A stretch of 64,000 bases of DNA, taken from the NCBI GenBank assembly GCA_001661245.1, contig KV454016.1, forward strand, positions 668,648-732,647. The letters run 5' to 3'. The stretch is from Pachysolen tannophilus NRRL Y-2460 (Eukaryota). The notes beneath the pieces are model-generated. The model made no database searches. It saw only the letters and a program-made list of their open reading frames with translations, and was not told the DNA's origin. Both the position numbers and the translations under genes were made by a program. Shown here piece by piece: positions 1-64,000 of this stretch; the stretch's first letter is position 1; every line of letters begins with the position of its first letter.

Positions 1-636
1 GTTTTTCTCCTTTTGTTTAAACCGTTTTTCACAAACACGAAAAAAAACTAAAAAGAAAAATAAAAAAAATTAAAAAATTTAAAAAAAAAATGAAAAAAAT
101 CATCCATACATTTTACAAATTAGGAAATACCAAAACAAAAGAGATAAAGTGAGCTGTAAAATGAATTATAAATGCGCTGGATAAGTGCACGTGTGTTAGC
201 GCTTAATGCGCAAAAGTGCGTAAAGTGCGCATTAAGCGCACTGTGCAATTCTAATTTTAAAAGCGTATCATTAAGTGCACTATTTGATGCGCTTTACTAG
301 GTAGTTGCTCAAGAGCGTATTTTTTTTTTTTTTGGTCCTTGGGGGTTCATAACCTTTTGTTCCAATACTCTTAGTTCATCTTAAACAACTATCGAATATC
401 ATTTCATTAAGGAAAGTAGACTAAAAAAGACTAAATTTAAGACTATAAAACGTTAAAAAAAATTCCTACAGTTTCAATGACGGGAACAGCATAAAAATGA
501 AAATAATAAAAAAAAAAAAAAACAAAAAGACATTTGGAAAAAAATATCCTTTAAAAGAAAAAGATTCTTAAATTTTCCTTTTGTAAATTTTTTTTTTTTT
601 TCAATTTTTATAGATCATGTCATTGTAAAAACTTAA

Positions 637-2163
637 TTATATCTTTGGGGAACCTGGATTAGTCAAGACCTTCTTTGGTCTAGTGATTGGCCACTGGTAT
701 ACATCATCGGATTCAAAAACATATCCATGTTTTTGTAAGAAAGCACTTAAATTTTTTGGACCTCTTGAACCATATGGATATTTCTCTGGGACTGGTGCAT
801 TGTCACTTTCTAAGTAATTCAATAATGGTGTGAATAATGCCCATGAAACTTCCAATTCATCACTTCTAACGAAATTAGAATGATTACTATGTAATACATC
901 CATGATTAAAGATTCATAAGCTTCTGGTAAATAAAAATCTTTATAACGATTACTATAAGTCAAATCCAATTCAGTTAAAGTAGTAGAAGTACTAACACCT
1001 GGTAATTTGGCATTAAGTTTCATATAAATTGCTTCATTTGGTTGAACTCTAATAACCAATTCATTTCTACTAATATTATGAAACATACCACTAGGAACCA
1101 GTTTAAATTGAATACGTATTTCTACTTTACCCTCATTTAAAGCTTTACCAGCTCTCAAGACAATTGGAACACCAGACCATCTTTCATTTTCAATTTCACA
1201 ACCAATGGCAGCATAAGTTACACATTTGGAATTAGGATTAACAGTTTCATCATCAACATATGCTGGTTTAGAACCATCTTCTGATTTTGTATATTGACCA
1301 ACCAAGATATCTTGATTATTTAATGGTTTAAAAGCTTTTAAAACTTTAACTTTTTCATCTCTAATATCTTCAGCATCAAAACTAACAGGTCTTTCCATAG
1401 TTAATATTGTTAAAACTTGTAACAAATGATTTTGCATAACATCACGAATTATACCAATATCATCAAAATATTGACCTCTACCTTCAGTACCAAATGGTTC
1501 TTTAAAAGAAATTTGTACTGAACTAATATGATCTTTATTCCATTGAGAATTTAAAAATTCATTACCAAATCTTAAAACTAATAAATTCTTAACCATATCT
1601 TTACCTAAATAATGGTCAATTCTAAATAATTCCTCCTCTTTCCATATTGGAGCTAATGATTGTGTCAAAGCTTTTGCAGATTCTAAATCATGACCAAATG
1701 GTTTCTCAATAACAATTCTAGCCAAACCTTTTGATTCTGGATGAACATTTTTTTTCAAATTTGTTGCAACAACAGTGAATACTGAAGGTGGTAAAGCCAA
1801 ATAAAATAATCTATGAGATTCTTTAACATTTCTTGAAGTTTCAAATTTTTCAATTTGATTTCTTAATTCAATGTATCCATCATCTTTATCATAAGGTGCA
1901 GAAACATAAGAACATAATTCTAAAAATTTTGAACATTTTTCCTTATCCAGTTCATTTGGTAATTTAAAATAACCTGATATTCTTTCTTTAAATTGAGAAT
2001 CAGATAATTTTGATCTTGCAAAACCAAAAATTTTTGTAGTTGGTGAGAGGAAACCTTCACGATATAACCCAAATAAAGCTGGGAAAGTCTTCTTCTTAGC
2101 CAAGTCCCCTGAAGCACCAAAGACAACAATAGCTGTATTTTCTTTAAATTCAACCTTTGACAT
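637..2163 (-). CDS. ZWF1: Glucose-6-phosphate dehydrogenase
   Basis: GASGDLAKKK nucleotide-binding motif, RIDHYLGK active-site peptide, EKPFG motif. Confidence 0.98.
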   Translation of the reverse strand: MSKVEFKENTAIVVFGASGDLAKKKTFPALFGLYREGFLSPTTKIFGFARSKLSDSQFKERISGYFKLPNELDKEKCSKFLELCSYVSAPYDKDDGYIELRNQIEKFETSRNVKESHRLFYLALPPSVFTVVATNLKKNVHPESKGLARIVIEKPFGHDLESAKALTQSLAPIWKEEELFRIDHYLGKDMVKNLLVLRFGNEFLNSQWNKDHISSVQISFKEPFGTEGRGQYFDDIGIIRDVMQNHLLQVLTILTMERPVSFDAEDIRDEKVKVLKAFKPLNNQDILVGQYTKSEDGSKPAYVDDETVNPNSKCVTYAAIGCEIENERWSGVPIVLRAGKALNEGKVEIRIQFKLVPSGMFHNISRNELVIRVQPNEAIYMKLNAKLPGVSTSTTLTELDLTYSNRYKDFYLPEAYESLIMDVLHSNHSNFVRSDELEVSWALFTPLLNYLESDNAPVPEKYPYGSRGPKNLSAFLQKHGYVFESDDVYQWPITRPKKVLTNPGSPKI

Positions 2164-3081
2164 GTTTTAATTATCCTCAATTGACTATTTATCCAATAAA
2201 ACTTTTTAAGAGAGAAAAAAAAAATTAAGAAAAAATTACGACCAAATATCTGAATAATATATACCAATTTTTTTTTTTATTTTTTTTCTTTAATTCTTCT
2301 CTTCTTTTACTTTCTTGAGCAATTGAAACTCGAAATTCTTTAAATGAAAAAGAAAAAAAAATTAATATTAAAAAAGTATCGATATTCTTTTTAAAAATAT
2401 AATGATCAACTTAAGATTGCTGAATTTTTGGTTGTATTAAAATGGTTTTCAAGCTTCCACTTTGTACTTTCAATGTACTCCGAAATGCAATTAGTTACTA
2501 ATAAAAATGTATAGACAGCAAAAAAAAAATCCGTTAACCTCTGCTTTCTAACAAAATGAATCAAGATTGAACAGGTTTATTCGACCGGGTTCGGAAAAAG
2601 GAAATCCTTTATAAGAAAGAGGCAAAAAAAAAAAAAAAAAAGAATCGTTAAACAGAATGCACGATAGCGGTAGTGAAGGTTATTCCTAAAAAAGAGTAAT
2701 GAGTTCGCTGGAGCGTTAAGGTGCTGAATACTCAACACTTAACACTTAACACTTAACGCTAATCGTTGATCGTTGATCGTTGAGATTTAAATTTTTCAGG
2801 AAAATTGAAATAATTAGGAAAAAAGTGGCAAATGCGCGAAATTCTGAAAGATGAAAAAAACCTTTTAAAACAAGAAAGGCCCAGACTACGGAAAAATTGG
2901 TAATTTTTCATGTTAAACGTATATGTACCGGATTAATAGGGGAATTAATGGTAATAAACAGGATCTATACTCCTGGGGTCATGTGACTTTGTTGGATTTC
3001 TTATATATTACTAATATTAATACTAATACTAATACTAATATTATTACTATATATATATATACAAAAAAGGGAGAATAATAT

Positions 3082-4800
3082 TTACCATTTTGAACCTAGG
3101 GATAGGGCAGCAGCAGCAGGGTTGTTTTCCTGTTCTATGTGACGGAACTTTGTCCTTAATAACCTATTCGTGTCGACATTAAAAGTATTACAAAATTCCG
3201 TTATCCAAGAGTTTAGGTCATTAGTGTAACCACTTCTTGTAAAAGGTATGGAGTAATAGACATCTTCTATTTTTTTGAGCCAATTCTTTTGAAGTAATTT
3301 ACTATTGCTGATACTCTGTTCATATGCTGGTGGGGAGATTTGTCCTCCTCCGTTGATGCATCCTCCTGGACATGCCATAATCTCAACAAAGTCAACGCGA
3401 GAAGCATCTGCTACTTCTTTCGGAGAAGCCTCTTGTTCTTCATGACTAGTGGTATTATTATTATTGTTATTATTAATATTATTTTTCTTCTTGGCAGCTT
3501 CTCTCAGCCTACGCTTGGCAGCTAATCCGCTACCACCTGAACTCAGTTTGATACTTGAATTTACAGTTTTCAATTTTCGAACCAAGTTTTGAATGTTTCT
3601 AAAACCGTTCAATATGGCACTTGATGCAATAGTTTCATTTTTGATAATGTTAACTAACCTTAACTCTGAAATATCACTATTTCTACCCTCAAGATATTGG
3701 ATATCCAAAACTTCTTCGTTTGCTAAATGATTGTCAATTAAATATTGTTTAAAGTTTAATAAATATTGTAAGGCATAACCTCCAGAAGCTGAACCTTCAT
3801 CGCTTAACCAACTATCAATTGGTGATGGCCAAAAATTTGGTGCAAATTTGTTATATAAATAGTTTAAATCTGAATTCTCATTGGCATTATCAGTTTTAAC
3901 TTCATTAATTAATTCTTCAATGTTAAAATTTTCATCAATTAATAATTGAATTAATTCTTTTGCAGTAATGACACAATCTACATCTTTACTTTCTTCAATT
4001 ATTACCTCATCCGTCTCAAAATCTTTCTCTGGTCTTGCAGCTTCCAATTTCTTATCAAAACAAGGCATGATAGATAAATGATATATTTGTGATTCTGCAA
4101 TATTTAAAGACAGAGATGATAATTTTTTCAACAATAAACCAGTTATCTGTTGAGGTGATTTTATAGTATTTATTCTTGGTAATAACTCTGGATGTGTCTT
4201 TTCTGCATACAAGACAAATCCAGGACATGCACTTGATAACAATGGGAACGCAATATCCTGTTGACCCTGTTGACCCTGTTGTTGTAATTTTAATTTTATT
4301 ATTTCATTTGATCCATATGTTAAAGATAATTTTCTTCCTAAACCCATACCGACAATATAACTAAAACCTAATTTATTTATAAATAAATTTATTAAAAATT
4401 TATCAGCTTCTGCAATACTCATATTATAAGCACCAGCTATTGAAGATCTAACCTGATGACTTATACTAGCAACAAATTTTTTATCTGGATTTTTCTGTAA
4501 CGCATTAATCAACTCTTTATAAGAATGCTGAGAAACCAAAACTTCTTCAGCAGATGTAATACATCCCGAGCACGCCAAACAGTCTGATAATGAAATCTGG
4601 GCAGGCTCCAAACTTGATACAGTACCTTCTTCTTTGGAAACTTCTAAAGGCGTTCCATCTATCCCAATTTGTATCTCATATTCGTCTTGATTTTCGTTAG
4701 GTTTGCTCTTCAGATGGTTCTTAACTTCAACTGGCTTAATACAAGCAACACCTGGTGATATAAAATCGTTGAGATCATCAGCAGATAATATCGCACTCAT
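3082..4800 (-). CDS. NAR1: Cytosolic Fe-S assembly factor, iron-only hydrogenase-like
   Basis: MSAILSADDLNDFISPGVACIKP N-terminus, SDCLACSGCITSAE, MPCFDKKLEA, MACPGGCINGGG; neighbours ZWF1 as in S. cerevisiae. Confidence 0.97.
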   Translation of the reverse strand: MSAILSADDLNDFISPGVACIKPVEVKNHLKSKPNENQDEYEIQIGIDGTPLEVSKEEGTVSSLEPAQISLSDCLACSGCITSAEEVLVSQHSYKELINALQKNPDKKFVASISHQVRSSIAGAYNMSIAEADKFLINLFINKLGFSYIVGMGLGRKLSLTYGSNEIIKLKLQQQGQQGQQDIAFPLLSSACPGFVLYAEKTHPELLPRINTIKSPQQITGLLLKKLSSLSLNIAESQIYHLSIMPCFDKKLEAARPEKDFETDEVIIEESKDVDCVITAKELIQLLIDENFNIEELINEVKTDNANENSDLNYLYNKFAPNFWPSPIDSWLSDEGSASGGYALQYLLNFKQYLIDNHLANEEVLDIQYLEGRNSDISELRLVNIIKNETIASSAILNGFRNIQNLVRKLKTVNSSIKLSSGGSGLAAKRRLREAAKKKNNINNNNNNNTTSHEEQEASPKEVADASRVDFVEIMACPGGCINGGGQISPPAYEQSISNSKLLQKNWLKKIEDVYYSIPFTRSGYTNDLNSWITEFCNTFNVDTNRLLRTKFRHIEQENNPAAAALSLGSKW

Positions 4801-5546
4801 TTTGCTGATTTATAGTCTCTGGATCGATTTATTCGATTAAATATAAAATATATATAAATATATATTTATATGGATAAGAAGATAAAAAAGAAAAAAAAAA
4901 GAAAAAAAAAAAAAAGAAAAAAATAGAAATTTACAAGTAGTGCGAAAATTATCAATTTTATCCAAAAGACCAATCAAATTCGCCCTCAAAGTCATCTTAC
5001 AGTTAGTTATCTTAAATCAACATAAAACAAGTGAAAAATCATAAAGAAATTGTTTGAATCAAACACTTGATACCAAAGAGTTTAGCTGATTAAAAAGAAA
5101 TAGAAATAATTCTTGTTTTTTTTTCAAGTATTGGAAAAAAAAATTATTTCGTTAGTATTATGTTATCGTAGTTTATACTTTAGAGATGGTATAGATAAGA
5201 TTATGTCCTTAATTTTTTTGTTTTTTTCCCATAATCTGTAATATTGAGCCGCGCATGAGGGGTCCTTAATGCAAACATCTACAAGATGGTAGAGTTAATA
5301 ACACTTATTAGCATATTTATACAATGCAAACACAACTACACAACTCTATAATTCATACGTTGTATCCAGTGAAGGGTTCAAGTATTTTTTTTTTCTTTTT
5401 TATTTTTATTGAATATAAAACTAATGTAAAATGAGATATAAAAAAAAAAAAAAAAAATTTCTCTCCTAAATAATTAAAAAAAGTAGCCACAAAGAAAAGT
5501 TTTTTTTTCAAAAATTTACTTTTAAATAAAAGTTAGGTTCATTCAT

Positions 5547-5921
5547 TTATATTGGACCTTCATAATATCTGTCAGTACAATCTTCCAATAATGGTTCAAC
5601 TCTTTCAGCCCAATTTTTTTTCTTGTAGTTTTGAGCACAACCGTCAGCTCTACATTTATTCAATTTATAGTGGAAATGAGATGAACAAATGCATTCTAAA
5701 CCAGTTTTTTTGCAACCGTTTGCAAACAATACGGTCTCAGTACACTCTTTATCACACCAGAAACCTGGCCATTTATCTTGTTGCTCCTCATCGCTTGAAT
5801 CTGAGGAAGAGGAAGAAGAGTACGAGGCAACACCGGTATCGTTAACAGGTACTGCTAATGCAAAATTGGAAAAAGCCGATGAAGATGCAGCCAGTAAAAT
5901 TAAAACAGAAGAGAACTTCAT
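5547..5921 (-). CDS. Small secreted CFEM-domain protein
   Basis: ATG at 5921 starts a signal peptide (MKFSSVLIL...), then a Ser/acidic linker, then 8 Cys spaced C-x3-C-x9-C-x6-C-x-C-x10-C-x4-C-x19-C, matching CFEM spacing. Confidence 0.75.
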   Translation of the reverse strand: MKFSSVLILLAASSSAFSNFALAVPVNDTGVASYSSSSSSDSSDEEQQDKWPGFWCDKECTETVLFANGCKKTGLECICSSHFHYKLNKCRADGCAQNYKKKNWAERVEPLLEDCTDRYYEGPI

Positions 5922-6664
5922 TTTTTTTTCTTTTTTCTTTTTATTTGTCTTTAGCAATATATCAACTGGTTAAGCTTTGGATAGCAAACTTGTCTGGCAA
6001 TTTTGAAAGGAAAAAAAAAAAAAGAAAAAGAAGAAAATATAAAAGGGGGTAATTTTTAAGATGCACCCTCTTTTATACCTTTTTTTTTCCCTTAAATTGT
6101 ATGCTGTTTCACGGACATAAACAAAAACGCACTTTTATACTTTTAGATGTACATTATTATCATTACCAATTTTTGAAGTAAGAATAAATCATACTTTATA
6201 TCAATTGTTCCAGTTTCTTTTTTAAAAAGACAAGATACGATTCTTTTTTCATGTTTTAAAACAATATTTCCATTATTATTCTATTTAGTATTACAAAATT
6301 AAAAAAAAAATTGCAATAAAAAATTTTTAAAAAGCAAAAATCATAAAAAAAAGATACGAATAGCCCCACAACTGATCACACTAACACACGCCCATTTAAA
6401 TAAAAGAAATATTAATCATCTGAATAATAATATAAACACAATTGAATAAAAAAAAAAAGATCAATTTCAAAACAAAGCAAAATCACTGAAAAAGAAAGAA
6501 AGAAAAAAAAAAATAATAAAAAAAGGAAATAATTTGCTTTCAATAAAATATGTTCCGCTTAATAAATACCGGTAAAAAAAAAAAAAAAGGATGAAAAGTA
6601 AAACTATACCTAGATGAAAGAAAGGCACAGAGAATTATAATTTTTTTTTTTTTTTTTAACTTGT

Positions 6665-7624
6665 CTAAGCAGAGGCCGTAACAGTTGAGTTAGTTCCATT
6701 TAAAGCCGCACTTGCTCCTCTTACTAAGCCATCGGCTTTATTTTCAGCTGCATCAGCAACATTGGAAGTTTGGCTTTGAGCAGAACCTCTAAGAGCACCA
6801 ACTCTTGAAATAACTGGTTCAACCATTGGTCTTAAACTAGACAATGCTTCATTAGACAATTTTCTAGATGTTTCAACAAATGCTTTTGATTGAGAATTTT
6901 GTGAGTTGGATAGTTCATCTTTGTATACTGTAGAAATATGAACTGATACATGAGAAGGAATATGCAAGAATGATCCAGCGGCTGATGACACTTTTGGTTT
7001 AGCTCTTTCATATATTGTTGAAGTTAAAAAATACAATTTTTCAATTTCATCCTTGTCTTCAACAATTGCTGATTCATTATTAATGACATTACTTGTTTCT
7101 TCTGCAACTTTTTCAGCACCATCTGCTGCAAAATATGTATCTCTTACGGATTCAAGTCTTTTGTTAATTGGAGCAAAAATGAACCCTAATCTTGAAGCCA
7201 CAGCAAGCCTTACCGAAGAGCTAACTGAATTAATTCTCTTGACAATAGAGTTAACTCCATCATGGTATCTTTTAGAAAATGCTGATCTAACAGATTTAAC
7301 AATGTTTGAAGGTCTTAAGGCTTCAATCAATTCACTCAAGGTAATCTTTGTGATATATGGATAAAATTTATCCAAATTTGTTAAAACCTGCTCATCAAAT
7401 ACCGAATCAACATATTTAATAGCATTTTTCAATGGCGTCACGTACGCAACATACGTAGCAACATATTTAACCAATAAGCTCAAGTAATTAAAGATAAAGC
7501 TAATAGCAGCAATTGAAGACAAGTAAGCAACAATGTCATGAACAAGCGGGTAAGCTGATAAATGTGACAAGGATGGTGAAGCATCAATAAATGATACTGC
7601 TTTTTCAATATTACTTTCCGACAT
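6665..7624 (-). CDS. Perilipin-like lipid droplet protein (Pet10/Pln1/Sps4/Cap20 family)
   Basis: N-terminal SLSHLSAYPLVHD motif and amphipathic helical body typical of fungal perilipins. Confidence 0.7.
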   Translation of the reverse strand: MSESNIEKAVSFIDASPSLSHLSAYPLVHDIVAYLSSIAAISFIFNYLSLLVKYVATYVAYVTPLKNAIKYVDSVFDEQVLTNLDKFYPYITKITLSELIEALRPSNIVKSVRSAFSKRYHDGVNSIVKRINSVSSSVRLAVASRLGFIFAPINKRLESVRDTYFAADGAEKVAEETSNVINNESAIVEDKDEIEKLYFLTSTIYERAKPKVSSAAGSFLHIPSHVSVHISTVYKDELSNSQNSQSKAFVETSRKLSNEALSSLRPMVEPVISRVGALRGSAQSQTSNVADAAENKADGLVRGASAALNGTNSTVTASA

Positions 7625-8159
7625 CTTATCAAAATAAAAATGAAATTATAATTTATTCAATTGATTCTCAATTGGTACCAAAATATGAAATATTTGAAAA
7701 AAAAAAAAATAAAAACAAAGAAATGGGAGAGCTGGGTTTGTTCTAACTTTTATCTCTTAATTAATTAAACTAAGTTTTTTTTTTTTTTTCTTCTTTTTTT
7801 TGCCTTTTGGTTACCTCTATTAAAACAAAGAAAAAAGAAAAAAAATAAAAATGGAAAAGAAAAGTTATTTAAATTTGCAAATTAATACACAGATGAAAAC
7901 TGATTAGACAATTAATTATTTTAATAAGCGCTTTAATGATAATGAAATTTAATTAAAAGATAAGATTAAAAAAGTGGCACAGAAATAAAAAAATGCATTT
8001 TTTATCTTTTTTATAGCTTTCTTTGCTTGCTCAAAAGAGGAAGAAAAATATTTTGAAAAACATGTGAAAATCTACAGATAACCGCATCGAGACATTTTGT
8101 AATATTGGCCACTACCAGAGTGCAAGACGAAGACTAGGAACAAGACTAGGAAAAGTCAG

Positions 8160-9116
8160 TCAGTCTCTATATAGTACTATTTCACTTTGTTTGAAATACC
8201 TTCTAGCGTCTTCATCTATTAAGACCAAGCTTAAAAAGGTTCTTGTAGAGAATTTCTTGTTGACGTCGCGATAAGTTGGGGTTAAGTCGAACCCTCCAAG
8301 AAATAATCTGATTGGTATTGTTTCACCTTTAACAGGGGCGCCGTCCATTATTTCAAACCTTACAACTGTTTCGCTATCGGATAATTGATTTGGAGGACTT
8401 CCCACGGTTTCTCTTCTAATTAAGGATAGCTCCATATGCTTTATCTTGAGTCTTACTAGTAGGAAATAAATTCTGCCAACTATAACATCTTTTAGCGAAT
8501 ATTTACTTTTAGAATATTCGAATTCTATATGAAGACAGTCTTCGATACCAACATCCATTTTCACCGTCTGGTTGTTACTGACAAGACTACTACTTCCATT
8601 GCCACTTGTAGAGCCATTCGTCGAAGCTTCTCCATTTTCTTGGGAGGCTATCTGATTATGCTGATATACCCACAATTCTTTTTCTCTCAAGATATCTGTA
8701 CTTTTCCTATTAACTGTCACCTTAACATAATATCTCAACCGAACATTTGTCCCTCTATAACTTTCAAACTGTTTTTCTACATTTCTGAATTCAAACAGAA
8801 AAGTTTCAGAATGTCTTAAATCCCCAGGTGATACCAATTCAGTGGTCAAGGTTAAAAATTCATCATTCTTAATACTATCCAGTGTTGTCTCTATAGCACC
8901 TAATAACTGAACTTTGATTCCCTGATGTTCAATCCTCTTATTATCAATAACTCTTACTGTAACTTGCCCCCGAACAGTTTCCCCATCTTCATATAACGGT
9001 AACTTTTCTTTTCTACCTTTTGAATTCTTAACTTCAACATGCTCTCTTACATCTTCATTATCCAATCTAATCTCAATATCCAATGGGGCTTTCCAAAAAA
9101 TGGACGACATCGCCAT
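8160..9116 (-). CDS. PEP8: Retromer subunit Vps26
   Basis: VKMDVGIEDCLHIEFEYSK, EIMDGAPVKGETIPIRLFL, RRYFKQSEI motifs. Confidence 0.97.
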   Translation of the reverse strand: MAMSSIFWKAPLDIEIRLDNEDVREHVEVKNSKGRKEKLPLYEDGETVRGQVTVRVIDNKRIEHQGIKVQLLGAIETTLDSIKNDEFLTLTTELVSPGDLRHSETFLFEFRNVEKQFESYRGTNVRLRYYVKVTVNRKSTDILREKELWVYQHNQIASQENGEASTNGSTSGNGSSSLVSNNQTVKMDVGIEDCLHIEFEYSKSKYSLKDVIVGRIYFLLVRLKIKHMELSLIRRETVGSPPNQLSDSETVVRFEIMDGAPVKGETIPIRLFLGGFDLTPTYRDVNKKFSTRTFLSLVLIDEDARRYFKQSEIVLYRD

Positions 9117-9173
9117 TAAAAAGTCCTAAATTACCTCCACTTATTAAAATAGATAAAAGCTTACTTGCTATAA

Positions 9174-9212
<39 letters not shown>

Positions 9213-9459
9213 ATATAGATATTATTTAATATTGTAATTAAAACCTATTTCTTCAACAGGTCGGTCATAAAAAGCTAATAGTTCAACAGGATTCAGTAGT
9301 GTGAAAACCAAAATACTTACGCTAGTATTACAAAAGCCTATATAACATTAATGAAGAATCAAAAAGAAAATATATATATATATAAAAACATAAAGGTAAT
9401 CCTGAGACACCGTATTCGAAGTAAAATAAAATAATACACAGCTGTTTTTCTGTTATTCG

Positions 9460-12400
9460 TCAGTTTTCTTGATTTAAAGTATTCAAACCAAACAAGAACT
9501 CAATTTCTCTTCTACCCAATCTTGAAATATTAGCAAATCCTTCTTTATCCAATGCAGAGTTAACAATGGTCCTCTTCTTTTCTTGTAACTCTTGAATTCT
9601 GTCTTCAACAGTTCCCTTGATTAGCAATCTATGGATGAATACCTCTCTCTGTTGTCCAATCCTATGTGCCCTGTCCATGGCCTGTTCTTCCACATAAGGA
9701 TTCCAAAAAGGATCCATGATAATGACATGATTTGCGCACGTCAAAGTTAAACCTACATTACCTGCTTTTAAAGATAAAAGCAATACTCTTTTCTCTGTTG
9801 TACTGTAAAACTTTCCAATAACATGGTTTCTTTGATCAGCAGTCATGGATCCATCATATCTTAGCCACTGTATATTCTCTTTATCCAACACAATTTGCAT
9901 CACATCAAACAATAAAGTAAATTGACTAAATATAAGAATTTTTTCATTTGGATCTTTCAGTAAAATTTCCTTGATTAACTTAATTACCATATCTATCTTA
10001 GCACTTGATTTAAATTCACCTCCTTCTTCTTCTATTAACCTAATTATTTTCTTTTTCTTATCAGTTAATTTCCCAGTAACTTCACTGCTTTCATAGGAGT
10101 TTTCTAAATCAATATCTGAAAGATGTTGATTTTGAACTTTATCAAAAATATCAAAAGGTATAACCTTTGATTCAAGACATTCTGCTCGACAATGTAAACA
10201 TTTTGCTATTCTTCCACCATTATTGGTTTCCTTATCTTGAAATCGTTCAAAAAATGAATCTACACATTCATTACAAATTAAATGGCCACAAGGCGTTAAA
10301 ATGGAAATATTTTCAGATGATGGTGAATCAAAGCAAATAGGACAAGCAAACCCATTACCAATATTGGTGTTGACTCTTCTGACAGTATCAGAATTAAAGG
10401 TTCTAGCGATTGCAGTCTTGCTCTTCCAGTTATTAACAATATTCCTTCTATCACCAATTTTTACCAAATAATTATGACAACAAGCCTGCCTCAACCTTAG
10501 TAATAAAGTTAACATACTACTATAATTTCCAACAGAACCTTTAGAATTTAACATTTTTTCAGCTCTTTGTTTCGAAGAAGTTTCTAATGAAAAATAAAAA
10601 TCATTTTCATATTCATACATATCAACATGATCAATAACAATACTACGTGGTGGTAATTTTAAAATAGGTTGACCATCAATTTCCATATCTTTGGTTCTTC
10701 TCAATAGTATAGCTTTTAAAAGTGCTTGTAATTTTTTCATAGCACGACTTGTATCAAACTCATCATACTTGTCAGTATTCTGTTGTCTAATTGGAAGAAA
10801 AATATCACTTCTAAATTTTTGTTCATCGTTATAGGGCTTGATTTGTAAAAATCTAATCAAAGAATATAATTCATCAATACTATTTTGCATGGGAGTACCA
10901 GACAAGCACCACCTATATTTGGCCTTTAATAAAGCAACTGCCTTCGAGCTCTGAGTCAGTTTGTTTTTAACCCATTGTGCTTCATCAAGAATAGCACGAT
11001 AAAAAACAGCATCTTTTGTAAAAAATGGACTTTCGTACTCTTGGCCTCCACTGTTTGGGTGTGGTAAAACTGTAGATTTCTTAGCCAACTTTGCTTGCTC
11101 AATTGCAAGTTTAAAATGTTTTTTCATTTCTGATGCCAAAGTACCATAAGAAACCAAGACGAAATCATATTTTTTCAAATGCTTGAAAGAAGGTAATTTG
11201 TCTTTGTGATAAATGAAAACTTTGATTGGTGTTTTGATTTTAGACAAGAGTTCTGCTTGCCATTGTTGTAAAAGGGCAATTGGAGCAACTATGAGATTTG
11301 TTTTCAAATTTGGATCCAGAGAAGTATGAGCAAGCATCAAGGAAATTGTTTGAACAGTTTTCCCTAAACCCATATCATCTGCTAAGATACCACCCTTTTT
11401 CACAGATTCTTCCATATCTATAAGCCAAGAAAGACCAATTTTCTGATGTTTTAACAAAGTTACAGTTAAATCTTTAGGCATATCTTTAATATCCTTTTCG
11501 TAATGTTCATCGGGTTTGATTGTGTTTAACAATTGTTGAAGGTTGGATGAGTCATCCGTCATAGTATATACATTCTGAGCATATCCAGTATGTCCATTCT
11601 GTACTTGCTGGTTCATTATTGCATTTTGATACCTTTGCTCGTAATCATTAATATCATTACGATTGTGATTGTGATTGTGATTGTGATTGTGATTGTGATT
11701 GTGTAAAGAAGTTCGAGAGGCCACCATACTACTAAAAGTTAGAAATTTATTTTTTGCTTCCTGAGCCCTAATTTCTAATTCATTGAGTTTAACCTTGTTA
11801 ATTTTCTGATATCTCTCAAGATTGATAAGATGTGATCTTTTAACTTCACGAACTCTATTTATTGTTGGGTCGTTTCCTAAAAGGACTTCCAAAGCCCTCA
11901 TGATTGCTTCTATTTGCCTATCTGCAGAGGTAATATTTTGTCTCAAGTCAATAGCTTTTGATTCCCATGAGTTATATTCTCTCCTCAATCTTTCCTTTTC
12001 TATATATTCATTTCTTAAATTTTCATTATCTGTGGTAGTATTTATGTTCAGTGTTGTTGAAGAAGTTCCAACTCCATCATTAGGATATGAAAAACTACTC
12101 ATGACTTGATCAAAATAAGAGGGCATTCCAGAAGTTCCATTATTGGAATCATATGGAGGTCGCTGAAACTGTTGAGGATACTGCTGTTCTTGAGTAGGTT
12201 TGCTTAAAATTTTCCAACCTGTAATTTCAATATCATCATCACTTTCATCGGAAGTATCTGCTAATGAAATTGAAGTGGGCCCATTATTATTATTATTTGT
12301 AATGTTATACGTATCATTATTATCAGCAACAGTATTATTATTTGGCTGATATTCAAAACCATAAACTTCTGAATCATCTTCATTCGTCAAATCTATTAAA

Positions 12401-12921
12401 GGTGGATCAATTTTTTGCTTTTTCGATGGAATAGTTGACAAGGCTAATGAAGGCTTGTTCTTTACTCCAGCATTTGAATTCGGCACAAAAATTGTTTCTG
12501 TGCTATTAACATTATTATTATTACCAACATTAGAAAATGAATCATTCATAAAGCCATTCAAAACATTCTTATTATCAGTAGTATTACCGGGATAATTATT
12601 ATTCATAAGATTTCGATGTAATTCATTGCCATGCGTTTCGGGTACAATATTAATATTATTATTATTTGAATTTGGTAAAGTGTTAATACGAATATTATTC
12701 ACATTACTAAAACTATTACTGTTGCTAATAAAAGGACTATGTGAAGCTGCACTTGCAGATTCTGACGCCACCACCTGTGTTCCTGCCGATGTTGACCTTG
12801 ATTTAAAACTCTCCACTTCCATATTCTTACAAATAATTTCATCATCGGTAACAGATAAATCCGAATCTACTAGTTCGACAATCTCCGATTCCTTTAATTT
12901 TGAACAAGCTTCAATGTCCAT
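9460..12921 (-). CDS. ULS1: Swi2/Snf2 ATPase with RING finger (SUMO-targeted ubiquitin ligase)
   Basis: GGILADDMGLGKT, DEAQ, RING (CPIC..CGH..C..C..C..C), QAMDRAHRIGQ; SIM-like LIDLT and DIEIT in the N-terminus. Confidence 0.88.
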   Translation of the reverse strand: MDIEACSKLKESEIVELVDSDLSVTDDEIICKNMEVESFKSRSTSAGTQVVASESASAASHSPFISNSNSFSNVNNIRINTLPNSNNNNINIVPETHGNELHRNLMNNNYPGNTTDNKNVLNGFMNDSFSNVGNNNNVNSTETIFVPNSNAGVKNKPSLALSTIPSKKQKIDPPLIDLTNEDDSEVYGFEYQPNNNTVADNNDTYNITNNNNNGPTSISLADTSDESDDDIEITGWKILSKPTQEQQYPQQFQRPPYDSNNGTSGMPSYFDQVMSSFSYPNDGVGTSSTTLNINTTTDNENLRNEYIEKERLRREYNSWESKAIDLRQNITSADRQIEAIMRALEVLLGNDPTINRVREVKRSHLINLERYQKINKVKLNELEIRAQEAKNKFLTFSSMVASRTSLHNHNHNHNHNHNHNRNDINDYEQRYQNAIMNQQVQNGHTGYAQNVYTMTDDSSNLQQLLNTIKPDEHYEKDIKDMPKDLTVTLLKHQKIGLSWLIDMEESVKKGGILADDMGLGKTVQTISLMLAHTSLDPNLKTNLIVAPIALLQQWQAELLSKIKTPIKVFIYHKDKLPSFKHLKKYDFVLVSYGTLASEMKKHFKLAIEQAKLAKKSTVLPHPNSGGQEYESPFFTKDAVFYRAILDEAQWVKNKLTQSSKAVALLKAKYRWCLSGTPMQNSIDELYSLIRFLQIKPYNDEQKFRSDIFLPIRQQNTDKYDEFDTSRAMKKLQALLKAILLRRTKDMEIDGQPILKLPPRSIVIDHVDMYEYENDFYFSLETSSKQRAEKMLNSKGSVGNYSSMLTLLLRLRQACCHNYLVKIGDRRNIVNNWKSKTAIARTFNSDTVRRVNTNIGNGFACPICFDSPSSENISILTPCGHLICNECVDSFFERFQDKETNNGGRIAKCLHCRAECLESKVIPFDIFDKVQNQHLSDIDLENSYESSEVTGKLTDKKKKIIRLIEEEGGEFKSSAKIDMVIKLIKEILLKDPNEKILIFSQFTLLFDVMQIVLDKENIQWLRYDGSMTADQRNHVIGKFYSTTEKRVLLLSLKAGNVGLTLTCANHVIIMDPFWNPYVEEQAMDRAHRIGQQREVFIHRLLIKGTVEDRIQELQEKKRTIVNSALDKEGFANISRLGRREIEFLFGLNTLNQEN
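11661..11702. repeat. (GATTGT)7 hexanucleotide repeat encoding (HN)n in ULS1
   Basis: Seven direct copies visible. Confidence 0.95.
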
Positions 12922-13314
12922 ATTTCTAAACGGAAAAAAAAAAGAAAGAAAAAGGGGATTAAAATATAAACTCTATCGAGTTCACTGAATTCGATGGAAT
13001 CTCTATTAGTTCCAAACCCTAACTATAGATTCTTTTTTTTGATAATTATAATAATAATAATATATTATTTTGCTTTATCATTTACAAGAGGTTTATCACA
13101 TATTTTAGTTAGTTATAAAGTGTAAAAAAAACCCCAAACTTATACCTTGTTTACACGTCTTTTCATGTTTTAGATTAACAAGATTGTTTGTAAGAAGAAT
13201 GGGATTAATATTATTATATGATCATTTATTTATAAGTTATTATACCACATATATAGAGTAACCAGTTGCAATTAATTGAGCTGCTGAGGTTGGAATTACA
13301 TTAATAAGGATGCA

Positions 13315-13998
13315 TTAATTTTTTTTTTCTTCTTCTTTTTCTTCTTGAATTTCAACTTCATCTTCATATACGACTTTAATATAATAATCTTCACCATTTT
13401 GTTTTGAAATTTCTTTTAAAATATTTTCCAATTCTTCTTTTAATTTTTTATGATCTTGATTAAATGATAATCCTCTTTCAAAATCCGATTTTGCTTCAAT
13501 TAAATTTCCCAATTTGAAATTACTTAATCCTCTTCTTAAATGACTTTCTGGAACACTTGCAGCCAAACTACATAATAAATCTGCATCATTAAAAGAATCT
13601 ATATAATCACCATTCAAGTAATAAGCTTCAGATCTTCCAATTAAAAAAATTATAAATTCTTGTAAAGTCATTTGGAAACTTTCAAATTTTGGTCTTCTAA
13701 AATTCATCTCCATTCCAACTGAAAATTGTTTTATTGCTTCTGGATATTTTTTCTCCTTCATTGATTTCACTGCTGAATCATGCATTTTCTTCATCAACGC
13801 AGAAAGATGTTTATTATAACTTTGAGGAGTTGGAGCTTTTGGAATATCTGTATTTGCAGAAATTAATTCTGCTGCTAAAGTATTAAGTTGAGTGATTTCT
13901 AATTGTAAATCTTTCCATTCTGATTTAGAAACATCTTCAGTCAAAGATATCTTTTTCGTTGTTGAATCATACGTTATAGGTAAATAATAATCTGTCAT
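13315..13998 (-). CDS. SEC72: Sec63 complex subunit Sec72 (TPR)
   Basis: LPITYD..TKKI, LEITQLNTL, RRPKFESFQ and TPR helices; ATG start at 13998. Confidence 0.9.
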   Translation of the reverse strand: MTDYYLPITYDSTTKKISLTEDVSKSEWKDLQLEITQLNTLAAELISANTDIPKAPTPQSYNKHLSALMKKMHDSAVKSMKEKKYPEAIKQFSVGMEMNFRRPKFESFQMTLQEFIIFLIGRSEAYYLNGDYIDSFNDADLLCSLAASVPESHLRRGLSNFKLGNLIEAKSDFERGLSFNQDHKKLKEELENILKEISKQNGEDYYIKVVYEDEVEIQEEKEEEKKN

Positions 13999-14283
13999 AT
14001 CCTCTGTTATTCGTTTCAATAAATAAATAACAATTAATTAATTAATTGTTCTTTGTTTTATTTTATTATTATTTTATTTTTTCAACAAATTAATTGTTAC
14101 ATTTAAAATCATGGTAGTGTGTAAGTGGTGTAAACATAGGCGTACGTACAGATTTCTGCTTCTCTTTGGCCTATATTCATTCAATGAATAAAGTAGATAA
14201 ATAAAACTAATGAGCCAAAAAAGATAGATATTTGTGATAGTTGAGATAATAGAAATAATAGAGATAATTGGGATATTAGAATC

Positions 14284-15024
14284 ATGACAGTAGTTTCAAA
14301 AAGAGTTTCAATTCAATGGCCTCCAGAAGATGCATCAGAGCCAACTACTACAATGGTTTTCACAGCTCCAAGTGATAAATTTGTAGATTTACGTCCATTA
14401 AAAATCCCACAAACTGAAAAAGAAGAAAAATTTCCATTTGAATGGGCTATAGTAGGTTATGAACAAGTTTTACCAGAAAATAAAATTCAATTCCATCATA
14501 CTATGGATTCTAGATTGGTTAACGAGATTTATTACCTGAAAAAAAATAATTTATTATTACCTTCTACAGAGGATACTCCTGATATTGGTCATTTTACCAC
14601 ACTACCAAATGGAGATAAAAGAGAAGATGGTGAAATGCTTAATATTGCAACTGGTAAGATCCAACCATACATCGAAATCTGGAGAAGTTTAGACCTTACA
14701 AGAGCTACTCCTGATTCCCCCATTGCTCTGTCGGAACAACAAGATGTTCCTACAGTTAAATGTATTGTTCTTGAAGTCAATGATGATATTTACGAAGGTA
14801 GGTTTATTATAATAGGTAATTGGGCTCAAGGAATTTTAAATAATAAGAAAACTGACTACAATGAAAATTATTCATCTTCCATGTCTTGTATCAGAGTATA
14901 CTTCCGCAACAACAAATGGGAACCACTTGTAGAATATGGAATCGATATAGAAAAATTTCCTGTTGGATTCACTGGAAAAATCGGTGACTATCAAGGTATT
15001 TGGAAATGTATAGAGTTATCGTAA
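14284..15024 (+). CDS. HRI1: Hri1 family protein
   Basis: SKRVSIQWPP..ASEPT.TMV, FVDLRP, FEWA, E.GEM.N..TG.IQPYIEIWRSLD. Confidence 0.88.
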   Translation: MTVVSKRVSIQWPPEDASEPTTTMVFTAPSDKFVDLRPLKIPQTEKEEKFPFEWAIVGYEQVLPENKIQFHHTMDSRLVNEIYYLKKNNLLLPSTEDTPDIGHFTTLPNGDKREDGEMLNIATGKIQPYIEIWRSLDLTRATPDSPIALSEQQDVPTVKCIVLEVNDDIYEGRFIIIGNWAQGILNNKKTDYNENYSSSMSCIRVYFRNNKWEPLVEYGIDIEKFPVGFTGKIGDYQGIWKCIELS

Positions 15025-15368
15025 TTTTTCCAAATAAGTAGTAAATATTAAATCAGTATTATTATTATTATTACTTTATCTGGTTTAGTTAATAGTTAAT
15101 GATAAGAGTATATTTTGGTAGTGCTCTAAATTACCAAAAAAAGTTTTTTTTTTTTTTGTTTTTGGTATTTTTTTCGGGTAATTTTTTTTTGTTGATCGAA
15201 CAAAAAAGTTATTTTTTTATCTAGAAGCTCTCTCGTAATAATAATAGGAAATTTTTTATCTAATATAAATCTATACATTTGAATAATAATAATAATAATA
15301 ATAAAATTAAAAATAAAAAAAATTTAATATATATTTATATTATTATCAATTTGAAGAAAGAATTCATT

Positions 15369-15980
15369 ATGTCAGGAGCAGCTCTGTATGTATTAATTTA
15401 AAATCAGAGAAAATTGATCTGATCTTGCTGAATTTGAATTTTTTTTTTTGCTTTGCTTTTGGCTTTATTTTATTATTATTAATTTTAGCAAACAAATAAA
15501 TATTCAAATGTTCAAATAAAGATTTTAATTTTAGGAATTCAAGTTACTAACGTTAATGATATATAATGTTGTTGAATGTTTAGGCTTTTCATTTTTTCAG
15601 TCATAGTTAACTGTGTTAACTTATTCTTGCAAGTTTTTTTCACAATCATGTATAGTGATTTGGAATGTGATTATATTAATCCAATTGAATTATGTAACAA
15701 GTTGAACAAATATATCATTCCTGAAGCTGCATTACAAGGATTGCTATCAATATTATTTTTAATTAACGGCTATTGGTTTACTTTTCTCTTGAACCTGCCA
15801 TTGCTTGCATTTAATATCAACAAAGTTTATAACAAAAATCATTTACTCGATGCTACTGAAATTTTTAGAACTTTATCAAAACATAAGAGAGAATCTTTTT
15901 TCAAATTGGGTTTCCATTTGTTGATGTTCTTTTACTACTTGTATCGTATGATTGTCAGTCTTGTTGCTGATGAATTATAA
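15369..15980 (+). CDS. ERV14: Cornichon-family COPII cargo receptor; exons 15369-15385 and 15584-15980
   Basis: [15 protein letters not shown] and [11 protein letters not shown] motifs; intron 15386-15583 with GTATGT, TACTAAC (15545) and TAG restores the frame. Confidence 0.95.
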
Positions 15981-17140
15981 AAAAAAAAAAATTATCAAAA
16001 GATAAAAAGAGTAGATGCAACATTCATGAGAATCTGCATTGAGCAAAAGAAAGGAAGGAAAGAAGATAAAAAAAAAAAAAGAAGAGAGAGAGAGAGAAAG
16101 AGAAGAAGTACATTAAAGGGAGTAATATTAAGTATGTTTACTTTATGTAAATGAAAACTAGTTTTGTTTAATTTGTGATTATAGAAGGGTTCTGTGTGTG
16201 TTTTTTTTTTTTTTTTATTTTTTTTTATATATATATATATATTTTTATTTTTATTTTATTACTTTTTTCTTTTTTTTCTTATTTTGTTGTTAGTTGTATC
16301 TTTGTTAATCAATCAATCATTCATAAATTTTCTATATTTTTTTTATTTTTTTTTTTTATATTATTGAGGTTTCTTCCCATCTATCTATTTTTCAGTATTT
16401 CAATTATTTTAATTCTTTTTTTTTTTTTCAACACTCCTCTTATTCTATCTTCCTGTATTTTGTTTTTGTTTTTTTTTTTTTGAATTGACAATCAGAGCAC
16501 TTTACCAATACATATCCAAAGTTTTAGTTGAGACATATTGACTAAATCTATCTCTACACATCAAGACCCTTTAATATATATTAATATTGTAGCTAAATGC
16601 GCGCGTTTTATCTTTCTCATGTGTTTGAAAAATTGAAAATTTAAAGAAATTAGAAAAAAAAAGTTCAAACAAATTTACTTAGATACTATAAAAATTTCCC
16701 TTTTGGTAACAACTCGCATAATATAGTTTAAATACTTTTACAACTAATGTTTAATTAATAATTTTTATTTGAATTGAATCAAAGAAACCGAGAAAATAAT
16801 GGATGAATTTTAACATCCAAAAGCTTTCCACTTTTTACCGAAAGAACCTTTTTATTTTCTTTTTTAGGTCGAAATCTAATCTGATGTTTCCCCTTTTTTT
16901 TTACAACTTTAAACTTACCTTTTTCGTTATTGTAAATTTGGAAAGAAATGAATAAGGTTTGTTTTATGTAGAGAATTAAGATTAATCACCTTAGTTCTAT
17001 GTTATGCTAGATAATCTTTCCAAGGTTTAAATTCTTCTTAATATCTATAACTTGAAGAGGGGATAACTTTTTGTTGAAAAAAAAGAAAAAAACACAACAT
17101 GACTTCAAAGTCTTTCAGCTAGATAAAAAAAAGTCATAAA

Positions 17141-18124
17141 ATGGATGGTTTCATTTGGATTTTCCTTTTGAAATGCCTACTTGTCATTAGCATATCTCAA
17201 TGCAAAGTTGTCAACACCACAGAGTATTCACCTGCTGTATATGATACACTAGTTGAATTGACAAAATTTTGTTCAGTGGCAACATGTATTAAATATTCAG
17301 GTGATAATAAAGCTGAGTTACAAAAAAAATTACCACCAGATTTACAAGAAGGATATGAGATTTATAAAGTTTTTGAATTAAATGGAATAAAATCTGGTAG
17401 TGGTTATATTGCTTTGGATCATAATGGGGGAAGAATCTTGATTGTATTTAGAGGTTCTAGTTCAACAGTAGATTATTTTTATGATTTAAATGCTATACCA
17501 GTTCCATATAAACCATTAGCGACTCCAAAAGATTCTTCAATAGATGAATGTTCAAGTTGTATTACTCATCAAGGATTTTATACATCTTTTATACAACTTT
17601 ATGAAAAAGTTATACCTGTTGTAAAAGATTTGAAAAAAATGAAAAAATTTATTAATTATAAAGTTGTAGTTACTGGACATTCATTAGGTGGTGCATTATC
17701 CACATTAGCTGGGATTGAATTACAATTATTAGGTTATGAGCCGTTAGTAGTTGCTATAGCTGCTCCTAAAATTGGAAGTCCAATCATGGCTCAATGGATT
17801 GATCAAATATTTCAAACAGAATCACATATTGATTCAATTGCTTTTGCAAATGGGGATTTAAGTGAAGGTGGTTATTATAGAATTGATCATGAAGGTGATT
17901 ATGTTCCTCTATTACCACCTACAGCGATTTATGCCCATGGTGGTGCACGATTTTATATTGGTCCAATTGAGTTGCCGCATTTGAAAGAAAATACATTTTT
18001 CACTGGTTCTTATCAATATACTTCTGTTTCAGAACAATTATTAAAAGATATCCGTAAAGGTGAAAATCCTCAAAAACGTCACCAACATACTCGTTATTTT
18101 ATGCCAACCAGTAGATGCAAATGA
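17141..18124 (+). CDS. Secreted class 3 lipase
   Basis: Signal peptide, VFRGS, VVTGHSLGGA nucleophile elbow, D.VP.LPP, C-terminal H..YF. Confidence 0.9.
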   Translation: MDGFIWIFLLKCLLVISISQCKVVNTTEYSPAVYDTLVELTKFCSVATCIKYSGDNKAELQKKLPPDLQEGYEIYKVFELNGIKSGSGYIALDHNGGRILIVFRGSSSTVDYFYDLNAIPVPYKPLATPKDSSIDECSSCITHQGFYTSFIQLYEKVIPVVKDLKKMKKFINYKVVVTGHSLGGALSTLAGIELQLLGYEPLVVAIAAPKIGSPIMAQWIDQIFQTESHIDSIAFANGDLSEGGYYRIDHEGDYVPLLPPTAIYAHGGARFYIGPIELPHLKENTFFTGSYQYTSVSEQLLKDIRKGENPQKRHQHTRYFMPTSRCK

Positions 18125-19271
18125 AGTTATAATTTATAAACCCCATTCCATTGTTTTTTGTTTTTTTAGCAGTTTAAAATATAATAGTAGAATAGAAGTT
18201 TTGAGCCGTAGACGAATTTTTCCTACTAATGGAAATTAAGCAGGAGAATAAAATTCATATCTATATATATGTATGTATGTATGTATCTGTCTATAGGAAG
18301 GCTGATTTTGGATAACAAGTAAGATAGAGGTTTACTTACCCAAATTGAGTAGGGCCTTGCAGCTACAGGATAGCGGCGGAACTTCTAGCTTGAAAGAGCC
18401 AAAAAAAAAAAAAAGCAAAAAAAAAAAGGTCAAACCCGATTTCTTTACTAATAAAGTTCCAAAGTTATCAAAAATACAGACTACAAAATCCAAATCCAAA
18501 GTAATTCAAATATACGAATATTGAGAAAACATTTAACAATTAACATATATAAATATATATATATATCAATCGATAACGAACAAAAAGATTTTCTGCGTAT
18601 TAGATCTTACCAAAAACCGGTTTTAGTCAAGGAGTTAAAAGTTAAAATTTCAAGGATGCTTAAAGAGACAGATTTCAGCTTCAATAAAGAGCAACTATAA
18701 ACACGAATTTAAAAAGAAAGCAAAAAAAATGAATCATTTCCCGGAAAAGAAATATTTTCTCCGTTTTTTTTTTTTAAAATTATTTAATTTTGACCGTGGT
18801 TTTAATTTAAAACTATGGAATGGCCCTTTTTCGTTATTCAAAACTACGAATGAATACCAGACAAATTGCGTCAACAGTAGATCCTTAAAACCTTTTTTTT
18901 TTTGCTTTACCATAAACCTTGCTCAAACTTTACATCTTGTGAACACAACAACACTTTGTGAATACAATAACATCTTATGAACAGCTTTCCTGTTTTCTTG
19001 ATGCTTGTTCCTAGTTACTTTATTCAACAAACAAAAATAACTTCAGAATACGCATGCGCACTTATTTTTTTTTTTTTGTTTTTTTGTTGGCCATTTTCTA
19101 AATTATACTTTCCCGCATTGCCTTATGCCTTACTACGGTACTACGTACATCATCTTTTTACACCTTGAAAGCTATTCTGACTGCAACTTTTCTTCTTGTT
19201 GGAAATGCCAATTACATACAGCACCTGACTCAAGAAGTTATTGTCTATTTTTAATTAAAGCAGTTAGGGAA

Positions 19272-19309
<38 letters not shown>

Positions 19310-20454
19310 GCAAGGAGTAAGTTTTTTTTTTCCTTCTAGAAAAATCATTCTATGTTACAATACTATAAAATTGAAAAACAAAAAATTTTTTTTAGAATTT
19401 TTTTCTTATTTTCTTTTTAGTACGGGAAACAGTGCTACATATATACCCTCGGTCAAATGTCAGCTCATCAATTAATAGATGTTGTAGCGGAGCAATGGGA
19501 ATAGAGCCAGAACCAAAGTCAGAACCAAAGCCAAAGTCAAAACCAGAACCAGAACCGGAATCAGAAACAGAACCAAAACCTTTATTTTAATCATAATTTA
19601 TAATTATAATTTGAATCGCACAGTTTCCTGCATTATTTAATCTGCAAATCCGATCAACTAACTGGCTTTTAGTAGAAAAATAAAAAAAAACATTGCAAAA
19701 ACAGTTGGAAACAGGTTTAGCCGCCAGCGCATAACTACGCAGAGATTTATTGAAACAAGAAAAAAAAAAAAAAACTTGTAAAAATTATAAAGTGAATGGG
19801 GGCTGTGAGTCTATGAATATGTTAACTCGTTTCTACTCAAAAAATATTTTTCTATTTTTTTTTGTATTTACTCGTAGAATAAAAAGAGGAACGAGAGAGA
19901 CAGAATACGCTTCTGCACTTCTTAACTTCTGCACCTTTCTGCGTATCTAATTATATGTGTTGATTAATGTATTGATGCGCTGATGCGCATCAATACATCA
20001 ATACATCAACACATCTCTTTATTTTTTTTATTTTTTCTCCTATCCGGAGAAATTTCTTGGCTCAAAGTGTACGAGCGATCCGAAAATTTTTTATTTTTTT
20101 TCGAAATTTTTCAAGTTGATGATGATTGCTAAGTAAATTCCCTACAAAAGTATCTTTCTGGGTTAAAATGTATGTTATAGTAAAAATATACGTACTTCTT
20201 TTTATATGATATATATTCATATTATTTATACAATTAAACAATTAAAAAAGAAATAGCTTGTTAATAATTAGATTTTAATTATAAAAACTATACACACACA
20301 TACACATAATCAAAAAAAAAAAAAGCAAAGCTACCAAAACTATCTATTAATTAATCAGGAGAGCAAGACGTCATCTTAAAAAGAGAAAGAAAAACTGAAA
20401 AATCAAAAAAAAAAGGTTTTGGTCTTAATAGTTTTGTTATTTATTGTTTAATTG

Positions 20455-20505
<51 letters not shown>

Positions 20506-20790
20506 NNNNNNNNNNNNNNNNNNNNNNNNNNNNNNNNNNNNNNNNNNNNNNNNNNNNNNNNNNNNNNNNNNNNNNNNNNNNNNNNNNNNNNNNNNNNNNN
20601 NNNNNNNNNNNNNNNNNNNNNNNNNNNNNNNNNNNNNNNNNNNNNNNNNNNNNNNNNNNNNNNNNNNNNNNNNNNNNNNNNNNNNNNNNNNNNNNNNNNN
20701 NNNNNNNNNNNNNNNNNNNNNNNNNNNNNNNNNNNNNNNNNNNNNNNNNNNNNNNNNNNNNNNNNNNNNNNNNNNNNNNNNNNNNNNNNN
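20506..20790. other. Assembly gap (N run)
   Basis: N bases. Confidence 1.
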
Positions 20791-21299
20791 ATTTGTTTTA
20801 ATTTGCTATTTTTTTTTTTTTTTTTTTTTTCTTCTTTTGATTTGTGTTTTTACTTTAATTTTTTTTTTCTTTCTGATTTTTGGTTTTCTCTTTGATTTGT
20901 TTGATTTTTCGTTATTTGTCTTTTGGCTTTAATTTTTAGAAATCTCATTCAAATTAATATCTGAAAAGTTGTTTTATATATTAACTTATATCAGGGGACA
21001 TTAGATATTGGAAGTGAGTTAAAGAGGAAAATTTTTTTAAAATTTGATTTTTTTTTAAGAAAATTTTTTATTTTTTTTTTCTTTTTGTTCAATTAAAAGA
21101 AGTTGGATCAGAAAAAGGAATATAAGTTGAGTTAATTGTTATAATTGTTGTTGTTCTTGTTGTTGGTTTTTTTATTTTCTTTTTTAAAAAAAAGAGAGAA
21201 AACTTTACTTACTTACTAGCTTTGAGATTTTTCGTTGGAAGGATTTTTTTTATTTTTAATTTTTTTTGATTTTTTTTTTTACATTATCGTTATTGAAAA

Positions 21300-22904
21300 A
21301 TGTCAACTGAAGGTGCGTCATCTCAATCTACACATCCACCTCCGCCTCAGCTGCCTTCTGTGCAATCCACCGTGCAGCCTGGATTACAATCCGCTCCAAC
21401 AGCGGTTCCAGGTGCCGCAGCGGCGGCTCCAGCTCAAGCTCAAGCTCAAACTCAACCTCAACCTCAAGCAATTGGAAGTGGACCATCTCAACCAAATGAT
21501 TTCATCGGTAGTATCCCGTTACCAAATCCTCCTGAAAATACTGCAGCAACTGGAATTACTCCAAAGACTTTATGGATGGGTGATTTAGAACCATGGTGGG
21601 ATGAAGGATATATTATTAATATTTGGAAGAATTTAAATAAATCAGTTTTAGTTAAAGTTATTAAACCAAAGAAAAATTCAGTTTTACATCATATAGCAAC
21701 AAATGGCGGCGCAAATCTTTTTAATCATTCTGGTTATTGTTTTGTTGAATTTGAAACTTATGAAGAAGCAAAAGAAGCATTGGCAATGAATGGATCAACC
21801 ATACCTGGTACCAACAATAAGATTTTTAGGTTGAATTGGGCAAGTGGTGCAACTCTTAGTTCTCAAATTCCTCAAACTCAAGAATTTTCTTGTTTTGTTG
21901 GTGATTTATCACCTTCTACAACAGAAGCTCATTTATTAGCATTATTTCAAACTTCTTTTAAATCAGTGAAAACAGTTAGAGTAATGACAGATCCAGCAAC
22001 TGGAAGTTCAAGATGTTTTGGATTTGTTAGATTTACAAATGAAGAAGATAGAAGAAGAGCTTTATTAGAAATGAATGGTGTTTGGTTAGGTGGAAGACCA
22101 ATTAGAGTTGCATTGGCTACACCAAAGCATACCAATAATAATGGGTTTGGTGGCAATAATAGTTTAATGGATCCAACTCGTAACGTTGGTGCTCCAGGTA
22201 TTGACCAAAATCAAATGTTTTTACCTAGACCACCAATTCCAGCTCCAGGAGGTTTACCATATTATCCTCCTCATTTTAATCAACAATCTCCACCTCTGCA
22301 TTCTCAGGCATTTAATGACCCAAATAATACTACTGTCTTTGTTGGAGGTTTGGCAAGTGGAGTTCCAGAAGATACTTTAATAACTTTATTCGAACCATTT
22401 GGTACAATTGTTAATGTTAAAATTCCTCCTGGTAAAGGTTGTGGATTTGTTAAATTTGCTAAAAGAGAAGATGCAGAACAGGCAATTGCTGGAATGCAAG
22501 GTTTTATAATTGGTGGTTCAAGAGTTAGATTAAGTTGGGGAAGATCAAATCATAATAATACAATTAACCAACAAATGTTATTAAGAAATCAAGTTGGATT
22601 AAGTGGAGGATTTGATGGCTATGGCGTACCACCACCTCCAGCAGTTACACAAATCCCACAAGGCTTGGGTGGCGATTTCCCACCACCTCCCCAACTGATG
22701 CCTCCAATGTATTACCCGGGCGCAGACCCATTTCAACCATCAATGGATTTGGCAGATTTGCAACAGGGACAACAACCTTTTATTCCTCAATTCACAAACC
22801 CACAACCTCAACCGCATCCACAAGAATTTCAACCCCATCAATCACAACCAGCTGAAGATGTAATTGAAGGTGGTATAAATGAAGAGGATACCAAGGCTTT
22901 ATGA
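21300..22904 (+). CDS. NGR1: Three-RRM RNA-binding protein (Ngr1/Nam8 family)
   Basis: TLWMGDL, GYCFVEF, FVGDLSP..TEA.LL.LFQ..FKSVKTVRVMTDP.TGSSRCFGFVRF, NTTVFVGGL; next to MET8 as in S. cerevisiae. Confidence 0.88.
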   Translation: MSTEGASSQSTHPPPPQLPSVQSTVQPGLQSAPTAVPGAAAAAPAQAQAQTQPQPQAIGSGPSQPNDFIGSIPLPNPPENTAATGITPKTLWMGDLEPWWDEGYIINIWKNLNKSVLVKVIKPKKNSVLHHIATNGGANLFNHSGYCFVEFETYEEAKEALAMNGSTIPGTNNKIFRLNWASGATLSSQIPQTQEFSCFVGDLSPSTTEAHLLALFQTSFKSVKTVRVMTDPATGSSRCFGFVRFTNEEDRRRALLEMNGVWLGGRPIRVALATPKHTNNNGFGGNNSLMDPTRNVGAPGIDQNQMFLPRPPIPAPGGLPYYPPHFNQQSPPLHSQAFNDPNNTTVFVGGLASGVPEDTLITLFEPFGTIVNVKIPPGKGCGFVKFAKREDAEQAIAGMQGFIIGGSRVRLSWGRSNHNNTINQQMLLRNQVGLSGGFDGYGVPPPPAVTQIPQGLGGDFPPPPQLMPPMYYPGADPFQPSMDLADLQQGQQPFIPQFTNPQPQPHPQEFQPHQSQPAEDVIEGGINEEDTKAL

Positions 22905-23725
22905 GTAAGAGTTCCGTTGGTAATCTTTCTCAATTTCTAATCTCATATTTTTCGAACTTGAGAGAAGTTCAACCTTTTTTTTTTTATTATTATTTTTTTT
23001 TTATTTTATTTTGATTACTATTATTATTATATATATATATTTTTTTTTTTTTTTACTTTTTTTTTATTATATTTTTTCTCTTCTTTTTTGCTTTCTTTCT
23101 GATCAAGTCCAAAATGGAGTCAACCTTTCAGATGATAGATTATATCACACAAAACAAAAAGGCTTTCAAGATATTGACTATGTTCTAAAAAGTGTGTTAG
23201 CGATATTTACAATCAAGAAAAAGGAATTAATAATCATAATTCATTTTGCTTTTAATGCTACGGTTTTTCTCTTTTTTTTTTTGTTTTTTTTTTTTTTTGT
23301 GCCAAATGGAATGAGATAAAAGAATCCTGTTTTTTTACTGTTTTTGAAAAAAATGTTATTAATTTATTCACATACTTACACCAATCAGTTATATATAGTT
23401 ATTACAATGTTATTCACGTTGGTTACTCTACTCCTTCCCCTTTTTTTTNTTTTTTTTTTTTTATTTCTCTTTTAAAAAACCCTTTTCATTTTATTTCTGA
23501 TTCTCCATTTCAGATCAAAAAAATTGATTTACCAAAAGTTTTTTTAGTTGTTTTCACCTTTTTTAAAAAATTTTTATTTTATTTTTTTTTTTAATTTTTT
23601 ATTATGTATTTGAAAAAAAATATTATATATTGTTAACTAGCATATGTTAAGAGATACTCTTTTGAGATTGATTTCTATTAGTGGAATCAATTCACAAGTT
23701 ATAATTCCATTGAATTTCCTTTTCT

Positions 23726-25005
23726 TCATATCAACTCTTGAATATTCTTGGGTGGATACTGTGGATAATAATTTAATATTTTTTCAACAATGGTATTATC
23801 GAAACTACCCCATTCTTCAATAGAAAAGATATCAGTTACGACTTTATTCCATTCCATTCTCTTCTTGATGGTGACATTATCATCACCTTTTAATTTATCA
23901 TCTCTGAGTGATTGTCTTAATGATCCCAAATTTTCCACAGCTTTTTCTACATTTAAATTATCAAATGTAGGTTTCAATTTTTCATCTTTTAATTTTCTAG
24001 TAAACCTTGGACTCTTACCATTTGAGCTTATCATTATTTGTAAAGATCCTTTCCTATACATTGCTCCGAAATAAAAATCACAAATTGAAGGTCTATCAGC
24101 AATATTCACTTGTAAATTTAAAATTTTACAATTATAAAAAATTATTCTTGATAATTCATGATCTGGTATTGCCGTTAACACTAATGCAAATTTCTTATTA
24201 TAAATCACATCTTCCAATTTCTTAAAATCACATTCAGATGGAGTATCGGTCAATTGTAACTCAACTTGATCTTGATTTTCATGTTGTTGTAGCCTCTCAT
24301 ACATTGTCAAATCACTCAATTCATATTTCCTCTTGATAACCAGGTGTAATAGTCCCAATGCATTGAACTCCTCAATTTCCTCAGAAACTTCAGGGGACAC
24401 AATAGTAATCTTGGCATTTGCCTGTAATAATAATTTCACCCTTGAAGTAGCAACTTCCCCTCCACCAATAAGTAAAACATGACGGTCTTAAATAACAATA
24501 AGTTAGTCAACAATCATTAAAAAGTAAAAAAAAAAAAATAAAAAAATTTTTTTTAAAAANNNNNNNNNNNNNNNNNNNNNNNNNNNNNNNNNNNNNNNNN
24601 NNNNNNNNNNNNNNNNNNNNNNNNNNNNNNNNNNNNNNNNNNNNNNNNNNNNNNNNNNNNNNNNNNNNNNNNNNNNNNNNNNNNNNNNNNNNNNNNNNNN
24701 NNNNNNNNNNNNNNNNNNNNNNNNNNNNNNNNNNNNNNNNNNNNNNNNNNNNNNNNNNNNNNNNNNNNNNNNNNNNNNNNNNNNNNNNNNNNNNNNNNNN
24801 NNNNNNNNNNNNNNNNNNNNNNNNNNNNNNNNNNNNNNNNNNNNNNNNNNNNNNNNNNNNNNNNNNNNNNNNNAAAGTAAAAAAATAAAAAAAAAATTTT
24901 TTTTTTAAAAAACATAAAAACATACTATTACATACTTTTAACTTGCCATGCTAGCATCAAAGATCCATTAGGCTCTGGAATCTCAATCTCCTTCTTCAGT
25001 TCCAT
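23726..25005 (-). CDS. MET8: Siroheme synthase (precorrin-2 dehydrogenase/ferrochelatase); exons 25005-24936 and 24486-23726
   Basis: Spliced N-terminus GSLMLAWQVK-N-RHVLLIGGGEVA; VNIADRP..CDFYFGA and SSNGKSPR; intron GTATGT...GACTAAC...AAG spans the gap. Confidence 0.9.
24560..24873. other. Assembly gap inside the MET8 intron
   Basis: N bases. Confidence 1.
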
Positions 25006-25230
25006 AATCGTTATCCTATAAAGTTCAAATTATAAGTTTGTTTTATCAACTAAGTTTAGTTAGTTCAATTGGCACAAAGTTTTTTATGAAAAGTCGTGTT
25101 AAAAATCAGATCAAATCATACATATTTTTAATTGATAAGAGATGATGATAATAATCACATAGTTAAAGACTAAATGATTAATTAATTAATTAATTAATTA
25201 ATTGTATATTTTTTATTATTACGGTTAGGA

Positions 25231-26220
25231 ATGAACTCGGAGATTAGTTTGATTACATCAATAGTTGATAGTTGGTTGAAGCTGGATATATTTAAAGAAA
25301 ATAGTGATGGAGTTGAAATTGAGAAATTGTTGGAATCGGTTACTTGTAATCAATTTATTTATAATGATGAGATCATATTAAGCGTGACCAAAATTTCCAA
25401 ACCACACACAAATATTTATATCATCAATTTGATTTTGGGGAAACAAATTAAAGCTGTTGTGCTAGATGCATCTGAGTATATTGTCAACTTGAATTATATA
25501 CAGTATCCTGTGGAGAATTTAAATGTAATTAAAGAAGATGAATTATTAAATATAAAAAAATTTTTAGCATCCAAATTTCTTGAATATTCAAAGGAGAAAG
25601 ATGTAAGGGATGATTTTAAATCTTTGGAGGACAAGAAAAATTTGCCATCAAGTTTCGAATCACCGAAATTATTTACCATTGATCCGGCTTTTGCAGCACC
25701 GAAATCGAATTTGAAATTAGAATCGAAATCTGTACCTGAATCTTTACAACCACCAAAATTTGATGATGAATACGAAATACAAACCAATCTGCCTCCTGCA
25801 GCAAGTATAAGACCCACGAACCCGTTGTCAATTGGTGATAGGGACTTGAACCCACCTGGGTTACCAAAACATCCAGAAATGAAACCATACTTGGATCCTT
25901 TGGCATCTTGCTCAGGTGCATCTGGTATTGGTTCAGAAGGAGGTATGTACCCGACTGCAAACCATCCTATCTTTGGTGGTAGGCCCAACGGAGGAGGTAA
26001 TAATTACGGTAGAAGAGATCCACTTCACCCTCCTGGAGCCAGATTTGATGATCCTTTAATGAATGAGGACACCGATATGGAACTAGTTGGTCAAGGTCTA
26101 CCTGGAAACCTTGGAATAGGAAACCACGGCAGAAGAGGAGGAGCAGGTACCAATCCCTTTGGCAGAAATGCTGGTGGGAATGCTGGTGGGTTTGGCGGTT
26201 TCGATGGAGGTTTTATTTAA
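25231..26220 (+). CDS. FUB1: PI31-like proteasome regulator
   Basis: PKFDDEYE, IGDRDLNPPG, GGMYPT..HPIF, PPGARFDDP motifs and Gly-rich C-terminus. Confidence 0.8.
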   Translation: MNSEISLITSIVDSWLKLDIFKENSDGVEIEKLLESVTCNQFIYNDEIILSVTKISKPHTNIYIINLILGKQIKAVVLDASEYIVNLNYIQYPVENLNVIKEDELLNIKKFLASKFLEYSKEKDVRDDFKSLEDKKNLPSSFESPKLFTIDPAFAAPKSNLKLESKSVPESLQPPKFDDEYEIQTNLPPAASIRPTNPLSIGDRDLNPPGLPKHPEMKPYLDPLASCSGASGIGSEGGMYPTANHPIFGGRPNGGGNNYGRRDPLHPPGARFDDPLMNEDTDMELVGQGLPGNLGIGNHGRRGGAGTNPFGRNAGGNAGGFGGFDGGFI

Positions 26221-26764
26221 AATAACTAGGGACTAGGGTCATATGTGTATCTTTTTTTTTCTTTTTCTTTTTGCATTGATTTTCGATTTTCCATTGTACA
26301 TATATAATCAACATGGTTCCCTTGAAATATCTTGAATTACAACAAGCCGAGACAAGTGAAGACAAGCCATGACCGATGGTTATCATCATCAACCACACCA
26401 ATGTTGGCCCATAATGTATGTATACGTCTGCCAAAAAAATAGATCTTTGCTTGTTTGGTTTTGTTTGTGTTACGTGTCACTAATTTATCGAACAAAAAAG
26501 CAAGTGGCGATTTGATCTTTCTTTGTATTTAATTACCAATACTAATACTAAATTCACTTTAACAAGTAAGAAATAAAACAAGGTCATTTACAATTATTGG
26601 TAGTTAATTTGTATAATTTTATTCTTGAGGTGTTAAGAAGAAATATATATATATAGATTAATAATAAAACTATAAATAAAAAGTAAAAAAAAAAGAAAAA
26701 ATAATAAGAAAAAAAAAAAAATTAAAATAAAATAAATTAAATTAAAATTGAAGAAAATTAAGTA

Positions 26765-29662
26765 ATGGCTTTGACATCGGCAGCTCCTTTTTTAGCGTTA
26801 TTGGGAGAACCTGATGATAGCTTAAAATCATTTGCTTTAAAATCGTTAAATGATGTTGTGGATGAATTATGGGCAGAAATTGCAAATAGCATTACAGAAA
26901 TAGAGGAATTGTATGAGGATGATTCTTTTACAGATAGGCAACTTGCAGCATTAGTTGCATCAAAAGTTTATTATAATTTAGGAGATTATGATTCTTCAGT
27001 AAAATATTCATTATGTTCAGGTGATAAGTTTAATATTGATGATAAGAATGAATTTGTTGAGACAATTGTTTCTAAATGTATCAATCGTTATATTGAATTA
27101 TCACAACAAAAATTTAGTAATAATGAGGTAGTAATAGATGCTCAATTATCTTTAATTTTTGAAAAAATGTTGGAGAAATGTGTTTATGCCAATGAGTTGA
27201 AATTAGCTTTAGGTATTTCATTAGAAAGCTATAGAATTGATATAGTTGAAAAAATCATTAAGGAACATTTGGATAATGAAGAATTGGCAATCAATTTGAT
27301 AAATTATGTATTAACTTGTTCTACAACTGTGATAAGTCATACTCAATTTAGAACAAGTGTATTAAATTCTTTGGTTTTAATACTACTTTCATTAAATTCA
27401 CCAGATTATTTCATTATTTCTAAAATTATAGTCCAATTGAATGATTATAAATTAGCTCATAGAATTTTCACAAAATTATTGAAAAATGATTTGGTATTAA
27501 TTACATTTCAAGTTGCATTCGATTTAGTGAATTCTGCTTCACAAGAATTATTAGATAAAACAATTGAAATTTTATCAAAAGATGAATCTTTTAAACTGAA
27601 TGAAAAAAATTTATCCAAATTAACTAAAATTTTATCTGGTGTACCTACTTGCGATTTGGATATTACATTTTTATACAAAAATAATAATACCGATATCACT
27701 ATTTTAAATAAATCAAAGAATGCATTGGATGGAAGAAATTCAATCTTTCACTCAGCTATTACTTTTGAAAATGCTTTTATGCATGCTGGTACCACAGATG
27801 ATTCCTTTTTCAGATCTAACTTGGAATGGTTAGGAAAGGCTACAAATTGGTCAAAATTTTCTGCAACAGCAGCACTCGGTGTTATTCATAAAGGTAATTT
27901 ATCTGAAGGTCGTACCTTGTTACAACCATATTTACCAGGTAGCAATTCTGGTTCCGCTTTCACAAGAGGTGGTTCATTGTATGCTCTTGGGCTTATATAT
28001 GCTGGACATGGCAGAGAAGTTATAGATTATTTAAGGCATCACGTTGTTGAGAATTCTGGTGGTGCGGGTACCAATGACTCTTCTGAAAATCAAGAACTCG
28101 ATGTAATTTTACATGGAGCTTGTCTTGGTGTTGGTGTTGCTGGTATGGGTTTAGGCTCACAAGAAATATACGAGGAATTAAAAACTGTTTTATATGCTGA
28201 TTCGGCTATTTCTGGTGAAGCTGCAGCATTAGCCATGGGTTTAGTTATGTTAAGATCTGGTGATGAAACTTGTATTAATGATATGTTGACATATTCTTTG
28301 GAGACTCAACATGAAAATATTCAACGTGGTTTGGCAATTGGTATAGCTTTATTGAACTATGGTAGAGAGGAACAAGCTGAACCGATTATTGAGAAAATGA
28401 TTGGTCATCAAAATTCCATATTACGTTACGGTGCATGTTATGCGTTAGCTTTGGCATACTGTGGTACAGGCAATAATTCTGCTATACAAAGATTATTGCA
28501 TATTGCTGTTTCTGATTCATCTGATAACGTCAGAAGAGCATCAGTTATGGCTTTGGGTTTCATATTATTACGTGATTTTACTACAGTTCCAACAATCGTC
28601 GAGTTGTTGTCTGAATCTCATAATCCACATGTTCGTTACGGTACTGCTATGGCTTTGGGTATATCATGTGCTGGACGTGGTTTACCTGCTGCAGTTGAAG
28701 TTTTGGAGCCATTGACCAAAGATCCTGTTGATTTTGTCAGACAAGGGGCATTAATTGCGATGTCCATGATTTTAATTCAACAAAACGAGAAAACTTTCCC
28801 TAAAGTTGATGAGATCAAGAAAAATCTTGCTCTGGTTATTTCCAATAAGAATCAAGATGCTTTGGCTAAATTTGGAGCTGCTTTATCTCAAGGTATTATT
28901 GACGCAGGTGGCAGAAATGTTACTATTCAATTGGAAAATTTACAAACAGGAACATTAAATATGACAGCAATTGTTGGGTTAACAATGTTTTCTCAATTCT
29001 GGTACTGGTTCCCATTGACGCATTTTTTGGCGTTATCCTTTTCCCCAACGTCAATAATTGGTATTAGAGAGGATTTGAAAATTCCAAAATTCAAAATAAA
29101 TTGTCATACAAAACCAGATTTATATGGTTATCCTCCAAAAGTAGAAGAAGCAAAAGAAAAATCACCGGATAAAGTCGCTACAGCAGTTTTATCTACTACT
29201 GCTAGGGCTAAGGCTAGAGCAAAGAAGGCTCAAAAAGCTAAACAAGAAGAAAAAGATAACATGGATATTGATGAAAGAACACCGGAACCACAACTTCAAC
29301 AATCTGGAGGAGAAGTTAAAACAGGAGAATCAAAGGAAAAAACGCCAGAAGATTTACCAAATGCTGTCGAAGAACCAAAAGGTGAGCCTTCTTTTCAAAC
29401 AAATTATACAAAGAAGCCATACCAGATAGATAATATGACAAGAGTAATGCCAGATCAATTGAAGTATATTTCTTTTATCAAAGGCGAGAGATATGTCCCT
29501 GTTAGAAAGTTTAGGGGTGGTAGTGGAATCGTGGTGTTGAAGGATGAGAAACCAGGAGAGCCTGATGAATTTATTAAGACTGTGAGACAGATGTTTTTCA
29601 ATGAAGCTCCAGTTCCAGAGCCGTTCACTTTAGAAGATAGTGAAACCGAAGAAGAGCAATAA
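26765..29662 (+). CDS. RPN2: 26S proteasome regulatory subunit Rpn2
   Basis: NWSKFSATAALGVIHKG, PC repeats, FWYWFPL. Confidence 0.98.
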   Translation: MALTSAAPFLALLGEPDDSLKSFALKSLNDVVDELWAEIANSITEIEELYEDDSFTDRQLAALVASKVYYNLGDYDSSVKYSLCSGDKFNIDDKNEFVETIVSKCINRYIELSQQKFSNNEVVIDAQLSLIFEKMLEKCVYANELKLALGISLESYRIDIVEKIIKEHLDNEELAINLINYVLTCSTTVISHTQFRTSVLNSLVLILLSLNSPDYFIISKIIVQLNDYKLAHRIFTKLLKNDLVLITFQVAFDLVNSASQELLDKTIEILSKDESFKLNEKNLSKLTKILSGVPTCDLDITFLYKNNNTDITILNKSKNALDGRNSIFHSAITFENAFMHAGTTDDSFFRSNLEWLGKATNWSKFSATAALGVIHKGNLSEGRTLLQPYLPGSNSGSAFTRGGSLYALGLIYAGHGREVIDYLRHHVVENSGGAGTNDSSENQELDVILHGACLGVGVAGMGLGSQEIYEELKTVLYADSAISGEAAALAMGLVMLRSGDETCINDMLTYSLETQHENIQRGLAIGIALLNYGREEQAEPIIEKMIGHQNSILRYGACYALALAYCGTGNNSAIQRLLHIAVSDSSDNVRRASVMALGFILLRDFTTVPTIVELLSESHNPHVRYGTAMALGISCAGRGLPAAVEVLEPLTKDPVDFVRQGALIAMSMILIQQNEKTFPKVDEIKKNLALVISNKNQDALAKFGAALSQGIIDAGGRNVTIQLENLQTGTLNMTAIVGLTMFSQFWYWFPLTHFLALSFSPTSIIGIREDLKIPKFKINCHTKPDLYGYPPKVEEAKEKSPDKVATAVLSTTARAKARAKKAQKAKQEEKDNMDIDERTPEPQLQQSGGEVKTGESKEKTPEDLPNAVEEPKGEPSFQTNYTKKPYQIDNMTRVMPDQLKYISFIKGERYVPVRKFRGGSGIVVLKDEKPGEPDEFIKTVRQMFFNEAPVPEPFTLEDSETEEEQ

Positions 29663-29969
29663 GCTGCAGTTAAAATCAAAAAAGTTGCGTTTCTGTTTGA
29701 AATTTTTTGTTTCAATTTAATTCTATTTTGAATTTTTTTTTTGTTTTTACATTTCTTCTGTTTTTTCTTGTTTCTCATTAATTTTAGTTTTTTCTTTTTT
29801 TTGTTTTTAAGTTATTAAAATTTAGTAATTTTTGTTTTACGGTAATTCTGTATTACGGAAAACAAAATTGAAAAATGAATAAATAAATCGAATATCATAT
29901 AGATAACATAGATTACCATTAAATGATGGAATATTTATTACTATACACAAAAGGAATTCAAATTATAAG

Positions 29970-31553
29970 TTATGTAAATCTCGCCAAAGCAGGGCCGAGT
30001 ACATCTTTTTTCTCAGGTATACCATGTTCTTTGTCGTAATTACTCTTTCTCATTTCTTTTTCCTTTCTCAAGTTGGCTTCAATGCGTAATTTACGTTGAT
30101 CAACAATATTCTGAGTCTTTTTACGAAGATGACGACGTAATGCGGAATTTTTACCTTTAACCTGTGGTCTGATTTTCAATTTCAAATCATCTTCCTTTTC
30201 AGTTTGAGATTTTTCACCGTTATGAGTAATTGTTGATAATTCTTTTGCTGTTAACCTTACTTGAGGTTTCCTCTTATCCACAGTACCTATAACGTTTGGA
30301 TCTAAAGATATCATATCTGGTGATAATTTATTCAATAATGATCTTACCTCGGATTGTTGTCTTTGTTTAGCCGTTTCAAATGGGTTTACTTCCAATGCAT
30401 CAAAGTTTGCTTCACCCGCACCAGGGATGATTAAAGACTGTACACCATTAGAATGCCCACAACCCAAAAAATCTTCAAATGGAACAAATCTAGTAGTTTG
30501 AATTCTAGAACCAGCTATAAGATGGTTCATGTATGGTGCACTTTGTCTTGAATTTTTAAATAAATCCTTCCATATAGTAACATGAGGACCCCAACCAACT
30601 GAGACTAACCCAGTATCTGATATATCAAGTGAAGAAGCAGGTGTTGGTGTATAATAAGATTCCAATTCTTTAAAATTTCTTATATCCCATATTTTTAAAG
30701 TCTTATCTGCACCAGCAACAACCATATACCTTCCATCTCGATTTACCGCTAATGATCTAATGGGTCCTCTAGAAGCTTGAATCTTAACTAATGGAGTTGG
30801 CATACTTGGTGACCAAAGAGTCACAGTACCATTACCATGACCTAGATGCATAACACCATTCCAAGGATTTTGTCTCATTGATAAAGTAGGACCTAATTTT
30901 GTTCTCAATTCACTAACCAAGACACCAGTTGATACATCATGGTATTTCAAAAACCCTGTATTACCCGATGTAGCCAATAAGAAATGATAAGGTAAAAATT
31001 CTAAATTTGTTGCTTCAATATGTTGCTTTAATCTATGCAATTCTACACCTGTCTTATCATAAATAAAAGTATACTTTTTCTGTGCCACAGCAAAATATTG
31101 ATCATTATGCAAATATTTCACAGCATTAACCGTTTCATTTAAATGTAGTTCACAATCTAAATTTCCAGATCTCCAATCTATAGAGGCAATATGACCCTTT
31201 TTCCCGCCTATAAGTAAATCTCTACCATTTCTTGAATAATCTAAAGTGTAGGGCCCAAATTGATCCAATTTTAATTCAAAATTTTTATTCGCCGTACTTA
31301 CATCAACACTATCCCTAATTTCTGATTGCCTAAATTTAAAAGTCTTTTCCATTCCTTCAGCCTCCAAAAACCCAGCATCTTCTTGTAAAAGTATATCAGT
31401 ATTTTCTGCTGACTTGACAGCATCCCTATATTGACTATCTAATTTCTTCAAATTCGCATTTAACTTCTTATCCTTCGTATACTTGGATTTTTTATTTTTC
31501 TTCAACTCCGGAGCCTGACGCTCATATTTAGATTGAGAAAAACCAACGTCCAT
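29970..31553 (-). CDS. UTP7: SSU processome WD40 protein Utp7 (BING4)
   Basis: DAGFLEAEGMEKT, FLPYHFLLA, PGAGEANFDALEVNPFET; first ATG at 31553. Confidence 0.96.
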   Translation of the reverse strand: MDVGFSQSKYERQAPELKKNKKSKYTKDKKLNANLKKLDSQYRDAVKSAENTDILLQEDAGFLEAEGMEKTFKFRQSEIRDSVDVSTANKNFELKLDQFGPYTLDYSRNGRDLLIGGKKGHIASIDWRSGNLDCELHLNETVNAVKYLHNDQYFAVAQKKYTFIYDKTGVELHRLKQHIEATNLEFLPYHFLLATSGNTGFLKYHDVSTGVLVSELRTKLGPTLSMRQNPWNGVMHLGHGNGTVTLWSPSMPTPLVKIQASRGPIRSLAVNRDGRYMVVAGADKTLKIWDIRNFKELESYYTPTPASSLDISDTGLVSVGWGPHVTIWKDLFKNSRQSAPYMNHLIAGSRIQTTRFVPFEDFLGCGHSNGVQSLIIPGAGEANFDALEVNPFETAKQRQQSEVRSLLNKLSPDMISLDPNVIGTVDKRKPQVRLTAKELSTITHNGEKSQTEKEDDLKLKIRPQVKGKNSALRRHLRKKTQNIVDQRKLRIEANLRKEKEMRKSNYDKEHGIPEKKDVLGPALARFT

Positions 31554-31650
31554 ATTGTCCAATACCTGTCTATCCAATATCTATAAAATATAAAACTAAA
31601 TATTTAATACCGATATTTTCTATTATGTACCATAGAAGGACTTTTTACTG

Positions 31651-31711
31651 AAATTTTTCACCTTTAAAAAAAAAAAATTTTTTTTTTCTCTTTTTGTCTT
31701 TTAATCTCATC
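31651..31711. promoter_or_regulatory. RRPE and PAC-core ribosome biogenesis elements upstream of UTP7
   Basis: AAATTTTTCA at 31651-31660 (reverse complement of TGAAAAATTT) and ATCTCATC at 31704-31711 (reverse complement of GATGAGAT). Confidence 0.7.
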
Positions 31712-31969
31712 AAAATAACCCAAAACGGTTATTTTGTGTATATGCACACTCCCAAAGTTTATTTATTCGATTTATGCAGGTATTAATGATTGTTACACAA
31801 AACCATTGTTCAAATGGAGCATTTGACCAATCCTTTTTGGTGGGTTGTGAAGAGGATGAGAATCTGTATATATGGTACTGGTGCTGGTGTTGGTATTGTT
31901 TTAATTTTAAGAGTTAGTGGACTGACAATTTTTGTTGTTTGTTCGTTTAGTGGTTAGATCTGATTGAAG

Positions 31970-33290
31970 ATGTCATATCCTAGGCTTTGGTCAAGTTGGT
32001 TGAATCGATCATTATCTGCATCTGAAGGTGTTAATGATGAAAACAACGATAAAGATGGCACAGTAGAGTTGGGTATTAAGCCTTTTACTTCTGTGGGTTT
32101 GTCCTTTGATCGTAAGAATGATAATGATAATGGGACTATTTCAGGTTATAGGACAAGTACAGCTGCATCTTCAACTACGAATACTTCACCAAAGAGAAAT
32201 TCAATTTTTAAAAGAAGGTCCTTGTCTGCTTTAAAAGATTCTTCAGTAAATATTGAAAATAATAATTTAACTCCAACAACTTCTGAGTCACTGTTTAAAA
32301 AAAAATTTAAAAAAATTTTGGACTTAAGAAAAATAATGGTAACGAATTGGATGAAGATTATAAAGATTTTGAAAGAAAAATTAATGAAGATATTGAATAT
32401 TTGAAAAGTTTACAAGCTTATAGTGATAGAGATCAATTTGAAAGAAAATTGAATGAATATTTGAAAGCAGAACCTCCTGCTTCTACTTTAAACACTGAGG
32501 TTCCACTAATTGAAAAAAAAGAACATGATGAGATAACAACTCCTAATAATAAAGAGAATGAAATTAAAACTGAAGGGTTGGGAGAAATTCCAAATTTAAA
32601 TCACACTCCTGGTAGTCCAGAATCTCCTGAGAATTCTCCTGAAAATCCTAATTCCAATCTTAATTCCATTTCCATATCAAGACCTGTTTCTCCTTTAAGA
32701 ATTAGAGACAAGTTATCACAAGTTTTTGGTAAAGGGAAAAGGGGCACCTTTGAACAAGGAAAACTTGAAATAGGACAGACCAACAGTAAAGATATTGTAG
32801 TTGAATCTGAAATGAATAAAAAAAAAAAAAAAGAAAAAGAAGAAGAAGAAGAAGAGGATCATAGTTTTTTGAAATTGGGAACCACAATAAAGACAAACTA
32901 TAATAACGAAGATAGTAGAGGAGAAGAAGAAGAAGAATATGATTTTGAAGACGAAGAAGACGAAGAAGACGAAGAAGAAGAAAGTGTTATTAGTGAGAGG
33001 GACGAGCCGATTTCTAGAAGTTCTTCTCAGATTGTTAGGAAAAAATCAAGTTTAAAATTTACAAGTGCATTAACATATGATGAATTAGAAAGAGAAATAT
33101 TTGAACAAAACCCAATGATCAAATGCTTTGATTTATTCCCAGAAAATAGGATTAAAAACTCAAAGGGAATAATTGATTCAAACATTTCAACAACTTATAG
33201 ATTACCATTCACCTGGATTGTTTGGCTTCAACGGTAAGTTAATACCAATCAACCTATTTTTTTATTTTTTTATAAATTAATTCTAACAAT

Positions 33291-33336
<46 letters not shown>

Positions 33337-34034
33337 TTACAGACAATCTTATTCAAATTTTAGTTTTGACCCTGCTTATAACATTTCCGATTATGTTAAC
33401 CCTTACTCAAACGAAGGAAGGGTTTATATTGACAAAGCCATTGAAACTATCGGAGAAGTGAATGATGTGGTTGATGATTTTAAAGAATCAATTATAGAAG
33501 ATGCGAATTTCCACATCTACTTGTTTAGATTTGGCCTTAAACCAAAGAAATCATCTATAGAAATGAGCAAAGCAGGTTCTTTAGAAATAAAAATTCCAAT
33601 CATTGGCGAAAGCCGATTCGATATGTGGACATTCATAGTCAATATAGTCCTATCAGATGTACTATACAGGCCAATCGATATCCAAGAACCAGTCTTGGGA
33701 ATAGCTTGGAAAAATGAAAAAAATAATAATTCTTATTCAATTTTAACTTTTTACTTTGCTAGAAATCATCTAGATAAAAGTGATAAAGAATTGATTCAAT
33801 TAAGTAAATTCATTCATTTTGTAAGAAATTGTTTACCTTTTGAATTAAAAGAAATTATCCAAGAACCAAACATGCTTTACTGTGTAAGTATTATATTATA
33901 ATTACTACCCCAAAATTTCACCTTAAATTAGTCATTCAAAAAAAAAAAATACTAACTAACAAACTAAACTAAACCATATATGTTTTTAGAATAACGAGAC
34001 TCGTGAGTTGATGCAGGTCAAATTTGTCGAGTAA
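31970..34034 (+). CDS. Divergent eIF4E-fold protein with a long low-complexity N-terminus; exons 31970-33233 (apparent frameshift near 32309-32315), 33343-33883 and 33990-34034
   Basis: Introns 33234-33342 (GTAAGT/TTCTAAC/CAG) and 33884-33989 (GTAAGT/TACTAAC/TAG) join the ORF fragments in frame; C-terminal motif order resembles eIF4E. Confidence 0.65.
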
Positions 34035-34186
34035 AAAAAATTTTTTAAGTTTTTCCGAAATGAATAATACCACTCTTTAATTTTTCCATAAATTTTTTTT
34101 TATTTTCCAGCAATATATATAAATTCAAGTTATAGATAGATTGATATATTTCTTTTGTTTTGTTGATATAGAAGTAGATCCCTAAG

Positions 34187-35575
34187 ATGTCGAGGGTTTT
34201 AGTTTCTCAGTCGAGTCCTTTGTTTTTGAGAAGAGCTGTATTACAAAAGCCTTTTCTTTCTGTTAAAAATTTGTCATTTACTAGTGGTAAGAGGGGTACG
34301 CCGCAGCATCGGATACCAATTCTTAAGTCGAATTTCTTTGGTACTACTGCATTGACGGTTGTTGGATTATGTGTTTTAGCCTATTCTTTAGATGCTAGGT
34401 CTGCTATAAATGAGTATGTTTATTGTCCACTCATTAGACGTGTTACGGATGCAGAGCAAGGTCATAAGTTGGGGGTCTTTTTGATGAAGTACGGGTTATC
34501 CCCAAGATTATTCAACGATAAAGATGATAAAGTATTGGAAGTTTCTGTTTTCGATAAGAAATTAGCTAATCCTATTGGGATGGCAGCTGGTTTTGATAAG
34601 CATGGTGAATGTATTGATGCTCTTTTTGATCTTGGATTTAGTTATGTTGAAATTGGATCGATAACTCCTGAACCTCAACCAGGAAATCCTGAACCAAGAT
34701 TTTTCAGATTACCAAAAGATGAGGCTGTAATTAATCGTTATGGATTTAATTCTGTAGGTCATTGGGATGTCTTGGGAAGATTAAAATTAAGAGCTGAAAA
34801 ATATTTACGCGCAGAAGCTGTTGCTGCTTCTTCTTTAGATCAAAGTTTAAAAGATAATCATGTGACTACCAATGCTTTTAGAAATAATAAATTATTAGCT
34901 ATTAATTTAGGTAAAAATAAAAATGGAGATGAAATTGAAGATTATGTTAAAGGTGTTGAAAGATTTGGACCTTTTGCAGATGTTTTAGTTATAAATGTTT
35001 CTTCACCAAATACTCCAGGTTTAAGAAATTTACAATCTAGTGATAAATTAACAAATTTATTAAAAATAGTTGTTAATCAAAGAGATTTATTAAATGGGAA
35101 TCTTTTACATAGTAAACCACCAATTTTAGTTAAGATTGCTCCTGATTTAACTGAAATTGAAATTAAATCAATTGCAGAATCTGCTAAAGAAGCTAAAATT
35201 GATGGTATTATAATGTCAAATACAACAATTCAAAGAGATAATTTAAAACTTTTAACAACTGATAAAAATTTAATTAATGAACAAGGTGGATTATCTGGAG
35301 CTCCATTAAAGGAAATTTCTTTAAATGCTTTTAAAAAATTAAGAAAATATACTAAAGATTCCGATTTAGTCTTAATTGGTTGTGGAGGTATATCAAATGG
35401 TAAAGACGCTATTGAGTTTGCAAAAGCAGGTGCTACATTTGTTCAATTATATACTGCTTTTGCATATAAAGGACCTGGGTTAGCAGCAAAAATTAAAGAT
35501 GAAATAACCAGTGAATTGAAAAAGGAAAATAAGACATGGATGGAAATTATTGGTCTGGATGACAATGAAAAATGA
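34187..35575 (+). CDS. URA9: Mitochondrial class 2 dihydroorotate dehydrogenase
   Basis: Presequence plus TM segment, [37 protein letters not shown]. Confidence 0.97.
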
Positions 35576-35583
35576 GTCAAAAA

Positions 35584-35619
<36 letters not shown>

Positions 35620-35680
35620 AATTGGAAAATTAGAGAATTATATACTTGTGTAATTGAATGTATTTTTTTTATTCTTTCTT

Positions 35681-36658
35681 TTAAATCAAGACAGAAGAAA
35701 TACCAAAAAATAAAATGACAATACTCAAATCGTTTAAAAAAAAATTAATCATTTCTTGATATTTTGCTAATAATAATAATAATTTCTTATATTTTTGTGG
35801 AATGAACCCACCAATCAAATTTAATGTCTTGACAATAATTGAATCAATGTTATTTTTTTCATTGTTATCTATGAAAATCATATAAAATATCAGAAATCCT
35901 AATTCAAGAGTCAAGAAATAAATGTAAAAATTTGATTTTTGATTTGAATAATTAAAAATTAAAGATGATTCATATAAATTTTCATTGAAAAACGAATAAA
36001 ATAATAATGAAACAATAATAAGAAACCGTACTATTAAAAATCGATATTTGAATTTCTTAAAATTCAACAACAATTTCTGCTGTAACAGTTGTCTTTTCTT
36101 TATTTCTTCTGCAGATAATTGCTCCTGTTGTTGCTGTTGCTGTTCATTTTCATCTCCTTTCAAAGTGCTAAGAAACTTTGAAAATAACGGATCATTCAAC
36201 AATGGGTCTCCATCATTATCCTGATGATGATGCTGATGATTCAGCGCAGACGAATTCATAAACATTTCCTGTAATAATTTATCAATATCTAATTGCTGTT
36301 GCTGTTGTTGCTGTTGTTGTTGCTGATGGAGTCCCAGTCCCATACCAAGTTCTGTTATATCACTATTTTCTGGATCATCTTCATTCTCTAAGTAATTCGC
36401 ATCTTTACCTACATTACCTACAACTGACCCAGTATTTATCTCTGCAACCTTATCCTTGTTTTGGTTATCATCTTTACTATCAATTTCTTCAACTCGTTGA
36501 TTTTCATTTTCTTCAAAACTTGTTGTCTTGTTGGAAAAAGCAGGACCATTAATACCAGTGATTTTATTCAATCTATCAGTACCACCTCCTTTTGCAAGCT
36601 TAGCAGCTCTTCTTTCTCTCAAGATCTTTCGCTTTTCAGCCTCACTTAGCTCTGACAT
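35681..36658 (-). CDS. GET2: GET complex subunit Get2
   Basis: [19 protein letters not shown]-terminus, RLNKITG, three C-terminal TM segments. Confidence 0.9.
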
Positions 36659-36884
36659 CCTCAATCAATCTCAAACAAATGAAAAATTAAATTTAAACAA
36701 ACTATTCAATAACTACTAATAATTCTAATTGTTAGTAGTGTGTTGATAAATTTGAAATTTCTTAAAAAAGGTTGACCAAAAAAACAAATGAAAACTAACA
36801 ATAAAGAACAAAATGAAGTTTATAAAATTTATTATTAATTTTAATTAAAATATCAATTTTTCTATTAGAAGGAAATATATAAAG

Positions 36885-37861
36885 ATGGATCCATTTTCCG
36901 ACTCTGGTGGTGAGTATTAATTGAGTTTATATATCAAAAATTTTTGTTTTTAATAAAGATCAAGAATTTTTAATTATTAACAAATACATTTATAGAGTTA
37001 TATCAAATACGTAAACAATTTTTCAGTGGTCAGTATTTGAAAGCAACAGATCATCAATTAGATTCTTTTTCTGAACCTGCGGTTCCAAAAGTTAGAGAAT
37101 ATATATTGAGGTCTCATCTTATATTGGGGAATTACGAGGAAGTTGAAACTGGGATTCAAAATATTGAAGATACAGATGTTTCTAAAAGTTTTGAGTTATA
37201 TACTTTATTTGTTAAATCCAATGAAAAAGAACCAATTGAAGAATTTGATGATTTTTTAACTAATGTGACTTCAGATTCTGAAGTTATAACGGTACTTGGT
37301 TCAATATATTTGGCTAGAACAGGTAGAATTGATGAAGCTTTGAAATTATTGGAAAAAAATTCAGCTAATAATTCTATGGAATGTATATCAATTCAAATTC
37401 AATTAAGAATTTTAACAAATAGATTGGATCTTGCATTAAAAGATATTTCAAATTTTTCCAAAATTGCTCAGGATGATATTGTTTTCAATTTAACTGAAAG
37501 TTGGGTCAATTTATTAAAAGGTGGTTCTGCATATCAATCATCATTTTATTTTTATGAAGAAATTTCACAATCAAATACTAGTTTAAAAAATTTGATATGC
37601 TTATTGATTCTAAACTTGCAATTACACCATTTACCCGAATCACTGGAAGTTATCGAACAATTGAAAACCATCAATGAACTGGATGTTACCAATGGTGATT
37701 TGTTGGCAAATCAGATCACATATTACGTGTTAAATGGTGAATTCGAAAAAGTTGATGAATTGAGAGAGGAATTGATTACACAAAACTCAGAACACCCATA
37801 TATCGTTGATTACAATGAAAAAGTCGCTTTATTCGATGACATTGTTGCCAAATATCACTAG
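36885..37861 (+). CDS. SEC28: Coatomer epsilon subunit; exons 36885-36909 and 36996-37861
   Basis: Spliced N-terminus MDPFSDSGELYQIRKQFFSGQY; FYFYEE, HPYIVD, FDDIVAKY; intron GTGAGT/TATTAAC/TAG. Confidence 0.92.
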
Positions 37862-38071
37862 ATTTCTGTTGTAGTTTTTTGGCCTTTTCTTTTTTTTTTT
37901 TTTTGGCCCTTTTTTCGTTTTTAGTTAGTTGTTTTATCAGTAGTTTATTAAAAATTTATATATATTTAAGTAGATAAAAAAAAAAATAAAAAAATATTTT
38001 TGAAATTGTACAAAACTAATGTTAATTGTCTATTTAAAACATCAATTAAAATAATTATATAAACGTCTATA

Positions 38072-39004
38072 ATGGATCTGCCTAATAGCGTTGATAGGAA
38101 TGCTGGTGAATATGTGAAAAAAATGGCAGTTGAGTTTTATGATTTGGATCATGAATTAACAAAAGATGAAAGAATAGATCTTTCACTTTTTTATAATAAT
38201 ATATGGACTTCAACTCTTAAATTTAGTTATCTTGGGTTTCTTGCTGGAATTTCAATTCCATTTGGTATTAAATATTATAAAACAGGTTCAATTAATGGTG
38301 TTAATTTCTTGAGAGCTTCATTTGGAGGTGTTATTGGTATGATCATTGTACCTCAAGTACTTTCACCTTATTATTTTCGTAGAAAAATGAATGAGATGAA
38401 AATTTCAAAAGGTGAATCATCAAATGAAGTTCAAATAATTTCAAGATTACCGTATCCATTGGCATTTAAATGGTGGACTTATTACAAGACAACTGCAACT
38501 GATCCATCTAAAGCAATGCCTGATCCACGGAGACAACTCGATCCGCTGGAAGCCGATAAGCTTGAAAGAAGACCTGGCTTTATTGGAGCTAGCGGTGATT
38601 TATTTGGTTTAAAAAGAAAAAAAGATGATGATGTGAATGAAAGGGATGTAACTGATAATCAGGAAGAAGAATTCCGTTCTCACTCATCATGGGACCGTGT
38701 CAGACGTGGCTATTATAATGGAGAAGAGCCTACGAATATTTCAAGAGATTCTGATTACGATAGCGAAGCAGTTTTATACGATAATGAGGCGTTTGAGCAA
38801 GAAAATCAAAGGTCAGAGCCACCAACACAATTTCAGCAGCAGCAGCAGCAACAACAACAACAACATCGTCAGTTATCCGCATGGGAAAAAGTAAGACAAC
38901 AGTCTTTGGGTAAGTCGGGTAATATCGTTAGCTCTCCCGTACACGGTAACTCGATAATCAAAAAAGATGGTGGTGACGATAATGACGATGAGGGTTCGTT
39001 TTGA
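38072..39004 (+). CDS. YIL077C/Rci37-like membrane protein
   Basis: AVEFYD.D..L...ER N-terminus, two TM segments, W..YY..T..DP, SAWEKVR; lies between SEC28 and THS1 as in S. cerevisiae. Confidence 0.7.
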   Translation: MDLPNSVDRNAGEYVKKMAVEFYDLDHELTKDERIDLSLFYNNIWTSTLKFSYLGFLAGISIPFGIKYYKTGSINGVNFLRASFGGVIGMIIVPQVLSPYYFRRKMNEMKISKGESSNEVQIISRLPYPLAFKWWTYYKTTATDPSKAMPDPRRQLDPLEADKLERRPGFIGASGDLFGLKRKKDDDVNERDVTDNQEEEFRSHSSWDRVRRGYYNGEEPTNISRDSDYDSEAVLYDNEAFEQENQRSEPPTQFQQQQQQQQQQHRQLSAWEKVRQQSLGKSGNIVSSPVHGNSIIKKDGGDDNDDEGSF

Positions 39005-39334
39005 TGTTGTTGCGATTGAGTTAAGTTAACTATATTCATTTATTTATTTAGAATGTGATGAGGTTATACATATATACATGCCAAAAAGAAAAAAGTAAAA
39101 AAAAAAAAAAAAAAAAAAAAGTAATATGAATTAAAGAATAATAAATAGGTAACGATATAAGATATAGTTTAAAAATCCATCCATTTTGACTATTATTATC
39201 AACAATATAAGGCTATCAAAATGTCTTCAAAAAGAAAAAAAAAGATAAAAAAAAATAAATAAAAGCAAATAAACTAAAGTTTCAAGAAAAATAACAAGTT
39301 GAATTTAAACAAATTTCTTTACCTAACGATTTAC

Positions 39335-41515
39335 TTATAAGACGTTATCATTTCTTTTTTCGTCTTTTAATTTATGCAATTTAGGAATAACATCAGCCAA
39401 TAATTCTGCATCATTCTTATTCTGTAATTCTTGGATATCTCTATTTCTAATATTAACACTGTGATCTTTTTGTTCAGCATCACCAACAATGAAGATAAAG
39501 TTATATCTCAATAATTGACCAGATCTAATTTTCTTTTGTAAAGTATTACCACTCAAATCAACATCAGAGTAAAAACCTTCAGCTTTTAAATCATCGTTAA
39601 CTTTAGTTGCGTAATCAAAATATCCGGTACCAACAGGGACAACTAATATTTGTCTTGGAGATAACCAAAATGGCCATTTACCACCAAAATGTTCAGTCAA
39701 TATGGCAGTCATACGTTCAACAGATCCCAATATGGCTCTATGAATCATTACAGGTTTTGTAGTCAGTTCTTCCTTATCATCTTTTGTTCTGTACTCTAAA
39801 CCAAATCTTTGAGGAAGTTGGAAATCTAATTGAATAGTAGCACATTGATACCATCTTTTCAAAGCATCATTGATCATGATATCGATCTTAGGTCCATAGA
39901 AGGCACCATCACCTGGGTTAAGTTCCCATTCACTTCCAAAATTATTTAAAGCATTTTCCAATTTCTTTTCAGCATTATCCCATGTTGCAATATCTCCAAC
40001 AAATTTTTCAGGTCTTGTTGACAATTCCATTTTAAATCCAAATCCAAAAATTCCATAAACGTATTTAAGAAATTCAAAAATGTTTGATATTTCATCTTCA
40101 ATTTGATCTTGTGTACAGAAGATATGAGCATCATCTTGTTGGAAACGTCTAACTCTTGTTAATCCACTTAATGCACCAGAAAATTCATTTCTATGTAAGA
40201 CACCAAAATCGGCAACCCTCCATGGAAGTTCTCTGTATGATCTTTCTCTAGATTTAAATAACAAACAATGACCTGGACAATTCATTGGTTTTAATCCATA
40301 AGTTTCTTTTTCAACTTCAAAAGAAAACATATTTTCTTTATAATTTTCCCAATGACCAGAAGTTTCCCATAATTTAGTTGAAAACATATTAGGAGTAATA
40401 ACTTCATCATAACCTCTTTTCCTATATTCAGTTCTCATCATATCTACTAATGTATTATAAATTCTAGTACCATGTGGTAACCAAAAACATGAACCTGGTG
40501 ACATTTCATTGAAAAAAAATAATTCCAATTCTTTACCCAATTTTCTATGATCTCTTGCAGCAGCTTCTTCTAAAAATTTCAAATGTTGATCCATTAATTT
40601 TTTATCTGGAAATGAAATACCATAAACACGTTGTAAAGAATCATTATTTGAATCACCCAAGAAATAAGATGAAGAATTTTTTAAAATTTTAATACTTTTG
40701 ATTCTACCTGTATGTGGAATATGAGGACCAAGACATAAATCAATTAAAGGACCACATCTATAAACTGTTGTTGAAGTATTATCTGGAACTTTAGTTTTAA
40801 TATAAGTCAATTTATATTTTGAATATTTAAACATTTCTAAAAGTTGATCTTTTGTCATTTCTAATCTTTCAAATTTTTGTTTTTCTTTAATTGCCTTTTT
40901 AGCAATTGTTTCCAAATTTTTAAAATCAGATTGAGAAACTGCTGTAGCACCATCATCAATAGCCATATCATAGAAAAACCCATCATCAATTGGAGGACCA
41001 TAACATAAATGAGCACCTAAATTACATTCACAAGCTTCACCTAATACATGAGCAGAAGAATGCCAAAATACAGCTTTACCTTCTGGAGTATCAAAATCAA
41101 AAAATTCTAAAGATGAATCTTTTTCTATTGGTCTTTCCAAATCCCATAATTCACCATTAATTTTAGAAATAATAGTTCTATCTAAAAATGAAGGTCCAAT
41201 ATCTTTTGCAATTTGAAAAGGTGTAGTTTCCCATGAAATACCTTCTTTAATAGTACCATCCTTTAATGTAATCTTTATAGGTAACCTCTCCTTAGATGCA
41301 ACTTCAGCATCATATTTCGCCTTAATCTCATCATACAATTTAATCCTCTCTTCTATAAATAAAGGTTGAGGATCCAAATAAGTTGGTCTAACATTTCCAT
41401 CTTCTTTACCTTTCTTCTTCTTATCACCTTTCTTAACATCATGCTGCGGTTTCTTCCCCTTCCCATCCTTCAAAGATAAACTCTCAACAGGCTCAACAAT
41501 TTCTGCTTGCGACAT
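39335..41515 (-). CDS. THS1: Cytoplasmic threonyl-tRNA synthetase
   Basis: [43 protein letters not shown]. Confidence 0.99.
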
Positions 41516-41594
41516 CCTTCTTTATCTATTCCAACCTATTTCTATCAATCTCAAAAGAATTTTTCAATTTTTTTCAAAAAGACTTGAATTTTTA

Positions 41595-41629
<35 letters not shown>

Positions 41630-41635
41630 AATAAC

Positions 41636-41918
41636 NNNNNNNNNNNNNNNNNNNNNNNNNNNNNNNNNNNNNNNNNNNNNNNNNNNNNNNNNNNNNNNNN
41701 NNNNNNNNNNNNNNNNNNNNNNNNNNNNNNNNNNNNNNNNNNNNNNNNNNNNNNNNNNNNNNNNNNNNNNNNNNNNNNNNNNNNNNNNNNNNNNNNNNNN
41801 NNNNNNNNNNNNNNNNNNNNNNNNNNNNNNNNNNNNNNNNNNNNNNNNNNNNNNNNNNNNNNNNNNNNNNNNNNNNNNNNNNNNNNNNNNNNNNNNNNNN
41901 NNNNNNNNNNNNNNNNNN
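41636..41918. other. Assembly gap with duplicated flanks
   Basis: N bases; TTTTCAAAAAGACTTGAATTTTTATTCATATA occurs on both sides. Confidence 1.
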
Positions 41919-41944
41919 TTTTTTCAAAAAGACTTGAATTTTTA

Positions 41945-41984
<40 letters not shown>

Positions 41985-42218
41985 CAAACTAAACTAACTT
42001 TTGAACAAAAATTCATTGAATTAAAAAAGAAGAAAAAAAAAATTTATAAAAAATAAATGACACGGCGAAAATGGCGGAAAATTTTTTTCTATTTAATTTA
42101 AATTGAAGACCAACAACAACGACAACAACGACAACAACGACAACAAAAGGATTATATATATATATTAAGAGTAAGAGTAAGAGTAGTGGGTGGATATAGA
42201 TATAGGTTGTATTTGGTG

Positions 42219-43439
42219 ATGTCTGAGGAAAATATTAAGATAATAGAAGATAGTATACTGGATGATGCGGTGATAAGTAAGCTTACAGAAGTTTATTCTG
42301 ATGAGTCTTCAACATCCTCATCATCATCATCATCGAGTTTGAAGAACCATGTTGATACAAGTGTTGGTACTGAAGAAGATTCGAACAAACAGCTGCTGCA
42401 GCAGCAGCAACAGAATACCATTACATCGTTTTCGATAGATCAGGTTAATGATAACCCAGAGGAGTTAGTGGAACTTCGTGGTGAAGGACGGTATTTTGGG
42501 AATACCGATACAGTTAGTGGACCTATTTGTTCAAATTGTCATAGAAGAGGTCATATAAGAAGTAAATGTAAAGTGGTTGTTTGTCATGCGTGTGGTATGG
42601 TTGATGATCATTATGAAACTCAATGTCCCAAATCAATGGTTTGTGCAAATTGTGGTAAAAAGGGACATTTTAAAGTAAATTGTACAGAAAAATTTAAAAA
42701 AACTTTTTGTACTTTATGTGATTCTAAAAATCATTCAGATGATAGGTGTCCCTCAATATGGAGATCATATATTACTTTATCAAACAATAAGATGAACTTA
42801 CCTGTGATATATTGTTATAATTGTGGTAGAGAAGGTCATTATGGTGATGAATGTAGACAATTTAGAAGTTCTAAAACTCCAAATATAGATGGTAGTTGTT
42901 TTAGTGGTAATAATTTACCAAAAAATTTAAGAAATGTTTATTTCAATACTTTAAGAAAAATTTCAAATAATAATAATAATAATATTGGTAATAAGAAGAG
43001 AAGATTTGAAGAAGAAGAAAATAAAAATAGGTTTCATGCAGATTTATATGATGAACCTTTACTACAAAATAATAATAATAATAAAGGAAAAAGACAAAAT
43101 AATAACTACCGTGATACCAATTATCGTGATAACAACTATCGTGATAACAATTATCGCGATAACAATTATCGTGATACACAGCAGCGTAACGATAATAATC
43201 ATTATGTTCCAACAAGAACAGAATACTTGAGTAATAATAATAATAATAAAAGACAAAAAGTATCCAACTACAAATCCTCATCTGATACATTGACATATCC
43301 AAGAGCAACAACTTCTGGTCGTCTACCAGGTAAAAACCCTACTAACAAGAAGAATAAGAAAAAAACAGGATACTTGCTGAGTTCAAATTCAGGAACTACA
43401 GGTGGGAGAAGTGGTGGAAAGTATAATAGTAGATATTGA
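42219..43439 (+). CDS. AIR1: TRAMP complex zinc-knuckle protein Air1/Air2
   Basis: LRGEGRYFG, five CCHC knuckles, CPSIWRSY motif; first ATG at 42219. Confidence 0.9.
   Translation: MSEENIKIIEDSILDDAVISKLTEVYSDESSTSSSSSSSSLKNHVDTSVGTEEDSNKQLLQQQQQNTITSFSIDQVNDNPEELVELRGEGRYFGNTDTVSGPICSNCHRRGHIRSKCKVVVCHACGMVDDHYETQCPKSMVCANCGKKGHFKVNCTEKFKKTFCTLCDSKNHSDDRCPSIWRSYITLSNNKMNLPVIYCYNCGREGHYGDECRQFRSSKTPNIDGSCFSGNNLPKNLRNVYFNTLRKISNNNNNNIGNKKRRFEEEENKNRFHADLYDEPLLQNNNNNKGKRQNNNYRDTNYRDNNYRDNNYRDNNYRDTQQRNDNNHYVPTRTEYLSNNNNNKRQKVSNYKSSSDTLTYPRATTSGRLPGKNPTNKKNKKKTGYLLSSNSGTTGGRSGGKYNSRY
43101..43175 (+). repeat. 15-bp coding minisatellite, (N/T)NYRD x5, in AIR
   Basis: Five tandem units of the AACAATTATCGTGAT type. 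Confidence 0.9.
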
Positions 43440-43568
43440 AAAGTAATAGATAGTCGTGTAGTAGGAAATTTTTTTGAAAGTAGTATGATAATAAATGATA
43501 ATAAATGATAACAAGATTAATTATAACGAGGTAGAGATGATGATGTTTTAAAAGATACTGATACGATA

Positions 43569-44638
43569 ATGATGTTGGAAAGTTGTAGTAGGAGAAGCTT
43601 TACTAATTTGTCATTTTGCAATTATAGTTGTGTTTTACAGAAAAGATGGATCTCTAATTTTTATAAATCAAACTATCGGTATTTATTTAATTCTACTGCT
43701 AATACTACTACTACAAGGGCGGATACAATGATAAATATTGATTATAATGATGATACTAGGATTCCTGATAATTATATATTTATTATCCATGATAAGGTGA
43801 TTTTCCATCAAGAACCTATTCAGGTGGTGTTGAACAATGCAATTAATGAGATATTTCCATCTATTAAATTAAGTCCTTCTGTATTATTAAAAAGTTGGAA
43901 TTCTAATTTTGAAAAAATTTATCTTGATAATTCTTCAAATATTGATTTAGATCAAAAAATGTACGATTTAGTTATGAAGATTTATTACCCATTTTTCAAT
44001 AGAGATATGAATGGGTTTAAAAAAGTATTTAAATCACCAGATTTTAATATTATTAAATTTTTAAATAAATATTATTTTACAAAATGTGAGCTAGATACAA
44101 ATCTTTTCAGTAATTTACAAATACTAGATCATGGAAATATTAATTCATCAATTGCTTTACTTAAGGATAAAGATTTTTCATATTTTAATTTTCAATATCA
44201 AGATTTTATTAATTTTAAAAATTCCAAGTTATCTAATCTACCAATTTTAGAAAATGGTAATATTCAAAATTTTTTAAAAAAAAAATTTTTAAAATTCAAA
44301 ATTTTAAGTATACCAAGATATTTATCATTACCAATGATTTAGAAGAGATTAAACGTTGTACTGCCTTACAAACTCAAAGTAATAGTAATAATATCAAAAA
44401 CTACAACATTACCTTGATTTATTTAAATCAAAACACTAGTGGAGGAACTCATTTCCAAGAATTGATGAGGACATTCAAATTCTTGGAAAAATCACAAGAT
44501 TTCCCTAGATTAAAGCATTGCTTCAATAAGATCATCAATGAATTTGAAACAATACAGTTTAAAAATAATCTTGAATTTTTCGATTTTTTGAATGCAGTAA
44601 ATGATTACAATAACAACTACTTACAACCTAAATCCTAG
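43569..44638 (+). CDS. Hypothetical protein, possibly mitochondrial, with an apparent -1 frameshift near 44270-44285
   Basis: Arg/Ser-rich N-terminus; second frame open from 44261 to 44638 across a T6A10 run. Confidence 0.55.
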
Positions 44639-44650
44639 ACCTAGTTATTT

Positions 44651-44686
<36 letters not shown>

Positions 44687-44927
44687 TTGAATCCATCATC
44701 ACAAACATGGTGAATAGTTTCAAGTGTAATAATTTAATTACTGTTAATCATCGGTAATGGTGTAGTGTGTTTATATGTACCTGGTGTAGTGTGTACTGCG
44801 TATTTTTTTTTTGTACGCCTTTTTTACCCTGCATTCAAGAAAGAAAAAAAGAAAAAAAAAATTTTTTCTCCATATAAAGAGCCGATTCCCTCTTTTAAAA
44901 CAGTTTCTATTTATTTTTCTTTTAATT

Positions 44928-45035
44928 ATCGACCAGAAGATCAAATTCTTTAACGTACATGGTTCTTGCCTTTTACCAGAGCCATCCGGGATTTGTCTTC
45001 ATACAATGGTCTATCCTAGTTTTTGGAAACCAAAT
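44928..45035 (+). ncRNA. SNR7: U5 spliceosomal snRNA
   Basis: Invariant loop 1 GCCTTTTAC (44968-44976) closed by the ATGGTTCT/AGAGCCAT stem, followed by CCG; outer stems GACCA/TGGTC and GAAGA/TCTTC; Sm-like TTTTTGG; ends approximate. Confidence 0.93.
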
Positions 45036-45779
45036 TGAAAAAAAAGTAATTGTTTCAAAGAAACTTTTTATAATTTCTTTGAAAACAATTTTTTTTTCTA
45101 TTATAAAATAAAAAAAAAATTAATAATATTTTTTTTTTTTTTTTTTTTTAATATGAATAACGTGAGTTCATGTTATAGTATTAAAATAGAAAAAGAGAAA
45201 ATTAACCAATTTATTAACTCTTGTAAACTATACACAATTGTAATGTCATTTGTATCTTTTATTGTAATGTAAACTGTTATAAAAATTTAACCTGAATCTA
45301 GCCTTTTCTAGCATTTTTCTTTCTAATCTTCCTTAATTTACTTTCTTTTTCTTGGCTTTTTTTTTTATTATTATTTTTTGCTTTTTACGTTTTTTTTTTT
45401 TTTGTTTATTTTTTATTTTTTTCGTTGATTTCGTTTTCGCCTTAAAAAAAACACTGAATAATCAAATTAAATAAACAAACATATAAATATATTTCTTATA
45501 TATATATATATACATAAATATATAGTCACTCGTTCGGAAATTTTATTCATTCGTTTTATTGGGAAATAGCGCTAAACTTATTTTGGCTCTTAGATATAAA
45601 TATACATTTTTTATTGTATTGATTGGGTTTTTATATTACTTTCTAACTTGATCCTTTTGAGATCTAGATTTCGTTTTTCGTTTTTCTTCACATTCTTTTT
45701 TAAACGCGTTTTTTTCTTTTTTCTTTCTTCTTCTTCTTTTATTTGTGTTTATATATTCATAAGGATTGGAGGCGAAATA

Positions 45780-48182
45780 ATGACTTATCCGATTAATCAG
45801 TTGGAAGAGGAAGGACAAGAAGAGAGTTTTTATGAGCTGGAGTTTTTGGCGTTGGCGTTAGCGTTAGAAGAAGAAGAAGAAGAAATTCTAGCGGTACTGG
45901 TTCCAGGGCTGGTACAAGCACCACCAGCCCTGGTGCAGGCACCGGCGCCGCCGTTATTGCTGTCACATTCAGTTGAAAATTCTTCACCAACTTTAATTTT
46001 CAAAAGATCATCAGCTTCTACTTCATCATGTACAGATTCACAACTTTGTGAAAAACCTTCGGATGCTTTATCGAGTACGGCAACTATTGCATGTGCTGTT
46101 GTGATACCAATAGTAGTTTTTCTTATATTTATTAGTTATTTTGTATGGAGAAATTATAGGAAAGGGAAAGAAGAAGCTTTGGATGATGACAACCCAGATT
46201 ATAACGGTGAAAATACAATATTACCGGATGATTCAGTACAATATTATCATAATGCAGATGAACATAAAAGGTTTATTAATGGAGATGCAAACCCATTCAT
46301 GGATAATAAGCTGGGGATCAGGTATCCTTCAAATGTTTACCTTAATTACTCAATGGGTAATATAACACCAAACACTTCAAGTACAATTTTAAATACAGAA
46401 GATAAATCAATTTGTTCACCATCTTCAAATCCAACTTTAAGAACTGATCATCAAAGAATTTTTCAACCATCAATTGTATTACCTTATAGTTCACAAACTT
46501 TTTCAAAAAAATCATTGAACGAATTTGCAAGAGATTCTGGATCAGATTTTCAAGCATATGGTCTTGCAAATTCAAATTCAAGACCTACATCAAGAACACA
46601 ATCTCGTACTTCATCATTCACAAATTCTGGTACAACATCACCATATAGATCAACTTTTGCTAAATCAAACGAGTTATTGGGTTCATTGGGTATCACTAAA
46701 TCAACATTATCAAATGTTTTTAATGCAGATGTTGATGCCGCTAATGTTCATGATGAACACGAGTTGAAAAATCTTGACAAACTTTCAGTCACAAATGAAA
46801 AATCTGAAGGAAATGATGGAAATGACGGAAATGACGGAAATGATGTTGATAGCGATGATGAACAAGACACAAGTGGAGAATCACAAGGTCAAGAAAAAGA
46901 TTTCTTACTGTCATCTTCAGTACAAGAACAATCTCAAGAACTGGATGATATTGATGCTCTCAATAGAGATTCACTTGTTCTTGAAAAAGGGTTAAAAAGT
47001 TTATATCAGACTCATCAAGAACAATTGGAATCCCCTGATAATAACGGCACTGGCAATGGAAATGCCAACGGCAACAGTAACAGTAACAGTAACAGTAACG
47101 GAAACGGAAACGGAAACGTTGATGACGAAGTTAACGGTGAAGATGAAGATGATGAAAATTTGTCCTCAGAACAAAGAGAGCAAATTCGTAGAATGAAATC
47201 GGTTTATAAAGTTTATTTTGATCGTGAAAATTCCGTAAAACAAAAGAAGGAAGACCCAACGAAAAACGTTGAGTTACCTCCATTGCCAACATTACCATTA
47301 TCTGATGTGACATCTCTGCAAGAGCAACAACCGCAACAGCAGCAGCAACAAGAACAGGATGTTGAAGAGAGTAACCATGCTACCAACCGCGGATTGGCTA
47401 TAAACACAGAGTTTGATAGAAAATATGCTTCTTCAATCTATCCAGAAAACCCATTGTTACAATACGAAAATAATCAATACCTTCCTCTGCAACCAGTAGC
47501 ATCACAACATGCACTTCAACATCAACCACATATGTTATCCCCAGAACAAAGGCAGTATGCTCATTTCCAACAAATGCCACAACAACCACAACAACTGCAT
47601 CCAGTATATTATCCGTATCCTGCTCAACAGCAAAGAGTACCGCCATATGCTTATCCACCACCTGTGGCTCGTATACAGCAACAGTCAAAGTCATTAGAGC
47701 AACTTCCATCACCAACAGGATTGAAATCACGTCCTTATTCTTCAACAAATTTTTACACCGAATATCAGCCATCTTCTACTTTTAAACCTGTATCATCGCC
47801 AAAAATCGCAGTGAATGGATTCCACCCAATGGATCAATGGTCGAATGATCCTGATAGTGAAACATTATCCACTAAAAATGGAGCACCAACACCAACAGCA
47901 TTAACGAGAAAATCAGTTGTTATGACAAATCCTACTATTATTGGTAAATCGAGGGCCTATAAACCTGCTGGTTCATTAGCTTCTGCTGCAAATCAGTATA
48001 TGAGCAATCAGCAGCAAATACAGCAACAACAACAGCAACCGTACTATAACGGAGATATGGGAATACCTGCTGATGCTCAACAAGGTGGCGGCTACCTCAG
48101 TCCTGTTATGGAGAATAGTTTTACAGGAGGATTTGAAAATTACCCATCAACTGAAACAAAGCATTCAGCTCCTAGAAGATAA
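45780..48182 (+). CDS. SKG6: Skg6/Tos2-family single-pass polarity membrane protein
   Basis: C...QLCEKP then a TM helix (IACAVVIPIVV), W..YRK..KE, IRRMKSVYKVYFDR; adjacent to IMP3; start uncertain. Confidence 0.75.
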   Translation: MTYPINQLEEEGQEESFYELEFLALALALEEEEEEILAVLVPGLVQAPPALVQAPAPPLLLSHSVENSSPTLIFKRSSASTSSCTDSQLCEKPSDALSSTATIACAVVIPIVVFLIFISYFVWRNYRKGKEEALDDDNPDYNGENTILPDDSVQYYHNADEHKRFINGDANPFMDNKLGIRYPSNVYLNYSMGNITPNTSSTILNTEDKSICSPSSNPTLRTDHQRIFQPSIVLPYSSQTFSKKSLNEFARDSGSDFQAYGLANSNSRPTSRTQSRTSSFTNSGTTSPYRSTFAKSNELLGSLGITKSTLSNVFNADVDAANVHDEHELKNLDKLSVTNEKSEGNDGNDGNDGNDVDSDDEQDTSGESQGQEKDFLLSSSVQEQSQELDDIDALNRDSLVLEKGLKSLYQTHQEQLESPDNNGTGNGNANGNSNSNSNSNGNGNGNVDDEVNGEDEDDENLSSEQREQIRRMKSVYKVYFDRENSVKQKKEDPTKNVELPPLPTLPLSDVTSLQEQQPQQQQQQEQDVEESNHATNRGLAINTEFDRKYASSIYPENPLLQYENNQYLPLQPVASQHALQHQPHMLSPEQRQYAHFQQMPQQPQQLHPVYYPYPAQQQRVPPYAYPPPVARIQQQSKSLEQLPSPTGLKSRPYSSTNFYTEYQPSSTFKPVSSPKIAVNGFHPMDQWSNDPDSETLSTKNGAPTPTALTRKSVVMTNPTIIGKSRAYKPAGSLASAANQYMSNQQQIQQQQQQPYYNGDMGIPADAQQGGGYLSPVMENSFTGGFENYPSTETKHSAPRR

Positions 48183-48557
48183 ACTTAAAAAATCATAGGA
48201 GGGGCTAAAAATTAATTCAAATGCTTAATAGCATATTGATTTTATTAAAAAGCATTTATACAGTGGAAAAAAAAAAAAAAAAGAATTAAAAGAATTAAAA
48301 TTGAATTTAGAATCCATATTATCAGAGTGTCTGCATATTTTTTTTTATATATAGTTTTTGTCAAGTTTTCATTATATCTTTATTTTTGTTGTCAATTTTT
48401 TCTTTTCTTCTTTTCTTCTTTTTTTTTTCCTTATTTCTTGATTTATTTACTCATTGACAATTAGTTTTGATTTACACCAACGTTTAGAATGTGTGCCATT
48501 GCAAATACCAAAAGACTTTTATTTATTTTTTTTTTATTATTTTTGTAAAAATTATGA

Positions 48558-49109
48558 TTACGATAAATCATAATCATCAATTTTATTTTTATATTTTAAT
48601 ATGTTTCTCTTTATCTTACTACTATCAACCCATGTGAGATAATCTTCTAAATTTCTTGTCACGATATATGCTGGATCTGTGATAACATTAGGACCAACTC
48701 TTACATGACCTTGTTCTATAAATTTAATTGCATCACTTATAGTTTCAGCCATTTTTAAACGACACATAACAACACCAATTCTACGTCTGCATATAGCACT
48801 TACAGTTACTTTATTTTCTAAATCTGAAACTTTTGATTTTGTAGATATTACTCCAACACTGTAAAGTTTTTCCAACAATAGTTGTTCATGCTTAATTCTA
48901 AAAGGATCATTTGGCTGTAATAATGCTAATCTATGAGCCAACTTCCTTATATCCCCACATATCTTATTGTATTTATGATAATCTTCTCTATTCTGTATAT
49001 GATATGTTCTCATCACTTGTGTATCTCTATGACCTTGGTCCTGCTTCCAATCAAGAAAGTCAACCTTCTTAAGCAACTTCTGCTCATGATGCTTCAATTT
49101 TCTAACCAT
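48558..49109 (-). CDS. IMP3: U3 snoRNP protein Imp3 (S4 domain)
   Basis: [28 protein letters not shown]. Confidence 0.98.
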
Positions 49110-49198
49110 CTTCTATTACTTTTTTTCAAAAACTTGTTATTTCCACTATACTAAACACAATCTCTATCAATATCTCTTTATAATAATTATACAAAAAG

Positions 49199-49356
49199 TG
49201 AAAAATTTTATATATATCTATAAAGAAAAAAAAAAATTTCTTCTTTTGGCCCTGAAAAAATATTATAAAAAATTTAGGTCGTGTACTTTGAACCACAACT
49301 TGCCAAATCAAGCATAAAGGAAGGCCGCCCTCGTTTTTTGATCCAAGCGATGAGCT
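49199..49356. promoter_or_regulatory. RRPE and PAC elements upstream of IMP3
   Basis: TGAAAAATTTT at 49199-49209 and GCGATGAGCT at 49347-49356. Confidence 0.8.
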
Positions 49357-50176
49357 CCAATTACTTTACCATACCATTTAACTAACCACTAACCATTTAC
49401 AATTTACAATTTAGTGTTTATTACCTATCTTGGAAAACAACAGGCCAGCCAGCTTTTAAGATATAGGTTTTGGAATGGTGTCATTACAAGGACCATAAGG
49501 ACCATAACCCAGACCCAATTAAATTCATCAAAACTCCTGTTCTGAGTGAAAAAATCCCCGTTCTGAGGGGAAAAGTATTCTGAGGACTAATTAACTATTA
49601 TCCACAACAATAATTAATTTTAACTTTTTTTTTCTTTTTTCTTTTTTTGGGCTTTTTGTTTCTCTCTCTCCCCTGTTTTCTTTTATTTCTTCTTTTATTT
49701 TTTTCCCTTTTCCTCCTTTCCTTTTCCTTTTCCTTCTCCTTTAACTAACTAGGCTAATGACAAAATGACCTTTAAAAAAAAAGGGCTAAGCAATTAGGCG
49801 AGGTTACACGAACACTCACTTTCTCGAAATATTTATAGTAAAAATTAAAGTGCGTAACTCCTGCGCTTCGTTGGCACTGTGAATAAGTTCCATACATAAT
49901 ATACATATTTATATTCATATTCATATATTTATATTTTATATTTTATATTTATATTAAAATAAATATATTATCATCTTTGAAATTATTAAAGTCTCTCTTT
50001 ATATATATATATGTACATATTTTTATATGTCTAAGGAGGCAGAGACAAGAAACTTTTTCTTTTTTTTCTTCTTTTTCTTTTTCTATTTCTAATTCTAATT
50101 CTATTCTTTTTATAAAAAGCTATATTTAAGTTAAGTTTGCTCGGAAAAAAAAAAAAAAAAAAAGTAAGTTTTTTTA

Positions 50177-50508
50177 NNNNNNNNNNNNNNNNNNNNNNNN
50201 NNNNNNNNNNNNNNNNNNNNNNNNNNNNNNNNNNNNNNNNNNNNNNNNNNNNNNNNNNNNNNNNNNNNNNNNNNNNNNNNNNNNNNNNNNNNNNNNNNNN
50301 NNNNNNNNNNNNNNNNNNNNNNNNNNNNNNNNNNNNNNNNNNNNNNNNNNNNNNNNNNNNNNNNNNNNNNNNNNNNNNNNNNNNNNNNNNNNNNNNNNNN
50401 NNNNNNNNNNNNNNNNNNNNNNNNNNNNNNNNNNNNNNNNNNNNNNNNNNNNNNNNNNNNNNNNNNNNNNNNNNNNNNNNNNNNNNNNNNNNNNNNNNNN
50501 NNNNNNNN
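50177..50508. other. Assembly gap
   Basis: N bases. Confidence 1.
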
Positions 50509-50516
50509 TATATATA

Positions 50517-50548
<32 letters not shown>

Positions 50549-50621
50549 AATATATTTTTTTTTTGTCTTTTAAAAATAATAACCATCATATATATTTTAG
50601 ACAAATAGACATATATACTAT

Positions 50622-52427
50622 ATGGTAATTATGCGAGTTATTTCAATTGTATTTTTTTTAATTTTTTTAATTTCGTCTTTGGAATTGGCTTCATGTGCTC
50701 TTTCATTTTTACCGAGGGATGCTAATAGGGATGGTAAAGGTGTTATTAAGATTCTGTTTGATGTTCACAGGGGGAACTCTTTTCAAGATGCTGCAATAAC
50801 TAAACGTCATCATTTGTCCAAGAGGAGTAATTCGGATGGGACGGTTAATGCTACAATTGTTAATGAAGAAAGTTATTATATGGCCAATCTTTCAATTGGA
50901 TCTGATAGTCAAAATGTTGGTGTATTGATTGATACAGGTTCTTCGGATTTATGGGTTATGAGTAGTAGTAATCCATATTGTGAATCTTCTACAACAAGTG
51001 ATGCTGTAAAGGAAAAATTAGTTAAAAGATTATTACTGAAACGTAGTCCAACAAAACAAAAACTGATTACTCAAGATAGTGGATATTTTAGGGATAGTAA
51101 TAAATTCCAATTGGATACAACTTCTGCATCTTTTTATAATTTAGAAGGAAAAGATGATGGTGGTAGTGGTGATACTACTGAAACAAGTATATCTGCAAGT
51201 CCATCAGCAACAATGGATTGTGACTTGTATGGAACTTTTGATGAATCAAAATCTGATACTTTCCATTCAAATGGTACGGATTTTTTGGTTCAATATGCAG
51301 ATTATACTTATGCTTCAGGTACTTGGGCATATGATAATGTAGTTATTGCTGGAGCAAATGTTACAGATTTATCCTTTGCAGTGGCTAATGAATCAAATTC
51401 TTCTATTGGAGTTTTAGGTATAGGATTTGAACAATTGGAAACAACTTATGCATCAAGTACAACTATTGAATCTTATACTTATGCAAATATGCCTGCAAAG
51501 ATGGTTGAATTGGGAATCATTTATAAAAATGCTTATTCCTTATATTTGAATGATAGTGAGGCAACAAGTGGAACAATCTTATTTGGAGGTGTTGATCATG
51601 ATAAATATACTGGCTCTTTAGAAACTGTTGAAATTGTTAATACTTATGCTTCCGAAGGTTTTACAAGCCCAATTACATTGGCTGTGACATTATCATCAAT
51701 CACAGTTAATGGCTCAACTGTCACTGATACTTTGGCTCCTGCTTTATTAGATTCAGGTACAACATCATTTTATGCTCCTGCAAATGTTATGGAATCATTA
51801 TCTGAACTGTTGGGTGGTACTTATTCTAGTGATATTGGTTACTACACAAGAGATTGTGTTAGTGAAGATGATGACACTCAAATTACACTTGATTTTACAG
51901 GAGCCAAAATTAATGCCTCATTATATAATTTACAAGTGTCAATTTCAAGTTCCGATGATGGATATGAAGATTCATCAAGTAGTAGTACTACTAGTACTTG
52001 TGCTATTGGAATATTCGATTCTGGTGATGATAGTTATATCCTTGGTGATTCTTTCTTAAGATCTGCATACGTTGTATTTGATTTGGATGATTATCAAATT
52101 TCACTTGCACAAGCTAATTTAAACTCAACAAGTGAAGATATTGATGTTATTTCTTCAACTGTGCCATCCGCTACAACAGCTCCAGACTATAGTAGCACAT
52201 GGTCGGCAACTAGCGGAAGTAACGCATACACAACTGATGATCCTTTAGAAGGGGGAGGTGGTATCAGTGGAGAAGAGAGTACTAGTTATTCAACTTCTGA
52301 AACTACAGAAACTTCTGGTTCAGGTGGAAGTTCAAAGAGTTCTGCTAGTAAAATGGCTTCAGGAACTACTATAAAAGTTATCACAGCTTTCTTTGGATTT
52401 GTTTGTGTTGCTTTGCTTTTACTTTGA
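50622..52427 (+). CDS. GPI-anchored aspartyl protease (yapsin), copy 1
   Basis: Signal peptide, KR propeptide, DTGSSDLWV and LLDSGTT catalytic motifs, ILGDSFLRSAYVVFDL, S/T stalk and hydrophobic tail. Confidence 0.95.
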   Translation: MVIMRVISIVFFLIFLISSLELASCALSFLPRDANRDGKGVIKILFDVHRGNSFQDAAITKRHHLSKRSNSDGTVNATIVNEESYYMANLSIGSDSQNVGVLIDTGSSDLWVMSSSNPYCESSTTSDAVKEKLVKRLLLKRSPTKQKLITQDSGYFRDSNKFQLDTTSASFYNLEGKDDGGSGDTTETSISASPSATMDCDLYGTFDESKSDTFHSNGTDFLVQYADYTYASGTWAYDNVVIAGANVTDLSFAVANESNSSIGVLGIGFEQLETTYASSTTIESYTYANMPAKMVELGIIYKNAYSLYLNDSEATSGTILFGGVDHDKYTGSLETVEIVNTYASEGFTSPITLAVTLSSITVNGSTVTDTLAPALLDSGTTSFYAPANVMESLSELLGGTYSSDIGYYTRDCVSEDDDTQITLDFTGAKINASLYNLQVSISSSDDGYEDSSSSSTTSTCAIGIFDSGDDSYILGDSFLRSAYVVFDLDDYQISLAQANLNSTSEDIDVISSTVPSATTAPDYSSTWSATSGSNAYTTDDPLEGGGGISGEESTSYSTSETTETSGSGGSSKSSASKMASGTTIKVITAFFGFVCVALLLL

Positions 52428-53102
52428 ACGAAAAAAAAATCCCCTTTTAATTTCTTCTTTTTTTTTTTTTTTTTTTTTTTTCTTTTCTTTTCTCACTGCA
52501 CTGAAAATGGAAACTATAAGGTCCTTCCTTTCATTAAAACAAAAATAGAATTTTTTACATTACAAAAGATTACTTTGTATGATTAACTTTTTTTGTTTTT
52601 TTCTTTTCCTTTTTTTTTTTATTTGACCTTTTTCTTCGTCTACATACATTTTATAAAAAGATACTTTCATTCAAATATTCAGTTTTATAATTATACTGGT
52701 TAAAAAAATGATAAAAGTTATTATTATAATTTTAAAGTAAATTATTTAAAATGAATTAACCGAACCCCCTTTAGTCACATGATCAAATGTTGGTATTAAA
52801 GAAAAAGAAGTAAAACATGCATAAATTTGCATAATTATCACTTTTCCCCTTTTTTTTGAACTGTTAAAAAAGATATCTTTTAATCATAAATCAATCAGTA
52901 CAAGATGAAATGAGAACAGAATATAAATCTTTAATGTAAGTGTGATTATCTTTCTTATATATACTGTAATTTTTCTTTTATTTGACTTTTTTTTCGTAGT
53001 TAATTTAATTGTAATGTTTCCACAATTGTATTTTCGCTTTTATTCATCTTGAAAATTTAATTAAATTCAACAGAGTGTTAATCAATTCTTATAATTTAAA
53101 TA

Positions 53103-54761
53103 ATGAGATTTTTAAAAAATAATAACATGAACATACTGTTTATCTTATTGTTTATTTCTCGTGCTTCATGTGAAGAGCAAATTTTGCCTGATGAGAGTTT
53201 AGCAATAGTGCCTAGAATTGATTTTAACGTTTATAGAGGTAATAGCATATTAGATTCTCATAAAGAAAGGAAACCACAACTTTTGAAAAGAGATGGTGTT
53301 AAGGTGACATTAGAGAATGCTCAAACTTTTTATTTGGTGAATTTAAAAATCGGTTCCAATAAGCAAAGTGTAGATGTTTTAGTTGATACTGGATCATCAG
53401 ATTTATGGGTGATGGGTTCAAACAATCCATATTGTTCATCTTCATCTTTTTCCTTATCTAAAGAAATGATACCTAAATTACAAAATTTTACCAATACACA
53501 TTTAAAGATACCAGAACATGGTGATTCAAAATTGAGAACATTTTTACAAAAAGATTCTTTTCAATCTTCTGAAAATGGGATTAATTGTAGTGAGTTTGGG
53601 ACATTTAATAATAAAAATTCCAAAACTTTTAGATCCAATCAAACAGAATTTTTAATTCAATATGCTGATTATACTTTTTCATATGGAGAATGGGGTCATG
53701 ACGATGTTACAATTGGTGGAGTAAAAATTAATGATTTATCCTTTGCTGTGGCAAACCAAACAAATTCGTCAATAAGTGTATTAGGTATTGGACTTGAAGG
53801 TTTAGAGACAACTTATACAGCTGGGAAAAATTATCCAAATTCTTATACTTATGCAAATTTACCATCTAAGTTGGTTCAAAACAAGTTGATTTCTAAAAAA
53901 ATTTATTCCATATACTTGACAGGTTCATCTAATGGATCTATACTTTTTGGTGCTGTTGATCATAAGAAATATATTGGAACTTTAACTACATTACCTGTGA
54001 TTAACACTTTGGAAAGTGAAGGTTACTCCAAGCCAGTTAAATTAGAAATCATCTTAACAGGTATCACGTTAACAAGTAACACATCAGTGGGAGAAGAAAC
54101 AGTGGAGAATATTACATCAACAGCTTCTCCAGCTTTATTAGATACTGGAACAACGTTAACATACGTTCCTGTAGCAGTGATGGAAAAACTAGCTACAGCG
54201 TTAAATGCATCATTTTTACCCTCATTTGGATACTACGTCTTGGATTGTAGTGAAGATACAAATTATAAAAAAACCACTCAATATACAACAGTTGATTTCA
54301 AATTTTCAGGTGTTACAATAAAAGTTCCAATAACAGATTTATTAATCGAAGTTTTATCATTTGGATCCACAGCTTATTGTGCTGTGGGGACATTACCATC
54401 TGGGGACAATAACTACATTTTAGGAGATTCATTTCTAAAATCAGCTTACGTTGTCTACGACTTGGAAGAATTTCAAATTTCATTAGCACAATTTAATAAA
54501 AATTTTCAACCTGGAATCGAAAATATAGAAACAATTGAATCTTCTGTACCTTTGGCCACTTTAGCCACAGATTACTCAAATACTTGGAGCAAAACTGATA
54601 ATTCAAAACCCGCTCTTGCGAAAACTACAGCAACTTCTACAAAATCAGGCTCACAACTTAAAGATTCATCGGCAAACACAATCACAATTCTCAACAACAA
54701 AATTGAAGTTGGAATCTTTTTCACCATGGGCCTTGTACTAATAATAATCGTTACCTTATAG
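53103..54761 (+). CDS. GPI-anchored aspartyl protease (yapsin), copy 2
   Basis: DTGSSDLWV and LLDTGTT motifs, hydrophobic C-terminus; tandem paralog of copy 1. Confidence 0.95.
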   Translation: MRFLKNNNMNILFILLFISRASCEEQILPDESLAIVPRIDFNVYRGNSILDSHKERKPQLLKRDGVKVTLENAQTFYLVNLKIGSNKQSVDVLVDTGSSDLWVMGSNNPYCSSSSFSLSKEMIPKLQNFTNTHLKIPEHGDSKLRTFLQKDSFQSSENGINCSEFGTFNNKNSKTFRSNQTEFLIQYADYTFSYGEWGHDDVTIGGVKINDLSFAVANQTNSSISVLGIGLEGLETTYTAGKNYPNSYTYANLPSKLVQNKLISKKIYSIYLTGSSNGSILFGAVDHKKYIGTLTTLPVINTLESEGYSKPVKLEIILTGITLTSNTSVGEETVENITSTASPALLDTGTTLTYVPVAVMEKLATALNASFLPSFGYYVLDCSEDTNYKKTTQYTTVDFKFSGVTIKVPITDLLIEVLSFGSTAYCAVGTLPSGDNNYILGDSFLKSAYVVYDLEEFQISLAQFNKNFQPGIENIETIESSVPLATLATDYSNTWSKTDNSKPALAKTTATSTKSGSQLKDSSANTITILNNKIEVGIFFTMGLVLIIIVTL

Positions 54762-55338
54762 TACTACAACTTCCTCAGTATAATATGTATAGAGAGAGAA
54801 GAAGCAAAAAAAAAAAAATAAAAACATAGTCGTGTGAGCGCTAAGCAAAAGTTCAAATTAGGAAGCAAAAAATTGCATCGGCGTCTAATTGCACAAAACA
54901 GCGTTTGATCAAGAAAAGAAAGAGTACACCCACTTTATATAGTTTTGAATATTTGTAATAGTTGATATATAACATTTAAATAAATTAATTAAATAATTAA
55001 TTATTTATTTATTTTTGTTCTTTGTTTTTTCTTTTTTTTTTTAAAACGTATCATCAAAAAATAAGATATTATTGATTAAAGAGCGCTTGAGCTTTTTTTT
55101 TTTTTTTTAGATAAGGAAAGTTGTGAAGGCGGTAGAATCATATAAATTTGTTTTTTTAATCGTAATATAAAAACAGTTGTTTGGCCTAAAGATCAAACCC
55201 AAAACATATTATACAAATTATACAGACATAGACATAAGACATAGATATAAACAGACTTTTTAACTTGTAAATCAATATTAGAAGGATACGAAGTTAAAGT
55301 AAATTAGCAAATCAAGAGTTTTTTTTTTTTATTAAAAA

Positions 55339-57815
55339 ATGGATAGGTGAGTAAATTTCCATCATTGTTTTATCTTTTTTCTTTATTTAATTTTATTTTA
55401 ATTTAATTTATTTTGATTTTTAAAGATCATATTACTGACGATTTTTTGGTTATTATAATTGTTGCTTTTTTGCCTTTTTCTTTTTTAACCAATTTTTTTT
55501 TTTGATATAGTGTTAATCTGCCACTGATAACTTCAACGAGCAATAATAATGTGGAGGATGATCCTTTTGTCATTTTGCAATTTGGTGATGGACCGCAGCA
55601 GGATGTTATAATAGATTTCCAGCATAATATCAGTAACGCTATAATGGAACATGCGCAACGTATAAATTCAAGGAACAACGGCGAGTCGCCGCCATCTTCG
55701 TCGTTATCGTCGTTATCGTCGTCGGTGGCTCTGCTGGCTCTGCTGGCTTCTTTGGCACCACTGGCACCACTGTCTCCCCTGGTTCTGCTGGCTCTGCTGG
55801 TTCTGCTGGCTCTGCTGGCTTCTCTTGCTCTGTCAGCAGCTGGCAGTGGTAATGGCGGTGGTATTGGTAGCGGTATTGGTAGCGGTATAAATAGTAACAG
55901 CACTAGAAACAGCGATAGTGGTAGTGGTGGTGGTAGTAGAAGTAGCGGTAATGGCAGAAATAATGAGGCCCAGGGATCAATAACGACGCAGCAAAGACTG
56001 GAGAACAGCAATCAAGGAGTAAGAGGAATAGATCGGCCTGCGTTTGATGTTTCATCAGAAGGTGTTTACGGCGGCGCAAATGGAAATCATGGTAGTTTAT
56101 TGGATGATTTATTTCTGAATTATGAAGGTCATAATATTGATTCATCACTTCAAAATACTGGAGCTTCCACAAATAGAAATATTATCTTGACAGTTAACTA
56201 TGTTTATTCATCAGAAACAAGTGATGAGCTGCCGCAACCACAACCACAATCACAAGATATAAATTCTCAATCTTCAGTGGATGGTAATAGAGCTGCTTCT
56301 TTAATTTTACATGTTCCAGATGTTTCTAACGAGCAGGATGATTCAAGTTTACAATCTTTAATAAGATTTGCCACCATAATAGCGTTTAGAACAATTGCCA
56401 TGAATTTACAAAATAAAAATAGAGGTGTTAGTGAATCGACTTTTAAAACTTTACCAATAAAGAAATTATCAGAAATAAAAGATAAAAATTGTCCAATTTG
56501 TTACGATGAATTTTTAGAATATGTTAAAAAGAAAGAAGATGATGTAATCAAAGAAAATACAACTTCAAAAAAAAGGAAAAGAGAATGTGATGAAAATGAA
56601 GAAGAAACATCTTTGAAAGTTAGAAAGACAAATGGAGGTAGCACTGCTTTTAATGTGTCCAGTAATAGTACTCCAAAGCAGCCCGTATATACCCATGTCC
56701 CTGTAACCATGTCATGTGGGCATACTTTTGGACAAATTTGTTTACGTGAATGGTTGAAAGGAAATAATACATGTCCTCTTTGCCGTCACAAGATAAAAGA
56801 AACTAATGGGAATGGTCAAAATCAAGATGTAACTACAATGACTTTACCAAATTTAGCTGGTTTTTTAAGAGAAAATAGTAGAAATACTTCTTTGAACGGT
56901 GAAATTAATAGATTACCAATGTTGGTCATTTCAAATTTAGATGATCCAAATATCACGGCAGAAACTTTGAGAAATAATTTAAGAAACAGTTTAGCGAATG
57001 TACCAATAATTGTAACAAATGGGAATTTACCTATGAACAATATGCCACCTGACTTACATCCTACTAGCTCAAATTCTTCACCTTTGAGCTCAGAAATCAA
57101 TAGACAAAATGTTGGTGTTTCAGCAGGTAGACCAATTGGTAGAGGTCAAAGAGAAAATATTTTAAGACGTATCATTAATACCTTAACTGGGTCTATAACT
57201 GGTGGTAATTCAAATACCTCTAATAATACACTGAACACTGGCACAACTTCTTTTGCTACTCCACCACTACTGTCTTTGCCACTGCTGACCTCACAACTGC
57301 TGACATTGCAGCTGCTGTCGTCGCAACAACCACCGTCTTCAGCTTCGACACATCAAACCTCAAGAGCCTTTAGATATGCAAGAAGAATGGCACAGAATAA
57401 TTTGTCGTCATCATCAATGTCCCTGGAACAACAAAGGCAACAATCTTCTTCGTCGCCACTTAACTCTTTAAGATCAACCTTGTTTAACGTTTCACGTTCA
57501 ACAAGTAATGCTGTTCTTGTAAATAGAGATCCATTATTTCCAATAGGCGTTGCTAGTAGACGTACGGAAACTGGAGTTGAGACAGTAAATATTGATGGAA
57601 GTGAGAACTCAAATGATTATCTCAATTTAGAACATGATTTATTGTATGGTAGAAATGACAGTACCAGAGATACCCGCAATAGGAACAACAGCAACAGTAA
57701 TAGTAATAGAGATAATAGTGGCCAGAGAAATGTTAATAGTCGGGAGGAACGTGCTGCAGGCAGAAGATTTCGAGAAAGACGAAGAAACACTAACCAAGAA
57801 GGCCTGAATCACTAA
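55339..57815 (+). CDS. SAN1: San1-like RING ubiquitin ligase; exons 55339-55346 and 55511-57815
   Basis: Split RING CPICYDEF...HVPVTMSCGHTFGQICLREWL...TCPLCR, LFPIGVASRR; intron GTGAGT/TACTGAC/TAG supplies an ATG; next to a yapsin as with SAN1-MKC7. Confidence 0.85.
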
Positions 57816-58122
57816 AGATAATACAATTCCATATTAATTATTTAAGAAATTCTTCTTTTCAATGATGTAATCATTTTATTTTTTTATCATTTCATTTGAG
57901 TTTTTTTTTTTTTTTTTTACTTGTTATATGAGAACTAGTATTTATTCGTATTGAATGACGTTTTATTATTATTGCAAATAATACGATCCCTCATTTTTTC
58001 TATTTTTCATTTTTTTTTTTTTCATCTTATTGCGATAAGTGTCATTTTGCATCATATATTTACTCTAGTTATTATATATCCTTAAATACAAAGTAAGTAA
58101 AATCAAAACAGTTTTAAAAGTT

Positions 58123-59925
58123 TTAAGATAGAGATATTCTTTTTTTCCTTTTATACGAGTCAGTGTCTTTTTTGTAATCTTCATCTTCATCTTCTTCTTC
58201 ACTACCGCTCCCACTTTCTTCTTCCAATCTATCACTAGGCCGAGAATTGTTTTTGTTAAAACATTCTGGATCAATATAAACCACGTCTTTACAAAGTATG
58301 GTTATTGTTTTAAAAAATTTTCTCCACTCCAAAGGATCTCCTTTAGTTTTTAAAAATTCAATTTTCCTTAACTCTAAATTGGACAGGACTTTAGATATTT
58401 TAATATTTCCGTTTAATGGTAATTTTTTCCTATCCAAAGTAGTTAAAGTGATATATATAGAATTATTGTTATTTTCTTCTCGGTTTTTAATATTCTTCAA
58501 TAATTGTTGTTCATTATTAGCATTTGTCTTTGCTCCCACTCTATGTAATGAATCAAATAAAGATGATAATAATGATTCTAATGGTAATATAGAAAAAAAT
58601 TTAGTTAACCTATCACCAAATATTGAAATATTTCCCAGATCGAGATGTAAATTTTGATAAAAATCTTTGATTGCATTATTTCTATCTTTATTTATGAATT
58701 GTAATATTGATGGATCTTTTGAAACTAATTGTAACATTTGTCCATCTTTATCATTAGATTCATATAATAATTTTCTTCTTTTTTTAGAATGTTCACTATA
58801 AACTTCTTGAGTTGCTGAAAAAAATTCTTGTGTATGATCATTATCATCATCATCTATTAGACAAGCCATATCATTTACAGGTTGAGAATTTGAAAATTTA
58901 GCCAACGATTGTTGTGAATCACTGTTATTAATAGTATTGAAAACCAGTTCATCATTAGAAGCATCATCAGAAAGACCAATATGTAAATTACTTAAAAGTC
59001 TTGTTGTTAATAGAGTAGTATTAGAACATAAGGTTGAATCACCACTGCTAAATATATTACTTTGATTTACCCATAAATGTTTCCTAATATTTTCCAACAG
59101 TATTCTTTTTAAAGGTTCAGGTTTTAAGATTGATCTCAACAATGATAATATTGAAGGTTCAAATTTATTCCAAGGAGGATCAAATATTTTCCCATCATTT
59201 TGTAAAAAATTTTTAAAATCTGGGTCTTGTAAAGTTGGTTCTTCCCAAGGTGTTTGACCTGTTAAAAGCACATATAGAACTATACCACAAGACCATATAT
59301 CAGCTATAGCTGGGTTATAACCTTTCAATTGAGCCACTTCTGGTGCCATATATGGAGGTGAACCACAAGGTGTCATACAATTTCTCTTTGTACCATCTTT
59401 TTTTTGATAAACTGCTGCAAGTCCAAAATCGGTTAATTTTAAATTCCCATTTTTATCCAATAATATATTTTCAGGTTTAATATCTCTATGAGCAACACCT
59501 TTTGAATGAATAAATTCAACCGATGAAATCAACTGTTTGAAATAAAAATGAGCAATTTCTTCATCAACTCCATAATCAGGTTCGATCTTATCAAAAAGAT
59601 CTCCTCCAACAGCTAATTCCATAGCAATATATAACCAATTAGAATCAGAACCAAAATCCATCACCTTAATGATATTTGGATGAGCACAACAATTCTTATG
59701 TAGCAAAACCTCTTGTCCAATTTGCTGTTGTGTTAACCCACTCCTCTTCGAAGCCTTAACATTAATCAATTTTACTGCAAAACGTTGATACGGCTTGGAA
59801 ATTACATATGCAACTTTAACCAAAGCAAAAGATCCTTGACCTATAGTTCTCTCATACAATACATTTTTGATCTTGGGAAGAGGATCTAGCTGAGATAACC
59901 GGAAAGTCTGATTCTGATTAGACAT
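58123..59925 (-). CDS. CHK1: Checkpoint kinase Chk1
   Basis: GGDLFDKIEPD, HRDIKPEN, DFG, CGSPPYMAPE, LTKFFS and KGDPLEWRKFFK C-terminal motifs; ATG at 59925. Confidence 0.95.
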   Translation of the reverse strand: MSNQNQTFRLSQLDPLPKIKNVLYERTIGQGSFALVKVAYVISKPYQRFAVKLINVKASKRSGLTQQQIGQEVLLHKNCCAHPNIIKVMDFGSDSNWLYIAMELAVGGDLFDKIEPDYGVDEEIAHFYFKQLISSVEFIHSKGVAHRDIKPENILLDKNGNLKLTDFGLAAVYQKKDGTKRNCMTPCGSPPYMAPEVAQLKGYNPAIADIWSCGIVLYVLLTGQTPWEEPTLQDPDFKNFLQNDGKIFDPPWNKFEPSILSLLRSILKPEPLKRILLENIRKHLWVNQSNIFSSGDSTLCSNTTLLTTRLLSNLHIGLSDDASNDELVFNTINNSDSQQSLAKFSNSQPVNDMACLIDDDDNDHTQEFFSATQEVYSEHSKKRRKLLYESNDKDGQMLQLVSKDPSILQFINKDRNNAIKDFYQNLHLDLGNISIFGDRLTKFFSILPLESLLSSLFDSLHRVGAKTNANNEQQLLKNIKNREENNNNSIYITLTTLDRKKLPLNGNIKISKVLSNLELRKIEFLKTKGDPLEWRKFFKTITILCKDVVYIDPECFNKNNSRPSDRLEEESGSGSEEEDEDEDYKKDTDSYKRKKRISLS

Positions 59926-60318
59926 TTTCTCTACTCTCACTCCCCCTTTCAAGACAAAAACCCAACCTAAGCCTAAAACAACTAAACAACTAATAATACA
60001 AACAAACTTCAATCATCATTCTCTATTTTATTATATCTTTAAAATGTGAAAAGTAAACAGATCCTAAATCGATTTCCTTTTTAGGAAGTTAAAATCCAAA
60101 AAAGGAAAAACCTCAAATTCCGAGTTCCTAAAAGGGTAAAAACGGTAAAAATGTCAATTTTGGGAAATATTATTACCAAAATAGGAAGCATCGGCGGCTA
60201 ATTATTTTTTTTTTTATTTAAAAACAAAAAAAGAGAAGAATTTGAGATTTTGTTTGGTGAAGTTAAAAAGCTTCGATATTGTAAATTAAAAGAATCAATT
60301 TTTTCGATTGGTAAGGCT

Positions 60319-61935
60319 ATGATGGATGAGACATTTGAAGGGGACGATAGCTCTGATAGTGGGCTATCGGTTTTTTTCCGAGATAAGCAATCGATTGGTG
60401 GGGTGAGGTTGGATAATCCGAATTTAAGAATATTAGATGAAGATGCAGTTAATAAACTGTACAATTCGAGACATAGCATTGGAAGTGCCGAGAGCCGATC
60501 AGATACAACGGATATAGTTAGAGAATCTAGTTTTAGGTATGAGAAGCTGAAACCAAGTTCAAATGCAAATTTCCATCGCAGGTCTTCTGTTCAAGATTTA
60601 AAGTCTAAATTTAGTACTAAGATAAAGAGAAAGAATAGATTCTCTAGTTTTGGAGCGCCTTCACCTTCATCTTCGTCATCAGCAGCAACAGCAACAGCGG
60701 CAACTGCCGCGGCAGTGGCGAATCGGTCTGATCATGACAATAATGGGAATGATGTCTCTGGTACTTCTGGTGGTACTTTTGGTGGTAGCGAGATGTATCC
60801 GATATATACTGTGCCAACAAACACTACGATGGAAACTTCAAATATGTTTTCTCCAGCAAGTTCAAATTCAAATTCAAATACAGTACATACAATTGATAGC
60901 GGTAAATTATCAAACAATTTAAGAAATCAAAATTTTTGGAAATATCATATCATTTCAATAGGTAAAAATAAAATGTATCTTACAACAAATCCAGATATTA
61001 AACATTTATATTGTAGAAATGGTCCTGGATATTTCATTGACTTATTAATACCAAAAAGTGATGAGAAGGATAAAAAACTCAAACAATCAGAAATTGGTTA
61101 TCGATTGGTTTTCAAGATTGACGATAATAAAGAAGAAGAACCTAAAAGTTGTATAATAGTAACAAAAGAGCCAAATTCCAAAAATTCAAATGGAGATTTT
61201 AAAATATCATATGTATCATTACTAGATATTGATGTCTCTGGAAAATTACAAACAAATAAAAATAATCCAAAATCTTTAAATAACACAGCAAGAGAAGTAG
61301 ATATTCCTGAATTAATGGCATTAGCAAAGAAAGATCTGGAAAATTTGGAATTAAGACAACTTATACCAAATTTTCATAGATATCAAGTAATTAATGATAA
61401 TAATCAATATTTAATAGGTTCTAAACCTGATATTAAACAAAAAAATTCAAATAAATTAAAAATCTCAAATCATGTTTATAAATTAACAAATAAACAAAAC
61501 GTTTATTTCTATAAAGATAAAGATTTACTGGTTAAAAAATTATCTTTAAGAAATCATCAACAACAAGATATAGATATAATAGGATTATTTAGACCACATG
61601 AAACAAGATTGAAAAAAAAATTGATCAAAACGATAAATGCAACTTCAAACACTTTAAGTTCAAATGACGTGGAATTGGATATCACAGGTGAAGCAAGTTC
61701 AGATCCTTATTCACTGAATTCAACATCTTATTATAAATCAGGAGACGGATTCTTTATTCAAAATCCAAAAGATGATTCTCCTAATGATACAAAAATTGGT
61801 TGGATAACCATATACGAAGATCACGATCAAATCTTCAAAGACGGTTTATGGGAATTGGTATTGGGCTACACTTTTGCTATTGGTTTCGAAAGAATAATTG
61901 ATGATTATTTGAAAACAGATTTATATAATTTCTAG
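60319..61935 (+). CDS. Hypothetical protein
   Basis: Long ORF with a low-complexity N-terminus and a globular-looking C-terminal part (YLTTNPDIKH, GWITIYED). Confidence 0.7.
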   Translation: MMDETFEGDDSSDSGLSVFFRDKQSIGGVRLDNPNLRILDEDAVNKLYNSRHSIGSAESRSDTTDIVRESSFRYEKLKPSSNANFHRRSSVQDLKSKFSTKIKRKNRFSSFGAPSPSSSSSAATATAATAAAVANRSDHDNNGNDVSGTSGGTFGGSEMYPIYTVPTNTTMETSNMFSPASSNSNSNTVHTIDSGKLSNNLRNQNFWKYHIISIGKNKMYLTTNPDIKHLYCRNGPGYFIDLLIPKSDEKDKKLKQSEIGYRLVFKIDDNKEEEPKSCIIVTKEPNSKNSNGDFKISYVSLLDIDVSGKLQTNKNNPKSLNNTAREVDIPELMALAKKDLENLELRQLIPNFHRYQVINDNNQYLIGSKPDIKQKNSNKLKISNHVYKLTNKQNVYFYKDKDLLVKKLSLRNHQQQDIDIIGLFRPHETRLKKKLIKTINATSNTLSSNDVELDITGEASSDPYSLNSTSYYKSGDGFFIQNPKDDSPNDTKIGWITIYEDHDQIFKDGLWELVLGYTFAIGFERIIDDYLKTDLYNF

Positions 61936-62069
61936 TTTTGTAAACTACGAAAAAAATAATAATAATAATAATAGTAAAAGTAGTTGAAAAACCGTTATTT
62001 AAATACATTTTGTAGCGTTCATCTTTTATTTTAATTTTATCTTATCTTATTTTAATTGATAAGATAGCG

Positions 62070-64000
62070 ATGGCAGTATGGGAACAGCTATCTGTCGATA
62101 AAGCACATGTAGCTTATGCTATTATTGGATTTTTCGCAACTTTATTTGCAATTGTATCATTATTTTTAAAAGAGAAGTTATTCATTGGTGAACTGACTGT
62201 TTCCACTGTTGTAGGCATTATTACAGGTCCCAAAGTATTGAATTGGTTTTCACCTAGTTCATGGACAAGTAATTCTAAATATTTGACTCAAGAGGTTTCG
62301 AGGATTATATTAATTATTCAGCTTTTTGCTGTTAGTGTTGAATTACCAAAGAAATATTTAAAGCATCATTTTAGATCTGTTGCTTTATGTTTATTTTTCG
62401 CCATGACATTTGGTTGGTTAATTACAGCGTTATTTATCTTTATTATATTCAATAAGAATTTGAATTTTAATGATGCGTTGTTGATAAGTGCTTGTATTAC
62501 GGCAACTGATCCTGTATTAGCTGCCGCTATAGTTGGTAAGGGAAAATTTGGTCAAAGAATACCTGCTCATATTAGAAATTTGTTATCTGCCGAAAGTGGT
62601 GCTAATGATGGGATGGCATTTCCCTTTGTATTATTATCAACAAACTTGGTTGTAAGATATGGTCATCCAGGAGAAATTATAAAAGATTGGATTTGTGTTA
62701 GCATATTGTATGAAGTTGTCTTTGGTATATTATTGGGATGTATTATTGGAATTGTTGGTAGAAAATTAATCAAATTTTGTGAAAAGAAAAATTTAATTGA
62801 TAGAGAATCTTTTCTTTGTTTTTATATCTTACTTTCGCTTATGTGTACAGGTTTTGGATCAATTTTAGGAGTTGATGATTTATTGGTTTCTTTTGCTGCT
62901 GGAACAGCATTTGCATGGGATGGTTGGTTTCAAAGACAAACTGAAGAAAGTAATTTATCAAATATCATTGATATCTTGTTAAACATGGTTTATTTTCTTT
63001 ATTTTGGTTCAATAGTTCCTTGGGATTATTTCAATGATGCTAGTTTAAATTTGGAGATTTGGAGATTGATATTATTAGGAATTGTAGTTATATTTTTAAG
63101 AAGAATTCCTATTTTTCTTATGTTAAAACCATTTACTCCTGATTTAAGAACATGGAAAGAAGCCTTTTTTTGTGGTCATTTTGGTCCTATTGGAGTAGGT
63201 GCAGTATTTTGTTCAATGGTTGCTACTAGTTCTGTTGAAAAAATATACTTGAAAACCCAAACAATACTTCCGGTAGGTTCAATTGATAATGATGTTTCTT
63301 CTACTATTCCTCATTCTTATTTATTAACAGTTCTTTGGCCAATTGTTTCATTTTTAGTTATGACTTCTATTATTATTCATGGGAGTTCAGTGACAGCTAT
63401 GGTCTTATGCAGTAATGTTAAAAAGATGAATTTTACTATCAGAAACCCTCAAGAAAGTAGTTCTTCTTCAGAAGATGAAGAAGAAAGTGAAAGACAAGTA
63501 TCTGTACCAAATCAAGAAACCCACGGTGAACGTAAAGATCATAATAATAAATTGACCAAAAGGATTAATAATAATACAATGCATTTAACAAGTTTTGCTT
63601 CCAGTTCTAAAAATGACCTGAAACCCAGTGAAGAGATTGAATTAGAAGCTATTCCAATCACTTATGACGAAAATGGGAAAATTAGGAAACCTGAAGTGGT
63701 ATTCATTCAAGGAAACCACTCCATAGTTGAAGACAATAACGGTGAAGTTATAGATGAGTTTATTTATAATCACCACCATAATAACCAACAAGATCAGAGG
63801 AATCATGATTATGATGATGATTCTCCAACTTTTAGGCAAAAGATTTACAAATTTTTCACTAGAACTGATAGCTTTCCTAATTATAATATCAATATTGATG
63901 AAAAAAATAAAAAACAAAACCCTTCATTATCTTTCGATAAACAGACTTTAAACGTATATCAAGTTAACAATGAAATCTATATAGAAAATGACGACGGTAA
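62070..64000 (+). CDS. NHA1: Plasma membrane Na+(K+)/H+ antiporter, 3' truncated by the window edge and absent from the ORF track
   Basis: MAVWEQL start, KEKLFIGE, ITATDPVLA, LSAESGANDG, GVDDLL, GHFGPIGVGA; no stop seen before the window end. Confidence 0.93.
   Translation, partial: MAVWEQLSVDKAHVAYAIIGFFATLFAIVSLFLKEKLFIGELTVSTVVGIITGPKVLNWFSPSSWTSNSKYLTQEVSRIILIIQLFAVSVELPKKYLKHHFRSVALCLFFAMTFGWLITALFIFIIFNKNLNFNDALLISACITATDPVLAAAIVGKGKFGQRIPAHIRNLLSAESGANDGMAFPFVLLSTNLVVRYGHPGEIIKDWICVSILYEVVFGILLGCIIGIVGRKLIKFCEKKNLIDRESFLCFYILLSLMCTGFGSILGVDDLLVSFAAGTAFAWDGWFQRQTEESNLSNIIDILLNMVYFLYFGSIVPWDYFNDASLNLEIWRLILLGIVVIFLRRIPIFLMLKPFTPDLRTWKEAFFCGHFGPIGVGAVFCSMVATSSVEKIYLKTQTILPVGSIDNDVSSTIPHSYLLTVLWPIVSFLVMTSIIIHGSSVTAMVLCSNVKKMNFTIRNPQESSSSSEDEEESERQVSVPNQETHGERKDHNNKLTKRINNNTMHLTSFASSSKNDLKPSEEIELEAIPITYDENGKIRKPEVVFIQGNHSIVEDNNGEVIDEFIYNHHHNNQQDQRNHDYDDDSPTFRQKIYKFFTRTDSFPNYNINIDEKNKKQNPSLSFDKQTLNVYQVNNEIYIENDDG

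What the first reader, a model, noticed from the sequence alone, without database searches (positions are those of the whole stretch)
62193..62195. Non-standard genetic code: CTG falls at Ala/Ser positions in conserved proteins (probable CUG=Ala)
Seen in the sequence: CTG is rare in conserved genes. Cases I located: NHA1 IGE-CTG-TV (62193), ZWF1 QFK-CTG-V (1099-1101) and NE-CTG-D (1948-1950), URA9 IIG-CTG-D (35555), RPN2 NLA-CTG-VISNK (28832), ULS1 KNK-CTG-TQ (10957-10959), CHK1 KRI-CTG-LE (59098-59100). Recalled family knowledge: Nha1 has GE[A/S]TV, S. cerevisiae Zwf1 has QYKAV and GEAD, human DHODH has IGAD, and kinases usually have R-x-[T/S]. Leu fits these poorly. Ala fits most of them, and Ser fits CHK1 and RPN2 better. 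ERV14 N-CTG-P (15795) is usually Leu or another hydrophobic residue, which disfavours Ser. Inference: CUG=Ala as described for Pachysolen/Nakazawaea (NCBI table 26), so the supplied ORF translations are probably wrong at these codons. The code itself is known if the organism belongs to that clade.
Basis: partly seen in the sequence, partly recalled or inferred. Interest (0 to 1): 0.8.

Follow-up and report, generated by a model that had tools for sequence, protein, structure and literature searches.

The report
Known CUG-to-alanine yeast genetic code
This stretch comes from a budding yeast whose public annotation already reads the codon CTG as alanine instead of leucine, a code change described in 2016, so the finding is correct but not new.

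Summary
The flagged CTG (62193-62195) is real and in frame in an Nha1-like antiporter (G-E-CTG-T-V).

The decisive result is an exact look-up.
- 10 of 16 window ORFs translated with NCBI table 26 (CTG=Ala) are letter-for-letter in NCBI/UniRef.
- 0 of 6 are found under table 12 (Ser) and 0 of 6 under the standard code.
- The depositor therefore already annotated this genome as CUG=Ala.

My own ortholog tally used 10 usable CTG columns in four proteins.
- It rejects Leu and 12 other amino acids (0 of 5000 matched resamples each) and disfavours Thr (0.0056).
- It cannot separate Ala from Ser (0.061 against 0.064).
- The columns are mixed. Nha1 has Ala in 117 of 120 homologues, Chk1 has Thr/Ser, and Uls1 has Leu as its commonest residue.
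- CTG sits at more variable sites than other codons.

Published genome-wide data for Pachysolen tannophilus show the same mixed pattern, and mass spectrometry there shows Ala. The tRNA(CAG) gene could not be checked: no genome is held and the window has no tRNA.

Verdict: a known code, correctly inferred, on evidence that this window alone cannot make decisive. Low interest.

The parts
62193..62195 (+). Flagged CTG codon, residue 42 of the Nha1-like antiporter (G-E-CTG-T-V)
   Evidence: In frame. The homologue column has Ala 117 and Ser 3 of 120.
62070..63998 (+). Nha1-like Na+/H+ antiporter ORF, open at the 3' end of the window
   Evidence: Pfam Na_H_Exchanger 1.5e-56 and Nha1_C.
1099..1101 (-). 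CTG, residue 355 of glucose-6-phosphate dehydrogenase
   Evidence: The column is variable: D35 P20 K13 E13 S13 R10 A10. The table-26 translation of this ORF is in NCBI/UniRef.
1948..1950 (-). CTG, residue 72 of glucose-6-phosphate dehydrogenase
   Evidence: The column is variable, G18 A17 S13 E12 with 28 gaps.
28832..28834 (+). CTG, residue 690 of Rpn2
   Evidence: Ser in RPN2 chains and Lys in PSMD1 chains. The table-26 translation is in NCBI/UniRef.
10957..10959 (-). CTG, residue 655 of the Uls1-like SNF2/RING protein (helicase motif II region)
   Evidence: Column: L51 N15 V12 S11 K10 F5 A4 M4 of 120.
59098..59100 (-). CTG, residue 276 of the Chk1-like kinase
   Evidence: Column: T54 S44 N6 D5 G4 K3 L1 R1 A1 of 119. 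The table-26 translation is in NCBI/UniRef.
58384..58386 (-). CTG, residue 514 of the Chk1-like kinase
   Evidence: Ala is the commonest residue, 44 of 109 residues present.
35555..35557 (+). CTG, residue 457 of class-2 dihydroorotate dehydrogenase
   Evidence: In frame. The homologue column was not reached by the alignments shown.
15795..15797 (+). CTG in Erv14/cornichon exon 2 (L-L-N-CTG-P)
   Evidence: Aligned to Leu (ERV14 chain), Met (CNIH1) and Ile (CNIH2).
55728..55832 (+). 9-nt repeat (GCT CTG CTG and variants) at the N-terminus of a RING-finger protein. It holds 16 of the window's CTG codons and gives an Ala-rich tract under table 26.

Best explanation
The window comes from a budding yeast of the CUG-Ala lineage (order Alaninales: Pachysolen, Nakazawaea, Peterozyma), most likely Pachysolen tannophilus itself. 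In that lineage a tRNA-Ala with a mutated anticodon (CAG) reads CUG as alanine (NCBI table 26).

Shown here:
- The CTG codons are in frame.
- They do not behave like Leu codons.
- The public protein records for this DNA carry Ala at them.

Taken from the literature:
- The tRNA mechanism.
- The mass-spectrometric proof.

Inferred:
- The species name.
- After the reassignment, CTG codons arose anew by point mutation at sites that tolerate Ala. This would explain why they sit at variable columns, and at columns where relatives have Leu, Pro or Gln (one-base neighbours of CTG).
For: (1) Exact look-ups.
- 10 of 16 ORFs translated by table 26 are in NCBI/UniRef/nr on a contig of 1,128,252 bp. They are G6PD, Rpn2, ThrRS, Chk1, Nar1-like, Hri1, an RRM protein, PI31-like, Get2 and DUF1689, and together they hold 26 CTG codons.
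- 0 of 6 match under table 12 and 0 of 6 under table 1.

(2) Nha1 column at the flagged codon: Ala 117, Ser 3, Leu 0 of 120.

(3) Profile tally over 2,197 aligned columns of four proteins.
- For the 10 usable CTG columns the log-odds are Ser 4.3, Ala 2.9 and Leu -12.6.
- 55 of 59 control codons recover their own amino acid.

(4) Entropy-matched resampling of 15 amino acids (C, F, H, W and Y were not tested).
- Only Ala (0.061) and Ser (0.064) are not rejected.
- Thr scores 0.0056, and Leu and 11 others 0 of 5000.

(5) Trees place the query outside the well-supported Ser1 crown (100), the Ser2 pair (98), the Leu1 group (99) and the Ogataea/Brettanomyces/C. boidinii group (100).

(6) Literature on P. 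tannophilus.
- PMC4937558 (abstract, section 5 and passages read): 907 CUG sites are fully supported by fragment ions, and 97.2% of them are Ala. [quoted passage not shown]
- PMC5951914 supplement: 243 of 256 CUG sites are Ala (0.949).
- Its BLAST table for ctg gives A 167.5, L 87.3, P 53.1, Q 40.1, K 30.6 and S 23.8 of 554. This is the same mixed pattern seen here, and genome-wide it does separate Ala from Ser.

(7) CTG density. The window has 91 CTG in 29 ORFs (3.1 per ORF). The published figure is 16,824 in 5,288 genes.
Against: - Within this window the column tally slightly prefers Ser to Ala (4.3 against 2.9).
- The observed LL(A)-LL(S) of -1.43 lies at the 4th percentile of true-Ala samples and the 98th percentile of true-Ser samples, so neither fits well.
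- Only 2 of the 10 deep columns have Ala as commonest residue. One has Leu (Uls1-655), and Vps26-107 is Asp in all 5 solved homologues shown.
- 6 of 16 ORFs were not found under table 26 (Vps26, DHODH, Uls1-like, Air2-like, RING protein, 60319-61935). Different gene models are the likely reason, but this was not shown.
- No tRNA(CAG) gene could be examined.
- The species name rests on inference. No named Ala-clade sequence was in my homologue sets.
Confidence: 0.93

Rival explanations
1. CUG is read as serine (NCBI table 12), as in the Candida (Ser1) or Ascoidea/Saccharomycopsis (Ser2) clades.
For: - Ser has the highest summed log-odds at the 10 CTG columns (4.3 against 2.9 for Ala) and is not rejected by resampling (0.064).
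- Chk1-276 is Thr/Ser in 98 of 119 homologues.
- Rpn2-690 is Ser in the RPN2 chains.
Against: - 0 of 6 ORFs are in the public collection as table-12 translations, while 4 of the same 6 are there as table-26 translations.
- The Nha1 column is Ala 117 against Ser 3.
- Several CTG codons sit in hydrophobic settings, namely Erv14 (L/M/I) and Uls1-655 (L/V/M/F in 72 of 120).
- The query lies outside the supported Ser1 crown and the Ser2 pair in the trees.
- LL(A)-LL(S) is higher than in 98% of true-Ser samples.
Confidence: 0.03
2. Standard code: CUG is leucine, and the odd columns are chance.
For: - Uls1-655 has Leu as commonest residue (51 of 120).
- The Erv14 site is Leu in the ERV14 chain.
- The 9-nt repeat in the RING protein would give a plausible Leu/Ala-rich hydrophobic segment.
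Against: - Summed log-odds for Leu are -12.6 at the CTG columns. The other Leu codons score positive in the three-protein tally (CTA 15.5 with n=10, CTT 30.3 with n=28).
- 0 of 5000 entropy-matched true-Leu samples score as low.
- 0 of 6 standard-code translations are in the public collection.
Confidence: 0.01
3. Mixed or ambiguous decoding: CUG gives mostly Ala but with a substantial share of another residue, as described for Ser/Leu in Ascoidea asiatica.
For: - The columns at CTG sites are unusually variable (mean entropy 2.93 bits against 1.72 for all other codons), which would suit sites that tolerate more than one residue.
- Dual decoding is known in another yeast (PMC6041473, abstract seen in the listing).
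Against: - Published mass spectrometry for P. tannophilus finds 97.2% Ala, with deviations no larger than at AUG (PMC4937558 section 5).
- A second study finds 243 of 256 sites Ala.
- Nothing in the window can measure ambiguity.
Confidence: 0.03

Closest known systems
NCBI genetic code table 26 (Pachysolen tannophilus nuclear code; CUG-Ala clade / order Alaninales)
   Same: - CTG codons are not at Leu-like columns.
- The public records of this DNA carry Ala at 26 CTG codons in 10 ORFs.
- CTG density matches the published figure, and the columns show the same mixed pattern, with Leu/Pro/Gln neighbours beside Ala.
   Different: Nothing found that differs. The tRNA-Ala(CAG) gene and protein-level decoding could not be examined for this window.
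NCBI table 12 (CUG-Ser1, Candida clade) and the CUG-Ser2 clade (Ascoidea, Saccharomycopsis)
   Same: - The same codon has been taken away from Leu.
- Some CTG columns here are Ser/Thr-rich (Chk1-276, Rpn2-690).
   Different: - No table-12 translation of this DNA is on record (0 of 6).
- The query is outside both Ser clades in the trees.
- The most conserved CTG column is Ala (Nha1, 117 of 120).

Membership tests
CUG-Ala yeasts (NCBI table 26) | CUG translated as alanine at the protein level (mass spectrometry) | not testable with these tools
   Only literature is available. It gives 97.2% of 907 fully supported sites (PMC4937558 section 5) and 243 of 256 sites (PMC5951914 supplement), both for P. 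tannophilus. Four tryptic peptides from this window were not found in the PMC5951914 supplements (0 of 4). The supplements of PMC4937558 could not be read.
CUG-Ala yeasts (NCBI table 26) | A tRNA with anticodon CAG and alanine identity (G3:U70), derived from a tRNA-Ala | not testable with these tools
   No whole genome is held. ARAGORN finds 0 tRNA genes in the window, with or without the intron option. 1,215 bases of the window read N.
CUG-Ala yeasts (NCBI table 26) | CTG codons do not sit at conserved Leu columns | tested here: met
   LL(Leu) is -12.6 over 10 columns. 0 of 5000 matched true-Leu samples score as low. One column (Uls1-655) does have Leu as commonest residue.
CUG-Ala yeasts (NCBI table 26) | CTG columns fit Ala better than Ser | tested here: inconclusive
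   Ser scores 4.3 against Ala 2.9. The own-residue tests give 0.061 for Ala and 0.064 for Ser. Genome-wide published data do separate them: A 167.5 against S 23.8 of 554.
CUG-Ala yeasts (NCBI table 26) | Phylogenetic place in the Ala clade (Pachysolen, Nakazawaea, Peterozyma) | tested here: inconclusive
   No named Ala-clade protein was in the sets. The query plus an unnamed 60-63% relative form a 99% clade in the two-gene tree. That grouping is not recovered in the Uls1-only tree. The query lies outside all named, well-supported clades, but the backbone supports are only 13-57.
CUG-Ala yeasts (NCBI table 26) | Public annotation of the genome uses CTG=Ala | tested here: met
   10 of 16 ORFs are exact matches under table 26, 0 of 6 under table 12 and 0 of 6 under table 1.
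CUG-Ser yeasts (NCBI table 12) | Membership of the Ser1 or Ser2 clade, and Ser at CTG in public records | tested here: not met
   The query is outside the Ser1 crown (100) and the Ser2 pair (98). 0 of 6 table-12 translations are on record.

The most novel reading that the evidence does not exclude
Decoding of CUG in this strain might not be purely Ala. The run of 16 CTG codons within about 35 codons at the start of the RING-finger gene (55728-55832) could also act as a translational throttle that depends on the supply of the tRNA that reads CUG. I recall tRNA-Ala(CAG) as single-copy, but no call here confirms that. Neither idea is excluded by my data, and neither is supported beyond the oddity of the repeat and the high variability of CTG columns.
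Probability: 0.04. Interest if true: 0.45.

Novelty: already known. Interest (0 to 1): 0.1.

Why it matters
The consequence is practical rather than new biology. Any translation of this window by the standard or bacterial table puts Leu at 91 or more positions where the cell puts Ala. That includes a conserved membrane-helix Ala in the Nha1-like antiporter. All ORFs from this genome should be read with table 26.

The case also shows the limit of the method. A single 64-kb window gave about 10 usable CTG columns. That is enough to reject Leu but not enough to tell Ala from Ser.

Tried and rejected
- Whole-genome search for the tRNA(CAG) gene: no genome is held. There is no tRNA in the window.
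- Earlier notes of this scan: none for this genome.
- Solved-structure alignments (5 of 10 searches used) give only one to five homologues per column.
  - G6PD column 355 is R or D.
  - Vps26-79 is F/Y/S/N and Vps26-107 is D in all five.
  - The DHODH alignments stop before the CTG.
- Pfam scan of 13 further short ORFs: only a weak CFEM hit, and no extra conserved small gene with a CTG codon.
- Search for L at conserved-Ala columns in the nearest unnamed relatives. The idea was that standard-code predictions of a CUG-Ala relative would show this. Across the four proteins checked (two nearest relatives and two further homologues), one case turned up (P0125, Chk1 column 406, where 95 others have Ala). 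That is too few to count.
- The low-complexity CTG repeats read plausibly under Ala, Ser and Leu alike, so they are not informative.
- Sequencing runs: names are coded and no RNA holder is listed. Nothing was laid.
- Peptide look-up in the supplements of PMC5951914: 0 of 4 peptides found.
- Supplements of PMC4937558 are not readable. Riley et al. 2016 is not held by DOI, and I did not try its PMC id.
- A literature value for the GC content of Pachysolen was not found. My figure of about 30% is recalled only.

Full report
**What is there.** The window is AT-rich (GC 0.28-0.31). It carries 29 ORFs of 150 aa or more with budding-yeast housekeeping content: G6PD, Nar1-like, Vps26, an SNF2/RING helicase, Hri1, Rpn2, class-2 DHODH, Get2, ThrRS, a Chk1-like kinase and an Nha1-like antiporter. 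The 29 ORFs hold 91 CTG codons out of 13,684. That is more than CTC (21) or CTA (48), and 29 of the 91 lie in one RING-finger gene.

**The decisive result.** I translated 16 ORFs with table 26 (CTG=Ala), and six of them also with tables 12 (Ser) and 1 (Leu). I then asked whether each exact sequence exists in the public protein collection.
- Ten of the 16 table-26 translations are present in NCBI/UniRef/nr, all on one contig of 1,128,252 bp.
- None of the six table-12 and none of the six table-1 translations is present.
- The ten matched ORFs contain 26 CTG codons.
- The six ORFs found under no code probably have other gene models. This was not shown.

Whoever deposited this genome therefore annotated it as CUG=Ala. 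The finding concerns an organism already filed under the known code.

**Independent test in the window.** I masked CTG as X and collected homologues for four proteins:
- Nha1-like: 120 homologues, from a 'longer' search, so mostly filamentous ascomycetes.
- Chk1-like: 119 yeast orthologues.
- Uls1-like: 120 homologues.
- G6PD: 150 representatives clustered at 50% identity.

I aligned them to the query with phmmer. These four proteins hold 12 CTG codons. Two were dropped because fewer than half of the homologues align there (Nha1-517, Uls1-291). The other ten columns are heterogeneous:

| Column | Residues in homologues |
|---|---|
| Nha1-42 | A117 S3 |
| Chk1-276 | T54 S44 |
| Chk1-327 | T28 A14 S10 |
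| Chk1-430 | R33 |
| Chk1-514 | A44 E18 D15 |
| Uls1-535 | E26 K18 T13 |
| Uls1-655 | L51 N15 V12 S11 |
| Uls1-988 | E40 S18 K14 |
| G6PD-72 | G18 A17 S13 |
| G6PD-355 | D35 P20 |

Solved structures add the following:
- Erv14: L/M/I.
- Vps26-79: F/Y/S/N, and Vps26-107: D in all five.
- Rpn2-690: S or K.

**Statistics.** I ran a Codetta-like log-odds tally over 2,197 columns.
- It recovers the standard residue for 55 of 59 control codons. The four failures have only 1 to 5 columns each.
- For CTG it gives Ser 4.3, Ala 2.9, Asn -0.2, Thr -0.4 and Leu -12.6.
- CTG columns are much more variable than the rest. Mean entropy is 2.93 bits, against 1.72 for all other codons, 1.59 for Ala codons, 2.13 for Ser codons and 1.37 for the other Leu codons.

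I then resampled columns matched for entropy, 5000 draws for each of 15 amino acids.
- Only Ala (0.061) and Ser (0.064) are not rejected.
- Thr scores 0.0056. Leu and eleven others score 0.
- The Ala-minus-Ser contrast of -1.43 falls in the tail of both the true-Ala (0.040) and the true-Ser (0.019) distributions.

So this window rejects Leu firmly but cannot decide between Ala and Ser. One caveat applies: control columns were aligned with their residue known, while CTG was X.

**Placement.** I built a two-gene tree (Chk1 plus Uls1, 1,185 columns) and a Uls1 tree with 25 taxa.
- The query lies outside the Ser1 crown (100), the Ser2 pair Ascoidea/Saccharomycopsis (98), the Leu1 group (99) and the Ogataea/Brettanomyces/C. 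boidinii group (100).
- The backbone is unresolved, with supports of 13-57.
- The query pairs with an unnamed relative at 60-63% identity in the two-gene tree (99). The Uls1-only tree does not recover that pairing.
- The clade labels follow PMC5951914 (passages) and my own knowledge.

This fits a separate lineage such as the Ala clade but does not prove it.

**Literature.**
- PMC4937558 (abstract, section 5 and passages read). P. tannophilus reads CUG as Ala through an anticodon-mutated tRNA-Ala. Of 907 CUG sites fully supported by fragment ions, 97.2% are Ala. There are 16,824 CUG codons in 5,288 genes, or 3.2 per gene, against 3.1 per ORF in this window.
- PMC5951914 (passages and two supplementary files). 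The Ala clade holds Pachysolen, Nakazawaea and Peterozyma. Mass spectrometry gives 243 of 256 CUG sites as Ala.
- The same paper's BLAST table for ctg in P. tannophilus reads A 167.5, L 87.3, P 53.1, Q 40.1, K 30.6 and S 23.8 of 554 ('largest 30%').

That genome-wide picture matches what I see. Ala is the largest class, but it is a minority, with many columns at Leu, Pro and Gln. I read these as one-base neighbours of CTG, from which new CTG codons arose after the reassignment (inference). With 554 sites Ala and Ser separate clearly. With 10 they do not.

**What could not be done.** No genome is held, the window has no tRNA gene and 1,215 bases read N. The supplements of PMC4937558, which may list peptides covering CTG sites of this window, could not be read. 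Four peptides from this window were absent from the PMC5951914 supplements.

**Verdict.** The codons are real and the interpretation (CUG=Ala, table 26) is right, but it is already the annotation of record and a published code. Nha1 is a true conserved-Ala site and Chk1 and Rpn2 are Ser/Thr-type sites. The two G6PD sites are variable, the Uls1 site is mostly Leu in relatives, and the DHODH site is unchecked. Novelty: already known. Interest: low.

Noticed in passing
window 55644-57815 (+), repeat at 55728-55832: This RING-finger protein holds 29 of the window's 91 CTG codons. Its N-terminus is a 9-nt repeat (GCT CTG CTG, with variants GCT TCT TTG, GCA CCA CTG and GTT CTG CTG). The repeat reads as an Ala-rich tract under table 26 and as a hydrophobic Leu/Ala segment under the standard code. 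The table-26 translation of this ORF is not in the public collection.
   Followed up: partly
window 15370-15590 (+): Erv14 appears to have a short first exon (ATG TCA GGA GCA GCT CT), followed by GTATGT, a TACTAAC branch site at about 15545 and an AG at about 15584. On that reading a second CTG codon is split CT|G across the intron. The splice sites were read by eye only.
   Followed up: partly
window 20506-20790, 24560-24873, 41636-41918, 50177-50508 (and one N at 23449): Four masked runs of 283-332 N lie between genes. The 'ORF' 50131-50589 (-) is an artefact of one of them. Any tRNA gene lying there would be invisible to the scans.
   Followed up: no
window 8796-8798 (-), Vps26 residue 107: This CTG codon sits where all five solved Vps26 homologues shown have Asp (T-F-D-F-N/E-F). 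It is the least Ala-like of the conserved columns.
   Followed up: partly
window 50622-52427 (+) and 53103-54761 (+): These are two tandem yapsin-like aspartyl protease genes (Pfam Asp). By eye, one CTG of the first (residue 396) lines up with Ala in the second, and another (residue 45) with Asp.
   Followed up: no
P0125 (unnamed nearest Chk1 relative, 63% identity), Chk1 column 406: The relative has Leu where 95 other homologues have Ala and the window has Ser. If that protein was predicted with the standard code, this could be a CTG=Ala codon in a second species of the clade. It is a single case.
   Followed up: partly
window 37376-37861 (+): The coatomer-epsilon (Sec28-like) ORF matches only profile positions 131-289 of 290. 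An upstream exon or a different start is therefore likely.
   Followed up: no
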